This document shows positions 1-64,000 of a stretch of 64,000 nucleotides of DNA, in pieces. Positions within the stretch are counted from its first letter, which is position 1; every line of letters starts with the position of its first letter. The DNA comes from Bacteroidales bacterium. Its GTDB lineage: Bacteria; Bacteroidota; Bacteroidia; Bacteroidales; NBLH01. A model generated the notes under the pieces. The model did no database searches. It worked only from the letters and a program-made list of their open reading frames with translations, and was not told the origin of the DNA. Made by a program: the position numbers and the translations under genes. The DNA is taken from positions 9,691-73,690 of the forward strand of contig JAFGWC010000119.1 of NCBI GenBank assembly GCA_016937695.1, written 5' to 3'.

Positions 1-2
1 CA

Positions 3-314
3 GCAAAAAAATTACAAAAAGAGCTTGATATACAGATAGTTATGACAACACTTTCTGAATTAGGAGTTTATATTAGCGATAATGGCGATTATTATCATGT
101 TCCGGCTGAAGTACGTGATATTGCTGATGTTTCTGGTGCTGGCGATACTGTTATTAGTACTGCAAGCCTTTGTTTAGCTGCAGGATTTTCGGCAAATGAC
201 ATTGCAAAAATTTCTAACCTCGCAGGCGGAATTGTTTGCGAAAAAGTTGGTGTTGTTCCAATTGACAAACACGTTTTATTAACAGAATGTATTAAAAGCT
301 ATCAAGCATTGTAA
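3..314 (+). CDS. PfkB-family D-glycero-beta-D-manno-heptose-7-phosphate kinase (RfaE/HldE kinase domain), 5' truncated
   Basis: DVSGAGDTV PfkB motif and NLAGGIVCEKVG C-terminus; frame open to the window edge. Confidence 0.85.
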   Translation, partial: AKKLQKELDIQIVMTTLSELGVYISDNGDYYHVPAEVRDIADVSGAGDTVISTASLCLAAGFSANDIAKISNLAGGIVCEKVGVVPIDKHVLLTECIKSYQAL

Positions 315-342
315 GTTTAAATAATAATTTTTAAAAACATTA

Positions 343-951
343 ATGAAAGAAGTTGCTCTCGAAAAAGATTATAATTCAGATTATTGGGAAAATAAATATC
401 TAAATAATAAAACTGGTTGGGATATTGGATATATTGCAACACCAATAAAAGAATATTTTGATCAAATAGAAGAGAAATCTGTAAAGATTTTGGTTCCCGG
501 TGCAGGAAACGGATATGAAGTAGAATATTTATTTAACAATGGTTTTAAAAATGTTTTTTTTCTTGATTACTCAGATTTTGCAACACAAAATTTCAAGAAA
601 AGAATTCCATCTTTTCCTGATAATCAAATAATTAACGAAAATTTCTTTTCACACAAAGGCAATTATAACATAATTGTTGAATTAGCCTTTTTTAGCTCAA
701 TTAAAAGAGAAATAAGAAAAAATTATGCATCTAAAATGCATGATTTATTAAGCGAAAAAGGCAAATTAATAGGGTTACTGTTTAATCATGAGTTTGAAAA
801 TGATTTTCCTCCTTTTGGCGGCACAGCAAAAGAATACAAAAATCTGTTTTCGCCTTATTTCAATATAAAATCAATGGAAATAGCTTATAATTCGATAAAG
901 CCAAGAGCAAACAGAGAGCTTTTTTTACATCTTATCAAAAAGCAGATTTAA
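343..951 (+). CDS. TPMT-family SAM-dependent methyltransferase
   Basis: YWENKY..TGWDIG, ILVPGAGNGYE SAM-binding motif, PPFGG. Confidence 0.85.
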   Translation: MKEVALEKDYNSDYWENKYLNNKTGWDIGYIATPIKEYFDQIEEKSVKILVPGAGNGYEVEYLFNNGFKNVFFLDYSDFATQNFKKRIPSFPDNQIINENFFSHKGNYNIIVELAFFSSIKREIRKNYASKMHDLLSEKGKLIGLLFNHEFENDFPPFGGTAKEYKNLFSPYFNIKSMEIAYNSIKPRANRELFLHLIKKQI

Positions 952-1451
952 AATCTTATCCTATCTAAAATAGTATCCAAATTTATATCTTTAGCTTCAG
1001 CAATTAAGTTTGCTTGTAAATAAAAACTTTCTCTTTCAGATAATAAATTATCAATATATATTTCTAAATCTTCCGATTTTTTGTTTTTCAATAAAGGCCT
1101 TTCTTCTTTAGCATTCAAAAGCCTATTTATTAGCGTTTTACTATCCGCTTTTAAATAAATACTAAATCCATTTTCATTAATTTCATTAATATTATCGAAA
1201 AAACAAGGAGTTCCTCCGCCTGTTGCAATAACCGTTTTTGAAAGTCTAAAAGTATCTCTTAATATTTTCTGTTCAATTATTCTAAATCTTTCTTCGCCGT
1301 ATTTATCAAAATACTCTGAAACAGACTGATTTACATATTTTTGAATTTCACTATCTAAATCAATAAAATCATATTCTAGTTTTCGGGCTAATTTTTTTCC
1401 CACAGAAGTTTTTCCACTTCCCATAAAACCTATTAAATAAATTTTATCCAT
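948..1451 (-). CDS. aroK: Shikimate kinase
   Basis: LIGFMGSGKT P-loop, DLD, FRxxE, ATGGG, RPLL. Confidence 0.95.
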   Translation of the reverse strand: MDKIYLIGFMGSGKTSVGKKLARKLEYDFIDLDSEIQKYVNQSVSEYFDKYGEERFRIIEQKILRDTFRLSKTVIATGGGTPCFFDNINEINENGFSIYLKADSKTLINRLLNAKEERPLLKNKKSEDLEIYIDNLLSERESFYLQANLIAEAKDINLDTILDRIRF

Positions 1452-1505
1452 AACAATTCAAATAACATTTATTCCAGATTTACATTTTCTTGAATTTTAA
1501 AAATA

Positions 1506-4121
1506 CTAAAATAAACTTGTTTGAGAATCACTTTCGTCGTTTATTTCGAAATCATTTTCATCTTCATTTTCATCTTCACTATTATCAACAAAATCAGGAA
1601 AATCAGCCTTAATAGGCTCAATAAAACTTAATTTACTGATATTAAAAGTGCTAATCCTTTTTCCTTTTGCTTTATATCCTTTAACACCAATAAATTCTGC
1701 GACATTAATTATTTCTTCAGGTCTTCCAAGATGTTTACCGCCAAATTCAATTTTAAGCTGAGGAATATAATCTTCTGAAATTGAAATTAATTTCGAATCG
1801 CTATCGTCAGGAATAAAAATTGCATTTTCAGAAGGCTCAATTTCAAAGCGTTTTAAATAATAAAAACTCTTCTCAGCATCAAAATAAATTGCAGAAAACA
1901 CTTTTGAAGGCACAAATTTTTCAATAATCAATAAATCATCTTCAAAATGATTAGAAATATCATAATCAGTTAATCTGTATGAGCCATTTTTATTGATTAC
2001 CAGTATTTTTTCGTCAGCTTTAAATTCACCAATCAAATCTCCTCTGCCTTCGCCATTTAGTCTAAAAACATCTCTGTCGAACCAAATTTTTTGTCCGGTT
2101 AAAGTAGAAATACCTTTTTCTTTGATTTGAATTTTATGAACCATATGTTTGGTAAGTATATTACCCATTGAACCTCTTCCCTTTATATCCAAAGTAGCAA
2201 AGTCCAATTCCCATGATAGTTTTTTTAATCTTGGTCTTGGTTTAAGCATAATTTTAACAACTTCAGCTTCACCATTTGGATTTGCAGAAAAGTACAGTAT
2301 TCTGGAATTTTCATTTCCTTGAGAAGCAAAATACTCTTTGTCTCTGGTAACTCCTTTAACTCCAAATCTTTTCATATATGTGTTTCCTGATTTTCCATCT
2401 CTGTAAATCAAATTATAAATTGTTCTGGAATCATTTTTATTGAAAACTGCAACATGAATTACATTTGCACCAATAAATACTTTTGATGATACTTTAGTTA
2501 CAAAATAAGTTCCATCTCTTCTAAAAACTATAATATCATCAATATCAGAACAATCTGAAATAAATTCATCTTTTTTTAATGAAGTTCCGGCAAAACCTTC
2601 TTCGTAATTTACATAAAGTTTTTCATTTGCTACAACAACTTTTGTTGCAACAATTACATCAAAATTTCTAATTTCTGTTTTTCTTTCTCGTCCTTTTCCG
2701 TATTTCTTTTTTATGTTTGTGTAATAATCAATAGTAAAGTCAATAATATTATTTAGATTAAAATTAACAGATTCCATTTCTTCTTCTATAGATTTGATGT
2801 ATTCATCAGATTTGAAAGCATCAAATTTAGAAATCCTCTTAATTTTAATTTCTGTTAATCTTACAATATCATCATATACTACTTCTTTTCTCAATAGCAT
2901 TTTAAATGGCTCAAGTCCTTTATCAATAGCTTCAACAATAGCTTCCCATGTTTCGCATTCTTCAATTTTTTGATAAATTTTATTTTCAATAAAGATTTTT
3001 TCCAAAGACGACAAATGCCAAGAATTATCTAATTCTTGCATTCTTATTTCAAGTTCAAGTTTAAGAAGAGCCACTGTATTTTGAACAGAAAGCTTTAAAA
3101 TTTCTTTAACACCGTAAAATTGAGGTTTATCTTCAAAAATTACAGTTGAATTTGGTGATATTGAGATTTCACAATCAGTAAAAGCATATAATGCATCAAT
3201 CATTTTATCAGGTGAAGTATCATTTAATAAATGCACTAAAATTTCAACTTTATCTGATGTGTTATCATCAATTTTTTTAATTTTTATTTTACCTTTATCA
3301 TTAGCTGCAAGTATAGACTCAATAAGGCTTGTGGTAGTTTTTCCAAACGGAAGTTCTGATATTATAAGAGATTTTTTATCTATTTTTTCAATTTTTGCTC
3401 TAATTCTAACTTTACCACCTCTTAAACCATCATTATATCTTGAAAAGTCGGCCATTCCACCAGTAGGAAAATCTGGTAAAATTTCATAATCCAAACCTTT
3501 TAAATGTTTAATAGAAGCGTCTATTAATTCATTAAAGTTATGAGGTAAAATTTTTGATGCAAGACCAACCGCAATTCCTTCTACACCTTGTGTTAATAAA
3601 AGAGGAAATTTTACAGGTAAATGAAATGGTTCTTTATTTCTGCCATCATAAGAAAGTTTCCATTTAGTAGTTTTTGGATTAAAAACAACTTCCAGAGCAA
3701 ATTTTGATAATCTGGCTTCGATATATCTTGGCGCAGCAGCACTATCTCCGGTATAGATATTTCCCCAGTTTCCTTGAGCATCAATCAACAAATCCTTTTG
3801 TCCTAACTGAACCAGAGCATCACCAATTGAAGCGTCGCCATGAGGATGAAATTGCATTGTATGGCCAATAATGTTTGCAACTTTATTATATCTGCCATCA
3901 TCCAACTTTTTCATCGAATGTAAAATTCTGCGATGCACAGGTTTTAAACCATCTAAAATGTGAGGCACTGCTCTTTCAAGAATTACATAAGATGCGTATT
4001 CTAAAAACCAGTTCTCATACATTCCTGATACATACTTAACATCTTGCATTTCACCATTTTCGTTAAGCAAATCATTCTCTTTTTCTATCGTTTTGTCTTT
4101 ATTTGGATTGTCTATTGACAT
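1506..4121 (-). CDS. parC: DNA topoisomerase IV subunit A (Bacteroidota type)
   Basis: DGLKPVHRR, HPHGD, AAPRYIEARL catalytic Tyr; follows parE. Confidence 0.9.
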   Translation of the reverse strand: MSIDNPNKDKTIEKENDLLNENGEMQDVKYVSGMYENWFLEYASYVILERAVPHILDGLKPVHRRILHSMKKLDDGRYNKVANIIGHTMQFHPHGDASIGDALVQLGQKDLLIDAQGNWGNIYTGDSAAAPRYIEARLSKFALEVVFNPKTTKWKLSYDGRNKEPFHLPVKFPLLLTQGVEGIAVGLASKILPHNFNELIDASIKHLKGLDYEILPDFPTGGMADFSRYNDGLRGGKVRIRAKIEKIDKKSLIISELPFGKTTTSLIESILAANDKGKIKIKKIDDNTSDKVEILVHLLNDTSPDKMIDALYAFTDCEISISPNSTVIFEDKPQFYGVKEILKLSVQNTVALLKLELEIRMQELDNSWHLSSLEKIFIENKIYQKIEECETWEAIVEAIDKGLEPFKMLLRKEVVYDDIVRLTEIKIKRISKFDAFKSDEYIKSIEEEMESVNFNLNNIIDFTIDYYTNIKKKYGKGRERKTEIRNFDVIVATKVVVANEKLYVNYEEGFAGTSLKKDEFISDCSDIDDIIVFRRDGTYFVTKVSSKVFIGANVIHVAVFNKNDSRTIYNLIYRDGKSGNTYMKRFGVKGVTRDKEYFASQGNENSRILYFSANPNGEAEVVKIMLKPRPRLKKLSWELDFATLDIKGRGSMGNILTKHMVHKIQIKEKGISTLTGQKIWFDRDVFRLNGEGRGDLIGEFKADEKILVINKNGSYRLTDYDISNHFEDDLLIIEKFVPSKVFSAIYFDAEKSFYYLKRFEIEPSENAIFIPDDSDSKLISISEDYIPQLKIEFGGKHLGRPEEIINVAEFIGVKGYKAKGKRISTFNISKLSFIEPIKADFPDFVDNSEDENEDENDFEINDESDSQTSLF

Positions 4122-4148
4122 AAAATTTGTTCCTTTTTTATTATATAT

Positions 4149-5987
4149 TTATTGTTCAATAAGGTCTTCTTCAAATCTCAAATTTTCAATTATAAAATCT
4201 TGTCTTTCTGGCGTGTTCTTTCCCATATAAAAGTCAAGAAGTTCAGAACTTGATTCGTCTCTTTTAAATAAAACAGGTTCAAGTCTTATTTTTTTACCTA
4301 TAAAATATTTAAATTCATCAGGTGATATTTCACCAAGTCCTTTAAACCTTGTTATTTCATGATTTTTTCCCAATTTCTCAATAGCTTCAGTTTTTTCCTG
4401 TTCTGAATAACAATAAATAGTGTCTTTTGTGTTTCTAACTCTAAACAAAGGAGTTTGAAGTATGTATAAATGTTTCTTTTTTAAAACTTCAGGAAAAAAT
4501 TTAATGAAGAAAGTAATCAACAAAAGTCTTATGTGCATTCCATCAACATCAGCATCTGTAGCTATAACAATATTATTATATCTGATATTTTCAATTCCTT
4601 CTTCAATATTTAAAGCAGCTTGTAATAAATTAAATTCTTCGTTTTCGTAAACAACTTTTTTAGTAAGCCCATATGTATTTAAAGGTTTTCCTTTTAAACT
4701 AAAAACAGCCTGAGTATTAACATCTCTTGATTTAGTTATTGAACCACTAGCAGAGTCGCCCTCAGTAATAAAGATTGTTGATTCATAACGTCTATCATCA
4801 TTTGAATGATAATGAATTCTACAATCTCTTAATTTTTTATTATGCAGGCTAACTTTTTTTGCTCTTTCTCTTGCAAGTTTTTGAATTCCTGAAATTGCTT
4901 TTCTCTCTTTCTCAGATTCCTGAATTTTCTTAAGCAGTATTTGTGCAGTTTCAGAGTTTCTATGCAAATAATTATCTAAAGCTGTTGTGATAAAATCCAT
5001 TATAAAATTTCTGACCGAAATACCATCAGGAGACATGTTTTTAGACCCAAGTTTTGTTTTAGTTTGAGATTCAAAAACAGGTTCTTCAATTTTAACACTA
5101 ACAGCAGCAATTATTGCAGATCTAATATCAGAAACATCAAAATCTTTATTATAAAAATCTCTTATTGTTTTTGCAACAGCTTCTCTAAAAGCCAATAAAT
5201 GGCTTCCGCCTTGAGCAGTTTGTTGACCATTTACAAATGAGTAGTATTCTTCGCCGTATTGATCGCCATGAGTAATTGCAACTTCAATATCTTCCCCTTT
5301 TAAGTGTATTATCGGATATAACGGTTCGCTATTCATATTCTCCTGTAGCAAATCTAAAAGACCGTTTTTCGAATAAAAAGACTGCCCATTAAAGTTTATC
5401 GTAAGCCCAGAATTAAGATAAACATAATTTCTGAGCATTGTCTCAACGTAATTAGAAATAAAATGATAATCGCCAAAAAGACTTTTATCAGGAACAAAAA
5501 TTACTTCAGTTCCATTTGTTTCATCTGTCTTAACAATTTCAAATTCTTCTACTAGATTTCCTTCAGAAAAATGTATTTCCTTTAACTGATTTTCTCTAAA
5601 TGATTTGATTATGAATTTATGAGACAGTGCATTAACAGCCTTAATACCAACGCCATTTAGGCCTACAGATTTTTTAAATACTTTGGAATCATATTTCGCA
5701 CCTGTATTCATTTTTGAAGCAACATCAATTAATTTGCCTAAAGGTACTCCTCTACCAAAATCTCTAATATTAACTTTATGATCAGAAATATTAACCATGA
5801 TTTTTTTTCCGAAGCCCATCATATACTCATCCACAGAATTATCAAAAACTTCTTTTAATAATATGTAGATTCCATCATCTTGAGAAGTACCATCACCAAG
5901 TTTTCCGATGTACATTCCGGGTCTTTTTCTAATGTGTTCTTTCCAATCAAGAGTTCTAATTGTATCTTCTGAATATTTTTCAATCAT
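4149..5987 (-). CDS. parE: DNA topoisomerase IV subunit B
   Basis: [24 protein letters not shown] motif, ITEGDSA and DADVDG TOPRIM, RFKGLGE. Confidence 0.92.
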
Positions 5988-6001
5988 TTTATAAATTTTT
6001 G

Positions 6002-6009
6002 CAAATATA
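6002..6009 (-). promoter_or_regulatory. Bacteroidota primary-sigma -7 element (TATATTTG) upstream of parE
   Basis: Matches TAnnTTTG 14 bp upstream of the ATG. Confidence 0.55.
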
Positions 6010-6159
6010 TAAAATCCAATAAATGTATTATTAGCCTAATTAACAAAGTTATTAACATCACTAATGTTAATCAGGAATAAAATATTTATAACTAATTGAA
6101 ATTTAAAATATTTTGTATGATAAGATATTAAGATATGTGTATTATGAAAAAATTAAGAA

Positions 6160-8448
6160 TTAGAATAATTCTACTTCAATTTTTTGGATAAATGCAGTAA
6201 GGCTATATCTTTTACCTATTTGTGCTTCTGAAAGAGTTAATAAAACAGAAATTTGATCGCCAAATTTATCAACTATAAATACTTCTGTTCTAGTATTTAA
6301 AAGTGTATCATCGCCATATTTAAAATATCGACCCATATAATCTTCATCTTTATATTCTTCATTTTCAGGAAGTAACTCAGTTATATGCCTGTTTATAACT
6401 TTTTTACCATCAATTGACCATAAATCTTCGGCAGCCTTATTGAAAAACTGGATAATATTATCTTGATTAATTGTTACAACAGCATCTAACATTCCAGCCA
6501 TAGTTTTCTCATTAAGAAGTTTAACAGTTTCAATTTCTCTAAACTGTGCTCTCATTTCTTCTCTGGCTTCTCTAAGTTTTTTTGTTAATTCTTCTTGTGA
6601 TTGTTGTAATTTTTCTTCTTGAGCTCTTAATTTTTGGGTTTGTATTTTATTTTCTTCTTCAAATTTAATTTGATTAGTAATCTCATATCCTATATAAACA
6701 ATTTTCGCAATGTCTCCATACATATCTCTAACAATAGAATATGTTCCATGAAACCATTTTTCACCGCCACTTTCAGCAATCATTTTCAATCTTCCTTCGA
6801 AAGAAGCTCCTGCAACAACGTTTTTCCAAATAATTGTAAATTCATTTATTTCAGAAGAATCAATAAAATCAAAAATTGTTTTATCTCTTAACTCATTTCT
6901 CTTATATTCAAGAGCATTTTCAAATTTATCGTTAAAATCAAGCATTTTACCTCCTGGCGAAAATTCAGCTTTTATTGTAGATCTGTTAAGAGCATCAATT
7001 TGTCCAGTATAATCAAGACTTTGTTTTTTCGCATCAGTTGTATCTATTCCAAGGAAAAGTATTTTTTCAGGATTTCCTTCATGATCTCTAACACTAACAT
7101 ATGTAGCCATAGTCCATACATCAGTTCCTTGTTTGGAAACGTGTTTCATGTCGCCTTCAAAATGTTTTCCGCCTTCATTTAGTCTTGCCCAAATATCTTC
7201 AAACCATTCACGGTCTTTTTCGTTAATAAACATTGAAATATGTTGTCCTTCTACTTCTTTATTTGAGCTATATCCTAATTTTTTTAAAAATTTTGTATTT
7301 GCATAAAGCAAAATTCCTTCAATGGTATATTCAGCTCTAATCATTGTATGATTAACCGAATTCGTGAAGCTTATAAATTGTTCGCTTTGTTTGGCCGCTT
7401 CTATCTGAGTTTTCTTGAGTTTTTCCATACTCTCAAGCATCTCTTTTTCCTGCATTGCCATTTTCTCTTGAGTTCCTCTGGAATCATAAAGCAACTGAGA
7501 TGTTTGCATATTAATTTTCAAACTTGAAATAGTAGATGCGATACTTTCTGCAACTTTTTCAACAAGTTCTATTTCAAATGATTCGAAAGTTTTAAAAGAT
7601 GCAAGTTCTACAGCTCCAAAAACCTTTTCGTTTACTAGAAGTGGAACAATTAGCATACTTCTTGGATTGGATTTACCAAGTCCTGAAGTTATTTCGACAT
7701 AGCTTTCATTAACCTCGTCTAAAAAAATTGTTTTTTTCTCTAATATACATGCTCCAACTAGACCTTCTCCCCATTCAAAAACTTTATCGCTAAATTTATT
7801 ACGTCCATATGCAAAAGCTCCTGTTTGTTCAATAATGAGATTTTCAGGTTCAGAATCATTTACAACATATATTCCAACAACTTGAGATTCAAGATATTGT
7901 GAAAGATTGCTAACAACGCTGTAAGAAAGGGCTTCTAAATCGTTACTTGTTTCTCGTAAGATTGCACCAAATTTTGCAATTCCTTCTGTAATCCAATGTC
8001 TTTGATCGTCTTCTTTCTTTCTGAAATTGGCTTCTTCTTCTTTCTGCTTTAATTCATTTCTAAGGTTTACCAATGATTTGGAAAGTTCATTATTCATTCC
8101 AAGCACATCATCCTCTACAAAATTTCCTTTTCTAAGCTCTTCTGTAAATCTAAAAACACTTTTTGTTTTATCTTTTTCTTGACTTAGTTCTTCAAGCAAT
8201 TTTTCTTTTGTGTCGGAATATAATCTTCCAACAAAATAACCAATTATTGTAAATGCAGCGATAACAGAAAAGTCAAAAAGTAAATTTACGGGATTATCTT
8301 TATAATATTGATATACACCATATAATGAAAAGCGATAAGAATTGTTCAATAATCCGTTGATTATAAAAATTATTCTAATCAGCACTCCAAGTACTAATCC
8401 ATTTATACTATTTCTAATTATATAATCTTTATTTTCGGATTTATTCAT
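6160..8448 (-). CDS. Membrane-anchored GAF + multi-PAS coiled-coil signalling protein with no recognisable output domain
   Basis: N-terminal hydrophobic helices; GAF (WGEGLVGAC..EITSGLG..LIVPL..GAVELAS); three PAS/PAC repeats (ANTKF..LGY, NDKF..LEY, FNKAAE..W); ends EVELF. Confidence 0.8.
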   Translation of the reverse strand: MNKSENKDYIIRNSINGLVLGVLIRIIFIINGLLNNSYRFSLYGVYQYYKDNPVNLLFDFSVIAAFTIIGYFVGRLYSDTKEKLLEELSQEKDKTKSVFRFTEELRKGNFVEDDVLGMNNELSKSLVNLRNELKQKEEEANFRKKEDDQRHWITEGIAKFGAILRETSNDLEALSYSVVSNLSQYLESQVVGIYVVNDSEPENLIIEQTGAFAYGRNKFSDKVFEWGEGLVGACILEKKTIFLDEVNESYVEITSGLGKSNPRSMLIVPLLVNEKVFGAVELASFKTFESFEIELVEKVAESIASTISSLKINMQTSQLLYDSRGTQEKMAMQEKEMLESMEKLKKTQIEAAKQSEQFISFTNSVNHTMIRAEYTIEGILLYANTKFLKKLGYSSNKEVEGQHISMFINEKDREWFEDIWARLNEGGKHFEGDMKHVSKQGTDVWTMATYVSVRDHEGNPEKILFLGIDTTDAKKQSLDYTGQIDALNRSTIKAEFSPGGKMLDFNDKFENALEYKRNELRDKTIFDFIDSSEINEFTIIWKNVVAGASFEGRLKMIAESGGEKWFHGTYSIVRDMYGDIAKIVYIGYEITNQIKFEEENKIQTQKLRAQEEKLQQSQEELTKKLREAREEMRAQFREIETVKLLNEKTMAGMLDAVVTINQDNIIQFFNKAAEDLWSIDGKKVINRHITELLPENEEYKDEDYMGRYFKYGDDTLLNTRTEVFIVDKFGDQISVLLTLSEAQIGKRYSLTAFIQKIEVELF

Positions 8449-8645
8449 GTTTTTTTATTATTGCATTTATCAAAATAATAAGAAATGATATACTTTTTTA
8501 ATTATTTTACAAATACTGTACAAATTAGTAATAATAATAAAAAAAAATGATTTTTTAAACATAACTTTAAAAAAATCACAAATAGTTTACTTTTACAAAT
8601 ATTAATAAAAATTTTCAGAAAGATAAATTTTTAACAAACAAAAAG

Positions 8646-9023
8646 TTAATGTTTTAGATATTTATCAATAAGTTTACTAAGTTTATCCACAGAATAAGGT
8701 TTCGAAACAATTTCATTAAATCCTGCAGTATTAATATCGTCGCCATAGTCGGTAGGATTATGTGCGGTTAGTGCAATAACCGGAAGTTGACTTGTATTAC
8801 TTTGCATCTCTTTTCTTATGTATCTTACTGTTTCTATACCATTCATTACAGGCATTTCTATATCAAGAAAAACCATCCCAAATACTTCAGTTTCTAATAA
8901 TTTTATTGCTTTTTGTCCATCAGCAGCAGACTCAGAGTCAATTCCCAAGCTTTCCAGAGTTGAGCTTAATAGAAGTCTATTTGAAAATATATCATCAACG
9001 ATTAATATTTTATTAGTTTTCAT
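8646..9023 (-). CDS. Single-domain response regulator (REC)
   Basis: IVDD, FLDIEMPVMNG (phospho-Asp), ALTA, SKPY. Confidence 0.92.
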   Translation of the reverse strand: MKTNKILIVDDIFSNRLLLSSTLESLGIDSESAADGQKAIKLLETEVFGMVFLDIEMPVMNGIETVRYIRKEMQSNTSQLPVIALTAHNPTDYGDDINTAGFNEIVSKPYSVDKLSKLIDKYLKH

Positions 9024-9046
9024 CTCAAAATTATTAAAAATAATAA

Positions 9047-10315
9047 TTATTCTTCTCTTACATCAATTTTTTCAATATTCTCTTCAACTTTATCGTCAAT
9101 GTTTTCTTGTTCAATTATCTCTTCTAAGTATAAAGTTTTAATTTCTTTTTGTTTCCAAAGCTTTATAGCTTCTTGATTTATTTCTTCTTTTGCATCTTCA
9201 ATTTGTTTAATTAAACTTTCATTGTTTCTTTTCTCAGAATCAACTTGAAGGATGTTTTTTTGTTGAAGTAGTTCTATATAATTATTAGCTAATGTTTTAG
9301 CTTTTATCTTTTGCTTTTTGTATTCAACCATTTTTTCATACTCTTCTTTTTCTATAAGCTCATCATAAGCTCCTCTTCTTGATAATAATTTAACTAATAC
9401 TGGTGCTGATTCAATTAAAACAAAAAGCAAGAATATAAACCAACTAGCATATTTAACAGTACTACTTTTATTGCTTAACACCGACATTGCTTCTAATCTG
9501 GCTAAAAGTCCATCTGCATTTTTTATTTCAGTTTCACTTAATTTTAGTTGCTGATTTTTTATTTTAGAAAGTTCATCTATTTGTTTATTGTTTTTTTCTA
9601 TTAATAAATTGTTTCTTTTACTTAATTGTGTCAATTCATAGTCGATTTTGTCATATTCTTGTTTTTTTTCTATATAAACAGGTCCTTTTCCAATTACACC
9701 GGTTGGGCTTTTCCCTTCTGCTTCGACTATAATCATATCAAATAACTTCTTACGAAATTCTTCTTTTACTATTATTTCATTTTTTAATTTAAGATTTTCG
9801 TTTTTTAAAACATCTATTTCATTAAATTCCTGTCCTACTAAATCACTGTATTTAAGCGTATTCTCAACTGTTAAGTTTTGTAATACTCCATTAATTTCTT
9901 TTTCAAAAAGTTTTAATTCTAATGGTTTTGAAATAACAACTGCAAGTAAAACAGCAAGCAATAATCTGGGTATTGAAAATAATAATTCAGAAAAAACTTT
10001 TTCTTCTTTTTTAAGACTAGAAACAATAAACCAATCAAGAAAAAATATCAAAATTCCCCAAAAGACACCAAATATAATTGAAATTGCGAGAGAATTAAAA
10101 ATCATGAATAACGCATAAAATCCTGTAATAGATGCCATTATGCCTGTTAGAAAGATAATTACGCCAATCCCCAAAAACTTATTATAATCGGTAGGGCAAC
10201 TTTTTAATAAATACAATCTGGCTCCTGAGCACCAACTAAAGAATCTGTAAAAAAATCCCATTTTTATATTACCTATATACATTGTATCAGGCTCACTGTT
10301 AATAGTTTCTTCCAT
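9047..10315 (-). CDS. DUF4407-family membrane coiled-coil protein
   Basis: WCSGA, LDWFIVSS, PRLLLAVLLAVVISKPLELKLFEKEI, GKGPVY, IESAPVLVKLL; 3 TM, coiled coil, then 1 TM. Confidence 0.8.
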   Translation of the reverse strand: MEETINSEPDTMYIGNIKMGFFYRFFSWCSGARLYLLKSCPTDYNKFLGIGVIIFLTGIMASITGFYALFMIFNSLAISIIFGVFWGILIFFLDWFIVSSLKKEEKVFSELLFSIPRLLLAVLLAVVISKPLELKLFEKEINGVLQNLTVENTLKYSDLVGQEFNEIDVLKNENLKLKNEIIVKEEFRKKLFDMIIVEAEGKSPTGVIGKGPVYIEKKQEYDKIDYELTQLSKRNNLLIEKNNKQIDELSKIKNQQLKLSETEIKNADGLLARLEAMSVLSNKSSTVKYASWFIFLLFVLIESAPVLVKLLSRRGAYDELIEKEEYEKMVEYKKQKIKAKTLANNYIELLQQKNILQVDSEKRNNESLIKQIEDAKEEINQEAIKLWKQKEIKTLYLEEIIEQENIDDKVEENIEKIDVREE

Positions 10316-10334
10316 AAATATTACTTTTGAAGAA

Positions 10335-10342
10335 CAAATTTA
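10335..10342 (-). promoter_or_regulatory. Putative -7 element (TAAATTTG) upstream of the DUF4407 gene
   Basis: TAnnTTTG in the 42-bp cheB-DUF4407 gap. Confidence 0.4.
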
Positions 10343-10357
10343 ATAAAATTAAACTAA

Positions 10358-11440
<1,083 letters not shown>

Positions 11441-11461
11441 CTAAATTATCCCTTTCTACAA

Positions 11462-11469
11462 CAAATCTA
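11462..11469 (-). promoter_or_regulatory. Putative -7 element (TAGATTTG) upstream of cheB
   Basis: TAnnTTTG in the 73-bp cheD-cheB gap. Confidence 0.4.
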
Positions 11470-11513
11470 TAAAATTTTAAGCTATTTTGCAATTGATGAT
11501 TCTTGTTTTTTGA

Positions 11514-11990
11514 TTATTTCTTTTCACCAACATATTTCTGTCTTACTTCACCAGTATAGGTATCAAAAATAATTTTTCTTCCTAGTTTTCCGCCTAAACT
11601 TGAACTTAGAATCTGTATATTTTCTTCGTGAAGTATGTCTTTTGCAATACGAATATTTCTTTCGCCAATCATAAACTGGTTTATGTTTGTGGCAATTATC
11701 TCGGCACCTCCAAAAATTTTAGCTTTAATGTTAGATCTAGAGCTACCAAGAGCTTCCAACTTTTCAATTATTTTTTTTATTGCAATATTTCCATATCGTG
11801 GAGAAGCAAGTCCTTGTCCATTCCATAGAGGTAACATAAAATGATTCATTCCACCAATTTTTATAACAGGGTCGTATAAACAAACAGCAACACATGAACC
11901 TAATATTGTAGTAATATAGTAAGGTTCTGTATTTGCAAAAATTGCGCCCGGATATAAAAAATGTTTTGGTCTTTCCATATTATGAAACAT
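11514..11990 (-). CDS. cheD: Chemoreceptor glutamine deamidase
   Basis: TTILGSCVAVCL, GGMNHFMLP, AKIFGGA, IGERN. Confidence 0.95.
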   Translation of the reverse strand: MFHNMERPKHFLYPGAIFANTEPYYITTILGSCVAVCLYDPVIKIGGMNHFMLPLWNGQGLASPRYGNIAIKKIIEKLEALGSSRSNIKAKIFGGAEIIATNINQFMIGERNIRIAKDILHEENIQILSSSLGGKLGRKIIFDTYTGEVRQKYVGEKK

Positions 11991-12883
11991 TAAAAAATTT
12001 CATCATCACCAAAAATCATTTCATTTCCATCTGCAGAGAAAGAACCTGTTTCTTGATCAGGTTCGGGTATTGATACTGTGAAGACAGTGCCTGAATTTTT
12101 TTCGCTTTTTATTTTTATATCTCCATCTAAAAAATCTAATATGGCTTTATTAATAGATAAACCTAGACCATGTCCTCTATTTAAAGAATTAATACCACTA
12201 TCTAATCTTTTAAATCTATCAAAAATTACTTGCTGATTTTTTTCGGAAATACCAATTCCAAAATCTTGAACTGAAATAAATAACTCTTTTCCTTCGAGCC
12301 ATCTTCTTATAATAATTTTATTGTTTTTACTGAATTTTACAGCATTATCAACCAAATTAGATAAAATAATTCTAAGTTTTTCTGAATCTGTTTTAAATGT
12401 AAAACTTCGGTCTTCACCGTTATCAGTAATAAATTCAAATTTCAATTGTTTTTTTTCAGTTTCAGGAGTGAAAGACTCAATAACAGATTCAATAAGTTGA
12501 TCGACTTTTACATTTGAAACTTCCATAAATAATTCACCTGATTCAATTTCAGCAGCGACAAAAATATTTTTTAGCTGAAAATCAAGATTAAAAGCTTCTG
12601 AATGTATTAATCTAGCCATTCTATTAACTTTTTCCCAGTCGCCTTCTTTTACAAGCGTGATATTTTTTGAAAGAACAACAATTGAAGTAAAAGGATTAAC
12701 TATTTCATTCGTTATATTTGAAATAAAATGGCTTTTAAGTGCTTCAGATTCACCTAGTTTTTTATTAACTTCCTTGAGTTCTTTTGTCAGCTTTTCTAAT
12801 TTCTCCAATGAGTTTTTCTTTTCTTCAAACCTAATCTTTAACTCTTCGATTAAAAGTTCGTCAGTTATTTTTATATTACTCAT
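11990..12883 (-). CDS. Sensorless HisKA/HATPase_c protein with H-box His replaced by Asn (probable pseudokinase)
   Basis: H-box reads FISNITNEIVNPF; N box NLVDNAVKF, G1 DFGIGI, F box IFDRF, G2 GHGLGL intact. Confidence 0.85.
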   Translation of the reverse strand: MSNIKITDELLIEELKIRFEEKKNSLEKLEKLTKELKEVNKKLGESEALKSHFISNITNEIVNPFTSIVVLSKNITLVKEGDWEKVNRMARLIHSEAFNLDFQLKNIFVAAEIESGELFMEVSNVKVDQLIESVIESFTPETEKKQLKFEFITDNGEDRSFTFKTDSEKLRIILSNLVDNAVKFSKNNKIIIRRWLEGKELFISVQDFGIGISEKNQQVIFDRFKRLDSGINSLNRGHGLGLSINKAILDFLDGDIKIKSEKNSGTVFTVSIPEPDQETGSFSADGNEMIFGDDEIF

Positions 12884-12903
12884 TTTATAATGTTTTAAAT
12901 ATA

Positions 12904-13749
12904 TTATTCTCTTATATAAATTGTTGGTTTAACTTGCTTTAAAGGAGCTTCAATATTTGTAATTGACTCTGAATGCCCTAAGAAAAAATATCCTCCTGGT
13001 TTTAAATTATTACATAATTTATTAATAACTTTTTCTTGAGTTTCTCTATCGAAATAAATAAGTACATTTCGGCAAAAAATTATATCAAACTTTTCATTTA
13101 CAGCATAATGGTCATCCATAAAATTTAATCTTTGATATTTTGTCTTTTTTCTGAGATTAGCATTAACTTTTACAAGTTTCTTTGATTTATCTTTGCTTTT
13201 CATTAAATACTTTCTCTTTATATCTATAGGAATCATGGAAACAGCTTCCTCCGGATATACTGCATCAAATGCTTTTTTTAGCACAATTGTTGACAAATCT
13301 GTTCCAAAAATTGAAAAATCGAATCCTGGATTTTTCGATGCGAATTCGCTTAAAACGATTGCAAGTGTATATACTTCTTGACCGCTGGAACAACCGGCAC
13401 TCCATAGTTTAACAAATTTATTTTCCTTATATATTTTAGAAAGCACTTCATTTGTCAAATAATCAAAATGTGTTGCTTCTCTATAAAAATCCGTTTTATT
13501 AGTAGAAACAACATCCATCATATGAACTACTTCTTCTTGTCCATCTTTACTGAAAACAAAATCTACATATTCCTTAAAAGTATATATTTTTAAAGCTCTA
13601 AGTCTTTTCTGCAACCTACTTTGAAGCATAATTCTTTTAGCAGGAGGCATTTTTATACCATATCTAGTATATATAAATTTACTTAATTTATCAAACTCAA
13701 TATCAGTAAGTTTTGCTGCAAATATTTTCTGTAGGTCTATTTCTTCCAT
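12904..13749 (-). CDS. cheR: Chemotaxis protein-glutamate O-methyltransferase
   Basis: STNKTDFYRE, WSAGCSSGQEVYT, DIIFCRNVLIYF, LGHSES. Confidence 0.97.
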   Translation of the reverse strand: MEEIDLQKIFAAKLTDIEFDKLSKFIYTRYGIKMPPAKRIMLQSRLQKRLRALKIYTFKEYVDFVFSKDGQEEVVHMMDVVSTNKTDFYREATHFDYLTNEVLSKIYKENKFVKLWSAGCSSGQEVYTLAIVLSEFASKNPGFDFSIFGTDLSTIVLKKAFDAVYPEEAVSMIPIDIKRKYLMKSKDKSKKLVKVNANLRKKTKYQRLNFMDDHYAVNEKFDIIFCRNVLIYFDRETQEKVINKLCNNLKPGGYFFLGHSESITNIEAPLKQVKPTIYIRE

Positions 13750-13767
13750 AAAGAAAAAAAATATTCA

Positions 13768-15948
13768 TTAAAACTTTTCAAATTCATCATCACTATCTTC
13801 ATTCCCAAGATTAAAATTGAATCCTCTTTTTATGTCTTTAGGTTCTTTCGGCAATATTTCTTGCGTTTTAGAAATTTTCTTTTCTATTTTGGATTCAAAA
13901 TCTATTTTAAAATCTTTATTTTCTTTTTGTTCCAATTTTTCATCATATTCATTGTCATCTTCAATTTCTTTCATATCAGATTCAAAATCAGAAAAATCAT
14001 TAATTTCTTCTTTGTATTTATAATTAGAATTATCTATATCATCTTCATTTTGGGCAAAATCATTATTTTCTTTTTCATTATTTTCTTTATCTAAATTGAA
14101 AAACCCAATGAGCTTAGTTAATTCATCGGCATATGAATTAAGAGCTTCAACGTTCATTGCAAGTTGTTCTGCACTGGCTGCATTTTGTTGAGTAACATTG
14201 TTTAATTGTTGTAAAGCATTGTTAATCTGATCAGTACCAGCTCTTTGCTCAAGACTTGCATTTGTGATTTCTTGAACTAAAAGTGCTGTTTTTTTAATAT
14301 CCGGTACGATTTGGTCTAATAATTCTCCTGATTTTTTTGCACTTATAAAGCTTTTACTTGTTATATCATTAATATCGGCAGCAGCAACTTTTGAATTATC
14401 TGCTAATTTACCAACTTCTTTAGCAACTACTCCAAAACCTTTTCCATATTGTCCAGCTCTAGCAGCTTCAACAGAAGCATTAAGAGCAAGTATATTTGTT
14501 TGAAAAGCAATATCTCCAATTATAGATATTTTTTTTGCTATATCACCCATTGCACTGGTTGTAGCAATAACATTTTTACTACTAATTTCAATACCTGTTG
14601 CTGATTTTTGTGCCATAGCATCTGCTAGTTTTGAATTTTCAGCATTTTGTTCGATATTAGCATTAAGCTGCTCCATAGAGGCAGAAACCTCTTCGGTAGA
14701 GGAAGCTTGTTCTGATGCACCTTCGGATAATTTTATTGCTGTTTCAGATAAGGCATTACCAGATTTATATAAGTCTTCTGTTGTTTTTTTAATGTTTTTT
14801 ATTATTTCAAAAAACTTATCAACCATTGTTTGCAAGGATTGGCTTAAATCTTCAATTTCATCATTACCGACAACTTCAAAACTCACGTCTAAATTTCCTT
14901 GTGCTACTTTTTCTGCAATTTTGGATAATTTAAAAATTCTGGTTATAATTTTATTTGTATATATATATGCAATTGATAGCGCAAGAAGTAAAATTAATGA
15001 AACTAACCCTATTCTTTTTCCAAGTAACCAATTTGTGTCTTTAAGTACTGATTTTTCAGGTACTTTTATTATAACATACCACGCTTTGTCAACTCCTTCA
15101 AAATTAACAGGAACTGTAAATTTAAAATCTCCTTCTTCGAGAACTTCAATTTCATTAAAGTTCTCGAATAAATCATCTTTTTGATATCCATTTATGATAT
15201 CAGTGATATTTTTTCCAACATTGGCTTTATTTTTATTATCTGCATTTATAATTCCACCGTCAGAAACAATAAATATTTGGGCTGCTCCATTAAATAGTTC
15301 AGTGTTTGAAATATAGTTTTGAATCCAATCAATTGAAATATCAACACCTAATACTCCTGAAATTTCATTGTTACTATATATAGCCTTGCCGTATGAAATC
15401 ATTAGTAAAGAATCTCCTTCAAGAAAATCTTTATAGGGCTCAGTAAAAATTTGTCCATTATGTTGTTTTAAATAAGAAACAACATCAGATTTAAAATTGT
15501 AGTTCCATCTATCTAAATATGAATAAACACCTTTTTTATTTATATATTTAAATGAAGTTAAAGTTTCATTAGTTCCACTATTATCAATTTTATTAAAATG
15601 ATTAGGTAAAAAATTCAAAAAAACTGTCAGGACTTGTTTGTTTTCAATCAAAAATTTATTTTCCATTTGGTGTATTTGTTCTAAATCAAAATTACTTACA
15701 CCATTTTCATCCATTGTAGAAGACAATATATCTGTAAAAGTATTTAGTGCTTTAAAAACCTGATTTAAGTCTTGTCCAATGCCTTTAGAATAAATTTCAG
15801 CATTAGTTTTTGCATTAGTTTTTGCAAGTATTATTGCATCATCTCTCAACTTTAATGAAGAAATAATTATAACAATTATTATTGGAACTAAAACACTTAA
15901 GCCTATTATTGATATTAATTTCGTTCTTATTGAACCTGTATTTTTCAT
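13768..15948 (-). CDS. Methyl-accepting chemotaxis protein (TM-dCache-like-TM-HAMP-MA) with C-terminal pentapeptide EFEKF
   Basis: IAFQTNILALNASVEAARAG hairpin tip; TEPYKD Cache-like motif; HAMP DEIEDL; acidic linker. Confidence 0.95.
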   Translation of the reverse strand: MKNTGSIRTKLISIIGLSVLVPIIIVIIISSLKLRDDAIILAKTNAKTNAEIYSKGIGQDLNQVFKALNTFTDILSSTMDENGVSNFDLEQIHQMENKFLIENKQVLTVFLNFLPNHFNKIDNSGTNETLTSFKYINKKGVYSYLDRWNYNFKSDVVSYLKQHNGQIFTEPYKDFLEGDSLLMISYGKAIYSNNEISGVLGVDISIDWIQNYISNTELFNGAAQIFIVSDGGIINADNKNKANVGKNITDIINGYQKDDLFENFNEIEVLEEGDFKFTVPVNFEGVDKAWYVIIKVPEKSVLKDTNWLLGKRIGLVSLILLLALSIAYIYTNKIITRIFKLSKIAEKVAQGNLDVSFEVVGNDEIEDLSQSLQTMVDKFFEIIKNIKKTTEDLYKSGNALSETAIKLSEGASEQASSTEEVSASMEQLNANIEQNAENSKLADAMAQKSATGIEISSKNVIATTSAMGDIAKKISIIGDIAFQTNILALNASVEAARAGQYGKGFGVVAKEVGKLADNSKVAAADINDITSKSFISAKKSGELLDQIVPDIKKTALLVQEITNASLEQRAGTDQINNALQQLNNVTQQNAASAEQLAMNVEALNSYADELTKLIGFFNLDKENNEKENNDFAQNEDDIDNSNYKYKEEINDFSDFESDMKEIEDDNEYDEKLEQKENKDFKIDFESKIEKKISKTQEILPKEPKDIKRGFNFNLGNEDSDDEFEKF

Positions 15949-15997
15949 TATATTTTTTTGTTAAATTTTTGTTTCAAATATCATCCTTGTTAATTCA

Positions 15998-16492
15998 CTA
16001 TGTTTCAGGCATATCATCAAGAAGCATAGATGCATGATCGAATGCAAAAATTTTATCCATATCAAGAATCATTATAAATTTATCTTTTGATTTTAAAAGT
16101 CCTGTAATAAATTCTGATTTATATTTAGTTCCTACACTTAACGGCGGTTGAATTTCATTTTCTTTAACTTCTATTACTTCCTCAACAGAGTCAACTATTG
16201 CACCAACTTCAACCATTTCATTATCGATAAGTACTTCTAAAACAAGAATACATGTTTCTTTTGTATTTTCAGATATAATTTCATTAAATTTCATTCTTAT
16301 ATCGATAACACCAAGAACACTACCTCTAAGGTTAATAACGCCTTTTAGAACATCACTAGATTTAGGGACTTTAGTTATAGGCACTAATTCCAAAATATTT
16401 AAAACCTTACTAACATGTACAGCAAAAAACTCATCGCTTAATTTAAACGAAAGGTAAGAATTCGTTAATTGATCAATATCTTCATCTATCAT
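15998..16492 (-). CDS. cheW: Chemotaxis coupling protein
   Basis: YLSFKL..FAV, ITKVP, GVINLRG, IVDSVEEV. Confidence 0.95.
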   Translation of the reverse strand: MIDEDIDQLTNSYLSFKLSDEFFAVHVSKVLNILELVPITKVPKSSDVLKGVINLRGSVLGVIDIRMKFNEIISENTKETCILVLEVLIDNEMVEVGAIVDSVEEVIEVKENEIQPPLSVGTKYKSEFITGLLKSKDKFIMILDMDKIFAFDHASMLLDDMPET

Positions 16493-16503
16493 AATACTAA
16501 TAT

Positions 16504-18528
16504 CTAATTTTTAAATGAAAATTCATGTATAATTTTATTTGTGTCTAAAACTAAAGCAATAGTTCCATCACCAAGAATAGTTGCACCAGAAATTATTTCA
16601 TGGTTTTTGTATAATTTCCCAAGAGGTTTAAGCACTGCCTGATATTCACCTATAACATCATCAACGGCTAATCCTATTTTTTTATCTTCATATTTTACAA
16701 TAACCATTTGCTCAACTTCAAGAGGTTCTGTGTCAATTTCAAATTCATCTCTTAAATAATAAAAAGGTATTTGTTCGCCATCGATAATAATTATATTATT
16801 GTATGCTTTTTTAAAATCTTGATGATTAACTGCATAAATTTTATTTACAAGATTTAAAGGCATAACATATTTGGTATTTCCTATCATAACTAACAAACCA
16901 TCAATAATTGAAAGCGTTAATGGAAGTTTTATAGTAATAGTTGTCCCTACGTTTGTTTTTGAATCTAATTCTACAGTGCCTCTAATTTCTTCAATTTTTC
17001 TTTTAACTACATCCATTCCAACTCCTCTTCCTGACACATCGGTAACATTTTCAGCAGTTGAAAATCCGGGCAGAAAAATAATATCTAAAAGTTCTCTTTC
17101 TGTTAATTTGCTATCATGCTGAATTAATTCTTTGCTTATTGCTTTTTGCCTTACTTTGGCTAGGTCAATTCCTTTTCCATCGTCTTGAATTTTAATAACT
17201 ACATTTGCTCCGGAATAATATGCTTTTAAATATATCATTCCTTTAAGTGTTTTCCCTAATTTCACTCTTTCTTTTTCAGATTCAATTCCGTGATCTACAC
17301 TGTTTCTGATTATATGCATTAATGGGTCTGTAAGGCCTTGTATTAATGTTTTATCTAGCTCTGTTTCAGCGCCTTCTGTAATAAAATCTATGTTTTTACC
17401 AAATTCTGTAGATAAATCTCTAATTAACCTATGGAAACGCGTTAACATTGTTTCTATTGGGATAAGAGATATATTGAAAGCGGTGTCTCTTAATTGTCTT
17501 GTAATATTTTCAATATTTTCGGCAAGTTGATTAAGTTCTTGAACTTTATTTTCTTCAACAAAAAGGCTCAAACTTGCTTGTGAAGTAACTAGTTCACTAA
17601 CTAAATTCATTAACTCATCTATTTTATCGGATGAAACTCTGATGCTTGAAATTACATTTTCTTTTGTAAATGTACTCAGTTTTTCAGTAACTGTATCTAT
17701 TTTATTTTTTTTCTCTTTTTCGTAATTATTAATAAAGGGACTTAATATACTTAAATCAAAATGAGATTTTTCATCAAAAAGGTCTTCTATTTTATCTAAA
17801 ATTTCACTTTCAGATAAAATATCAAAATTTGCAATATTTGAAATTTCTAGTTCACTTTCGTCTTCAACAAAAATAAAAACATCTTGAATTGATGCAACTG
17901 GTTCTTTAGTAACTAAAAATACTTCCCATGAAGTGTAGCATTTACTGAAATTAAATTTTGAAAGAAGAGGGATTTTTTGAGTTCGAGTATATACATTACA
18001 ATTTCCAATAGTATTTAATTCATCTAAAAGATATAAAGGGTTGGTTCCGTTATCCATAATGGATTCATTGGGTCCAAAATAAATATAGAATGTTTGAACA
18101 CTTTCTTCTTTTTCGGTTTCAGGGATTTGTGTTTCAATAATTTTTTTATCGTGTTTTTTTAAAATTCCTTCAACTTTGCTCAATAAAATATTATGATTTT
18201 TACTAATTTGTTCATTTTTTAAAGCTTCAGGATCTAGTAAATTTCTTAAATGGTCTACCGATGAGAAAGTAATACTGAGTAATTCTTCAGTTACTAATAA
18301 ATTCCCATTTCTGATTTCATCATAAATTGTTTCAAGATTGTGTGTAAAATTACTGATTTCATCAAATCCAAACATTCCTCCTCCTCCTTTTAAAGAGTGC
18401 ATAATCCTAAAAACAGAGGCAACTATCTCTGTATCTTTAGGTTGTTTTTCAAGAGAAAGTAAAGCTTGTTCCAAATCATTAATTAAATCGGTAGCTTCTT
18501 CAATAAATTTTTTTTGAAAATTATCCAT
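16504..18528 (-). CDS. cheA: Chemotaxis histidine kinase
   Basis: HPT FRIMHSLKG, dimerisation DELMNLVSELV, HATPase RNSVDHG/DDGKG/SGRGVGMDVV, C-terminal CheW domain. Confidence 0.97.
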   Translation of the reverse strand: MDNFQKKFIEEATDLINDLEQALLSLEKQPKDTEIVASVFRIMHSLKGGGGMFGFDEISNFTHNLETIYDEIRNGNLLVTEELLSITFSSVDHLRNLLDPEALKNEQISKNHNILLSKVEGILKKHDKKIIETQIPETEKEESVQTFYIYFGPNESIMDNGTNPLYLLDELNTIGNCNVYTRTQKIPLLSKFNFSKCYTSWEVFLVTKEPVASIQDVFIFVEDESELEISNIANFDILSESEILDKIEDLFDEKSHFDLSILSPFINNYEKEKKNKIDTVTEKLSTFTKENVISSIRVSSDKIDELMNLVSELVTSQASLSLFVEENKVQELNQLAENIENITRQLRDTAFNISLIPIETMLTRFHRLIRDLSTEFGKNIDFITEGAETELDKTLIQGLTDPLMHIIRNSVDHGIESEKERVKLGKTLKGMIYLKAYYSGANVVIKIQDDGKGIDLAKVRQKAISKELIQHDSKLTERELLDIIFLPGFSTAENVTDVSGRGVGMDVVKRKIEEIRGTVELDSKTNVGTTITIKLPLTLSIIDGLLVMIGNTKYVMPLNLVNKIYAVNHQDFKKAYNNIIIIDGEQIPFYYLRDEFEIDTEPLEVEQMVIVKYEDKKIGLAVDDVIGEYQAVLKPLGKLYKNHEIISGATILGDGTIALVLDTNKIIHEFSFKN

Positions 18529-18617
18529 TTTAGATAAATTTAACTTAACTGAAAATAAATTAGGTTTTTACACCTTTAAAATTAATAACACTCTTAAAAA
18601 AGTTACAATTAATAAAG

Positions 18618-18983
18618 TTATCTCATAACTTTATTAATTGCAGCTAAAAGTTTGGCTGGCACAAAAGGTTTAATAATCCAACCGGTAGCACCTGCATCTT
18701 TAGCTTCCATTTTTTTATCACGTTGCGATTCTGTTGTTAAAAATAATATAGGAATTCTTGTATAATCATTAATTTTCCTTACTTCTCGAATAAGTTCTAT
18801 GCCATTCATATTTGGCATATGCAAGTCTGTAAGTAATAAATCAATAATTTGTCCATCGAAATGCTTTATTGCATCTTGTCCATCGATTGCAACAATTATA
18901 TTATAACCTGCATTTTCTAAAGTAAAACTTACTACTTCGCGAATACTTTCTGAATCATCAACAATTAAAATAGTTTTAGCCAT
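18618..18983 (-). CDS. cheY: Chemotaxis response regulator
   Basis: IVDDS, TDLHMPNMNG, LTTES, GATGWIIKPF; directly upstream of cheA. Confidence 0.9.
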   Translation of the reverse strand: MAKTILIVDDSESIREVVSFTLENAGYNIIVAIDGQDAIKHFDGQIIDLLLTDLHMPNMNGIELIREVRKINDYTRIPILFLTTESQRDKKMEAKDAGATGWIIKPFVPAKLLAAINKVMR

Positions 18984-19017
18984 GATTAATTAAATTAAAT
19001 GTTTTTACAGCTATATA

Positions 19018-19338
19018 TTATAGAGATTTTATAATACTTGTTAAGCCTGAAATTTGTAATAGTTCTAATATATCTTTTGATAGATCAATATTAAATGAAA
19101 TCTTTTTATTGTGTGAAATACAAGTGTTTTTTAATGAAACAAGAAGTTGAATTGTTGCCAAATCGCAAACAGTAACATCATTAATATTTATCACAAGATT
19201 TTCATAATCTTTTTCTGCAGTTTTCAGATTTTTAACTACTTCTTTTAAATTATTAACACCCAAATCTCCACCCATAAAAATTTGTACTTTTTTATCTCCT
19301 TTTTTTGGCGCTTGAATTCTAAAATTAATATCTTTCAT
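19018..19338 (-). CDS. STAS-domain protein of the chemosensory cluster
   Basis: ~106 aa, GDLGV..., DLATIQLLVSL, LLQISGL; upstream of cheY-cheA. Confidence 0.75.
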   Translation of the reverse strand: MKDINFRIQAPKKGDKKVQIFMGGDLGVNNLKEVVKNLKTAEKDYENLVININDVTVCDLATIQLLVSLKNTCISHNKKISFNIDLSKDILELLQISGLTSIIKSL

Positions 19339-19458
19339 TTGTTATATTTTATTTATATATAATGTCAAATGGAACATTCAAATTATTAAAATAAAAAACT
19401 CAACTCTTATTTTTTCATCACTTAAAATTTTTTAAATATATTAACTTAAAATATATTT

Positions 19459-21255
19459 TCAAAAAAATTCAATTTCATCATCATTTTCAGAGTCAAGATC
19501 TTCGTTTAATACATTACCATGAATAATCCTTTGGCTTTCCATAGTATATCTTTCTTTTATTTTATCAAGACTTTCATGTGACTCTTCTAGTTTTGTAACT
19601 GAAGCGTCATCTCTTATAGTCAAATATATATTATTTAATTCAAGTATTATTTCTTCAATAACTTTTTCAAAAAAGTCATAATATTTTACTTTTTCTATTG
19701 AACTTTGTATGTCTAGTGCTAATTTACTACCTAATTGTCCGTTTTGTTTTAAGATATTTTCAATGCTCGAGTTATTTTCATTTAAAATATTTACAATAGA
19801 ATATATATTTTCAGATAATTGCTTTAAATTAGATTTAAAATTATTTTCTTTATAAGCATTACTTAAAGTTTCTAATAGATATAATTCATCATAATTTTTC
19901 TCAAAATATTTTTTTGTTTGACTTAATTCTTCCTCGATGTTAAGATTAATTTCAACGATTTGTTTTTTTAATTTTTTCAATTCAGGATATACACTAGCAT
20001 CTCTGCATAATTCTTCAATTATTTCATCGAAATTAGTCTTGAAATTTTTTCTGCTTTCACAAGTTTTTTCCAGATCATTTTTTATATCAATAAAAGTATC
20101 TTTTACATTACTGATTTTTATATCAAATTCTTCACCATTAATTGCAAATTGATTAATTAATTCTACTGATTTTTCTAATTTGTTTTCAATTTCTCTAAAA
20201 TGTGTTATTCCAAAAATAGGATTATGCCCTGAAAAAGAAGTGCACATTGATGAAATTACTTTCATATCTTCACCAATTTCCATAAAATTTTTAGTGATTT
20301 TTTCAATTGCATCCTGATATTCTTGATTTGTGTATATAAGTTGAGCAACTTGTATTCCGGCGATATCTCTAATTTTTAAAAATTTCTTAGTTTGCTCAGT
20401 AAGTTCAGTTTTTTTATCTTTATAATCAAAGTCGTTGAGTTCATCAATTATCTCTTTATGAGTTTGCTGAACATGTTCCATTTTTTGTCTGATAATATCA
20501 TGAAATTGTAAATTTGTAATAATTTTGCTTACATTTTCAAAATAGTTTTCAGTTTTTTTTGCTAAAATAGGCATTTGAACAGATGCTTCCTGATGTTTAG
20601 CTGTTAAAATTGTAACACTTGATTTAATTTGCTCTAAAATTGCTTCAAGAGTATAGTTTTGTTGCTCTTTAAACTCATTAAAAAAATTCAGAACTGACTT
20701 AACAATTACTTTTACTTTATTATTCTTTTCATTAAAAGAATCATATGTATCTTTTATTATTTTAATTTCTATAATTACTTTATCAATTTTTTGAATTATT
20801 TCTGTTTTATCAGGATTGTAAGAAAGATTTAACTTTAAGTTTGCAAACAAAAAATTAAGAGTCATCAAGTTTTGATTGAAGTTCTTAACCGGGATAAACA
20901 TGGCGTTAAGAGTGACTTGCATTGAATCTAATATTTTAGCCGCTTTTATAACGCTATTTAAAAAATCATCAATTTGAAGTTTTAAACCTAAATGAAATGA
21001 ATCTAGCTTTTTCAATAAGTAATTTCTATCTTTTCCAGCTAATATTTCAAAAAGTTTATTTGCGTTTCCTGAAATATCATTGGCAATTTTAGAATTATCT
21101 TTCAAATTTGAATTTAATAGTAAGAAATCCTTTGAAGAGGATTCGTTTAATGCAGTAATCTTAACATCAATGTCTGATAATAGAATAATGATTTCTTTTA
21201 TCGAATCCCTATTGAGAGAAAATCTATAATTACTAGTCTTCATATCATCGCCCAT
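19459..21255 (-). CDS. Cytoplasmic MCP-like coiled-coil protein with CheZ-like DxxxQ motif
   Basis: All-helical, no TM; LQFHDIIRQKMEHV; RYTMESQRIIH; ends DDEIEFF; first gene of the cluster. Confidence 0.65.
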   Translation of the reverse strand: MGDDMKTSNYRFSLNRDSIKEIIILLSDIDVKITALNESSSKDFLLLNSNLKDNSKIANDISGNANKLFEILAGKDRNYLLKKLDSFHLGLKLQIDDFLNSVIKAAKILDSMQVTLNAMFIPVKNFNQNLMTLNFLFANLKLNLSYNPDKTEIIQKIDKVIIEIKIIKDTYDSFNEKNNKVKVIVKSVLNFFNEFKEQQNYTLEAILEQIKSSVTILTAKHQEASVQMPILAKKTENYFENVSKIITNLQFHDIIRQKMEHVQQTHKEIIDELNDFDYKDKKTELTEQTKKFLKIRDIAGIQVAQLIYTNQEYQDAIEKITKNFMEIGEDMKVISSMCTSFSGHNPIFGITHFREIENKLEKSVELINQFAINGEEFDIKISNVKDTFIDIKNDLEKTCESRKNFKTNFDEIIEELCRDASVYPELKKLKKQIVEINLNIEEELSQTKKYFEKNYDELYLLETLSNAYKENNFKSNLKQLSENIYSIVNILNENNSSIENILKQNGQLGSKLALDIQSSIEKVKYYDFFEKVIEEIILELNNIYLTIRDDASVTKLEESHESLDKIKERYTMESQRIIHGNVLNEDLDSENDDEIEFF

Positions 21256-21426
21256 CTATATATTTTTAACAAAAAAAATTATTTTGATAAATATACAAAT
21301 ATTTTTTTCATTTTACGAAATTCATTAATATTTATAAATAATTATTCACTTTTTTTAAATAAGCTAGCAAAGTTTTAATTTATTAAATTATATTTGCGCA
21401 ATTTTAAAAACTCAATAAAATCTATT

Positions 21427-22053
21427 ATGAAAAATATTTCTTTGTACTTGAATATTGTATTAATTATAGCAGTTACTTTGCTTTATATCGATCGTTTTTC
21501 AGGAAAAAGCGAAAAAGCTGATGAAAATTCAAATGAAATCTCAAACTCCGTTTCAACTGAAATTGTTTATCTAAATATTGATTCATTATTAAACGGTTAT
21601 GATTATTACAATGATCTTAAAACTGAATTAATAAAAGAGCAAAAGAAGTTAGAATCTGATTTAAATTCTAAGTCAAAATCTCTTGAAAGAAAAGCAATGG
21701 AATTTCAGCAAAAGGTTGAAAAGCATTTAGTAACAAACGATCAAGCTCAAGGAATGCAGCAACAATTAATGCAAGAGCAACAAAATTTACTTCGCTTAAA
21801 AGAGCAAATGCAAATGCAACTTATGGAAAAAGAACAAAATATGAATAAAAATATTTATACTACTTTAAATGAATATTTAACAAAATATAATAAAGATTTA
21901 AATCATAAATTAATATTAAGTAATACTTATGGTGGAAATGTTTTATTAGCTCAAGAAAATTTAAATATCACTGAAAAAATATTAGCCGGTTTAAATCAAG
22001 AATATCAAAATAAACCTGTTACTGAAGAAAAAACCAATGATGAAAATAAATAA
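21427..22053 (+). CDS. OmpH/Skp family periplasmic chaperone
   Basis: N-terminal hydrophobic anchor, IVYLNIDSLL, Q-rich coiled coil, LNITEKIL; ATG at 21427 preferred because TATATTTG overlaps the upstream TTG. Confidence 0.85.
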   Translation: MKNISLYLNIVLIIAVTLLYIDRFSGKSEKADENSNEISNSVSTEIVYLNIDSLLNGYDYYNDLKTELIKEQKKLESDLNSKSKSLERKAMEFQQKVEKHLVTNDQAQGMQQQLMQEQQNLLRLKEQMQMQLMEKEQNMNKNIYTTLNEYLTKYNKDLNHKLILSNTYGGNVLLAQENLNITEKILAGLNQEYQNKPVTEEKTNDENK

Positions 22054-22082
22054 ATAAATAAATATTTTTCATTTATTTTTAT

Positions 22083-22117
22083 AAAGGTATAGGATAAATT
22101 AATCTTATACCTTTTTT
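22083..22117 (+). terminator. Probable intrinsic terminator after ompH
   Basis: AAAGGTATAGGAT-loop-ATCTTATACCTTTTTT hairpin with U-tract. Confidence 0.65.
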
Positions 22118-22186
22118 CATTTTATAGCTTAATACTTGTTTTATTCCACAAAGTATTGTTAATAAATAAATTACAACTATTGACTT

Positions 22187-23449
22187 ATGAAAATATTTGA
22201 AGATTATAAATCGAAATATATAAAAACAAATAATTTTATACATCAAAAACCGAAATTAGATACGAATAATATAATTGTAATTCCGGCATATAACGAACCA
22301 AATATTATTAATGCACTAAATTCAATAAAAGAATGTACACTTCCCGAAAAAAGTACTGAAGTAATTATAATTATCAATTCATCGATAAATTCACCTCAAT
22401 ATGTGATTGAACAGAATAAAAAAACAGAAACTGAGATTAATAATTGGTCAAAAATAAACAATAATGAAAAAATAGTTTATCATCCAATTCTATTAGAGAA
22501 AATTCCATCAAAAACGGCAGGCGTAGGATATGCAAGAAAAGTCGGAATGGATGAAGCTATAAACAGATTTATTTTAATAAAAAACACTTTTGGATTTATT
22601 ACAAATCTTGATGCTGACTCATTAGTAAAAAAAAATTATTTAGTTGAATTAGAAAATCTATTTTTAACAAAACCGAAAACAAAAGCATGTTCTATTTATT
22701 TTGAACATCCAATAAAAGGAGTCGAATTTCCGGAAGTAATTTACAAGAAAATAATAGAATATGAACTTTACCTTAGATATTATTCACTGTCTTTAAAATA
22801 TACTGGTTTCCCAAATTATTATCACACAGTGGGTTCAAGTTTTGCAGTTAAAGCTGAAACTTATTGCAAACAAGGCGGAATGAATACAAAACAAGCCGGC
22901 GAAGACTTTTATTTTTTACAAAAACTTATGCCTTTAGGCAGATATGAATATTTAAAATCAACAACTGTTTATCCGTCGCCTCGTTCTTCAGACAGAGTAA
23001 TTTTTGGAACAGGTGCTTATATTAAATCATCAATAGAAAATCCTAAAACTAATTTTTTCACTTATAATTTTAATGCTTTTAAAACTTTAAAAAACTTTTT
23101 CTCGCAAATAGATAAATTTTATAAACTTGATGCTTTTAATTACGAATTATTTAATCTCCATGAATCGATAAATAAATATTTAAAAGAAAATGAATTTGAA
23201 AAAGCTTTAAAAGAAATAAACTCAAACACATCAAATTTACAAACTTTTAGAAAAAGATTTTTTAGATGGTTTGACGCTTTAAAAATATTAAAATACCTGA
23301 ATTATAGTCATAATATTTTTTTTGAAAAACAACAATTAATCGAAGTTTTAAATGATTATTTAACATCTTCTAAAATAAAAAATATTAATATTTCAGATAA
23401 TAAAAGTCTACTCATATACATTAGAAATTTAGAAAAAAGATTGACCTGA
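22187..23449 (+). CDS. Glycosyltransferase family 2-like protein
   Basis: IVIPAYNE, GVGYARKVGMD, LDADS (DxD), GEDFYF. Confidence 0.8.
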   Translation: MKIFEDYKSKYIKTNNFIHQKPKLDTNNIIVIPAYNEPNIINALNSIKECTLPEKSTEVIIIINSSINSPQYVIEQNKKTETEINNWSKINNNEKIVYHPILLEKIPSKTAGVGYARKVGMDEAINRFILIKNTFGFITNLDADSLVKKNYLVELENLFLTKPKTKACSIYFEHPIKGVEFPEVIYKKIIEYELYLRYYSLSLKYTGFPNYYHTVGSSFAVKAETYCKQGGMNTKQAGEDFYFLQKLMPLGRYEYLKSTTVYPSPRSSDRVIFGTGAYIKSSIENPKTNFFTYNFNAFKTLKNFFSQIDKFYKLDAFNYELFNLHESINKYLKENEFEKALKEINSNTSNLQTFRKRFFRWFDALKILKYLNYSHNIFFEKQQLIEVLNDYLTSSKIKNINISDNKSLLIYIRNLEKRLT

Positions 23450-23469
23450 AAAATGATAAAGCTTGAACA

Positions 23470-23585
23470 TGTACGTTTTCGTACACATTTTTCCATTTTC
23501 GTACACTAATTTAAAAGCACAAAGTCAATAACGTCAGTATTGTTCTAATTATCAACACTTTAATTTTTATGGTATCTAAATTGTT
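23470..23585 (+). promoter_or_regulatory. Putative sigma54 promoter with upstream activator repeats and IHF-like site
   Basis: TGTACGTTTTCGTACA palindrome (23470-23485) with a partial copy 20 bp downstream; TATCAACACTTTA (WATCAANNNNTTR) 23550-23562; TGGTAT-N5-TTGT 23570-23584. Confidence 0.65.
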
Positions 23586-23634
23586 TAGTATAAATTCTTA
23601 AATAAATTATTATTAACAACCAAAATAAAACACA

Positions 23635-24396
23635 ATGAAAAAAACAATTTTAATTTTAGTTACAGTAATTTTTTCAACATTAGGTTTAAAAGCGCAAGAC
23701 ATGACGATTGATCAAGTTTTAGAAACTTATTTCGAAACTTTAGGTCAAGAAAAATTAAGTGCAGTTACTTCAATTACAATGACAGGAAAACAAATGGCTC
23801 AAGGAATGGAGTTTCCTTTTAAAGTTACTATAAAAAGACCAAACAAGCTTAGATTAGAAGCAACAGTTCAAGGAAACACAATGGTACAAGCATTTGATGG
23901 CGAAAAAGGATGGATGATTGCACCATGGCTTGGAACTTCTGATCCTCAAGATGTTGGCGAAGACCAAATAAAAGGTTTCAAAGAACAAGCTGATATCGAT
24001 GGTAAACTTTTTAACTGGAAAGAAAAAGGATATACAGTTGAATTAATTGGCAAAGAAGATATGGAAGGAACCGAAGTTTATAAAATTAAATTAACCGAAA
24101 AGCCAGAAAAAGAAGGCGAAGCAGGCGATGTTACTTTTTATTTTGTTGATGCTGAAAATTTTGTTGTTTTAAAAACTACAGCAAAAAGAATTTTGAGAGG
24201 AACTGAAGTTTCATCAGACAGCTATTCAAGTAATTACAAAGAAGTTGAAGGAATTATTTTTCCTTTTTCAATCGAAACAAAAATGGATGGAAATTCGGTT
24301 TCTCAAATTGTTATAGAAGAAGTTAAATTTAATGAAGATATTGACGATACAATTTTTAGCAGGCCTGAAAAAAATGATGAAAGTAAATCAGAATAA
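23635..24396 (+). CDS. Secreted LolA-like (outer-membrane lipoprotein-sorting family) protein
   Basis: Signal peptide ending AQ; KRPNKLRLE, QAFDGEKGW, YKEVEGIIFP beta-rich pattern. Confidence 0.65.
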   Translation: MKKTILILVTVIFSTLGLKAQDMTIDQVLETYFETLGQEKLSAVTSITMTGKQMAQGMEFPFKVTIKRPNKLRLEATVQGNTMVQAFDGEKGWMIAPWLGTSDPQDVGEDQIKGFKEQADIDGKLFNWKEKGYTVELIGKEDMEGTEVYKIKLTEKPEKEGEAGDVTFYFVDAENFVVLKTTAKRILRGTEVSSDSYSSNYKEVEGIIFPFSIETKMDGNSVSQIVIEEVKFNEDIDDTIFSRPEKNDESKSE

Positions 24397-24404
24397 TTAA
24401 AATT

Positions 24405-27400
24405 ATGAAAAGTAAAAATTTAAAATTTTGGATTTTAATTTTAGGGCTTCATCTAATTTTTATTAATCAAATATTATCTCAAAATAAAGTAAAAATTGAT
24501 TACAATACATTTGGAGCACTAAATGCAAGGCATATTGGTCCTGCAGGAATGAGCGGAAGAGTATCTGCACTTGATGCAGTAGATACTGATCCAAGGATTA
24601 TATATATAGGCTCGGCAAGTGGCGGACTATGGAAAACAAAAAACGGCGGAACTACTTTTAAGCCAATTTTTGATGAATATACTCAATCGATTGGTGCTGT
24701 TAAAATAGACCAAAAAAATCCGGATACAGTTTGGGTTGGAACCGGCGAAACTTGGGTAAGAAACAGTGTATCAATAGGAAACGGCATTTACAAAACAACA
24801 GATGGTGGCGAAAACTGGAAATTTCTCGGATTAAAAGAAACAGAAAGAATTGCCAGAATTGCTATTGATAAAAATAATTCTGATGTAGTTTATGTAGCTG
24901 CACTTGGTCATTTATGGGGACCAAATAAAGAAAGAGGTCTTTACAAAACATCTGATGGTGGAAAAACTTGGGAAAATATTTTATATGTAGATGAAAATAC
25001 TGGTTGTACTGATATTGCAATAGATACTGAAAATCCAAATATTTTATATGCCGCAATGTGGGAATTTCAGCGAAAAGCATATACTTTTAATTCAGGCGGA
25101 AAAGGAAGCGCACTTTACAAATCAATTGATGCCGGAAAAACATGGGAAAAATTAACAAAAGACCTTCCAACTGGCATTCTTGGCAGAATTGCAATTAGTG
25201 TTTCCTCAGTTAATCCAAATATTGTTTATGCATTAATTGAATCAGAAAAAACAGCACTTTATCGCTCAAAAGATAAAGGTATAAGTTGGGAAGAAATGAA
25301 CAAAACAAGAGCTGTTTCTGAACGTCCATTCTATTTTTCAAATATTTTTGCCGATCCAATTGATACAAACAGAGTTTATAAACCCGGTTTTGGAATAACA
25401 GTTAGCGATAATGGCGGTAAAAACTTTAGCGGAACATCAATTGAAGGCGGAAACTTCCACAGCGATTTGCATGCAATGTATATTGGCAAAAAAGATAATA
25501 ATCTGATTTACATTGGCACAGATGGCGGTTTATATATTTCTGCAGATAAAGGAAATACATGGCGAATTGCTAGAAACCTTCCATTATCTCAATTTTATCA
25601 TGTAAGCGCTGATATGCAATCTCCTTACAATGTTTATGGCGGTTTACAAGACAATGGTTCGTGGTATGGCCCTTCAAAAAGCCCTGGAGGAATTACAAAT
25701 TATGATTGGAAAAGCATTGGTTTTGGCGATGGTTTTTGTGTTTATTCTGATCCAAAAGATAATAATATAATTTTTTGGCAATATCAAGGAGGCGAAATTG
25801 CCAGAGCTTACGCTAAAACAAACGAATTTAAATCTATAAAACCATACAAAACAGCAGAAATCGAAGATTTAAGATTTAACTGGAATACTCCGGTTATTTT
25901 TAGCCGAGATGGAGAAAGAATGTATGTTGGCTCACAATATCTTTATGTAACTGAGAATAAAGGAGATAGCTGGAAAAGAATATCACCTGATTTAACAACA
26001 GATAATCCGCAAAAGCAAATGCAAGAAAAATCCGGCGGTTTAACAATTGATAATTCAACAGCAGAAAATCATTGTACAATTATTACTATAAACGAATCGC
26101 CTTTAGATAAAAATATTATTTGGGTTGGCACCGATGATGGCAATATTCAAGTTACTAAAGATGGTGGAAAAACTTGGGCAAATGTTATTCAAAATATTAG
26201 TGAACTGCCTGTAAATACATGGTGTTCATATATTGAACCTAGTAATTTCGATAAATCTACTGCATACGCCACTTTTGACGGTCATTATAATAACGACATG
26301 AATCCATATATTTATAAAACAACAGATTTTGGTAAAACATGGATTTCATTATCAGACAATAACTTAAACACAAATAATCATATTATTAAACAAGACTTTA
26401 TAAATAAAAACTTATTGTTTTTAGGTACTGAATTTGGATTATATGTTTCTATAAACGACGGTAAATTATGGTCGAAATTTAAAGGTAATGTTCCAAATGT
26501 ATCAATAAGAGACATGGTTATTCATCCTCGCGAAAATGATTTAATTTTAGCAACTCATGGTCGCGGCATATTAATTATTGATGATATAAGCCCGTTAAGA
26601 AACTTAAAAGAAGAAACCTTAAATTCAGATTTAACGTTCTTAAAATCAAACGATTATATTATAAATGATTTAGGAATGACCCAAAATTTTGAAGGCGATG
26701 ATGAGTTTAGAGGTCAAAATCCACCTGAAGCAGCTACAATTACATATTACATGAAAAAACGCCATATTTTTGGTGAAATGTATATTGAAATTTTTGATAA
26801 AGATGGAAATAATATAAAAAAATTACCTGCAGGAAACAGAAAAGGAATAAATAAAGTTGTTTGGCGATTAAGGAAAAAACCGCCAAAAGTTCCTGCATCG
26901 CCTCAATTAGCTGGCTTTGCAATGCAAGGTCCACTTTATCCGGCAGGCGAATATACTGTAAAACTTACAAAAGGTGAAGATGTTTATGAATCAAAAATAA
27001 ATATAAAACTTAATCCAAATTCGCCACATTCAGAATCAGATCGAATATTTAGGGCAAAAGTTGTAAATCAGGCCTACGATTTATTAGAAAAATTAGCTTT
27101 TATAGATGCTCAAATAACTGATATTAGAGATAAATCTAAAACTGAAGCAAAAACAGCTTCAAAAAGCTTAAGTAAAAAGCTAAATACTCTTTACGATAAA
27201 ATGGAAACACTTCATAAAGAGTTAGTTGCAACCAAAGAAGGAGATATTACAGGCGAAGAAAAGTTAAGAGAAAAAATATCTCAACTTTACGGTTACATAA
27301 TGTTTTACAAAGGCAAACCAACTGATTCTCAGGTTCAAAGACTTAAAGATTTAGAGAAAATCATTGAACAAAAAAATAATTATTTGAATGATTTGATTAA

Positions 27401-27494
27401 TAATGATTTAGCCAAAATTAACAAGTCATTATTAAACGAAAAAAAATCAGAAATAAAAATTATTTCTAAAGAAGATTACTTTAAAGAAGATTAA
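24405..27494 (+). CDS. VPS10/BNR (Asp-box) beta-propeller secreted protein, glycosyl hydrolase-like
   Basis: Signal peptide; RHIGPAGMSGR; many S/T-x-D-x-G-x-T-W Asp boxes; GGLQDNG. Confidence 0.85.
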   Translation: MKSKNLKFWILILGLHLIFINQILSQNKVKIDYNTFGALNARHIGPAGMSGRVSALDAVDTDPRIIYIGSASGGLWKTKNGGTTFKPIFDEYTQSIGAVKIDQKNPDTVWVGTGETWVRNSVSIGNGIYKTTDGGENWKFLGLKETERIARIAIDKNNSDVVYVAALGHLWGPNKERGLYKTSDGGKTWENILYVDENTGCTDIAIDTENPNILYAAMWEFQRKAYTFNSGGKGSALYKSIDAGKTWEKLTKDLPTGILGRIAISVSSVNPNIVYALIESEKTALYRSKDKGISWEEMNKTRAVSERPFYFSNIFADPIDTNRVYKPGFGITVSDNGGKNFSGTSIEGGNFHSDLHAMYIGKKDNNLIYIGTDGGLYISADKGNTWRIARNLPLSQFYHVSADMQSPYNVYGGLQDNGSWYGPSKSPGGITNYDWKSIGFGDGFCVYSDPKDNNIIFWQYQGGEIARAYAKTNEFKSIKPYKTAEIEDLRFNWNTPVIFSRDGERMYVGSQYLYVTENKGDSWKRISPDLTTDNPQKQMQEKSGGLTIDNSTAENHCTIITINESPLDKNIIWVGTDDGNIQVTKDGGKTWANVIQNISELPVNTWCSYIEPSNFDKSTAYATFDGHYNNDMNPYIYKTTDFGKTWISLSDNNLNTNNHIIKQDFINKNLLFLGTEFGLYVSINDGKLWSKFKGNVPNVSIRDMVIHPRENDLILATHGRGILIIDDISPLRNLKEETLNSDLTFLKSNDYIINDLGMTQNFEGDDEFRGQNPPEAATITYYMKKRHIFGEMYIEIFDKDGNNIKKLPAGNRKGINKVVWRLRKKPPKVPASPQLAGFAMQGPLYPAGEYTVKLTKGEDVYESKINIKLNPNSPHSESDRIFRAKVVNQAYDLLEKLAFIDAQITDIRDKSKTEAKTASKSLSKKLNTLYDKMETLHKELVATKEGDITGEEKLREKISQLYGYIMFYKGKPTDSQVQRLKDLEKIIEQKNNYLNDLINNDLAKINKSLLNEKKSEIKIISKEDYFKED

Positions 27495-27495
27495 T

Positions 27496-27531
27496 AAAAA
27501 GAGGCTGCCTTATTTTGGCAGCCTCTTTTTT
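27496..27531. terminator. Bidirectional intrinsic terminator
   Basis: AAAAAGAGGCTGCC-TTATTTT-GGCAGCCTCTTTTT between convergent genes. Confidence 0.9.
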
Positions 27532-27535
27532 AAAT

Positions 27536-27970
27536 TTACATAATCTCAATTTTTCTTTGAGCTTTTATTTTTGCCTCTTCTTTTTTAGGAATTTCAATTT
27601 GCAAAATTCCATTTATATATTCTGCTTTTATTTCTTCGCTATTAGCAGAATCGGGCAAAGTGAAAGAACGTTGAAACGAAGTGTAATTAAACTCTCTTCG
27701 AGTAAAATTTTTGTTTTTTTCTTCATTTTTTTGTTCTTTTTCCGATTTTACTGTTAAAACATTATTGTCCAAATTAATATTAAATTCATTTTTTTCCATT
27801 CCCGGAACTGCAAATTCAATTTTAAATAAATTTTCTTCTTCAGCAATATTTACCGATGGCAATGTTGAATTTCTATTAATATTTATTCCTGCTTCAACAT
27901 TACCGAAAATGTCTTCCAATAAATTTGTAAAATTTGGATAATTGTGATTTACTCTTCTAATTAATGTCAT
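27536..27970 (-). CDS. Hsp20/alpha-crystallin small heat-shock protein
   Basis: PSVNI, VPGM, FTRREF..FQRSFTLP, AEYINGILQIEIPK. Confidence 0.95.
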   Translation of the reverse strand: MTLIRRVNHNYPNFTNLLEDIFGNVEAGININRNSTLPSVNIAEEENLFKIEFAVPGMEKNEFNINLDNNVLTVKSEKEQKNEEKNKNFTRREFNYTSFQRSFTLPDSANSEEIKAEYINGILQIEIPKKEEAKIKAQRKIEIM

Positions 27971-28022
27971 TTTATTTTCCTCCTATTTTAGTTAAAAAAT
28001 TAATTCGTTTTGAACTGATATT

Positions 28023-28125
28023 TTCAACTTTTATACCATCAATAAAATTAAGATAAAATGACTTGAAATATAAAAAATAACCGACTTTTTGTCATCATAA
28101 ACAACAATTAAATGTCATTATGTCT
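28023..28125 (-). promoter_or_regulatory. Putative sigma54-like promoter and three phased operator-like palindromes upstream of hsp20
   Basis: Minus strand TGGTAT-N5-TTGA (28023-28038); G[AT][CT]-N4-TG[AT]C at 28052, 28083 and 28114. Confidence 0.5.
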
Positions 28126-29335
28126 TCTTAATATTTTTTTCGTTTAATTTATAATAATAAAAGTAATAAAACGCCCTGATTGTAATTGTTAAAATTATAG
28201 GAATAAAAACTACACTGAAAGATTGTGGTATAATAAACCAAAAAGGTAAAATCAAAAAAGCAATTAATCCGCTTGTTAAGAAATAATAATTTAAAAACAC
28301 TAATTGCCTTTTAATCAGCAACATAAAAGAAATAAAAAAGTGAGTTGGGAAAGCCCAAAGTAAATTCCAATTATTTACAACTGCTGTATGATCGGTTGCA
28401 AACCAAACTAAAAATAAAATAAGACCAATAATTCCTATAAATAAAAAGAAAATAAAATCAAATATTTTAAAAATTGTATTTCTTTTTATTTCAATCATTA
28501 ATAAAATTATTGAAAATACTAAAACATATAAAAATATTGCCATCGGACTTATTAATAAACAATTTTCTGTATCAGTTTCAACTTGCTTAAATAAAATTGC
28601 ATTGTGTTTTATAAAATTTTCATCGCTCCCATTTATAGTAATTTTAGCTTTTGAAAATGCATTTCTAACATAATCCGGAATAAACATTGTTTCCGATAAA
28701 TTTACATTTCTATCAGTAATATCGCCAAGAATTAATCTAATTCCAAATCTCGACCATGGATGTTCTTGTAAATAAGGCTTTAGCATATCTCTAAAAGTAA
28801 GAGTATCTTTATAATCCGAATCAAATTTTAAATCTTCAGCAAGATTAATTTCCATAACATCTCTAATACGTGTTGCACAATTATCAAAAAAGAAATCGTA
28901 TAAATAATATTTATTTTCGGGTTTTCTGTTGTTTTCTAAATATTCAAAAATCTTCTGTTTTTGTTCTTGATTTAAATTTAAAACCTGTTCGTAAACCGAT
29001 CTATTTTCTAATATGTACGAATAAAGAAAATTTCGCATGTGGTTGACACTCAATTGATAATTAAGCTTTCCCCGAACAAATTTCACATAAAAATTTGGTT
29101 CATCGAAACTAAATGTTCCATAATTATAAACCCAATCTATTCCTTTATTAAAATCTTTTACTCTTATTGCATTATGTCCGAAAACAGAATAAAGTTCTTC
29201 GCCTGGATTACAAGTTATAAGGCTTATTTCTGCATTTTCAGATAAATTTTGAGCCTGTAGTTTAGAATAATTAAACCCAAATATCAAAAAAATAATAAGT
29301 ATTGTGAAAAATAAATTCTGTTTCATTTTTACCAT
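28118..29335 (-). CDS. DUF4105 / Lnb-like lipoprotein N-acyltransferase
   Basis: ISLITC.PG.ELYSVFGH, YNYGTF, YDFFFDNCATR (His/Cys), C-terminal TM bundle. Confidence 0.8.
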   Translation of the reverse strand: MVKMKQNLFFTILIIFLIFGFNYSKLQAQNLSENAEISLITCNPGEELYSVFGHNAIRVKDFNKGIDWVYNYGTFSFDEPNFYVKFVRGKLNYQLSVNHMRNFLYSYILENRSVYEQVLNLNQEQKQKIFEYLENNRKPENKYYLYDFFFDNCATRIRDVMEINLAEDLKFDSDYKDTLTFRDMLKPYLQEHPWSRFGIRLILGDITDRNVNLSETMFIPDYVRNAFSKAKITINGSDENFIKHNAILFKQVETDTENCLLISPMAIFLYVLVFSIILLMIEIKRNTIFKIFDFIFFLFIGIIGLILFLVWFATDHTAVVNNWNLLWAFPTHFFISFMLLIKRQLVFLNYYFLTSGLIAFLILPFWFIIPQSFSVVFIPIILTITIRAFYYFYYYKLNEKNIKKT

Positions 29336-29415
29336 TTTATAATTAAATTAACTCTGCAATATAATTTTTTTTATTTAAAAAAGTTATAATTATATGTAAC
29401 TAAAATATTAATTTT

Positions 29416-29950
29416 ATGAAAAGCAAAATTACATTATTATCAACCTTAATTGTTTTTTCGATATTTAATTTATCAAACAGCTATTTAGCTCAATCTCAAG
29501 GATTTACAAAAAATGCAACAATAGAATATAAAGGCGAAAGACGGAAAAAGGGTTAAAGGAAAATTTATAAGTTTTAAAGACACAAACAAAAAAACTCTTA
29601 TTAGCAGTTTTACAGCATTTACAGTTCAATCAAAAGATGGAGATTATATTAAAAATATTGATGTTTTATTCAAAGATTATATAAGTCTTAGTGGTGGTAA
29701 AAATATTGGAAACAACCAATGTGAATATACATTTACTCGTAATGATAACAAATCCTTTAACGGAAGATTAATCTGTTTTTTTTTCGGCGTTGTAATTGAG
29801 GATATGGATGGATTTGGTCAAAACACTTATAATTTAAAAGATATAATTCCTTTAAGCGTTGTTTCAAAAGGAAATAATCAGAATACATCAAATGCATTTA
29901 TTATTTGTCCACATTGCGGCGAAAAAATTTATATTGATGCTCATAAATAA
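29416..29950 (+). pseudogene. Frameshifted gene for a ~177-aa secreted protein with C-terminal CPHC motif (absent from the ORF track)
   Basis: ATG29416 MKSKITLLSTLIVFSIF... stops after 46 aa; +1 frame continues AKDGKRVKGKF...IICPHCGEKIYIDAHK to TAA 29950; total length is 3n+1. Confidence 0.7.
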
Positions 29951-29953
29951 AGT

Positions 29954-29993
29954 AAAAAAAGATGGAAGTTAAAAAAACCTTCCATCTTTTTTT
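29954..29993. terminator. Bidirectional intrinsic terminator
   Basis: AAAAAAAGATGGAAG-loop-CTTCCATCTTTTTTT. Confidence 0.88.
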
Positions 29994-30012
29994 AAAAATG
30001 CATTTTTTCACA

Positions 30013-31353
30013 TTAAGCTAGTCTGTGTTTTATAGAAAAATCAGTTAAAACCATATCTAAATTAGGTTCACCAATTTCTTGTAAATCGTAATAAATACGA
30101 GTATTTGGTTTGTCTATTTTAATAATTCTATTTAAATCTATCGGAGTTCCAATAATTACAGAATCGCAATCAACATTTTTAATAGTTTGTTCCAAATCTT
30201 TAAGTTGCTGTTCGCTATATCCCATTGCAGGCAATAAATTGCCAATATTTGGATAAATTCTGTAAGTTTCGGCTAATTTACCAACAGCATTATTTCTTGG
30301 ATCAATAATTTCAGCAGCACCAAATTTTTGAGCAGCAATTGTTCCTGCTCCAAGTTTCATTTCTCCATGAGTTAAAGTTGGTCCGTCTTCAACAACAAGA
30401 ACTCTTTTACCTTTAATAAGTTCAGGATTATCAACTTTAATAGGTGAAGCGCCGTCAACAACAATCGCTTTTGGATTAACCTGAGCAATACTTTCACGTA
30501 CAATTTGAATTCCTTCAGGACTAGCAGAATCCATTTTATTTATAACAATAACATCAGCTAATCTCATATTTACTTCTCCGGGATAATAGCTTAATTCATG
30601 TCCCGCACGATGAGGATCGGCAACAGTAATAGTTAAATCAGGTTTGTAAAAAGAAAAGTCATTATTACCACCATCCCATAAAATAACATCACATCCATCA
30701 GGATCTTTTTCTGCGTCTCTTAAAATTGCTTCATAATCAACACCTGCATAAATTACATTTCCTCTAACTACATGTGGTTCATATTCTTCCATTTCTTCGA
30801 TAGTGCATTTATGTTTCTTAAGATCAGCAACTTCTGCAAATCTTTGAACTTTTTGAGCAACTAAATCGCCGTAAGGCATTGGATGACGAACAGCAACAAC
30901 TTTTAAGCCTTTTGCCATTAGATATTCAATAACTTTTCGTGAGGTTTGACTTTTTCCGCATCCTGTACGAGTAGCAACAACAGCCACAACAGGTTTAGTG
31001 CTTTTTATCATAGTATCCTTTGGACCTAACAATTCAAAATTAGCTCCGGCAGCATTAACCAAAGCACTCATTCTCATAACTCTCTCATAAGGAACATCGC
31101 TGTACGAAAAAACACAATTATCAACATTGTTTTCTTCTATTAATTTTGTAAGATCTTCTTCAGCATAAATAGGAATTCCTTGAGGATAAAGTTCGCCTGC
31201 TAATTCAGCTGGATATTTTCTGCCATCTATATCAGGAATTTGAGCTGCAGTAAAAGCAACCACATTATACAAATCATTGTTTCTAAAATAGGTATTAAAG
31301 TTATGGAAATCTCTTCCGGCAGCACCAATAATGATAACATTCTTTTTTGCCAT
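30013..31353 (-). CDS. COG2403 P-loop protein, arginine synthetase (ArcE)-like; often annotated cyclic 2,3-diphosphoglycerate synthase or GTPase
   Basis: GAAGRDFHNFN, RTGCGKSQTS, RHPMPYG, TIEEMEEYEPH, WDGGNND, EDGPTLTHG. Confidence 0.75.
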   Translation of the reverse strand: MAKKNVIIIGAAGRDFHNFNTYFRNNDLYNVVAFTAAQIPDIDGRKYPAELAGELYPQGIPIYAEEDLTKLIEENNVDNCVFSYSDVPYERVMRMSALVNAAGANFELLGPKDTMIKSTKPVVAVVATRTGCGKSQTSRKVIEYLMAKGLKVVAVRHPMPYGDLVAQKVQRFAEVADLKKHKCTIEEMEEYEPHVVRGNVIYAGVDYEAILRDAEKDPDGCDVILWDGGNNDFSFYKPDLTITVADPHRAGHELSYYPGEVNMRLADVIVINKMDSASPEGIQIVRESIAQVNPKAIVVDGASPIKVDNPELIKGKRVLVVEDGPTLTHGEMKLGAGTIAAQKFGAAEIIDPRNNAVGKLAETYRIYPNIGNLLPAMGYSEQQLKDLEQTIKNVDCDSVIIGTPIDLNRIIKIDKPNTRIYYDLQEIGEPNLDMVLTDFSIKHRLA

Positions 31354-31516
31354 AATTGTTTAAGTTTTAAGTGTTAATTAATTTTTATTGATCATTGACA
31401 AATATACATTTTTAAATTCTAATAAATAATGAGTTTTATCTATGTTTAGAAAAATATTTTTTTTATAAGTTTTGGTATGATAAATTTGCATAATACTCAA
31501 TTATTGATTTTTTTTA

Positions 31517-32119
31517 ATGAACTATTTAGCACATTTACTTTTATCTGGTGATAATGATGAAATTAAGCTAGGAAATTTTATTGCTGATGCAGTAAAAGGG
31601 AAAAACTATAAAGTATTTTCAACAAATATTCAAACAGGAATAATTCTGCACAGAAAAATTGATTATTTTACTGATAATCATCAAATTACCAAAGAACTAT
31701 CATTTACTTTGAGAGAAAAGTACAAAAAACATTCTGGTATTGTAGTGGATATTTTTTATGATTATTTTTTAGCTAATAATTGGGAAGAGTATTCTGAACA
31801 AAAATTCGAAAACTTTATTTCAAATACGCACGCTTTATTAATCCACAATTATAAAATTTTACCTCCAAAAATAAAAAGGGTATTGCCATTTTTAATTGCA
31901 AAAAAAAGATTATTAAGTTATAAAAAAATAATAGGAATAAGTGATGTTTTAACAGCAATGTCTAAATATACATCACTTCCATATGAAACAGATTTTGCAA
32001 TAAAAATACTAACGGAAAATTATGATGAGTTCAACACGAAATTTAATCATTTTTACAAAGAGATTGATCAATATGTAAAAGAAGAATTAAGCTCTATTTC
32101 AAAGCTGCTCTATTCTTGA
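31517..32119 (+). CDS. acpH: ACP phosphodiesterase (AcpH/DUF479)
   Basis: MNYLAH, GNFIADAVKG, HRKIDYFTD, DIFYDYFL. Confidence 0.85.
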   Translation: MNYLAHLLLSGDNDEIKLGNFIADAVKGKNYKVFSTNIQTGIILHRKIDYFTDNHQITKELSFTLREKYKKHSGIVVDIFYDYFLANNWEEYSEQKFENFISNTHALLIHNYKILPPKIKRVLPFLIAKKRLLSYKKIIGISDVLTAMSKYTSLPYETDFAIKILTENYDEFNTKFNHFYKEIDQYVKEELSSISKLLYS

Positions 32120-33517
32120 AGCATCAAACCTTATAAAAATAAATAATAAAATAGTAAACGACCACAAAGAAGAACCACCATAACTAAAAAAAGGCAAAGG
32201 AATACCAATTACAGGTACCAAACCTATTGTCATTCCAATATTTATAACAATATGAAAAAATAAAATTGATATAACGCCATAACCATAAAATTGGCTCAAT
32301 CTACTCTTCTGACGTTCAGCCATATTTATCAACCTCAATAGCAAAAACATAAATAACAAAATTATTACAGAAGTTCCTATAAAACCCCATTCTTCACCAA
32401 CTGTGCAAAAAATAAAATCGGTATCTTGTTCCGGTACAAAATCAAATTTTGTTTGAGTTCCTTGTAAAAAGCCTTTGCCGGAAAAACCACCTGAACCAAT
32501 AGCAATTTTAGATTGATTAACATTATATTCAACTCCTGTAGGATCACTTTCAAGTCCTAAAAGAACATTAATTCTTGTTCTCTGATGTTTTTCTAAAACT
32601 TTATGAAATAAATAATCAACTGAGAATGTAAAAAACAACGAACCTATTAATATTGAAGCTATTAACGCAAAGTTTTTTATTTTATTAATATATACAGGAT
32701 AAATTAAAACTATTATTGTTGATATTATTCCGAGAAATAAAATATAGGATTTAGGTAAATTAAAAAAATAAATATTCCCTACAATAAAAACTAAATTAAC
32801 CGAAATTAAAACCAACAGTCCTACTAAGGCAGCTTTAATGTTCCTTTCAAATATATAAAATATAAGAATCGATAAAATAGGTAAAATAATAGTTAAATAA
32901 TACACATCTATCATTAATGCAGAAACAAACAAAACTCCTAAAATTGCAAATAAAGCTATAATCCATGACCATAAACCACCACGATATAGAACAATTATAA
33001 AACTAAAATAAACTAAAGCAGAACCAGTATCATTTTGTAAAATAATTAATGCTGAAGGTGTAAATATAATAACTGTTGCTTTTATTAAATCATTAATTCT
33101 AGTTATTTTAAAATTATAAGCACTCATAAATCTGGCTAAAGCCAATGCAGTAGTAAGTTTTGCAAATTCAGCCGGTTGTATTCTTATACTTCCTATTTCA
33201 AACCATGATCTTGCTCCATGTACTTTTGTTCCAAATAATAATACAGCAATTAAAATTATCAGCATAAATAAATATGCAGGATAAGCAAAAAAATCATATG
33301 CTTTTGAATCGATAATGAATATTAAAATAATCAAAACAATTGAAATCGATATCCAAATTAATTGTTTTCCATATCTTTGAGTTATATCAAATATATTTCC
33401 ATGATCTTCGTTATAAACAGCCGCATATATATTTCCCCAACCTAAAATCACAAGAATGAAATATATCGCAACTGTAGTCCAATCGATATTCGAAATTACA
33501 TTTGATGTTCTTCTCAC
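32099..33517 (-). CDS. rodA: Rod shape-determining SEDS protein
   Basis: GARSWF, IQPAEFAK, QNDTGS, QSKIAIGSGG, PEQDTDFIF, SYGGSS. Confidence 0.95.
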   Translation of the reverse strand: MRRTSNVISNIDWTTVAIYFILVILGWGNIYAAVYNEDHGNIFDITQRYGKQLIWISISIVLIILIFIIDSKAYDFFAYPAYLFMLIILIAVLLFGTKVHGARSWFEIGSIRIQPAEFAKLTTALALARFMSAYNFKITRINDLIKATVIIFTPSALIILQNDTGSALVYFSFIIVLYRGGLWSWIIALFAILGVLFVSALMIDVYYLTIILPILSILIFYIFERNIKAALVGLLVLISVNLVFIVGNIYFFNLPKSYILFLGIISTIIVLIYPVYINKIKNFALIASILIGSLFFTFSVDYLFHKVLEKHQRTRINVLLGLESDPTGVEYNVNQSKIAIGSGGFSGKGFLQGTQTKFDFVPEQDTDFIFCTVGEEWGFIGTSVIILLFMFLLLRLINMAERQKSRLSQFYGYGVISILFFHIVINIGMTIGLVPVIGIPLPFFSYGGSSLWSFTILLFIFIRFDASRIEQL

Positions 33518-35334
33518 TTTGTTGGGTTCATTAGGTTTGTATTAATAATTCTATCTTCAAGATATTGTCTTGAAATAGAGTCATTTATATATTTTTCGAT
33601 TATTAAACTAGACATAGGCGCAGCCCATGTGCTTCCAAAACCTGCATTTTCAACAAAAATTGCAATTGCTATTTTTGGATTATCTCTAGGCGCAAATGCA
33701 ATAAATATTGAATGGTCTTTTCCATGTGGATTCTCTGCAGTACCTGTTTTTCCACAAATACTTATATTATCAAGAAATGCACTTCTTGCTGTACCAGCTT
33801 TAACAACCAATTCCATACCTTCAATAACAGGTTCAAAATAAACAGAATCAATTCCTACATATTGTTTTTGATAAAATCTGTTATCAATACTATCATTTCT
33901 ATTAATATTTTTTACAATATGTGGAATATAATAATATCCTCTGTTTGCAATTGCTGATGTAACATTTGCCATTTGTAAAGGAGTAATTCCAAGTTCACCC
34001 TGACCGATAGCCATAGAAACCAGTCTAAGAGGTTTCCATCTTCTTTCTACTTCAAAATATTTATCATAATGCTCTTTAGAATATACTAATCCACTAACTT
34101 CATTTATTAAATCAGTGTTTAATTTTCTTCCTATTCCAAACTTTTGAAGATAATCTCGCCAACTCTTATATGCCAACCCAATTGACTCATATTTGCTATT
34201 TTTTAAAATCTTCATGAATACTTGTGAATAATATGCATTACATGAGCCTTGAATTGAATAAGTAAATGTAACAGCCGAGCCATGGTGACAATGCTGATGA
34301 AAACTTCCTACTCTATAGCCTCCATTACAAGGCAAAACAGTTTTTGCAGTAATTACTTCTTCTTGCAAACCTATTAGTGCATTTACAGGTTTAAAAGTTG
34401 ATCCGGGAGGATACATTGCTCTTATTGCTCGATTAAATAAAGGTTTTTCATTGTCTAAAAGAAGTTTTCTGTAATTATCTGTTCTTTCTCTACCAACCAG
34501 CAAATTCGGGTCGTATGTTGGGCTTGTAGCAAGGGCTAATATTTCACCAGTTGAGGGTTCAATTGCAACAATACTCCCTTTTTTGTTTTTTAATAATAAT
34601 TCGCAGTAAGCTTGCAATTTAGAGTCTATTGAAGTAACAATATTTGAACCTACTACAGCTAATGTATCAAATTTGCCATCTTTATAGCTCCCTTTTAATC
34701 TGTTATGAACGTCAACCAGAAATATATTTATTCCTTTTCGTCCTCTTAAATTATTTTCGTATGATTTTTCTATTCCGCTAATTCCAATATAATCTCCTGA
34801 TTTATAATAAGCATTTTTTTTAATCATTTTATCATCTACTTCTCCAACATATCCTAAAAGACTAGCTGCTATTGGTTTAGTATAAGATCTTATGGTTCTT
34901 GTTTGCGTGTAAAAGCCTCTAAATTTGTAAAGTTTTTCAGCGAGTAAGCCATATTTGTCAAAAGGTAAAAGTTGAATTATGATTGTTTGTTTAAATCTTG
35001 AATAACTTTTGGCTTCTTCTAATTTTTTATTAAGCTCGTCTTTTGAAATATTTACAATATTACAAAATTCTGTTGTGTCAAAAACTTCTAATTCGTTAGG
35101 AACAACAATAACATCATAAACAGGTTGATTATAAACTAATAAATCGCCATTCCTATCAAAAATCAAACCACGTGAAGGATATTGAATAATATGTCTAAAC
35201 ACATTATTATCGGCAGATCTTTTATAAGTATTTTCCATTATCTGAAGAGAAGCTAATTTAGCTATATAGATAAGCAAAATCAATATTATAAATCCGGCAA
35301 TAAAATATTGTCTATTTGAATTTGTTGTTTCCAA
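33514..35334 (-). CDS. mrdA: Penicillin-binding protein 2
   Basis: RGLIFDRNG, PPGSTFK (SxxK), SCN, KTGT. Confidence 0.95.
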   Translation of the reverse strand: METTNSNRQYFIAGFIILILLIYIAKLASLQIMENTYKRSADNNVFRHIIQYPSRGLIFDRNGDLLVYNQPVYDVIVVPNELEVFDTTEFCNIVNISKDELNKKLEEAKSYSRFKQTIIIQLLPFDKYGLLAEKLYKFRGFYTQTRTIRSYTKPIAASLLGYVGEVDDKMIKKNAYYKSGDYIGISGIEKSYENNLRGRKGINIFLVDVHNRLKGSYKDGKFDTLAVVGSNIVTSIDSKLQAYCELLLKNKKGSIVAIEPSTGEILALATSPTYDPNLLVGRERTDNYRKLLLDNEKPLFNRAIRAMYPPGSTFKPVNALIGLQEEVITAKTVLPCNGGYRVGSFHQHCHHGSAVTFTYSIQGSCNAYYSQVFMKILKNSKYESIGLAYKSWRDYLQKFGIGRKLNTDLINEVSGLVYSKEHYDKYFEVERRWKPLRLVSMAIGQGELGITPLQMANVTSAIANRGYYYIPHIVKNINRNDSIDNRFYQKQYVGIDSVYFEPVIEGMELVVKAGTARSAFLDNISICGKTGTAENPHGKDHSIFIAFAPRDNPKIAIAIFVENAGFGSTWAAPMSSLIIEKYINDSISRQYLEDRIINTNLMNPTK

Positions 35335-35346
35335 AATTGAAACTAA

Positions 35347-35859
35347 TTACTTTCTGTAAACTATATATTGACTTAAAACAATTATTGATAAAGTAATGAA
35401 TGAACCAATTATTACTTTTATTAATGTTAATCCTAAATTATCAAATCCAAAAGCATCTAAAAAATAATAGGCAATTTGATGAAATAAGATAAGAATTGCC
35501 GCATATTTTATAAACCAAACTAATCCTTGATAATAAATTCGGGGAAAAGTTGATACTTCATATCCATCTCTTGGAGATAAAGAATTTAGTATCCAAGGCC
35601 TTATAAATGCTATTAACACTGAAGCTGATGAATTTAACCCTAATGTATCTGAAAATATATCTATAAGTAAGCCAAGAAAAAAAGCAGTTATTAATAACAA
35701 CCAATTAGGAGTTTCAAAAGGTGAAAGAATAATATAAAGTATATAAACAAATGGAATTATTCCAAAACTTGTTACATTGATATTATTAAAAATAAAGATT
35801 TGTAAAAAAATCAAAATAAAAAATCTAATGATATTTCGATAAATAATATTAATACTCAT
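35347..35859 (-). CDS. mreD: Rod shape-determining protein MreD
   Basis: Hydrophobic, GLLIDIFSDTLG; position between mreC and mrdA. Confidence 0.88.
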   Translation of the reverse strand: MSINIIYRNIIRFFILIFLQIFIFNNINVTSFGIIPFVYILYIILSPFETPNWLLLITAFFLGLLIDIFSDTLGLNSSASVLIAFIRPWILNSLSPRDGYEVSTFPRIYYQGLVWFIKYAAILILFHQIAYYFLDAFGFDNLGLTLIKVIIGSFITLSIIVLSQYIVYRK

Positions 35860-36673
35860 CTTCTGCTAAATTTTCGAGATTAATTTGCTCTTTTCGTTGT
35901 AAATTTTTAATTACATACACATTTCTTATGCTTTTAAAATCGGTTGATAATTTAACTTTTAAGTCATAAAAATTATTGCTTTCACTCGTTTCAACTTTAT
36001 AAATTACTCCAAGATTAATTCCTTCAGGAAAAATTGCTGAAAATCCACTTGAAACAACTGTGTCGCCAATATTTATATTAGTATGATTGGGTATTTCGGT
36101 AAACTCAGCAAATCTATAATCATCAGCATTCCATTTTAAAGTTCCAAAATAGTTGTTTTTTTTAATTTTTGCACTTAGAGCTAGTCTTTCATTTAAAAGA
36201 GATACAACAAGAGCGTATCTATTTGAAACGGCAGCTACAACACCAACAATTCCTTCATTTCCAATTATGCCACAATCTTTATCAACACCATCTAGCTTGC
36301 CTTTGTCAATTGTCATGTAGTTTTTCCCTTTGTATACCGTGTTATTTATAACTTTTGCAGCAATATATGGATATTGAAGAGAATCTGATTTTTGAAAAGA
36401 TTTATTGTCCTTATTTTTTTCTATTATCTGAATATCATTTTTTAATTTTAAATTTTCAGCTCTTAAATCTTCATTTTCTTTAGCTAAAATAAAATATGAT
36501 CTCCAATTATTAATTTTATTATAAAAATAACCCGAAACTACATTAGCAGAACTATAAACAACATTTTTTTTGTTAATATCTTCAGAAATAAAAAGGCTCA
36601 AAGATATTGTTTCAAGAATAATGAAAATTAATAGAAAGTGAAAACGTACAATTACTTTCAGTAGTGTATTCAT
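35849..36673 (-). CDS. mreC: Rod shape-determining protein MreC
   Basis: TM plus coiled coil; AKVI, IDKG, GIVG, GDTVVSSG..FPEGI. Confidence 0.93.
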   Translation of the reverse strand: MNTLLKVIVRFHFLLIFIILETISLSLFISEDINKKNVVYSSANVVSGYFYNKINNWRSYFILAKENEDLRAENLKLKNDIQIIEKNKDNKSFQKSDSLQYPYIAAKVINNTVYKGKNYMTIDKGKLDGVDKDCGIIGNEGIVGVVAAVSNRYALVVSLLNERLALSAKIKKNNYFGTLKWNADDYRFAEFTEIPNHTNINIGDTVVSSGFSAIFPEGINLGVIYKVETSESNNFYDLKVKLSTDFKSIRNVYVIKNLQRKEQINLENLAEDEY

Positions 36674-36690
36674 CTATAAATAACAAAAAA

Positions 36691-37713
36691 TTATCTCATT
36701 AAGAAATGGAATTTATCAACATTTTTAAGAGCAATTCCAGTACCTCTGGCTACTGCATGAAGAGGATCTTCTGCTATATGAACAGGAATATTAGTCTTTT
36801 CATTTAATCGTTTATCTAGTCCTCTAAGTAAAGCTCCTCCGCCAGCAAGATAGATGCCTTTATTAAAGATATCGGCATAAAGTTCAGGTGGTGTTTCTTC
36901 AAGTACACTTATAATAGCTGTTTCAATTTTAGCTAATGATTTATCTAAACAATGTGCTATTTCTTGATATGAAACAGGTATTTCTACTGGTAAAGCAGTC
37001 ATTTGATGTGGACCTCTAACCATAAAATCAGGTGGTGGATTTTCAATGTCAGGAATTGCTGCACCTGCATTTATTTTAATAGCTTCTGCTGTTCTTTCTC
37101 CAATTTTTAAATTGTGTTGATGACGCATATATTCTTGTATTTCAAGAGTAAAATCATCACCTGCAGTTCTTATAGATTTATTAGCAACTATACCACCTAA
37201 AGATATTACCGCAATCTCTGTTGTACCTCCCCCAATATCAATAACCATACTGCCTTCTGGTGCTTGAACATCCAAACCTATTCCTAAAGCCGCAGCCATA
37301 GGTTCGTGGATTAAGAAAACTTCTCTTGCACCTGCATGTTCAGCAGAGTCTCTTACCGCTCTAATTTCAACCTCAGTACTTCCTGATGGTATACAAATTA
37401 CCATTTTTAAATTTGCTGCAAAAACACTTTTTTTCGAGCTTGCCATTTTTATTAAACCTCTAATCATCATCTCAGCAGCATTAAAATCAGCTATAACCCC
37501 ATCTCTAAGAGGACGAATAGTTCTAATGTTTTCATGTGTTTTCCCATGCATTTGTCTTGCCTGGGAACCAATAGCAATCATTTTACCTGTATTTGTATCA
37601 ATGGCAACAATGGACGGCTCGTCAACAACTATTTTATCGTTTTGAATAATAATTGTATTTGCAGTTCCTAAATCAATAGCAATTTCTTGCGATAAAAAAG
37701 AAAATAAACCCAT
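36691..37713 (-). CDS. mreB: Actin-like rod shape-determining protein
   Basis: IDLGTANT, RPLRDGVIADF, EPMAAA, DIGGGTTE, GGGALLRG. Confidence 0.97.
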   Translation of the reverse strand: MGLFSFLSQEIAIDLGTANTIIIQNDKIVVDEPSIVAIDTNTGKMIAIGSQARQMHGKTHENIRTIRPLRDGVIADFNAAEMMIRGLIKMASSKKSVFAANLKMVICIPSGSTEVEIRAVRDSAEHAGAREVFLIHEPMAAALGIGLDVQAPEGSMVIDIGGGTTEIAVISLGGIVANKSIRTAGDDFTLEIQEYMRHQHNLKIGERTAEAIKINAGAAIPDIENPPPDFMVRGPHQMTALPVEIPVSYQEIAHCLDKSLAKIETAIISVLEETPPELYADIFNKGIYLAGGGALLRGLDKRLNEKTNIPVHIAEDPLHAVARGTGIALKNVDKFHFLMR

Positions 37714-37743
37714 ATTTTATAATATCTTTTCTTGTTTGTATAA

Positions 37744-39273
37744 TTAATGTTTAAAATGTCTGATTCCTGTAAATGCCATAGACATATTGTTTTTATTACA
37801 ATAATCTATAGAATCTTGATCTTTGATTGAACCTCCTGGCTGAATTACAGCATTAATACCTTCATTATTAGCAATTTCAACCGAATCGGCAAAAGGGAAA
37901 AAAGCATCAGATGCCATAACTGCGCCCTTTAAATCAAAACCAAATTGTTTTGCTTTTTCAATTGCTTGTTTTAAGGCATCAATTCTTGATGTTTGACCAA
38001 CTCCACTGGCAATTAGCTGTTTGTTCTTTGCTAAAACAATTGTATTTGACTTTGAATGCTTAACCAAAATATTTGCAAAAGCTAAATCATTATATTGCTC
38101 TTTTTTTGGGCTGTTAACCGTAACAAGTTTCATATCTTCTTTAATTTCAGTTTTTAAGTCCTTATCTTGAACTAAAACGCCATTTAATAAAGATCTAAAT
38201 TGTTTTTTTGGAAGCTCAATATTATTTTTTTTAAGTATAATCCTATTCTTTTTCGATTTTAAAATAATTAAAGCTTCATTTGAATAACTTGGAGCAATAA
38301 TTACTTCAAAAAACAGTTTGTTAATTTCATCTGCTGTTTCTATATCTATCTCTCTATTTGAAGCTAAAACACCTCCAAATGCTGATATTGGATCTCCTGC
38401 AAGTGCATCATTCCATGCTTGTTTCAAATTATCTCTTGAAGCCAAACCACATGCATTATTATGTTTTAAGATTGCAAATGTTGTTTCTGTAAATTCAGAG
38501 ATTAAATTAGCAGCAGCTTCGATATCAAGTAAATTATTATATGAAATTTCTTTTCCATGAATTTGTTCAAATAATTTATCGAATTCGCCGTAAAAAAATC
38601 CACTTTGATGTGGATTCTCGCCATACCTTAATTTTCTTTTTTGCGAGATATCTGTTTTAAAGCTTGATGGTTCATTTCCTGAAAAATAATTAAAAATAGC
38701 AGTATCGTATGAAGATGAAATATCAAATGCCTGTTTTGCAAAAGTTTTCCTTGTTTCAATATCAGTAATCCCTTTGTTTTCTTTTAAAATTTTCAATAAA
38801 TTTTTGTACTGATTTTTTGAAGATACGACTAAAACATCATTAAAATTTTTTGCTGCAGCACGAATTAAAGAAATACCGCCAATGTCAATTTTTTCAATAA
38901 TTTCTTGCTCAGAAGCGCCTGAATTTACAGTATCAACAAAAGGATACAAATCAACAATAACCAAATCTAATTCAGGGATTTCATATTCATTTAAACTTTT
39001 CTTATCGTTTTCGTTTTCTCTTCTTGCTAAAATACCTCCAAATACTTTAGGATGAAGAGTTTTAACTCGTCCACCTAAAATTGAGGGATAAGATGTTAAG
39101 CTCTCAACAGACTGAACATCAACATTTAAGCTTTCAATAAAAGATTTTGTTCCTCCGGTAGAAAAAATATTAACATCTAAATTTTTTAGTTCCAGAACCA
39201 TTTCATCTAAACCATCTTTATGGAAAACGGAAATTAAAGCAGATTTTATTTTTTTCAAATCACTCATTTTCAA
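37744..39273 (-). CDS. purH: Bifunctional AICAR transformylase/IMP cyclohydrolase
   Basis: STGGT, GRVKTLHP, IDIGG, LRYGENPHQ, ASDAFFPF, RHFKH. Confidence 0.97.
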   Translation of the reverse strand: MKMSDLKKIKSALISVFHKDGLDEMVLELKNLDVNIFSTGGTKSFIESLNVDVQSVESLTSYPSILGGRVKTLHPKVFGGILARRENENDKKSLNEYEIPELDLVIVDLYPFVDTVNSGASEQEIIEKIDIGGISLIRAAAKNFNDVLVVSSKNQYKNLLKILKENKGITDIETRKTFAKQAFDISSSYDTAIFNYFSGNEPSSFKTDISQKRKLRYGENPHQSGFFYGEFDKLFEQIHGKEISYNNLLDIEAAANLISEFTETTFAILKHNNACGLASRDNLKQAWNDALAGDPISAFGGVLASNREIDIETADEINKLFFEVIIAPSYSNEALIILKSKKNRIILKKNNIELPKKQFRSLLNGVLVQDKDLKTEIKEDMKLVTVNSPKKEQYNDLAFANILVKHSKSNTIVLAKNKQLIASGVGQTSRIDALKQAIEKAKQFGFDLKGAVMASDAFFPFADSVEIANNEGINAVIQPGGSIKDQDSIDYCNKNNMSMAFTGIRHFKH

Positions 39274-39813
39274 GCTTTTTAAATAATCAACAAAATTAAT
39301 AATTTCAAATCATTTATCAACTTTAATTTACAAAAAATCAAATAAATTTACACACATACTTATCAACAAGGTTCTTAACATATTAAAAATAATTTTGTAA
39401 ATGTAAATTATCTAAAATATAAATATAATTGACAAAATAATGAACAAGTTAATTTAAATTTTTAAATGTAATATTTTAATAATGGAAAGCTTACTTTATT
39501 TTGTTTTTGATATAGAATATTTTGTGTAAAATATAAAAAATCCGATTTTTAAGAATGCTGGTTTAATTGTATTGTTTTATAATGGTGCAATTATATAAAA
39601 TATAACAATATAGCTATTTGAAGTTTTTTTTATGCAAAAAGTCTCAGTTAATTTATTTTTTTCTTATATCGAACTCAGATTAATAATCATCAATAATTCT
39701 ATAAATTATTATTGAAAAAAATAATAATTTCATATTTGCATTAACATATCTCATATAATTTGCTTTTTAATTGTATTTAGTATCTTTGTTAAAATTATAA
39801 AAAATAAATCCTG

Positions 39814-41058
39814 ATGATAATCTTATATCTTTTAAAGGAGAGTTTTCTTTTTGCACTCAACTCGTTGGTTACAAATAAATTAAGGACTTTACTTTCTTTG
39901 CTTGGAATAACAATTGGTATTTTTGCAATTATCACAGTATTTACAGTGATTGATTCACTTGAAAACAGCATAAGGACTAGCATTTCAAAACTTGGCGACA
40001 ATGTAATTTATGTTCAAAAATGGCCATGGGCTATGGGCGGTGATTATCCTTGGTGGAAATATTTAAACCGGCCTGTTCCAAAACTTGAAGAGGCTGGTAA
40101 AATAATGAAAAAATCGCAGTTGGCAAAAGATGCTGCTTTCATGATTTTTGCTGAAAAAAACATTCAATTTGAGGATAATTATGCAGATAACATAAATATT
40201 GTTGGAGCTTCTCATGAGTATGAAAATATAAGATCTTTTGAATTGACAGAAGGCAGATATTTTTCACTTTTTGAATCTAATAATGGAAAAAACTTTGCTC
40301 TTATAGGGAGTGAAATTGCGAAAGATTTATTCCCAAATATAAATCCAATAGGAAAAACGATAAAAATGTCAGGGAAAAAGCTCAAAGTTATTGGAGTTTT
40401 TAAAAAAGAAGGAAGCGATTTGTTTGGAATGAATATGGACAATCAAATACTTATCCCAATTAATTATGCAAAAAGTATTTTTGATTTGAGAAACGAAAGG
40501 CTAGGTCCATTAATAATGATAAAGGCAAATGAAGGTGTGAGTTCAAATGAACTAATTGATGAATTGACAGGAATAATGCGCTCAATAAGACGCTTGAAAC
40601 CCACTGAAGATGATAACTTTGCGTTAAACCAATCGAGTCTTATTTCTCAAGGATTTGATTCACTTTTTAAAATTATTGATATTACAGGAATAATTATTGG
40701 TGGTTTTTCAATTTTGGTTGGTGGTTTTGGTATTGCAAATATTATGTTTGTTTCTGTTAAAGAACAAACTAAATTAATTGGCATACAAAAAGCATTAGGT
40801 GCAAAAAATTATTTTATTTTACTTCAATTTCTTTACGAATCTATTATTTTGTCGCTTATTGGAGGTGTTTTGGGTTTATTAATTATATTTATTGGCACAC
40901 AAATAATTTCTAGTGTATTTGAAATGGATTTCTCTCTAAGTTTATGGAATGTTTCACTTGGCTTAATAATCTCTATATCGATAGGAATTATTTCAGGAAT
41001 AATTCCTGCATATAAAGCTGCAAAATTAAACCCTGTTGAAGCAATTGCGTCAACTTAG
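39814..41058 (+). CDS. MacB/FtsX-like ABC transporter permease
   Basis: LRTLLSLLGITIG, GFGIANIMFVSVKE.T..IGI.KALGA, PAYKAAKLNP. Confidence 0.9.
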   Translation: MIILYLLKESFLFALNSLVTNKLRTLLSLLGITIGIFAIITVFTVIDSLENSIRTSISKLGDNVIYVQKWPWAMGGDYPWWKYLNRPVPKLEEAGKIMKKSQLAKDAAFMIFAEKNIQFEDNYADNINIVGASHEYENIRSFELTEGRYFSLFESNNGKNFALIGSEIAKDLFPNINPIGKTIKMSGKKLKVIGVFKKEGSDLFGMNMDNQILIPINYAKSIFDLRNERLGPLIMIKANEGVSSNELIDELTGIMRSIRRLKPTEDDNFALNQSSLISQGFDSLFKIIDITGIIIGGFSILVGGFGIANIMFVSVKEQTKLIGIQKALGAKNYFILLQFLYESIILSLIGGVLGLLIIFIGTQIISSVFEMDFSLSLWNVSLGLIISISIGIISGIIPAYKAAKLNPVEAIAST

Positions 41059-41240
41059 TTTAGCCCACATTATTCATAAAAATGTGGAGTTGAAAGTCAA
41101 AATTTTATGTTGATTTTTTGTTCTAATTTTATAGCCCATATCTGAGCTGTTGAAATACATCTAAATATCACATAATTTTATGAATTTTAAACATTTAACT
41201 TTATAACTCCCTAATTACGTGAATAATTCGGCTTAAGTTT

Positions 41241-42602
41241 TTAAGAGAAATTAGAAAAAATAAAGTGAGCTATGCTTAAATAAATTAGCAAACCAGTAAT
41301 ATCATTAACAGTTGTGATAAATGGCCCCGTTGCAAGCGCCGGATCAATATTAAATTTATCAAGAGCCAAAGGAACAAAAGTACCAAAAACTGAAGCAAAA
41401 ACAACAACGATTACTAACGAAACACTAACAGAAATTGATAAAACTATTGAATCATAAAACAAAAAGCTAAATATAAATATAAGTGCTGATAATATAATAG
41501 CATTAATAAAAGCCACCGAAAGTTCTTTTAGCAATCTTTTAAATAAACTATCATAACCAATAGTATTACTTGCTAGTGCTTGAACTATAATAGAAGATGA
41601 CTGAACTCCAACATTACCGCCCATTGCGGCAATAAGTGGGATAAAAAATATCATAGATGCATATTGTGCAAGAGCACTTTCAAAATTACCAATTACCTGA
41701 GTATCAAACACTCCACCAACTAAGCCAATAAGCAACCAAGGCAGACGAGCTCGGGTTAATACCCAAACTCTATCTGTTGGTTCAACATCTTCAGTAATAC
41801 CAGAAACCATTTGATAATCTTTTTCGGCTTTTTCCTGAATTACTTCAATAACATCATCAATTGTAATTCTACCAATTAATCTACCAATACTATCTACAAC
41901 AGGCAATGATACTAAATCATATTTTCCTGCTATTATTGCTGCATCTTCAGCGGGCAAATCAGCTTTTACAGAAATTATTTCTTTATTGCTAATATCAGAA
42001 ACTAAGGTTGAACTTTGAGAAACAATAAGCCTTTTTAAAGATAAAGTTCCTTTTAAAATATCATCATCATCAACAACATATACATAATACACTTCATCTA
42101 CTTCCTGAGCTAATTTTCTAATTTCTTTTACACATGTTTCGACATCCCACTTTTCATTAACCATGATTAACTCTTTGGCCATTAAACCTCCGGCAGTATC
42201 TTCGTGGTAATTTAAAAGATCTACAATATCTCCTGCTTGTTCAACATCATTTATAAAAGAAAGCACTTCATCCTTTCTTTCTTCAGACATATCGCCAAGA
42301 ATATCTGCAGCATCATCGGAATCCATGTGATCTATAAATTGCTTAGCAATTATATCACTTGGAAGTGAGTTTAAAAATTTAATTCTATCGTCTTCTTCTA
42401 GTTCAGCTAAAACATCAGCGGCTTTATCTCCATCTAATAATAGAAAAATAAACTTTGCTTCATCAATATTTAAGTCGTAATATATTTCAGCAATATCTGC
42501 AGCATGTAATTTAGACATTAAATCAGTTACAGTTTTTTCATCCTGATTTGAAATAAGGTTCTTAAATTCTGCTATATATTCTTTAGTTAATTCGAAACGC
42601 AT
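41241..42602 (-). CDS. mgtE: Magnesium transporter
   Basis: HAADIA, TAGGLM, CBS pair, RLPWL, GGNVG, DPALATGPFITT.ND. Confidence 0.95.
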   Translation of the reverse strand: MRFELTKEYIAEFKNLISNQDEKTVTDLMSKLHAADIAEIYYDLNIDEAKFIFLLLDGDKAADVLAELEEDDRIKFLNSLPSDIIAKQFIDHMDSDDAADILGDMSEERKDEVLSFINDVEQAGDIVDLLNYHEDTAGGLMAKELIMVNEKWDVETCVKEIRKLAQEVDEVYYVYVVDDDDILKGTLSLKRLIVSQSSTLVSDISNKEIISVKADLPAEDAAIIAGKYDLVSLPVVDSIGRLIGRITIDDVIEVIQEKAEKDYQMVSGITEDVEPTDRVWVLTRARLPWLLIGLVGGVFDTQVIGNFESALAQYASMIFFIPLIAAMGGNVGVQSSSIIVQALASNTIGYDSLFKRLLKELSVAFINAIILSALIFIFSFLFYDSIVLSISVSVSLVIVVVFASVFGTFVPLALDKFNIDPALATGPFITTVNDITGLLIYLSIAHFIFSNFS

Positions 42603-42653
42603 TTATTTATATATTTTTTAATAAGAATAAAAAGCTTTCTAAGTTCAAAATAC

Positions 42654-43202
42654 TTATTCGGAAAAGCTGATTCCTTCTTTAATAAATCTGTCAAAAATAA
42701 GCCATGCTTTTGCTGAAAATTTTTTATTCCTGTCGTTTATAAGATTTTGAATATCAGACTTATTCATTAAAAATGTTTTTATCTCTTCTGAACTTTCATT
42801 TGCTAATTGATTTATTGTGCCGCCTGCTTTAACAAAAACAATTGAAACTACTTCGTTAGTCATTCCAGCAGTATTATATAAATAAGGACTCACAGAAATT
42901 ACTTTTTCAACATCTAAATTGGTTTCTTCTTTAAGTTCTCTTATTGCTGTTTCTTCGGGTTTTTCATTTCCATCAACTAATCCTGCTGGCAAACTCCATT
43001 CATAATCATCAATTGCAACTCTAAATTCTTTTGTAACAACAATTTTATCATCAACAGTTGCAGCAACAATTACAGTTTTTCCACTGTTTGGTCTTTCTGC
43101 CGAATACCAAAAATCATTTTCACCATTTTGATTAATAAATTCCCGCGCCACAAAATTAAGATATTTTGATTTGCTTATAATCTTCTTTCCTAAAATTTTC
43201 AT
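42654..43202 (-). CDS. NUDIX hydrolase (ADP-ribose pyrophosphatase-like)
   Basis: PAGLVDGNEKPEETAIRELKEET Nudix box. Confidence 0.9.
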   Translation of the reverse strand: MKILGKKIISKSKYLNFVAREFINQNGENDFWYSAERPNSGKTVIVAATVDDKIVVTKEFRVAIDDYEWSLPAGLVDGNEKPEETAIRELKEETNLDVEKVISVSPYLYNTAGMTNEVVSIVFVKAGGTINQLANESSEEIKTFLMNKSDIQNLINDRNKKFSAKAWLIFDRFIKEGISFSE

Positions 43203-43227
43203 AAATTGTAATAATTAAATTACACAA

Positions 43228-44007
43228 TTATATAATTTCACTGACTTGATTTGTTAATTTAATAAACTCATCTACAGATAGTTGCTCTGGTCTTTTTCTT
43301 AAAAATTCAGAATTTAAACTATCTGTATCAACCATACTTTTTAAAGAGTTTCTAATTACTTTTCTTCTTTGATTAAAAGAAAGTTTAATGATTCTAAAAA
43401 ATAATTTTTCATCACAATCAATTTTAACTTTATTATTTCTAACAAGTCTAATTACTGATGATTTTACTTTTGGTGGTGGCGTAAAGTTTTCCGGTTCCAG
43501 AATAAGTAATGTTTCGATATTGTAATATGCTTGTAATAAAACGCTTAATATTCCATAAACTTTATTTCCGGGTTTTGAAACAACTCTATCGGCCACTTCT
43601 TTTTGAAACATGCCAACTAATTCATTTACTTTATCTTTATGATGATATACTTTAAATAATATTTGACTTGAAATATTATATGGGAAATTACCAATAATTC
43701 CTAATTTCCCATTAAAGTCAGTTTCAATATCAATTTTAAGAAAATCTGCACTAATTAATTTATCAGAGATATTTGGAAAATGTTCAATTAAATAATCAAC
43801 AGCCTCTTTATCAATTTCAACATAACTTGTTTTAATGTTTTTTTTCAATAAAAATTCGGTCAAAACTCCCATTCCCGGACCAATTTCTATTAATTCATTA
43901 AAATTATCTATGTTTATACTATTAACTATTTGTTCTGCTATAATTTTATCATTTAAAAAATGCTGACCTAAGTATTTTTTTGGTTTTACTTTTTTTATTA
44001 TCATCAA
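43228..44007 (-). CDS. rsmA: 16S rRNA dimethyladenosine transferase
   Basis: KKYLGQHFL, EIGPGMG, GNFPYNIS, QKEVA, FTPPPKV. Confidence 0.96.
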   Translation of the reverse strand: MMIIKKVKPKKYLGQHFLNDKIIAEQIVNSINIDNFNELIEIGPGMGVLTEFLLKKNIKTSYVEIDKEAVDYLIEHFPNISDKLISADFLKIDIETDFNGKLGIIGNFPYNISSQILFKVYHHKDKVNELVGMFQKEVADRVVSKPGNKVYGILSVLLQAYYNIETLLILEPENFTPPPKVKSSVIRLVRNNKVKIDCDEKLFFRIIKLSFNQRRKVIRNSLKSMVDTDSLNSEFLRKRPEQLSVDEFIKLTNQVSEII

Positions 44008-44126
44008 TTGTTAAATTTTCAAAAAATATTTATCTCACAATTATAATTTATCTTTAAAGATAATTATAATATTATATTTGCAAATTAAATTATAAAAATT
44101 AAGATAAAATAATATTAACAAGTTTT

Positions 44127-45224
44127 TTGAATATTTTGAAAGAGAAAATATATACTATATTAAAATTTGTACTTTTTTTAAGTAATCATATTTTAATTTT
44201 TTTGAAAGAAAATATCTATACAATAATAAAATTTGTATTTTTTTTAAGTATTGGGATATTAATTTTTTGGTGGGTTTATAAAGATCAAAATGTTGGTGGA
44301 ATTGTTGATGCACTTAAAGAGGCAAATTATTTTTGGATTGGGGTTTCTCTTTTTTTATCAATTTTAAGCCATTTTAGCAGAGCAGTTAGATGGCAATTAC
44401 TAATTGAATCTTTAGGACATAAAGTTAGAATAATAAACGTCTTTTTTGCTGTATTAGTAATGTACATTTCAAACATGGCAATACCTCGTTCGGGTGAAAT
44501 AACAAGATGCAGTATTATTAAGAAATACGAAAAAGTATCATTATCAAAGCTTTTAGGAACAGTTGTAATTGAAAGAACCTTTGATTTTATAATGCTTTTT
44601 ATTTTACTTATTGTTGTTTTGTTAACTCAATATAATGTTGTTTTAGAATTTATACATAATAATCCAGGAGTTGAGCAAAAAGTATCATCTATTTTACAAA
44701 TTAAATATTTGATAGTTTTTTTAATTATAATAGCAATTACTTTAGCTAGTGCATATTTTTTTAGAAAAAAATTTAAAAAGAGTTTGATTTATATTAAAAT
44801 TTCTGAATTAGCTAAAAACTTCATTTCAGGCATTGATACTGTTAGAAAAATGGATAAAAAATGGTCTTTTATTTTTCATTCTGTTTTTATATGGGTTATG
44901 TATTTTTCAATGATATATGTAACTTTTTGGAGTTTTAAATTTACTGAACATTTATCGTTATTGTCTGGATTAACAGTTTTTGTAATGGCAAGTTTTGGAA
45001 TGGTAGCGCCTTCACCAGGAGGGATTGGAACATGGCATTTTATGACTATTGAAACTTTAGCTATTTATGGCATTGCAAAAATACCTGATGCAAATGCTTT
45101 TGCGCTTGCAGCTCATGGCGCAATGAATTTATTCCTTCTTATAGTTGGTGTAATTGCTTTGATTCTTCTTCCAGTTGTTAATAATAAGAGTACTAAAGTT
45201 GTTGAAACAAAGCAAGTATTTTAA
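44127..45224 (+). CDS. Lysylphosphatidylglycerol synthase TM-domain (UPF0104) membrane protein
   Basis: RAVRW, NMAIPRSGEITRC, GTVVIERTFD, PSPGGIG. Confidence 0.85.
   Translation: MNILKEKIYTILKFVLFLSNHILIFLKENIYTIIKFVFFLSIGILIFWWVYKDQNVGGIVDALKEANYFWIGVSLFLSILSHFSRAVRWQLLIESLGHKVRIINVFFAVLVMYISNMAIPRSGEITRCSIIKKYEKVSLSKLLGTVVIERTFDFIMLFILLIVVLLTQYNVVLEFIHNNPGVEQKVSSILQIKYLIVFLIIIAITLASAYFFRKKFKKSLIYIKISELAKNFISGIDTVRKMDKKWSFIFHSVFIWVMYFSMIYVTFWSFKFTEHLSLLSGLTVFVMASFGMVAPSPGGIGTWHFMTIETLAIYGIAKIPDANAFALAAHGAMNLFLLIVGVIALILLPVVNNKSTKVVETKQVF
44134..44268 (+). repeat. Imperfect 66-bp tandem duplication at the gene start
   Basis: LKEKIYTILKFVLFLSNHILIF / LKENIYTIIKFVFFLSIGILIF; copies begin at 44134 and 44200. 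Confidence 0.85.
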
Positions 45225-46176
45225 AAATAATAAAAAGCATTTATTATTTTTAAAACTGATAATTGTATTAATAAGCTATAGTTATATAGCATATAAATTA
45301 CTAGAATACAGCAACTTATGGAATAAATTCAGTACTGAATTTGATATAAATACTGCTAAATATAACATCTTATTATCAGCCTTTTTGTTAATGCCTTTAA
45401 ATTGGTTATTAGAATCGACTAAATGGAAAATTCTTTTAACAGATATTGAAAAAATATCAATTATAAAATCTTTAAAATCAATTTTTGTTGGTTTAAGTTT
45501 TGCAATAATAACACCAAATAGAATAGGTGAATTTGTTGGAAGACCTGTTTTATTAAAAAAAGAAAACAGAATTTCTGCAAGTTTAGCAACTTTTGTTGGA
45601 AGCCTAAGTCAAACAATAATTACTTTAAGCTTGGGAATTTTAGCTTTAATTTTATTTTTCAGAAGTTCTTCAGCGATATTTATATCAAAAAATCAGTACA
45701 TAATATTTATTATATTTTCAATATTGCTTCTTATCTTAATAAGTTTAATATTTTTTAAACCTAAAATTTGGAAATACTTAACATCGAAAATAAATTTATT
45801 GAAAAAATGGGCATATAAATTCGACTTCGCAAGTAACTATAAATCAACAGTATTAATAAAAGTATTATCATTAAGTTTATTAAGATATTTTGTTTTCTTT
45901 TCTCAGTTTTTTTTATTGTTGAAATTTTTTGGAGTAGAAATTAGCATCACCGAAGCATTTATTTCAATAGCTTTAAATTATCTTTTTCTATTTGCAATTC
46001 CATCATTTGCTTTAGCAGAAATTGGGATTAGAGGTTCTGTTGCGATATTTTTTATAGGAATTTTCATCAATAATGATTTAGCGATACTAATTTCGTCGAT
46101 TAGTTTATGGATTATCAATCTTGCTTTACCAGCTATTATTGGAAGTATTTATTTGGTAAAAAGAAAGTTCTATTAA
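45175..46176 (+). CDS. Second UPF0104/LPG-synthase-like membrane protein (start uncertain)
   Basis: LNWLLESTKW, TPNRIGEFVGR, AEIGIRG, WIINLALPA. Confidence 0.8.
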   Translation: MLIIRVLKLLKQSKYFKNNKKHLLFLKLIIVLISYSYIAYKLLEYSNLWNKFSTEFDINTAKYNILLSAFLLMPLNWLLESTKWKILLTDIEKISIIKSLKSIFVGLSFAIITPNRIGEFVGRPVLLKKENRISASLATFVGSLSQTIITLSLGILALILFFRSSSAIFISKNQYIIFIIFSILLLILISLIFFKPKIWKYLTSKINLLKKWAYKFDFASNYKSTVLIKVLSLSLLRYFVFFSQFFLLLKFFGVEISITEAFISIALNYLFLFAIPSFALAEIGIRGSVAIFFIGIFINNDLAILISSISLWIINLALPAIIGSIYLVKRKFY

Positions 46177-46273
46177 TACAATAAATTTTACTTGGAATGT
46201 CAAATAGGAGTTTTAAGTATTTTTTTTAAATTTGTTTTTTATCATTACGTAATATTAAATAAAATCAATCTAC

Positions 46274-46984
46274 ATGAAAAAATTATTTTTACTAAGTTTT
46301 ATTGCAATATTTATTTTCGCTTGTAATAATTCAACAACCGATGAAAATTCAGAAAATAACGACCAACAGTCTGATAATAAAGATTCTAACATTTCAGGTA
46401 ATAATTCTTTTGTAGAATATCCTTTTGAATCTGGAATTATAGAATTTAAGAATGAAATAATGGGCGCAAGCGCAAATATGACCTTATATTTTAAAGACCA
46501 TGGCAAAATTGAGTGCACAGTTTCTGAAACAGAAATGATGGGCACAAAAATGACTGTTAGAAGTATTGTAAAAGATGGATATTTTTATACATTGTCGATG
46601 GAACAAAAAATGGGATCTAAATTTAAAGTCGATGCTGAAGTTGATAACGAAAATGTTAGTATGCACACATTTCAAGAAAAATATTTAGCAGAAGTTGGCG
46701 GCAAAAAAGAAGGAACTGAAAAAATTCTAGACAAAGAATGTCAGGTATATAGTTTTGCTCAAGATGGCGTTACATATAAAATTTGGGTTTGGAAAAATCT
46801 TATTATGAAAATGCTTGGCGAACAAAATGGAATGCAAATGTTAAAAGAAGCAACTAAAATAGAAGAAACCAGCAGTTTCCCTGATGGAATTTTCGATATT
46901 CCTTCTGATTTTAATATTACTGAAGAAAAAGATATGAATACAGAATCTGATGATGATTTTACAGATGAGAATGCTGAAGGTTAA
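46274..46984 (+). CDS. Hypothetical lipoprotein (DUF4412-like beta fold)
   Basis: MKK-hydrophobic-FAC lipobox; GTEKILDKEC, IWVWK, FDIP. Confidence 0.7.
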   Translation: MKKLFLLSFIAIFIFACNNSTTDENSENNDQQSDNKDSNISGNNSFVEYPFESGIIEFKNEIMGASANMTLYFKDHGKIECTVSETEMMGTKMTVRSIVKDGYFYTLSMEQKMGSKFKVDAEVDNENVSMHTFQEKYLAEVGGKKEGTEKILDKECQVYSFAQDGVTYKIWVWKNLIMKMLGEQNGMQMLKEATKIEETSSFPDGIFDIPSDFNITEEKDMNTESDDDFTDENAEG

Positions 46985-46987
46985 TAT

Positions 46988-48103
46988 ATGATTTACTATT
47001 TCATAATAGCTTCATTTTTAGCTATTTGTTATTTTTATTTCATTATTATTCTTATAAAAGCATGGAATAAAACACAAGAATATCAAAAGGGCTGGACGAA
47101 CCCTTTTGATATTTTAATAAGTGTTATAATTGCAGCAAGAAATGAAGAAGAAAACATAATACTTTTATTAAAATCTATTGAATATCAAGATTTTAACAAA
47201 AACAATTATGAAGTAATTATAATTGATGATTTTTCGACAGATAATACATATAATTTAGTTGAAAAATTTTGTGAAAATAAAAGCAACTTCAATATTTATA
47301 AACTTACCGATAATTTTGGTAAAAAAAATGCCATCATAAAAGCAATTAATCTTTCAAAAGGTAATTTAATTGTAACAACAGATGCAGACTGTATAGTTAA
47401 CGAAACTTGGCTTAGTACAATTGCAGGTTTTTATAAGAAATTTAAACCTAAAATGATAATTTCACCAGTTTTGCTTAATACTACAAATAAATTCAGTAAA
47501 ATTCAGGCTCTTGATTTTTTGTCGTTAATTAGTTCAGCAGCTGCAACTTGCGGAATAAACAAAGCTATTTTGGCAAATGGAGCTAATTTAATTTATGAAA
47601 AAAGTGTTTTTTACGAGTTTAATAATCCTTTAAATGAATCTGTAAGTTCCGGCGATGATATTTTTCTTTTATTAAATATCAAAAAAAAATATCCAGCCAA
47701 AATTCTTTTTTTGAAATCGAATGATGCAGTTGTTAAAACAAAAGCTAAAAAAAATTTAAAAAGTTTTTTATCACAACGAAAACGTTGGGCTTCAAAAAGC
47801 AAAAGTTATAATGATAGAGATATTATTTCGGTTTCGATATTTGTTTTTTTTGTAAATCTGTTTCTATTTATAAATTTAGTGTTGATTTCAATAAATTTAA
47901 AATTCAGTATTGTTTTTTTTATATTTTTTGGAGTTAAAACGCTTGTTGATTTTATTTTTTTATACAAAACAAGCAGCTTTTTTAAGCAGAAAAAATTATT
48001 ATGGTTTATAATTCCTACAGAAATTTTTAATGTCGTAATAATTCCTTTTTTAGCAATTTCAGGAATATTTGGGAAGACATTTTGGAAAGGGCGTAAAATA
48101 TAA
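46988..48103 (+). CDS. Membrane-bound glycosyltransferase family 2
   Basis: VIIAARNEE, DDFSTD, TDADC, SGDD, QRKRW. Confidence 0.9.
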   Translation: MIYYFIIASFLAICYFYFIIILIKAWNKTQEYQKGWTNPFDILISVIIAARNEEENIILLLKSIEYQDFNKNNYEVIIIDDFSTDNTYNLVEKFCENKSNFNIYKLTDNFGKKNAIIKAINLSKGNLIVTTDADCIVNETWLSTIAGFYKKFKPKMIISPVLLNTTNKFSKIQALDFLSLISSAAATCGINKAILANGANLIYEKSVFYEFNNPLNESVSSGDDIFLLLNIKKKYPAKILFLKSNDAVVKTKAKKNLKSFLSQRKRWASKSKSYNDRDIISVSIFVFFVNLFLFINLVLISINLKFSIVFFIFFGVKTLVDFIFLYKTSSFFKQKKLLWFIIPTEIFNVVIIPFLAISGIFGKTFWKGRKI

Positions 48104-48104
48104 G

Positions 48105-49445
48105 CTAAAACAAAAACAAACCTGTTGCATAAATAAAAAATCCTATTATCATTAAAAACAAAGTATACGGAATTAATTCTTTAGCTTTTAATCCGGTAAT
48201 TCCAAGTAAAGGCAATGCCCAAAATGGTTGCAGCATATTTGTTAATTCATCGCCATAAGCAAGAGCCATAACTGCTTTAGAAATCGGAACTCCTAATTGT
48301 TGAGCGGCATCTACAATTATTGGTCCTTGAACAGCCCATTGTCCACCGCCGCTAGGAACGAAAATATTAACAATTCCGGCACTAATCAATGTATAAATAG
48401 GAAAAGTAGTTGCAGTAGAAATATCAATAAAAAAATCGGTAAAAATTAAGGTTAAACCGGAATATTTCATTATTCCCATAATTCCGGCATAAAGAGGAAA
48501 TTGAATTAATATGCCTGAACTGCCAACAATAGCTTTATTTACAGCATTTACAAAATTTGAAATATTTCCGTGAAGCAATAATCCAAAACCAAATAAAACA
48601 AAATTGATATAATTGAGATTTAAAAAGCCAATACCATAAGAATTTAAACCTTTATAAAATGCAATAAAAATAAAAATAAACGCAAAAAATCCTGTAAAAA
48701 TTCTAGAATAATCAAGCCTTTCAGCACCATCAATTATAATATTTTTGATTTCATTTTTTTTTATAATATTGCGCAATTCAACTTTAGCGTTAACCGATTG
48801 TTTTGCAAGCAGATATATGCTAAGTGGCAAAATAATTAAAACAGCAATTGAGATAGTAATATTCATATTAGATAAAATAGTTTGATCAAGCAAAATTTGT
48901 CCTATTTTATCAAATAAAAAATGATCTTTTTCGGCAATTTTTAAAGGTGCTGAGCCTGAAAATCCACCATGCCAAAACATTAATCCCGAATATCCTGCAG
49001 CTCCAATTAATGGATAGTTAATTTTTAAATTATTTTGCTGAGCATATTCGCCCACTTTTCTTGCAAAAATAGCTCCGAATATTAAACCCAAACCCCAATT
49101 TAAAAAGCTTACCGATAATGTTAGAAATGTTACTATTAATGCAGCTTTTGGCGTTGAATTACAAAATTTTACAGCAAATTGTATTATTTTATTTACGCTT
49201 TTGCTTAGTGCTAAAACATGTCCTAAAACCAACATCAACATCATTTGCATAGTAAAAGCAAGCAATTCCCAAAACCCTTTCTCCCAAAAACCAAGAATAT
49301 CGACAAAATAGCTTGTGTTACTTTGTCCATGATTTGTAAAGATTAATGAAAATAATATTGCCAGAAGAGTTAATATAAGTGCAATACTAAATGGAGATGG
49401 TAAAGATTTTTTTAGAATAATAATTAATCGATTTGAAAATTGCAT
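48105..49445 (-). CDS. atoE: Short-chain fatty acid transporter (AtoE family)
   Basis: FTMQM, NWGLG, QFPLYAGI, VPSGGGQWAVQGP, NMLQPFWALP. Confidence 0.9.
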   Translation of the reverse strand: MQFSNRLIIILKKSLPSPFSIALILTLLAILFSLIFTNHGQSNTSYFVDILGFWEKGFWELLAFTMQMMLMLVLGHVLALSKSVNKIIQFAVKFCNSTPKAALIVTFLTLSVSFLNWGLGLIFGAIFARKVGEYAQQNNLKINYPLIGAAGYSGLMFWHGGFSGSAPLKIAEKDHFLFDKIGQILLDQTILSNMNITISIAVLIILPLSIYLLAKQSVNAKVELRNIIKKNEIKNIIIDGAERLDYSRIFTGFFAFIFIFIAFYKGLNSYGIGFLNLNYINFVLFGFGLLLHGNISNFVNAVNKAIVGSSGILIQFPLYAGIMGIMKYSGLTLIFTDFFIDISTATTFPIYTLISAGIVNIFVPSGGGQWAVQGPIIVDAAQQLGVPISKAVMALAYGDELTNMLQPFWALPLLGITGLKAKELIPYTLFLMIIGFFIYATGLFLF

Positions 49446-49463
49446 TATAATAATTTTAATTTA

Positions 49464-50273
49464 TTATAAATCTTTATTTTTAATTATCTGATATGATAGT
49501 AAAACAAAGATTATCAGATATATAAATGCTACAATCAAATTTGCATTAAAACTTAACTCGGTATTTAATTGTGTATTTTTCTCAATCATGAGTTTAATAT
49601 TTTCATCGGCAATTATTGTTGAAAGGCTTGTTGCAGGTGTTAAATTTGCAAAAACTTTTGCAGGTAAATAATTTGCAAAATTTAAAGAAAATATTGATAA
49701 ATAAGCTCTTATGATTAATTCAAATATAAAATATCCAATAAAAACAACAATAGAAGCTCCTACACTTTTTACTAATAAACTAATTAATAAAGCAAATGTT
49801 AAATAGGCGATTGTCTGAATAAAAAAACTAAAAATATACTTTAATCCGGCGACATTAAAATTTATCGACAATCCTGTAAATGAAATTCCAATTATAATGG
49901 CGCTTACGAAAAGTAATATTGTAACCAATAACGATATTAGTACAATTATTAATAATTTACCATAAAAAAATTCAGTTCTTGTTAAACCATCAATTATATT
50001 TTGCCTTAATGTTCTAAAATTAAACTCGTTTCCTAAAATTAAAATTACTACCAAGCTTAGTAATGGAAAAAACCAACTACTATAATAAGAAACTGATTGC
50101 CAGACAGTTGGAAATCGCAAAAACGCCTTTAAATCAAATTGATCTATATTTAAATTAATTTGCGTACCAGCTAGCAGAAACAAAATATAAAACCCAATTG
50201 TTAAGCCAAATAATATTATAAATGTATTGTACGATAAAATTTTTAATAATTCAATTTTCAGCAATCTTTCCAT
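49464..50273 (-). CDS. ABC-2 type transporter permease
   Basis: Six TM; NEFNFRTLRQNIIDGLTR motif. Confidence 0.85.
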   Translation of the reverse strand: MERLLKIELLKILSYNTFIILFGLTIGFYILFLLAGTQINLNIDQFDLKAFLRFPTVWQSVSYYSSWFFPLLSLVVILILGNEFNFRTLRQNIIDGLTRTEFFYGKLLIIVLISLLVTILLFVSAIIIGISFTGLSINFNVAGLKYIFSFFIQTIAYLTFALLISLLVKSVGASIVVFIGYFIFELIIRAYLSIFSLNFANYLPAKVFANLTPATSLSTIIADENIKLMIEKNTQLNTELSFNANLIVAFIYLIIFVLLSYQIIKNKDL

Positions 50274-50299
50274 AAAAAGTTAATTATCAATTAATTAAA

Positions 50300-51190
50300 T
50301 TAATCTACGATTTTCAAAAATTCAGATTCCAGACTGATTTTTCTCTCTTCAAACTTATTTAAAATAAAATTATTTTTAAACGCAAATTCATTTATATCTT
50401 TTGCTTGTATTTTATCTTCAAGTGTAATTATTAATTCATTATTGATTTTTATAGTCTTTTTCGACAAACCTGATCTAACTATTAATTCATAAAGCTCATC
50501 AATATTATCAGAAGAAATGGTTATTGTTTTTTCAGATTTTAATATTTCATCTATTCTTCCTAGCTTTAATAGTTTGCCTTTTTTCAAAATTGCAATATGG
50601 CTACATGTTTTCTGAACTTCATCTAAAATATGAGATGCAATTATAATTGTTTTTCCTTTTTTTGCCTGATCAATTAATATTTCTCTAACATCCGCAATTC
50701 CTTTTGGGTCAAGTCCGTTTGTGGGTTCGTCCAGAATTAAAATTTCGGGATTTCCCAATAAAACACTGGCCAAAGCAAGTCTTTGTTTCATTCCTAAAGA
50801 TAAAGTATTGTATTTCGAATATTGTCTTTCAATCAGTCCAACTTCGTTCAGTACTTTTTCTATTTCTTCATCAGGATTTTCAATTTTTTTTATTTCTGCA
50901 GAAATTCTTAGATTTTTATATAAAGATAAATAAGGATAAAAATTAGGCATTTCAAGCAAAGCGCCAATGCGTTCAGTAAGTTGTGTATTTTCCTGATTAT
51001 CAAACCATTGAAAATTGCCAGAGTTTTGTTTAACTACTCCTAATATTATTGCTAATATGGTAGTTTTTCCACTTCCATTTGGACCAAGTATTCCAAAAAT
51101 ATTTGTTTTTTCAATATTTAATGATAGTCTGTCAAGCGCCTGGTTTTTGCCGTAACTCTTTGAAATATTATCTATTTTTAAAACTCTCAC
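50300..51190 (-). CDS. ABC transporter ATP-binding protein
   Basis: GPNGSGKT, LSLGMKQR, LDEPTNGLD, SH. Confidence 0.93.
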   Translation of the reverse strand: MRVLKIDNISKSYGKNQALDRLSLNIEKTNIFGILGPNGSGKTTILAIILGVVKQNSGNFQWFDNQENTQLTERIGALLEMPNFYPYLSLYKNLRISAEIKKIENPDEEIEKVLNEVGLIERQYSKYNTLSLGMKQRLALASVLLGNPEILILDEPTNGLDPKGIADVREILIDQAKKGKTIIIASHILDEVQKTCSHIAILKKGKLLKLGRIDEILKSEKTITISSDNIDELYELIVRSGLSKKTIKINNELIITLEDKIQAKDINEFAFKNNFILNKFEERKISLESEFLKIVD

Positions 51191-51193
51191 AAT

Positions 51194-51532
51194 TTAATTT
51201 TTTGCTTCGTTAATAGCAGCTTCAAAATCATATTCTACATTAAATAAATTAGTAAATCCAGAAAAATGAAATACATCTTTAATGTTTTTTTGCAAATTGC
51301 ACAAAATAAGCTTTAAATTTTTCTTATTCATATTTTTTAATCCCATTATCAATATTCTTAAACCGGAACTATTAATATAATCAAGATTTTTACAATCAAC
51401 AACTATGTTTTCTTGAGTTGCTACAATTTTTTTCGAAAAAAAATCGTCAGCTTTTTCTGTATTAGGCGCATCTAATCTACCTTCTAATTTTACAATTTGA
51501 ATATTTCCTTCTGTACTTTCTAATATTTCCAT
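51194..51532 (-). CDS. STAS anti-sigma-factor antagonist (RsbV/SpoIIAA-like)
   Basis: LEGRLDA, LDYINSSGLR phosphorylation-site motif. Confidence 0.9.
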   Translation of the reverse strand: MEILESTEGNIQIVKLEGRLDAPNTEKADDFFSKKIVATQENIVVDCKNLDYINSSGLRILIMGLKNMNKKNLKLILCNLQKNIKDVFHFSGFTNLFNVEYDFEAAINEAKN

Positions 51533-51948
51533 TATTCTATGTTTTTTTGTAAAGTTATAATATTTTTATTGTTGCCTCTTCGATAAGTAAAATTATCAGT
51601 AAATTTTTTAACCAAATGTATTCCTATACCTCCTATTTCCCTTTCTTCAACAGGTGCATTAAAGTCTTTAGGTTCTTCAACATCAAAAGGATTAAATTCA
51701 GGAGATCCATCTTTTATTTGTATCCGTAATTTATCTTTCTCTAAAGTAAATCTAATAATTATATCGTAATCTTCTACTCCTTTATAACCATGTTCTATAA
51801 TATTAGTTACAATTTCTTCAAGAGCCAAATTCATACTAAAAGCAACATCTTTAGATATTTTCCATTCTTCACAAATTTTCGCAAGTTTTTGGTTCATTAT
51901 TTCTATTCCGCTTACTCGGCTTTTGATATTAATTATTTGATTTTTCAT
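51532..51948 (-). CDS. RsbW-like Ser/Thr kinase / anti-sigma factor (HATPase_c_2)
   Basis: LALEEIVTNIIEHG, DGSPEFNP, GGIGIHLV. Confidence 0.9.
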   Translation of the reverse strand: MKNQIINIKSRVSGIEIMNQKLAKICEEWKISKDVAFSMNLALEEIVTNIIEHGYKGVEDYDIIIRFTLEKDKLRIQIKDGSPEFNPFDVEEPKDFNAPVEEREIGGIGIHLVKKFTDNFTYRRGNNKNIITLQKNIE

Positions 51949-51974
51949 TTATGATAGTTTTTTGTTAAACCAAT

Positions 51975-53672
51975 TTACTCATTTCCATTATAAGTTATTG
52001 CTAATATAGTGATATCATCAGATTGTTCTGCATCTTTTGTGAAGTTTTTGATTTCTTTACGTATTTTTTTGACAAAATACTCACTTCCTTCATCTTTCAT
52101 ATTATTAACAACTGCGAGTAAACTTTCATCAGAAAATATTTTGCCTTTTTCATCAAATGCTTCAGTAATACCATCAGTATATAATAATATTTTATCTTTT
52201 ACATTAATAATTTTTTCTTCTGCTTTAAATTTAAAATTTTCTAAAATTCCTAATGCAATATTCTGATTTACATTTAAATAAGTGTAACCAATTTCATCAT
52301 TTCCCGTAATTGGAGGATTGTGTCCGGCATTTACAAATTGCAATATTCCTGTTTTTAAATTTAAAACACCAATAAACATTGTTGCAAACATTGCTGTTTC
52401 ATTATCTTTAGATAAAGCATTATTTACATTATATGCTACTTTTTCTAAAGCATATGCTCTTTGCGATTCAGTTTTTAAAAGTGTTTTTGTAATTACCATA
52501 AATAATGCTGATGGAACACCTTTTCCTGAAACATCAGAAATAATGAAACAAAAATTATCTTCATCAATAAAGAAAAAATCATAAAAATCTCCTGCTACTT
52601 CTTTTGCAGGTTCCATAATAGCATAAATATCTATTTCGTTTCTATGAGGAAATGGTGGAAATACATGTGGCAACATTCTCTTTTGAATATCTTTTCCAAC
52701 ATTTAATTCGCTTTGTATTCTTTCTTTTATAGCTGTTGTTTTTTGTAGATTTTCAATATATTCATTTAAATCAGATGTCATTTTATTAAAGGCCTTAGCT
52801 AAATCGCCAATCTCATCATCAGTTTTCACTATTATTTTAAATGATAAATCTCCTTTTGATACTCTATCAACTCCATTATTTAAATTATTCAAAGGCTTCA
52901 TCATATAAGCAGTGGCTCTGTTAATAACAATTACTGTTATTAGTAACATTACTGCCATCATTATGATAAGTCTTTTGGCTAAATCATTAATTGCTTCTTC
53001 TGTTTTTTTCATAGAAAAGCCTATTCTAAAAGAACCCCAATGTTTATTTTTAACAAACACAGGTGATGAAATTTTCCACATTTCCTCGCCTGTATCTCTT
53101 TGATAAACTTCTAACATATAGGGTTTTACAGTATTTTCAGCAACTTTATTATCATAAAAAACTCTTTTCGACCTACTTTCTTCATTATCTTTCTCATAAT
53201 TGCCGGTGAGATTTTTATTATAAATTGTGTTATGAGATGGTGTATATCCGTTATTGTCGCATAAAACAGCAAAAATTAATTGAGGGTCTTTAAAAAATTC
53301 ATCTTGAATTGAAACTATTAGTGTGTCTAAATATTTATCTAAACCTGTTTTGTAATGATATTTTTGGATGTCATTAATTTTATTCAAAGGAATTTTTCGG
53401 TATGAAGCAATTATTGATCGATCTAATGGAATAGGAACTAAGGTGTAATCGAACAATTCCTGTTCTGTAAATATCTCATTTTCAACGACATTATCTAAAA
53501 TTTCGCCCATTATTTTTGCTCCTGTTTGAGCAGCAGCAATTCCTTTTTTTAATATCATTTCTTTCATTTGTTTCGACCTGTCATTAACAAGATAAGTTGT
53601 AAATATTGTTACAATTACACCTAAAATAATAATCAAAACAAATGAAAGTCTGAATGAGAGTTTTTTAAACAT
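51975..53672 (-). CDS. Membrane sensor SpoIIE/RsbU PP2C phosphatase with HAMP
   Basis: TM-sensor-TM-HAMP (DEIGDLAKAFNKM); EVAGDFYD, DVSGKG, NAGHNPP, YTDGITE, DDIT. Confidence 0.92.
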   Translation of the reverse strand: MFKKLSFRLSFVLIIILGVIVTIFTTYLVNDRSKQMKEMILKKGIAAAQTGAKIMGEILDNVVENEIFTEQELFDYTLVPIPLDRSIIASYRKIPLNKINDIQKYHYKTGLDKYLDTLIVSIQDEFFKDPQLIFAVLCDNNGYTPSHNTIYNKNLTGNYEKDNEESRSKRVFYDNKVAENTVKPYMLEVYQRDTGEEMWKISSPVFVKNKHWGSFRIGFSMKKTEEAINDLAKRLIIMMAVMLLITVIVINRATAYMMKPLNNLNNGVDRVSKGDLSFKIIVKTDDEIGDLAKAFNKMTSDLNEYIENLQKTTAIKERIQSELNVGKDIQKRMLPHVFPPFPHRNEIDIYAIMEPAKEVAGDFYDFFFIDEDNFCFIISDVSGKGVPSALFMVITKTLLKTESQRAYALEKVAYNVNNALSKDNETAMFATMFIGVLNLKTGILQFVNAGHNPPITGNDEIGYTYLNVNQNIALGILENFKFKAEEKIINVKDKILLYTDGITEAFDEKGKIFSDESLLAVVNNMKDEGSEYFVKKIRKEIKNFTKDAEQSDDITILAITYNGNE

Positions 53673-53706
53673 ATATCTTTAAAGTATTAATATTATTTTT
53701 ATAAAA

Positions 53707-55932
53707 TTAATTACCCATATCAGACATAAATTTTATTCTCATTAAACGAATATCGCTCTCAGTATATTCATTTTCGCCAAGTTCTTCAAGCGCATCTTGA
53801 ATAGATTCACTTTCAGCTACTCTAAAATATTCGTATACTTCTTCCTGACGTTCTTCATCAAGAACTTCATTTATATAATAATCTAAATTTAGTTTTGTTC
53901 CTGAATTAACTATTGCTTCTATTTCAGTAAGTAATTCATTCATTTCCATGCGTTTAGCTTCGGCTAAATCATCCAGCGATATTTTTCTATCAATACTTTG
54001 AATAAAATATACTTTGCTTTCAGATTTATTTACAACCGAACGTACTACCATGTCTTTTGGTCGTTCAATTTCATTTTCATCGACATATTTTTTAATTAGT
54101 TCCAGAAATTCTTTTCCATATCTTCTGGCTTTTCCTGAACCAACTCCAACAATTTGTTGTAGTTCATCCATTGTTATAGGATATTGAATTGCCATATCTT
54201 CAAAAGAAGAATCTTGGAAAATCACAAATGGTGGAATTCCTTTTTTTGCAGAAATATTCTTCCTTAAATCTTTCAACATTTTAAATAATACCGGATCTGC
54301 TGCACTACTTCCTCCTTTACTAACATCAGCTGATGCATCTTCTTGAGCTTCATCGTAATCGTGATCTTTAGTTAAATAAATAGGGTAAGGATTTTCATAG
54401 AATTCATTGCCTTTTTCGTTAATCTTTAACAATCCATAATTCTCAATATCTTTATCTAATAGTTTTAAAATTAAAGATTGCCTTATTACAGCATTCCAAA
54501 ATTTAGAGTCATGCTCTTTTCCTATTCCAAAAACTTTAATTTTATCATGTTTATATGATTTAATTGCTGCAGTGGCTTTTCCAACAATTATATTTGAAAC
54601 GTGTTCTGATTTAAATTTTTCTTTAACAGCTTTAATAACTTTCAAAACAGTTTTAACATATTCATTTCCTTCAAATTTTTCTTTAGGATTTAAACAATTA
54701 TCGCAATTATTACATGGTTCTTCCATTATTTCACCAAAATAGTTTAATAACTGTTTTGGCCTACAAACAGAAGATTCGGCATAAGAAACAGTTTCAAACA
54801 ATAATTGCTTGCCTATTTCTTGTTCTGCTACAGGTTTTCCCTGCATAAATTTTTCAAGTTTTTGAATATCTTTATAACTGTAAAATGCGATACATTTTCC
54901 TTCGCCGCCATCCCTTCCCGCTCTGCCGGTTTCTTGATAATATCCTTCTAAACTTTTTGGAACATCATAATGTATAACAAATCTAACATCCGGTTTATCA
55001 ATTCCCATTCCAAATGCAATTGTAGCAACAATGACATCAGCATCTTCCATTAAAAATTTATCTTGATTTCCTGATCTGGTTGCAGAATCCATACCTGCAT
55101 GATATGATAATGCTTTTATCCCATTAACTACTAAAGTTTGAGTTAATTCTTCAACTTTTTTCCTGCTCAAACAATATATTATTCCTGATTTTCCCAGATT
55201 ATCTTTAATAAACTTAATTATTTGCTTTTCAGGATTAATTTTTGGCCTGACTTCATAATATAAATTAGCTCTAAAAAATGATGATTTGAATACTTGTCCA
55301 TCCAACATACCTAAATTTTTTTGTATGTCATGTTGCACTTTAGGCGTTGCTGTGGCAGTTAAGGCAATTAATGGAGCTGTACCTATTTCATCAATTATAG
55401 GTCTTATCTTCCTATATTCTGGTCTAAAGTCATGCCCCCATTCAGAGATACAATGTGCTTCATCAACTGCATAAAATGAAATTTTTATTAATCGTAAGAA
55501 ATCAATATTTTCTTGTTTAGTTAAAGATTCAGGTGCTACATATAGAAGTTTAGTTTTACCCGATAAAATATCTTCTTTGACCTGTATTATTTGATTTTTT
55601 GTTAAAGATGAATTTAAGAAATGCGCTATTGAATCATCTTCACTAAAGCTTCTCATTGCATCAACCTGATTTTTCATTAATGCTATTAGTGGTGAAATTA
55701 CAATTGCAGTTCCTTCCATTATTAATGCGGGTAGTTGATATATTAATGATTTGCCGCCACCTGTAGGCATTAGAACAAATGAATCATTCCCATTTATTAC
55801 ATTTTTTATCGCCTGTTCCTGCTTACCTTTAAACTTGTTAAAACCAAAATATTTCTTTAGATAATTATCAATATCTAATTCAGTTTTTTTTTCCTTTTTG
55901 CTCATTTTATTTATATCAATAACTCTTTCCAA
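53707..55932 (-). CDS. recQ: ATP-dependent DNA helicase RecQ (likely start ATG at 55905)
   Basis: MPTGGGKS, DEAHCISEWGHDFRP, QETGRAGRDG, Zn-binding Cys cluster, RQC, HRDC. Confidence 0.96.
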   Translation of the reverse strand: MERVIDINKMSKKEKKTELDIDNYLKKYFGFNKFKGKQEQAIKNVINGNDSFVLMPTGGGKSLIYQLPALIMEGTAIVISPLIALMKNQVDAMRSFSEDDSIAHFLNSSLTKNQIIQVKEDILSGKTKLLYVAPESLTKQENIDFLRLIKISFYAVDEAHCISEWGHDFRPEYRKIRPIIDEIGTAPLIALTATATPKVQHDIQKNLGMLDGQVFKSSFFRANLYYEVRPKINPEKQIIKFIKDNLGKSGIIYCLSRKKVEELTQTLVVNGIKALSYHAGMDSATRSGNQDKFLMEDADVIVATIAFGMGIDKPDVRFVIHYDVPKSLEGYYQETGRAGRDGGEGKCIAFYSYKDIQKLEKFMQGKPVAEQEIGKQLLFETVSYAESSVCRPKQLLNYFGEIMEEPCNNCDNCLNPKEKFEGNEYVKTVLKVIKAVKEKFKSEHVSNIIVGKATAAIKSYKHDKIKVFGIGKEHDSKFWNAVIRQSLILKLLDKDIENYGLLKINEKGNEFYENPYPIYLTKDHDYDEAQEDASADVSKGGSSAADPVLFKMLKDLRKNISAKKGIPPFVIFQDSSFEDMAIQYPITMDELQQIVGVGSGKARRYGKEFLELIKKYVDENEIERPKDMVVRSVVNKSESKVYFIQSIDRKISLDDLAEAKRMEMNELLTEIEAIVNSGTKLNLDYYINEVLDEERQEEVYEYFRVAESESIQDALEELGENEYTESDIRLMRIKFMSDMGN

Positions 55933-56272
55933 TTTATACGTTCTGAAAAAAGGGATGTAAAATTAATAAATTGATTATTAATTCCCCTGTTTTTAAAATT
56001 ATTATCTAAATTGAGATATGTTTTTTTAATTATTTAAATTTAACAAATATTATATTTTGTATTTTTCAATTTAAAAAACTACAAATTAGACACTTAACAA
56101 AATCATTGCTCCACGGATTTTCTAAAATTATAATTTATCATTTAAATTTATAAAAAATCCAAATTAGCTAACTATAAAATAATATATTTGTAAGCTAAAT
56201 TTAATAAAATAAATCTAATAAAAAAAAATATTTTTTAGCAGTAATATAAAAACTCAAAAATTTAACGTTTAA

Positions 56273-57094
56273 ATGATTAAAAATATAGTTAGTAAAGATA
56301 AAGAAATGAGCTTTTTAGAACACTTAGAAGAATTAAGATGGCATTTAATTCGTTCTTTTTCAGCTATATTAATATTTTCTATTGTAGCTTTTATTTTCCA
56401 CAATTTTATTTTTGATAATATACTTCTTGCACCAAAAACCTCTGATTTTTTCACGAATAGAAAATTATGTGAATTTGGTAAATTTATTGGAGCAAATAAT
56501 TTATGCATTAATAATATACCTTTCCAAATAATAAATATAAAAATGGCAGGGCAATTTTCCACTCATATTATGGTTTCAGCAATTTCTGGTTTTTTAATTG
56601 CTTTTCCTTATGTTTTTTGGGAATTTTGGCGTTTTCTAAAACCAGCATTAAAATCTAATGAAAAAAAACATTCAAGTGGTGCTGTTTTTTTTAGTTCTTT
56701 ATTATTTTTAATAGGTGTTTTATTTGGCTATTATATAATTGTTCCTCTTTCTGTTCATTTTCTTGGTAGTTATAATGTAAGCAATCAAGTTGTTAACCAA
56801 ATTAATCTCGATTCATATATTTCTACTATTACTTCTGTTGTTCTTGCTTCAGGAATTATTTTTGAATTACCTGTAATTATATTTTTCCTTAGTAAAGCAG
56901 GAATAGTAACACCAGGCATTTTAAAAAAATATAGACGACATTCATTTGTTATAATACTAACTTTATCGGCAATTATTACACCGCCTGATATTTTTAGTCA
57001 GATTTTAGTTTCACTACCTCTTGTAATTTTATATGAAATTGGTATAAATATTTCAAAAAGAATTAGTGCTAAAGATGAAAGTCGTTTAATTTAA
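56273..57094 (+). CDS. tatC: Twin-arginine translocase subunit
   Basis: MSFLEHLEELR, WRFLKPAL, FELP, AIITPPD, LYE. Confidence 0.96.
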   Translation: MIKNIVSKDKEMSFLEHLEELRWHLIRSFSAILIFSIVAFIFHNFIFDNILLAPKTSDFFTNRKLCEFGKFIGANNLCINNIPFQIINIKMAGQFSTHIMVSAISGFLIAFPYVFWEFWRFLKPALKSNEKKHSSGAVFFSSLLFLIGVLFGYYIIVPLSVHFLGSYNVSNQVVNQINLDSYISTITSVVLASGIIFELPVIIFFLSKAGIVTPGILKKYRRHSFVIILTLSAIITPPDIFSQILVSLPLVILYEIGINISKRISAKDESRLI

Positions 57095-57123
57095 TCCACT
57101 AATTTACAATTATTTAACCTTTA

Positions 57124-59598
57124 ATGAAATATAATTTTTTAAAAATATCAATTTTCATATTATTAAGTCTGATTTTTTTAGATTCTAATCTATCTTTTGC
57201 ACAAAAAACAATTGTTAAGGGCGTTGTTACAGATGCATCTTCAAACGAAGCTCTTCCTTTTGTTAATATTGCTTTCAACAATATCAATGAAGGCACAATT
57301 ACTGAAATGGATGGAACATTTACAGTTGAAACTTCAAAAGCAGTTGATAGTATATCGATTTCTTATATTGGATATACTACACAGGTAGTTAAAGTTAAAA
57401 GAGGTACAATTCAAAATTTAAATATAAATCTTGTACCCTCAGACCTAACTTTATCTGAAATTGTTATTTATGCGGGCGAGAATCCTGCTAATCAAATAAT
57501 TAGAAATATTATTGATAATAAAAAACAAAATAATCCTGATAAAATAAATTATTTTGGTTGTGAAGTGTATAATAAGCTTCAAATTGATTTAAACAATATT
57601 ACCGATAAGTTCAAAAACAGAAAAGTTTTTAAAAACTTCCAATTCGTTTTTGAATTACAAGATTCATCTGAAATTATGGGAAAAACATATCTTCCTATAT
57701 TTTTATCAGAAAATTATTCTAAATACTATTTTCAAAAAAAACCTGAAAAGAAAAAAGAAATAATTATAGCCAATAAAATTTCTGGAGTTGAAAATAAAAG
57801 TTTTACCGAATTTACAGGACAAATGTATATCGATATGAATATCTATGATAATTACATTAATGTTTTCGGAAAACAATTTGTTAGCCCAATTGGTAATACA
57901 GGACTTAAAGTATATAAATATTTTTTAGAAGACAGCACATTTATTGAAGGAAAATGGTGTTATAATATAACTTTTAAACCTAGAAGAAAACAAGAAAGAA
58001 CTTTTCATGGTAACTTTTGGGTTAACGATTCTACTTGGGCTATAAAAAAAATTACAGCACAAATTTCTGAAGATGCAAATATTAATTATGTTAAAGATTT
58101 GATATTAGAACAAGAATTTTCTCTTTTTGGCGATACAATATGGTTTAAAACTGAAGATAAACTCTTTGCAGATATTAATTTGGCTGATAAAGCACAAGGA
58201 TTCTTTGGAAGAAAACAAACTTCTTATAAAAATTTAAATTTAAACCCTCCTTCTGATGAAAATTTTTTCTCCTCAACACAAGTTGAAGAAGCAATTATAG
58301 TTGATTCAGTTGAAGCAAATAACCACGAATATTGGAATTCTGTAAGGCCTTCAACACTTTCTTCCGAAGAGGAAAGTATATACCAAATGGTTGATTCCGT
58401 TAAAAACGTACCTATTTTTAAAACATTTACAGATGTAATTTATATGTTAGCCTATGGCTATTATTTATATAAAGATTTTGAATTTGGTCCTTATTTTAAA
58501 ACATATAGTTTCAATCCAATTGAAGGTAATCGCTTCAGATTTGGCGGAAGAACTTCAAATGAATTCAGTACAAGACTTATGCTATATGGCCATATTGCTT
58601 ATGGAACCAAAGATGAAGAATTTAAATATGGCTTAGGCGCACTTTATATTTTCAAAAAGCTTCCGCGATTTTCTGTTGACATGTACTACGAAAATGACCT
58701 TTCTCTTCTTGGTCAAAGTGTTAATGCTTTTTCCGAAGATAATTTTTTAGCTTCAATTCTGTCTATTCGTCCAAACGATAATTTATTATATTTGGAACAA
58801 TATAAATTAGATATTGAAAAAGAATGGTTTCAAGGTTTATCCAATAATTTTAAGTTATTCTATGCCAATATATTACCTTCTTACAAGATTCAGTTTCAAA
58901 ATATTGAAACAAATGAATCTTATGATAAACTTGTAGCCACAGAAATCAGCCTTAAAACACGATTTGCATATAACGAGAAAGTTCTTAGAGGTGAATTTAC
59001 AAGAGTTAGCCTTGGTTCTATATACCCAATTGTTGATTTGGAATTAACAAAAGGCTTAAAAAATATATTAAACAGCAGCAATTTTGATTATTTAAGAACT
59101 AGATTAACTATCAATCACTTATTTGATATTAAACCTATCGGATATCTTAAATATGAGCTTAGCGTTGGTAAAATTTGGGGGAAAGTTCCATTTCCGTTCC
59201 TAGTTCTTCACGAAGGAAATGAAACTTATGCTATGGACAACAGAGCTTTTAATTTAATGCTATACTATGAATTTGCAAGTGATTTTTACTATAGTGTTTA
59301 TTTAGAGCATCATTTTCAAGGTTTTTTTCTAAATAAAATTCCTTTATTAAGAAAATTAAAATGGAGAGAGATTGTTTATGCGAAATTTTTAAACGGCTCA
59401 ATATCAGATGAGAACAAAAATGTTTGGGTTTTTCCTCAATCATTAACAGAATTACCAGAACCATACGTTGAAGCTGGTGTAGGAATTGAAAATATCTTTA
59501 AAATAATTAGAATTGATGCAATGTGGCGTTTAACTAATAGAAATAAAGCAGAAATTAAACAATTCGGAATTAGAGCTAAACTCCAATTAATTTTTTAA
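57124..59598 (+). CDS. DUF5686 + carboxypeptidase-like regulatory domain outer-membrane protein
   Basis: Signal peptide; KGVVTDA..EALPFVNI..SYIGY; YVEAGVGIENIFKIIRID; C-terminal Phe. Confidence 0.85.
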   Translation: MKYNFLKISIFILLSLIFLDSNLSFAQKTIVKGVVTDASSNEALPFVNIAFNNINEGTITEMDGTFTVETSKAVDSISISYIGYTTQVVKVKRGTIQNLNINLVPSDLTLSEIVIYAGENPANQIIRNIIDNKKQNNPDKINYFGCEVYNKLQIDLNNITDKFKNRKVFKNFQFVFELQDSSEIMGKTYLPIFLSENYSKYYFQKKPEKKKEIIIANKISGVENKSFTEFTGQMYIDMNIYDNYINVFGKQFVSPIGNTGLKVYKYFLEDSTFIEGKWCYNITFKPRRKQERTFHGNFWVNDSTWAIKKITAQISEDANINYVKDLILEQEFSLFGDTIWFKTEDKLFADINLADKAQGFFGRKQTSYKNLNLNPPSDENFFSSTQVEEAIIVDSVEANNHEYWNSVRPSTLSSEEESIYQMVDSVKNVPIFKTFTDVIYMLAYGYYLYKDFEFGPYFKTYSFNPIEGNRFRFGGRTSNEFSTRLMLYGHIAYGTKDEEFKYGLGALYIFKKLPRFSVDMYYENDLSLLGQSVNAFSEDNFLASILSIRPNDNLLYLEQYKLDIEKEWFQGLSNNFKLFYANILPSYKIQFQNIETNESYDKLVATEISLKTRFAYNEKVLRGEFTRVSLGSIYPIVDLELTKGLKNILNSSNFDYLRTRLTINHLFDIKPIGYLKYELSVGKIWGKVPFPFLVLHEGNETYAMDNRAFNLMLYYEFASDFYYSVYLEHHFQGFFLNKIPLLRKLKWREIVYAKFLNGSISDENKNVWVFPQSLTELPEPYVEAGVGIENIFKIIRIDAMWRLTNRNKAEIKQFGIRAKLQLIF

Positions 59599-59672
59599 TT
59601 TTAAGCCAAAATTTTATTATCCACTTTTTTCTAATATTTTGTAAATATTCTGATTAAAATTATAAAACAAAT

Positions 59673-60398
59673 ATGAAACTGCATACCGAAAATATTGTAA
59701 AAAAATACGGAAAAAGAACTGTTGTAAGAGGTGTAAGTATAAATGTAAATCAAGGTGAAATTGTAGGTTTACTTGGCCCAAATGGTGCCGGAAAAACAAC
59801 TTCTTTTTATATGATTGTTGGTCTTGTAAAACCTACAGAAGGAAGAGTTTTACTTGATGATACTGATATTACATCAATGCCAATGTTTAAAAGAGCCAAA
59901 AATGGAATAGGATATTTGCCTCAAGAATCCTCTGTTTTTAGAAATTTAAGCATTGAAGATAATATAAAAGCTGTTCTTGAAATGTCTAGTTTTTCAAAAG
60001 CTGAACAAAAAGACAGATTAGAAGACGTTTTAAACGAATTTGGATTGCAAAAAATCAGGAAAAGTCTTGGAATTCAGCTTTCTGGTGGTGAAAGAAGAAG
60101 AACTGAGATAGCAAGAGCTTTAGCAATAAATCCTAAATTTATACTACTTGACGAGCCTTTTGCTGGAGTTGATCCAATTGCTGTAGAAGATATTCAAAAA
60201 ATTGTTGCTAAATTAAAAGAAAAAAATATTGGTATATTAATTACAGATCATAATGTTCATGAAACACTTACAATTACTGATAGAGCTTATCTTCTCTACG
60301 AAGGAAGAATTTTAGAATCAGGCACAGCTGAAGACTTAGCGTCCAACCCTGAAGTTAGAGAAAAATATTTAGGTGCAAGTTTTGAATTAAGAAAATAA
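59673..60398 (+). CDS. lptB: LPS export ABC ATPase
   Basis: [38 protein letters not shown]. Confidence 0.96.
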
Positions 60399-60402
60399 TT
60401 CA

Positions 60403-61413
60403 TTAAAAATTCGGACAAGGTATAGTAACTTGTCTGTTTTTTCGTTTTAATTCCAAGTTTTTGTTAAACTCATAAATTAATGAAATTTCGTGAGAACCTC
60501 CTGTAATACCAATTAATTTTGATAAAGTATAATCGTAACTATATCCAAATTTCAAATCATAAATTTCATATCCTACAAGAACAATTACAGCATCTATGCT
60601 CTCATAACCGGTTTGACGACCAATAACAGGTATACCTCTGAACCATAAACCTAATGTAAAAGGAACTTTATGCCAATATGCGCCCAGATCAAGTTGATCA
60701 TGCATATCTTCATTTTGGTATAACATCGAAAAAGTTACACTTTCCGCTTCATGCTTACTTTTCATCCGTTTTCTATGAATTGGCATTTTATATCCTCCAT
60801 GAAGTACATATTTTATGCTTAATCGGCTATCATATTCATAAAAAGATTGATTTGGTCTCAATAATTGCTCTGCACTAAAACCAACCCAATATTGAGAAGA
60901 ATAAGCTACAACTGAAGCATCAACATCAATATATCCAACTTTTGTTAATGGTTTTCCTTCTAAGGAACTTGTTGATGGAGCTGCATCAATATTTAACTGA
61001 TCACCGAAGACTAGTTTTTCAAAATCGACACCTCTTTGGCCATATTCAAATTTTATTCCTGGTCTTACATGCCAATATCTGTTAAGGGTAATATCATATG
61101 AATATAATAATCCTATATCGGTTAAATTCAAATTTCCGCTACCGGCTTGGTCTCTTACTACTAATAAACCAATGCCACTTTTCATTTTTGGAAAATATTG
61201 ATCATACGATGCTGCATAAGTAGTAAATGTTCCTGGAATACTTGGCCACTGATCTCTGTAGTTAATAACTACTCGGCTTCCTGTAGTCATCCCTGTATAA
61301 GAAGGACTCAAAACTAATGGGGCAGCATAAAACTGGGAAAATTGTACTTTTTGAGCACTAATTTGTATAAAAATTAATAATAAACTTATAATAAATAATC
61401 CCTTTTTTTTCAA
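60403..61413 (-). CDS. PorP/SprF family type IX secretion membrane protein
   Basis: QFSQFY..PL.LSP, YRDQW, GYSYD, GSHEISL, CPNF. Confidence 0.92.
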   Translation of the reverse strand: MKKKGLFIISLLLIFIQISAQKVQFSQFYAAPLVLSPSYTGMTTGSRVVINYRDQWPSIPGTFTTYAASYDQYFPKMKSGIGLLVVRDQAGSGNLNLTDIGLLYSYDITLNRYWHVRPGIKFEYGQRGVDFEKLVFGDQLNIDAAPSTSSLEGKPLTKVGYIDVDASVVAYSSQYWVGFSAEQLLRPNQSFYEYDSRLSIKYVLHGGYKMPIHRKRMKSKHEAESVTFSMLYQNEDMHDQLDLGAYWHKVPFTLGLWFRGIPVIGRQTGYESIDAVIVLVGYEIYDLKFGYSYDYTLSKLIGITGGSHEISLIYEFNKNLELKRKNRQVTIPCPNF

Positions 61414-61585
61414 AATGTTTCAGTTTATTGCATTATTGATTTATAAACGCTCAAATTTAACTTATATTATCACTAACATATCAAAATAAGTACCAAATTT
61501 TTAAATTTATAGTTTTTATTCTAAAATAGTAAACAATTAAAAGGTCAAAATTAATTTATTAACTGATAAATTCAAATAAAACTCA

Positions 61586-61622
61586 AAAAAAAGCAGGTAA
61601 AGATTTTTTTTACCTGCTTTTT
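61586..61622 (-). terminator. Intrinsic terminator downstream of the adhesin gene
   Basis: AAAAAAAGCAGGTAAA-loop-TTTACCTGCTTTTT hairpin. Confidence 0.85.
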
Positions 61623-61689
61623 AAACAAACTTTTAACTTTCAAACTTTTAACCTTTCACCTTAACATTATTATGAATAATGCGGGTTAA

Positions 61690-63999
61690 TTATCTCATCA
61701 GAGTAACATTACCTGAATCTTTAAATAGTACTCCATTTTTGTATTTTCCAGAAAGTTTCCATACATACACATCTTGAGCAGCCAATTTTCCATCAATATA
61801 ACCATCCCAGCCAATTAAAGGATCTTCACTTATAAATACTTTCTCGCCCCAACGATTATATATTTCAAGATGATATTCTAAAATTCCTCTATAAATAGGA
61901 TGGAAAATATCATTAGTATAATCATCTGCAACCCACCTTCCATCAGAAGGACCTGATATATTAGGTGAAAAGGCATTTGGGAATTTTATAATTCCTGCAG
62001 GTTCAACGACAACAGGCTTTTCACTTTTTAATGAGCTAAGACATTCATGCTCTGACCAAACTTTTAAGTTAATATAATATTCACCTACTTCATTATAATA
62101 ATGTATAGGGTTTTCTTCATTAGAAATACTATCAGTATTATCACCAAAATTCCATTCATAAGTAAATCCATATGTTGAATTATTATAACAATGAATAGCC
62201 TGATTTGGCAACATAACAGTGTCTGGTGCAACTTCAAAAGCAACAATAGGCATTGGATAAACTGTAACAGTTCCTGTATATGATTTCGATCCGCCTGGTC
62301 CAGTAACTGTTAATGTTACAGTATGTTCACCATCTACAGTAAAAATAAATGTAGGATTTTCTTCAACAGATGTACCTAATGTACCAAACTCCCAATAATA
62401 AGTATCAGCATATAATGCATTTGCAGTAAAACTGGCAACAAATGGTAAATTACATCCAGCCCTGTCAAGATCAGCACTTGATTTAGGTTCTGCTGGCAAT
62501 ATAGTAACAATTTGCCTTGCAGTGTCAGAACAGCCATGTGCTGCTACTGCAAGCGTTACTTCATATACACCCGGCGAACCATAAGTATGAGGATCAGGAT
62601 TTGCTGAGTTAATTGAAAATATTGATTCACCATCTCCAAAAGTCCAATAATAATTATCATAACCATCATTACTTAAGTTCTCAATATTTATAGTTGAGTT
62701 TGGAAATGTTTGTTCCACCGGTGCTGCCAAAAAGTCAACAATAGGTATTCTATATACTGTTGCCTCATGAACAATGGTATCAGTACAACCTGCAGGTGAA
62801 TAAGCTACTAACTGTATCGAGAATGTAGTATCTTTATCATAAATAGCCTCAAATGTTTCAGTAAATCCTATTGTGTCATATCTTAACTTATTATCATAGA
62901 ACCACTCGTAATGATCTCCACCTGTAGTTATATTTGTAAATAGAACATTTATTGGAGAACAACCTTCAGTAATATCCATTTCAAAATCAGCATTTGGCGG
63001 CACATTATAAATTATCTCTACAGTATCTTTATTTGTACAAGAGTTTCTAGTTACTGTCCATTCATATCTGTTTGCATTAGGACTTAATCCTGTAACAGTT
63101 GCATTTTCAGCAGAATTACTACTAAATATACCAGAACCTAAAACAACAGTCCAAGAACTTGTACCACCTACACCAGCAGCTTCTGCAGTCATAACTGCAT
63201 TGTTTACACAAGCAGTTTTATCAATACCTGCTGATATTACAAAGTCATTATTTGTAATTAATACATCATCAAATTCAGAATAACCATCTTTTTCAACAGT
63301 CCAACGATATCTGTTTACACTTCCGTTAGGTATCCCGCGTACAAATGTGTTTTCCAAATATGGGTCATCAAATACACCAGCTCCATCAATTAAAGTCCAT
63401 TTTCCTGTGCCAATAATTGCATGAACTGCATGGAGTTGAGTAAAGTCTTCACAAATTTGTTGATCTGAACCTGCATCAGCAAAAATAGCATTGTATGTAA
63501 CCCTAACATCATCGGTAGATGTACATGCTCTCCATAAAACTGTCCATTGATAGCGATTTACCCCATAAGCTATATCATTTACTACTGTATTTGTAGTATT
63601 TGCATTAACAAATGTACCATTACCATTTAATACAGACCATGTTCCTGTTGCAGTTGCATCAGGAAGCTGAGCATCAAGAGTGGCACTATTAACTGTAACT
63701 ATTTGATCTGGTCCTGCATATGCTTGAAAATGGTTACTTGTAATTTGAACCGTAAAATCTTTTGTGCAGTTTTTATCAGTAACAGTCCATGTAAATGTAT
63801 TATTTCCACCACCTAATCCAGTAACTAAGGTAACTGCGGAAGTCGGATTTACTATTATTGTAGTAGGAAGACCACCTGTAGTCCATAAACCTGTTCCTGT
63901 AGAACTAATACTTCCTGAAAGATTAGCAAAATTATCACAAGTTGTTTGATTACTACCGGCACTTGCAATTACAGTATTATTTGTAATTTTAACATCATC
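61690..63999 (-). CDS. Large repetitive PKD/Ig-like adhesin with T9SS type-B C-terminal domain, 5' truncated
   Basis: Frame checked open from 63357 to the window end; ~80-aa AG.DQ..C/G.W/N...WTV...C repeats; PKD (W.FGD); FPNAFSPN..ND.F..IYNRWG..WDG CTD. Confidence 0.9.
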   Translation of the reverse strand, partial: DDVKITNNTVIASAGSNQTTCDNFANLSGSISSTGTGLWTTGGLPTTIIVNPTSAVTLVTGLGGGNNTFTWTVTDKNCTKDFTVQITSNHFQAYAGPDQIVTVNSATLDAQLPDATATGTWSVLNGNGTFVNANTTNTVVNDIAYGVNRYQWTVLWRACTSTDDVRVTYNAIFADAGSDQQICEDFTQLHAVHAIIGTGKWTLIDGAGVFDDPYLENTFVRGIPNGSVNRYRWTVEKDGYSEFDDVLITNNDFVISAGIDKTACVNNAVMTAEAAGVGGTSSWTVVLGSGIFSSNSAENATVTGLSPNANRYEWTVTRNSCTNKDTVEIIYNVPPNADFEMDITEGCSPINVLFTNITTGGDHYEWFYDNKLRYDTIGFTETFEAIYDKDTTFSIQLVAYSPAGCTDTIVHEATVYRIPIVDFLAAPVEQTFPNSTINIENLSNDGYDNYYWTFGDGESIFSINSANPDPHTYGSPGVYEVTLAVAAHGCSDTARQIVTILPAEPKSSADLDRAGCNLPFVASFTANALYADTYYWEFGTLGTSVEENPTFIFTVDGEHTVTLTVTGPGGSKSYTGTVTVYPMPIVAFEVAPDTVMLPNQAIHCYNNSTYGFTYEWNFGDNTDSISNEENPIHYYNEVGEYYINLKVWSEHECLSSLKSEKPVVVEPAGIIKFPNAFSPNISGPSDGRWVADDYTNDIFHPIYRGILEYHLEIYNRWGEKVFISEDPLIGWDGYIDGKLAAQDVYVWKLSGKYKNGVLFKDSGNVTLMR

Positions 64000-64000
64000 A

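Follow-up and report, generated by a model that had tools for sequence, protein, structure and literature searches.

The window, the whole 64,000-nucleotide stretch analysed here, carries a cluster of 13 intact genes on its minus strand between positions 6160 and 21255 (Table 1). Open reading frames and Pfam matches both confirm the co-oriented gene set listed by the first-pass annotation. Pfam E-values across the cluster range from 8e-07 (STAS) to 2e-80 (DUF4407), and intergenic spacing reaches 197 nt at most, the tightest junction being an overlap of 1 nt.

Table 1. Genes of the chemosensory cluster and other features of the window
Gene	Product or feature	Position	Strand	Domain matches
g01	598-aa protein	19459..21255	-	Pfam family none
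g02	STAS-domain protein	19018..19338	-	STAS_2 8e-07, STAS 8.5e-05
g03	CheY, single-domain response regulator	18618..18983	-	Response_reg 8.5e-28
g04	CheA histidine kinase	16504..18528	-	Hpt, H-kinase_dim, HATPase_c, CheW domains
g05	CheW coupling protein	15998..16492	-	CheW 1.1e-29
g06	Transmembrane MCP, 34H	13768..15948	-	MCP-like_PDC_1 (PDC sensor), HAMP, MCPsignal
g07	CheR methyltransferase	12904..13749	-	CheR 2.7e-59, CheR_N 4.3e-15
g08	HisKA-type kinase look-alike (DHp + CA)	11990..12883	-	HATPase_c 9.8e-24, Pfam HisKA match none
g09	CheD receptor deamidase	11514..11990	-	CheD 1.9e-26
g10	CheB methylesterase with receiver domain	10358..11440	-	CheB_methylest 2.2e-67, Response_reg 5.6e-24
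g11	DUF4407 membrane + coiled-coil protein	9047..10315	-	DUF4407 1.8e-80
g12	Second single-domain receiver (REC)	8646..9023	-	Response_reg 6.1e-25
g13	TM-GAF-PAS-PAS-PAS sensor protein	6160..8448	-	GAF 5.8e-12, several PAS families
	HAMP-SpoIIE phosphatase	51975..53672
	PorP/SprF	60403..61413
	PKD + CHU_C T9SS-signal protein	61690..63357

Judged by their key residues, the core enzymes are all intact. H44 of CheA aligns with H48 of the E. coli protein, and residues D9, D10, D53, T83, W102 and K105 of CheY correspond in the alignment to the active-site and switch residues of E. coli CheY. In CheB, D11, D56, S180, H206 and D302 align with E. coli, the last four being catalytic counterparts, and CheR aligns with its E. 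coli homologue without gaps through the beta-subdomain. The intact catalytic motifs attributed earlier to CheA and CheB are thus borne out. CheA yields one match genome-wide with both tblastn and PF02895; together with one CheD and one full CheB it makes up the sole CheA/CheD/CheB core of the genome, and three more CheW genes besides g05 are located on contigs C159 and C91. MCPsignal matches number 19, of which 16 are full-length. Since all 16 share two symmetric 7-residue deletions relative to the 36H receptors Tar and Tap of E. coli, they belong to the 34H class. The single CheA is shared by numerous receptors, uniform in length class. In the MCP encoded in the cluster, the linker is long and acidic and the tail (EFEKF) is of the pentapeptide type.

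We found no matches to FlhA, FliG_C or the T2SSE (PilB/PilT-type) ATPase in this 99.6%-complete genome, and CheZ, CheC and CheX were likewise absent at E<=0.1. FlhA was also missing from all 201 genomes sampled from the same order (0/201). The flagellar gene set that the first-pass annotation regarded as the mark of ordinary chemotaxis was therefore found neither in the genome nor, as judged by FlhA, in the order sample. GldM (178 bits) and GldB (244 bits, cut-off 190) are present, as is a full-length GldJ-like gene (428 bits, below the cut-off of 458). The window itself encodes the claimed T9SS parts, PorP/SprF and a PKD/CHU_C protein with a T9SS signal. CheD occurs in 72 of the 201 genomes, and the GldJ-like gene is found in 69/72 CheD-positive and 96/129 CheD-negative ones; with so many Che-negative carriers, and with related genomes not being independent, the link is a modest one that kinship confounds. 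A real T2SSE ATPase is absent from 60 of the 72 CheD-positive genomes, and the other 12 have one T2SSE-family ATPase each. The full cluster is also carried by the cultured Perlabentimonas gracilis, whose describing paper, as cited in PMC11122141, has the word 'gliding' in its title.

We see about an even chance that the cluster encodes a single complete chemosensory pathway of the F8/ancestral-F7 type in a flagellum-less, pilus-less Bacteroidales bacterium with gliding-type genes, that gliding is its most likely output, and that g08 and g01 would switch the signal off. The 34H receptors, the four CheW proteins and CheA would form one array. CheA would phosphorylate CheY and CheB, probably also the second receiver g12, and receptors would be adapted by CheR, CheB and CheD. 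CheR and CheB might dock on the pentapeptide-type tail of the g06 MCP and perhaps on similar tails of g01 and g13, the latter possibly being the entry point of a membrane or cytoplasmic signal. The target of phosphorylated CheY would be non-flagellar, most probably the gliding machinery that the T9SS drives, resulting in surface taxis. Of the earlier proposal of a non-flagellar output, the negative part is supported by the absence of FlhA, FliG_C and T2SSE, while gliding/T9SS as the target stays presumptive. As CheZ, CheC and CheX are absent, signal termination would fall to g08, g01 or both. Because gliding genes are accompanied by one complete Che-type pathway without flagella or pili, such a carrier may show how gliding bacteria steer. 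We found no published description of the system in the literature.

The accessory genes accompany the core elsewhere to different degrees. The co-occurrence expected of them holds for the His-less kinase (directly after cheR and ahead of cheD in 72/74 loci), the small STAS gene (upstream of cheY in 48/52), the GAF/PAS protein g13 (within 2.5 kb after cheB in 45/55) and the g01-type protein (upstream of STAS-cheY in 35/47), but not for DUF4407, directly after cheB in only 20/60. To judge by this distribution, DUF4407 is a clade-specific addition; its AF2 model (pLDDT 74.3, pTM 0.39) has no PDB fold match at E<=0.001, and the protein has no PADLOC match. In NCBIfam, g12 best matches the receiver portions of hybrid kinases of the ArcB/BarA/TorS type, and D10, D11, D54, T86 and K108 are retained. 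A g12-type REC occurs in 33/80 loci, being divergent and upstream in 27 of these. The last PAS of g13 resembles the FixL/DosP PAS, an output domain is absent, and the C-terminus reads TAFIQxI[ES]V[ED]LF; among 46 orthologues, all 45 complete ones end in [ED]-[LF]-F, the 46th being cut by a contig end.

It is possible, if rather unlikely in our view, that the pathway has a non-motility output of the ACF type, namely transcription, secretion/adhesion or envelope state, controlled through STAS/partner-switching-type parts and g12. This would fit the frequent presence of STAS upstream of cheY, the g12 orthologue adjoining a Crp-family regulator gene in P. gracilis, and the HAMP-SpoIIE phosphatase encoded in the window. 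In its Flavobacteriales version, the cluster closes with a REC, a protein weakly resembling CheX and a phosphatase of the REC-SpoIIE (PP2C) type, and the gamma-proteobacterial F7 stage 1 clusters described in PMC7184735 carry anti-sigma antagonists and a serine phosphatase, their function being given there as unknown. However, the D-S position of STAS reads D-L-[ATGS], so that Leu takes the place of the canonical phospho-serine in all the sequences listed, and no Ser/Thr nearby is conserved among them. Receivers of the cluster also lack a fused output domain (GGDEF, HTH). Moreover, one CheA with at least 16 one-class receptors and four CheW proteins is the layout of a taxis system, single-purpose ACF systems usually having one dedicated receptor.

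The protein encoded by g01 matches no family in Pfam or NCBIfam but belongs to a large unnamed Bacteroidota family, with 618 library representatives at E<=1e-30. The 'MCP-like' label given to it at first could not be confirmed: hhalign against the genome's own MCP signalling domains gave a probability of 1.7% (E 0.03), so a relationship to MCPs is not detectable. The AF2 model is all helix (mean pLDDT 78.5), apart from the disordered residues 551-598, which form an acidic tail with a pentapeptide-like end, EIEFF. Conservation peaks in a helix with the motif Q-[YF]-x-D-[IV]-[IV]-x-Q, in which D253 and Q257 are invariant in the alignment of orthologues; the loci contain 37 orthologues, and the motif is kept in 149 of the best 150 of the 618 library relatives. 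CheZ and NarX use DxxxQ as their catalytic pair (PMC3510030), and g01 might end the signal through it. Homology to CheZ itself is undetectable (hhalign probability 0.09 against E. coli CheZ), with Pfam CheZ matching 4/34 g01 members weakly. A predicted g01-CheY complex scored 0.59 (best of 3 controls, 0.00), with at least 80% contact agreement between runs and partner pLDDT of at least 86, which lends weak support; the prediction yielded a score but no interface. The mark applied was reached by 58/80 solved complexes and 2/110 mismatched pairs, but at scores of 0.60 or below by 7/80 solved complexes and both passing mismatches; as purpose-built alignments served as input, these counts hold only roughly for g01-CheY. 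In the range of this score, a passing pair is false more often than true unless the prior is high.

Alternatively, g01 and g13 might be receptor-like docking platforms whose x-[LIV]-E-[LF]-F C-termini tether CheR and/or CheB, rather than signal terminators, with g01 as a soluble receptor that has degenerated, much like the McpA-like receptors found in F7 clusters; we regard this as doubtful, though with a real chance of being right. About 143 of the best 150 g01 relatives end in [LIVF]-E-[LF]-F, the tail being preceded in g01 by an acidic disordered linker as in pentapeptide MCPs; nearly every complete g13 orthologue ends in V-[ED]-L-F, and just 2 of the 19 MCPs of the genome bear a pentapeptide-type tail. 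F7 clusters do contain a second, unclassifiable McpA-like receptor, as reported in PMC7184735, and Atlas look-alikes of g01 include an 'MCP family' cluster (score 0.94, MCPsignal in 38% of members), which we treat as a lead only. On the other hand, position 2 of the motif is aliphatic in the g01 and g13 tails, whereas aromatic residues at pentapeptide positions 2 and 5 are described as central to CheR binding (PMC7390727). The negligible hhalign probability and a conservation peak at the DxxxQ helix, not at a receptor tip, speak against it as well.

The label 'His-less kinase' proved correct for g08, in which the H-box reads ITNEIVNPF with Asn at the HisKA His position. NCBIfam models of the PhoR/PnpS/TorS type cover residues ~43-273, and the protein ends in an acidic tail with F as the last residue. 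Among 76 sequences, N59 at the His position, N63 and P64 are each conserved in 76/76 and E60 in 75/76, as are, each in 76/76, the N, G1 and G2 box residues N176, N180, D207, G209, G211, G237, G239 and G241. With the phospho-accepting His lost in every sequence, g08 is ruled out as a two-component kinase. In HisKA kinases the T/N of the E/DxxT/N motif is needed for phosphatase activity alone (PMC3510030). The motifs of g08 thus point to signal termination rather than to the output or extra-input role proposed for the pseudokinase at first, and g08 may be locked in a phosphatase state, with E-x-x-N and the nucleotide pocket kept and its gene encoded together with cheD. For a pure phosphatase, the strictly kept ATP pocket is no better a fit than for an enzyme that uses ATP.

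We consider it unlikely that g08 is instead a kinase that spends ATP on a new substrate, having been repurposed from the GHKL type like RsbW/SpoIIAB or PDK/BCK; candidate sites would be a Ser/Thr/Tyr of STAS, CheD, g13 or a receptor, or else a His in trans on another protein. Invariant ATP-binding residues and the tight coupling to cheD, with its start overlapped by the g08 stop, would agree with such an activity, and STAS proteins are classical substrates of GHKL serine kinases. However, this STAS has no conserved phosphorylatable residue at the canonical site, and nucleotide binding supports the phosphatase state of some HisKA kinases. The entire HisKA DHp helix is retained with E-x-x-N-P invariant, and this helix is the receiver-docking and phosphatase surface of HisKA kinases (PMC3510030). 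Finally, ordinary flagellar or pilus chemotaxis, or a functionless decaying relic, is close to refuted despite the T2SSE-family ATPase in 12/72 CheD-positive genomes, given the missing FlhA, FliG_C and T2SSE, the intact catalytic residues, the retention of the cluster in 72/201 order genomes and a mean column identity of 87% among 34 CheY orthologues.

The resemblance to F7/F8 systems suggested by the first-pass annotation holds, in that the gene order is that of F7 stage 1 (PMC7184735) and the receptors are 34H as in F8 (PMC11253619); the match is one of gene order and receptor class, and membership in the F8 class is putative. F8, exemplified by cluster II of Pseudomonas syringae pv. tomato, has 34H receptors, an in-cluster pentapeptide receptor and its own CheR, and its biological role is described as poorly defined (PMC11253619). 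The window system has all three features (34H in 16/16 receptors, EFEKF tail, own CheR). However, the P. syringae system is reported as one of four, with a single 34H receptor and next to a flagellar F6, whereas here the sole Che core of a flagellum-less host serves at least 16 receptors and is joined by g01, the His-less kinase, g13 and DUF4407. Ancestral (stage 1-2) F7, such as Vibrio cholerae cluster III and Pseudomonas aeruginosa Che2, runs STAS, cheY, cheA, cheW, receptor, cheR, cheD, cheB, with receptors that bear pentapeptides and a function given as still unknown (PMC7184735). It shares with the window cluster the gene order led by an anti-sigma antagonist (STAS) and the pentapeptide receptor. 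In contrast, F7 receptors are 36H, F7 has no kinase look-alike such as g08 between cheR and cheD, and stage 1-2 F7 always stands beside a flagellar F6, which the window system does not. The window cluster lacks the serine phosphatase and the second STAS of F7, a REC-PP2C phosphatase being found only in the Flavobacteriales version.

Acid-plus-amide pairs are catalytic signatures of receiver phosphatases (PMC3510030). With EnvZ, HK853 and M. xanthus CrdS (bifunctional HisKA kinases in their phosphatase state) g08 shares the CA domain and a DHp helix that carries E-x-x-N, but its phospho-accepting His is permanently lost (76/76). In the case of the auxiliary phosphatases CheZ, CheX and CheC, the likeness of g01 lies in an invariant D-x-x-x-Q on a long helix; unlike CheZ, g01 has about 600 residues, with no detectable sequence or profile similarity, and the phosphatase roles of both g01 and g08 are putative. 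Among motility systems, Frz of Myxococcus xanthus exerts Che-type control of gliding reversals. In principle it is like the proposed pathway, both steering surface gliding and not flagella, yet Frz acts on Agl-Glt and type IV pili rather than T9SS/Gld, and Frz has CheA fused to CheY and one cytoplasmic receptor, where the window system keeps CheY separate and has many 34H receptors that span the membrane. PorX, a REC-PglZ protein, belongs to a two-component system and is not a Che-pathway output. Nonetheless, PorX/PorY and PorL, where a CheY-like receiver domain is reported to bind the cytoplasmic part of the T9SS motor (PMC5005315, PMC10951265), offer a precedent for a receiver binding that motor.

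The che cluster encodes a complete chemosensory core. ORF calling yields 13 co-oriented genes, which are separated from their neighbours by at most 197 nt (one junction overlaps by 1 nt) and are bordered by a divergent OmpH gene upstream and topoisomerase IV genes downstream. Pfam assigns 12 of the 13 to families, the exception being the first gene, g01, whose 598-aa product belongs to no Pfam or NCBIfam family. CheA has all four of its domains (Hpt, dimerisation, HATPase_c, CheW-like), and its phospho-accepting H44 aligns with H48 of E. coli. Alignment with the E. coli proteins also revealed a complete active site in CheY (D9, D10, D53, T83, K105) and, in CheB, the receiver D56 together with the Ser-His-Asp triad S180, H206 and D302. 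For CheA, CheY, CheB and the second receiver (g12), the residues that serve catalysis or accept the phosphoryl group match their E. coli counterparts in residue type at the E. coli active-site positions. The adaptation enzymes CheR, CheB and CheD were all detected by Pfam. Since the ORFs, Pfam domains and cluster borders agree, the coordinates and gene list of the first-pass annotation are correct, and the CheA and CheB motifs that it had called intact are so; the only label without confirmation is that of g01 as "MCP-like". Promoter and terminator scans of the cluster were uninformative in this AT-rich DNA (110 promoter-like sites versus 98.7 expected; 1 terminator-like site, on the opposite strand).

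Coordinates of the features discussed; C denotes contigs of the window's own genome, L related loci from other genomes
Location	Strand	Feature
6160-21255	-	che cluster; Pfam families after g01: STAS; CheY-type receiver; CheA (Hpt, H-kinase_dim, HATPase_c, CheW); CheW; MCP (PDC sensor, HAMP, MCPsignal); CheR; HATPase_c protein without HisKA match (g08); CheD; CheB; DUF4407; second receiver (g12); GAF + multi-PAS protein (g13)
24405-27494	+	1029-aa BNR/Sortilin-Vps10 repeat protein after LolA-like gene; unrelated to che cluster
51975-53672	-	565-aa membrane protein, HAMP + SpoIIE (PP2C serine phosphatase), ~30 kb from che cluster
60403-61413	-	PorP/SprF T9SS membrane protein, beside PKD-repeat protein
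61690-63999	-	PKD-repeat protein with CHU_C type IX secretion signal; continues past window end
C60:71922-74108		outside window; CheR-like and CheB-methylesterase-like segments, adjacent, on one strand, ~30% identity to cluster enzymes (tblastn)
C159:24062-32171		outside window; second receptor locus: Crp-family gene (opposite strand), MCP, CheW, CheW, MCP (end DFERY), MCP, single-domain REC
L043:13631-16701		g13 orthologue, >1020 residues to contig end; receiver-type-looking stretch at the cut (by eye)
L085:12155-14906		Flavobacteriales MAG; after cheB: REC, weak CheX-like protein (E 0.0024), 128-aa ORF, REC-SpoIIE phosphatase

The window is part of contig C5 of a 3.95-Mb assembly with 99.6% completeness and 1.1% contamination. 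A tblastn search of this genome with all 13 cluster proteins found single copies of CheA, CheD, DUF4407 and g01, and one full CheB. There are five CheW-domain matches (CheA, the cluster CheW and three others) and 19 MCPsignal matches. In other words, one CheA is available for many receptors of the same length: compared with the 36H receptors Tar and Tap of E. coli, all 16 full-length MCPs (three fragmentary matches were left out of the heptad count) are shorter by one 7-residue deletion per arm, and are therefore 34H. A long linker followed by a pentapeptide-type end was found in two of the 19, the in-cluster MCP, which ends in EFEKF, and one at the second receptor locus. Because relatives carry a Crp-family gene and receivers directly upstream of g01, the cluster and this second locus seem to be one system split over two places in the window's genome. 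The adjacent CheR-like and CheB-like segments on contig C60 probably belong to a single protein in which CheB and CheR domains are fused, a type that is frequently linked to PAS-kinase modules.

To follow the cluster across genomes, we used CheR as a query against one genome per species, obtained 275 relatives and examined the best 80 loci. All of these 80 are from Bacteroidota, mostly Bacteroidales MAGs, with families including Tenuifilaceae, Salinivirgaceae, Marinilabiliaceae and Paludibacteraceae; the cultured Perlabentimonas gracilis and some Flavobacteriales and Sphingobacteriales are also among them. Counting only loci whose DNA extends far enough on the side concerned, a kinase-like gene lacking the phospho-accepting His (g08) directly follows cheR in 72 of 74, CheD is present in 66/67 and CheB in 62/66, CheA lies upstream in 52/63, a STAS-sized ORF just precedes cheY in 48/52 and g01 comes before cheY in 35/47. 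The GAF/PAS protein (g13) is found within 2.5 kb after cheB in 45 of 55 loci, DUF4407 after cheB in only 20 of 60, and a g12-type receiver in 33 of 80 (divergent and upstream in 27 of the 33). The first-pass annotation had proposed accessory genes as output or extra-input modules of the che core; co-occurrence with the core holds for the His-less kinase and the GAF/PAS protein but much less for DUF4407. The Flavobacteriales version of the cluster at locus L085 is without g01 and g13. In even samples, CheA was detected in 76 of 301 genomes for the phylum. For CheD the figures are only 5 of 401 genomes at class level and 72 of 201 in the window's order, among them the two other members of its genus.

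The genome lacks flagella, pili and a known CheY phosphatase, and it has gliding genes. Flagellar FlhA (PF00771) and FliG_C (PF01706), the presence of which would have meant ordinary chemotaxis, gave no matches in this nearly complete genome, and FlhA gave none in the 201 genomes of the order. Nor did the genome contain any match to the PilB/PilT/GspE ATPase family (Pfam T2SSE), which covers pilT-type genes; control genomes behaved as expected in these searches. Within the order sample, about 16 genomes have a single real T2SSE ATPase (E<1e-100); CheD-positive genomes are enriched among them, accounting for 12, so that 60 of the 72 CheD carriers have none. On these grounds we place the system neither with flagellar chemotaxis nor with the Tfp (Pil-Chp) type. 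CheZ, CheC and CheX were not found in the genome at E<=0.1. As for gliding, GldM is present, GldB scores over its cut-off and a full-length GldJ-like gene falls just under the strict GldJ cut-off (428 bits versus 458). The T9SS parts that the first-pass annotation had seen in the window, PorP/SprF and the PKD/CHU_C protein, were also recovered. The genes gldB and gldJ are markers of gliders, and with gldB and a gldJ-like gene, besides gldM and PorP/SprF, the genome has the set typical of gliding-competent T9SS Bacteroidota. Across the order sample, a GldJ-like gene (E<=1e-60) is found in 165 of 201 genomes, namely in 69 of 72 CheD-positive and 96 of 129 CheD-negative ones (Fisher 8e-05, a value that ignores kinship and overstates the association because kin are not independent). 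The three CheD-positive genomes without it are 74-94% complete.

We regard gliding as the most likely target of CheY-P, if still a tentative choice with a probability somewhat under one half, because taxis systems are laid out in this way, with many receptors feeding one kinase, because a GldJ-like gene accompanies CheD in 69 of the 72 carriers of the order sample and because one carrier, Perlabentimonas gracilis, is a described glider ("a gliding aerotolerant anaerobe" according to the title of its description, cited in PMC11122141). A non-motility output through partner-switching-like parts would agree with the STAS protein in the cluster, the REC-SpoIIE phosphatase of the Flavobacteriales version, the HAMP-SpoIIE gene elsewhere in the window and the Crp-linked g12, and we consider it rather unlikely. 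The HAMP-SpoIIE protein could be a detached partner of STAS, since both the F7 stage 1 and the Flavobacteriales clusters include a serine phosphatase.

In the mechanism that we propose, one 34H array would signal through CheA to CheY, CheB and g12, CheR, CheB and CheD would adapt the receptors, and CheY-P would act on its non-flagellar target. Either g08 or g01, or both, would then terminate the signal in place of CheZ, CheC and CheX, which the genome lacks; alternatively or in addition, g12 might act as a phosphate sink. The enzymatic roles of the accessory proteins are deduced from motifs.

The g01 family comprises 618 representatives at E<=1e-30 in a library of 1.8 billion proteins, and its named members are all "hypothetical protein" from Bacteroidales or Bacteroidota. 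The structural model consists of helices throughout, apart from a disordered tail. Conservation is highest in the stretch IITNLQ[YF]xD[IV][IV]xQK, in which D253 and Q257 are invariant; the motif with D-x-x-x-Q is present in 149 of the best 150 relatives. The same D-x-x-x-Q is described as the catalytic pair of CheZ and HisKA_3 kinases in PMC3510030. We could identify g01 neither as a CheZ homologue (hhalign probability 0.09 against E. coli CheZ; no Pfam CheZ match on the window protein and weak ones in only 4 of 34 members) nor as an MCP (hhalign probability 1.7% against the MCP signalling domains of the same genome; no Pfam match, MCPsignal being weak in 4 of 34 members). A PDB profile search with the g01 alignment returned only coiled-coil designs and biased MCP matches, Foldseek against PDB gave no match at E<=0.001 and an Atlas search provided leads only. 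The predicted g01-CheY complex scored 0.59 (runs of 0.47, 0.60 and 0.59) compared with 0.00 for the best of three controls, with at least 80% of contacts agreeing between runs, a partner pLDDT of at least 86 and no interface given. Among solved complexes, 58 of 80 passed the mark for this score, as did 2 of 110 mismatched pairs, yet only 7 of the 80 and both passing mismatches lie at or below 0.60, and these counts hold only roughly here, as the prediction used alignments that we built ourselves; the support is weak. We regard g01 as a possible terminator of the signal, though less likely than not to be one.

The tails of g01 and g13 lend themselves to a different reading. The acidic tail of g01 ends in F, with [LIV]-E-[LF]-F in about 143 of the best 150 relatives, and g13 ends in V-[ED]-L-F in nearly all 45 complete orthologues (46 were compared, one being cut by a contig end). 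The two thus end in a common motif similar to the MCP pentapeptide, except that position 2 is occupied by an aliphatic residue. Both proteins could accordingly be docking platforms for CheR/CheB rather than terminators, which appears unlikely to us next to the invariant D253 and Q257 of g01.

The other candidate terminator, g08, is homologous to HisKA kinases across the DHp and CA domains: NCBIfam models of the PhoR/PnpS/TorS type cover residues ~43-273, and numerous other kinases of the genome were matched by tblastn across residues ~26-273. Asn replaces the phospho-accepting His throughout an alignment of 76 sequences, so that g08 was rejected as a phospho-accepting HisKA kinase; His52 near the H-box is not conserved and is Asn in Flavobacteriales. 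The same alignment retains E(+1), N(+4) and P(+5), and likewise all residues of the ATP-binding boxes (N176, N180, D207, G209, G211, G237, G239, G241). According to PMC3510030, in HisKA kinases T/N at +4 is essential solely to the phosphatase activity, and the acidic residue adjoining His is needed for kinase activity. The C-terminus of the protein is invariably acidic, with Phe as the last residue, and its stop overlaps the cheD start. From these motifs, the chance that g08 terminates the signal seems to fall only slightly short of even. The invariant ATP pocket is the best argument for g08 being an ATP-using kinase with a new substrate, an idea that we find improbable. Ordinary flagellar chemotaxis, or gene decay, is close to excluded by the absent flagellar genes and the intact core.

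Other accessory proteins offered fewer clues. The last PAS domain of g13 resembles those of FixL/DosP, yet the proximal-His position appears by eye to be Asp, and for this reason we make no heme claim. A kinase-like gene of 420-680 aa directly follows g13 in about nine loci (L035, L047, L056, L058, L059, L064, L070, L074, L076), and g13 may be derived from, or work with, a hybrid kinase. The receiver g12 resembles those of hybrid kinases; in P. gracilis its orthologue adjoins a Crp-family regulator and is divergent from the che operon. The Pfam-defined STAS protein does not qualify as a SpoIIAA/RsbV-type phospho-switch, the canonical Ser, at what is presumably the SpoIIAA phosphorylation position, being Leu in the window protein and the 48 orthologues shown. 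For DUF4407, searches yielded no functional lead: the AF2 model has a pTM of 0.39, Foldseek found no match at E<=0.001 (top matches are ABC-transporter helices, TM 0.1-0.2) and PADLOC found no family.

This pathway bears on how gliding Bacteroidota sense direction. No che genes are known from Flavobacterium johnsoniae, the model glider. A 2025 paper on the T9SS motor notes a lack of evidence that its rotational bias is under the control of any sensory transducer (PMC12239597). A complete many-receptor Che pathway in about one third of a sampled flagellum-less order, nearly always with gliding genes, might be that missing sensory input: CheY-P from the 34H array would bias the rotary motor or the adhesin track, resulting in surface chemotaxis in many Bacteroidales, and two new receiver phosphatases, a kinase without its His and a 600-residue DxxxQ protein, would end the signal. 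As a whole, we consider this scheme rather unlikely. Since Perlabentimonas gracilis is a cultured glider carrying the cluster, the question is testable by genetics. In the literature searched, with subscription journals and supplementary files outside reach, we found no description of a Bacteroidota or Bacteroidales Che system linked to gliding, and as far as that literature goes neither the organismal setting nor the probable output nor any of the three conserved partner families has been described; the class tables of the founding classification may already list these genomes. Functional work would define these three unnamed families, namely those of g01, of the kinase without its His and of the GAF/PAS protein ending in VELF.

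The core itself is a recognisable F8/F7-type pathway. Its gene order, STAS-cheY-cheA-cheW-MCP-cheR-cheD-cheB, is that of ancestral F7 stage 1 of gamma-proteobacteria, the function of which is stated to be unknown in PMC7184735, except that here g08 is inserted between cheR and cheD. The receptors differ, being 36H in F7 and 34H in the window's genome. According to PMC11253619, 34H is a minor class assigned to F8 systems, for whose receptors an array some 20 nm tall is to be expected, and the F8 receptor of P. syringae bears a pentapeptide; the in-cluster receptor here has a pentapeptide-type end, and pentapeptide receptors are reported as abundant in Bacteroidetes (PMC7390727). As to the GXX insertion expected of an F8 CheR, the cluster's CheR aligns without gaps through the beta-subdomain with the pentapeptide-dependent CheR of E. 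coli, in an alignment that held no pentapeptide-independent CheR, and NCBIfam gave only generic models for CheA, both below their cut-offs. On the basis of the F7 stage 1 gene order, the 34H receptors and the pentapeptide-type ends, we tentatively file the system as F8-like with ancestral F7 as its near neighbour, and functional work on it would give the F8/ancestral-F7 type its first function.
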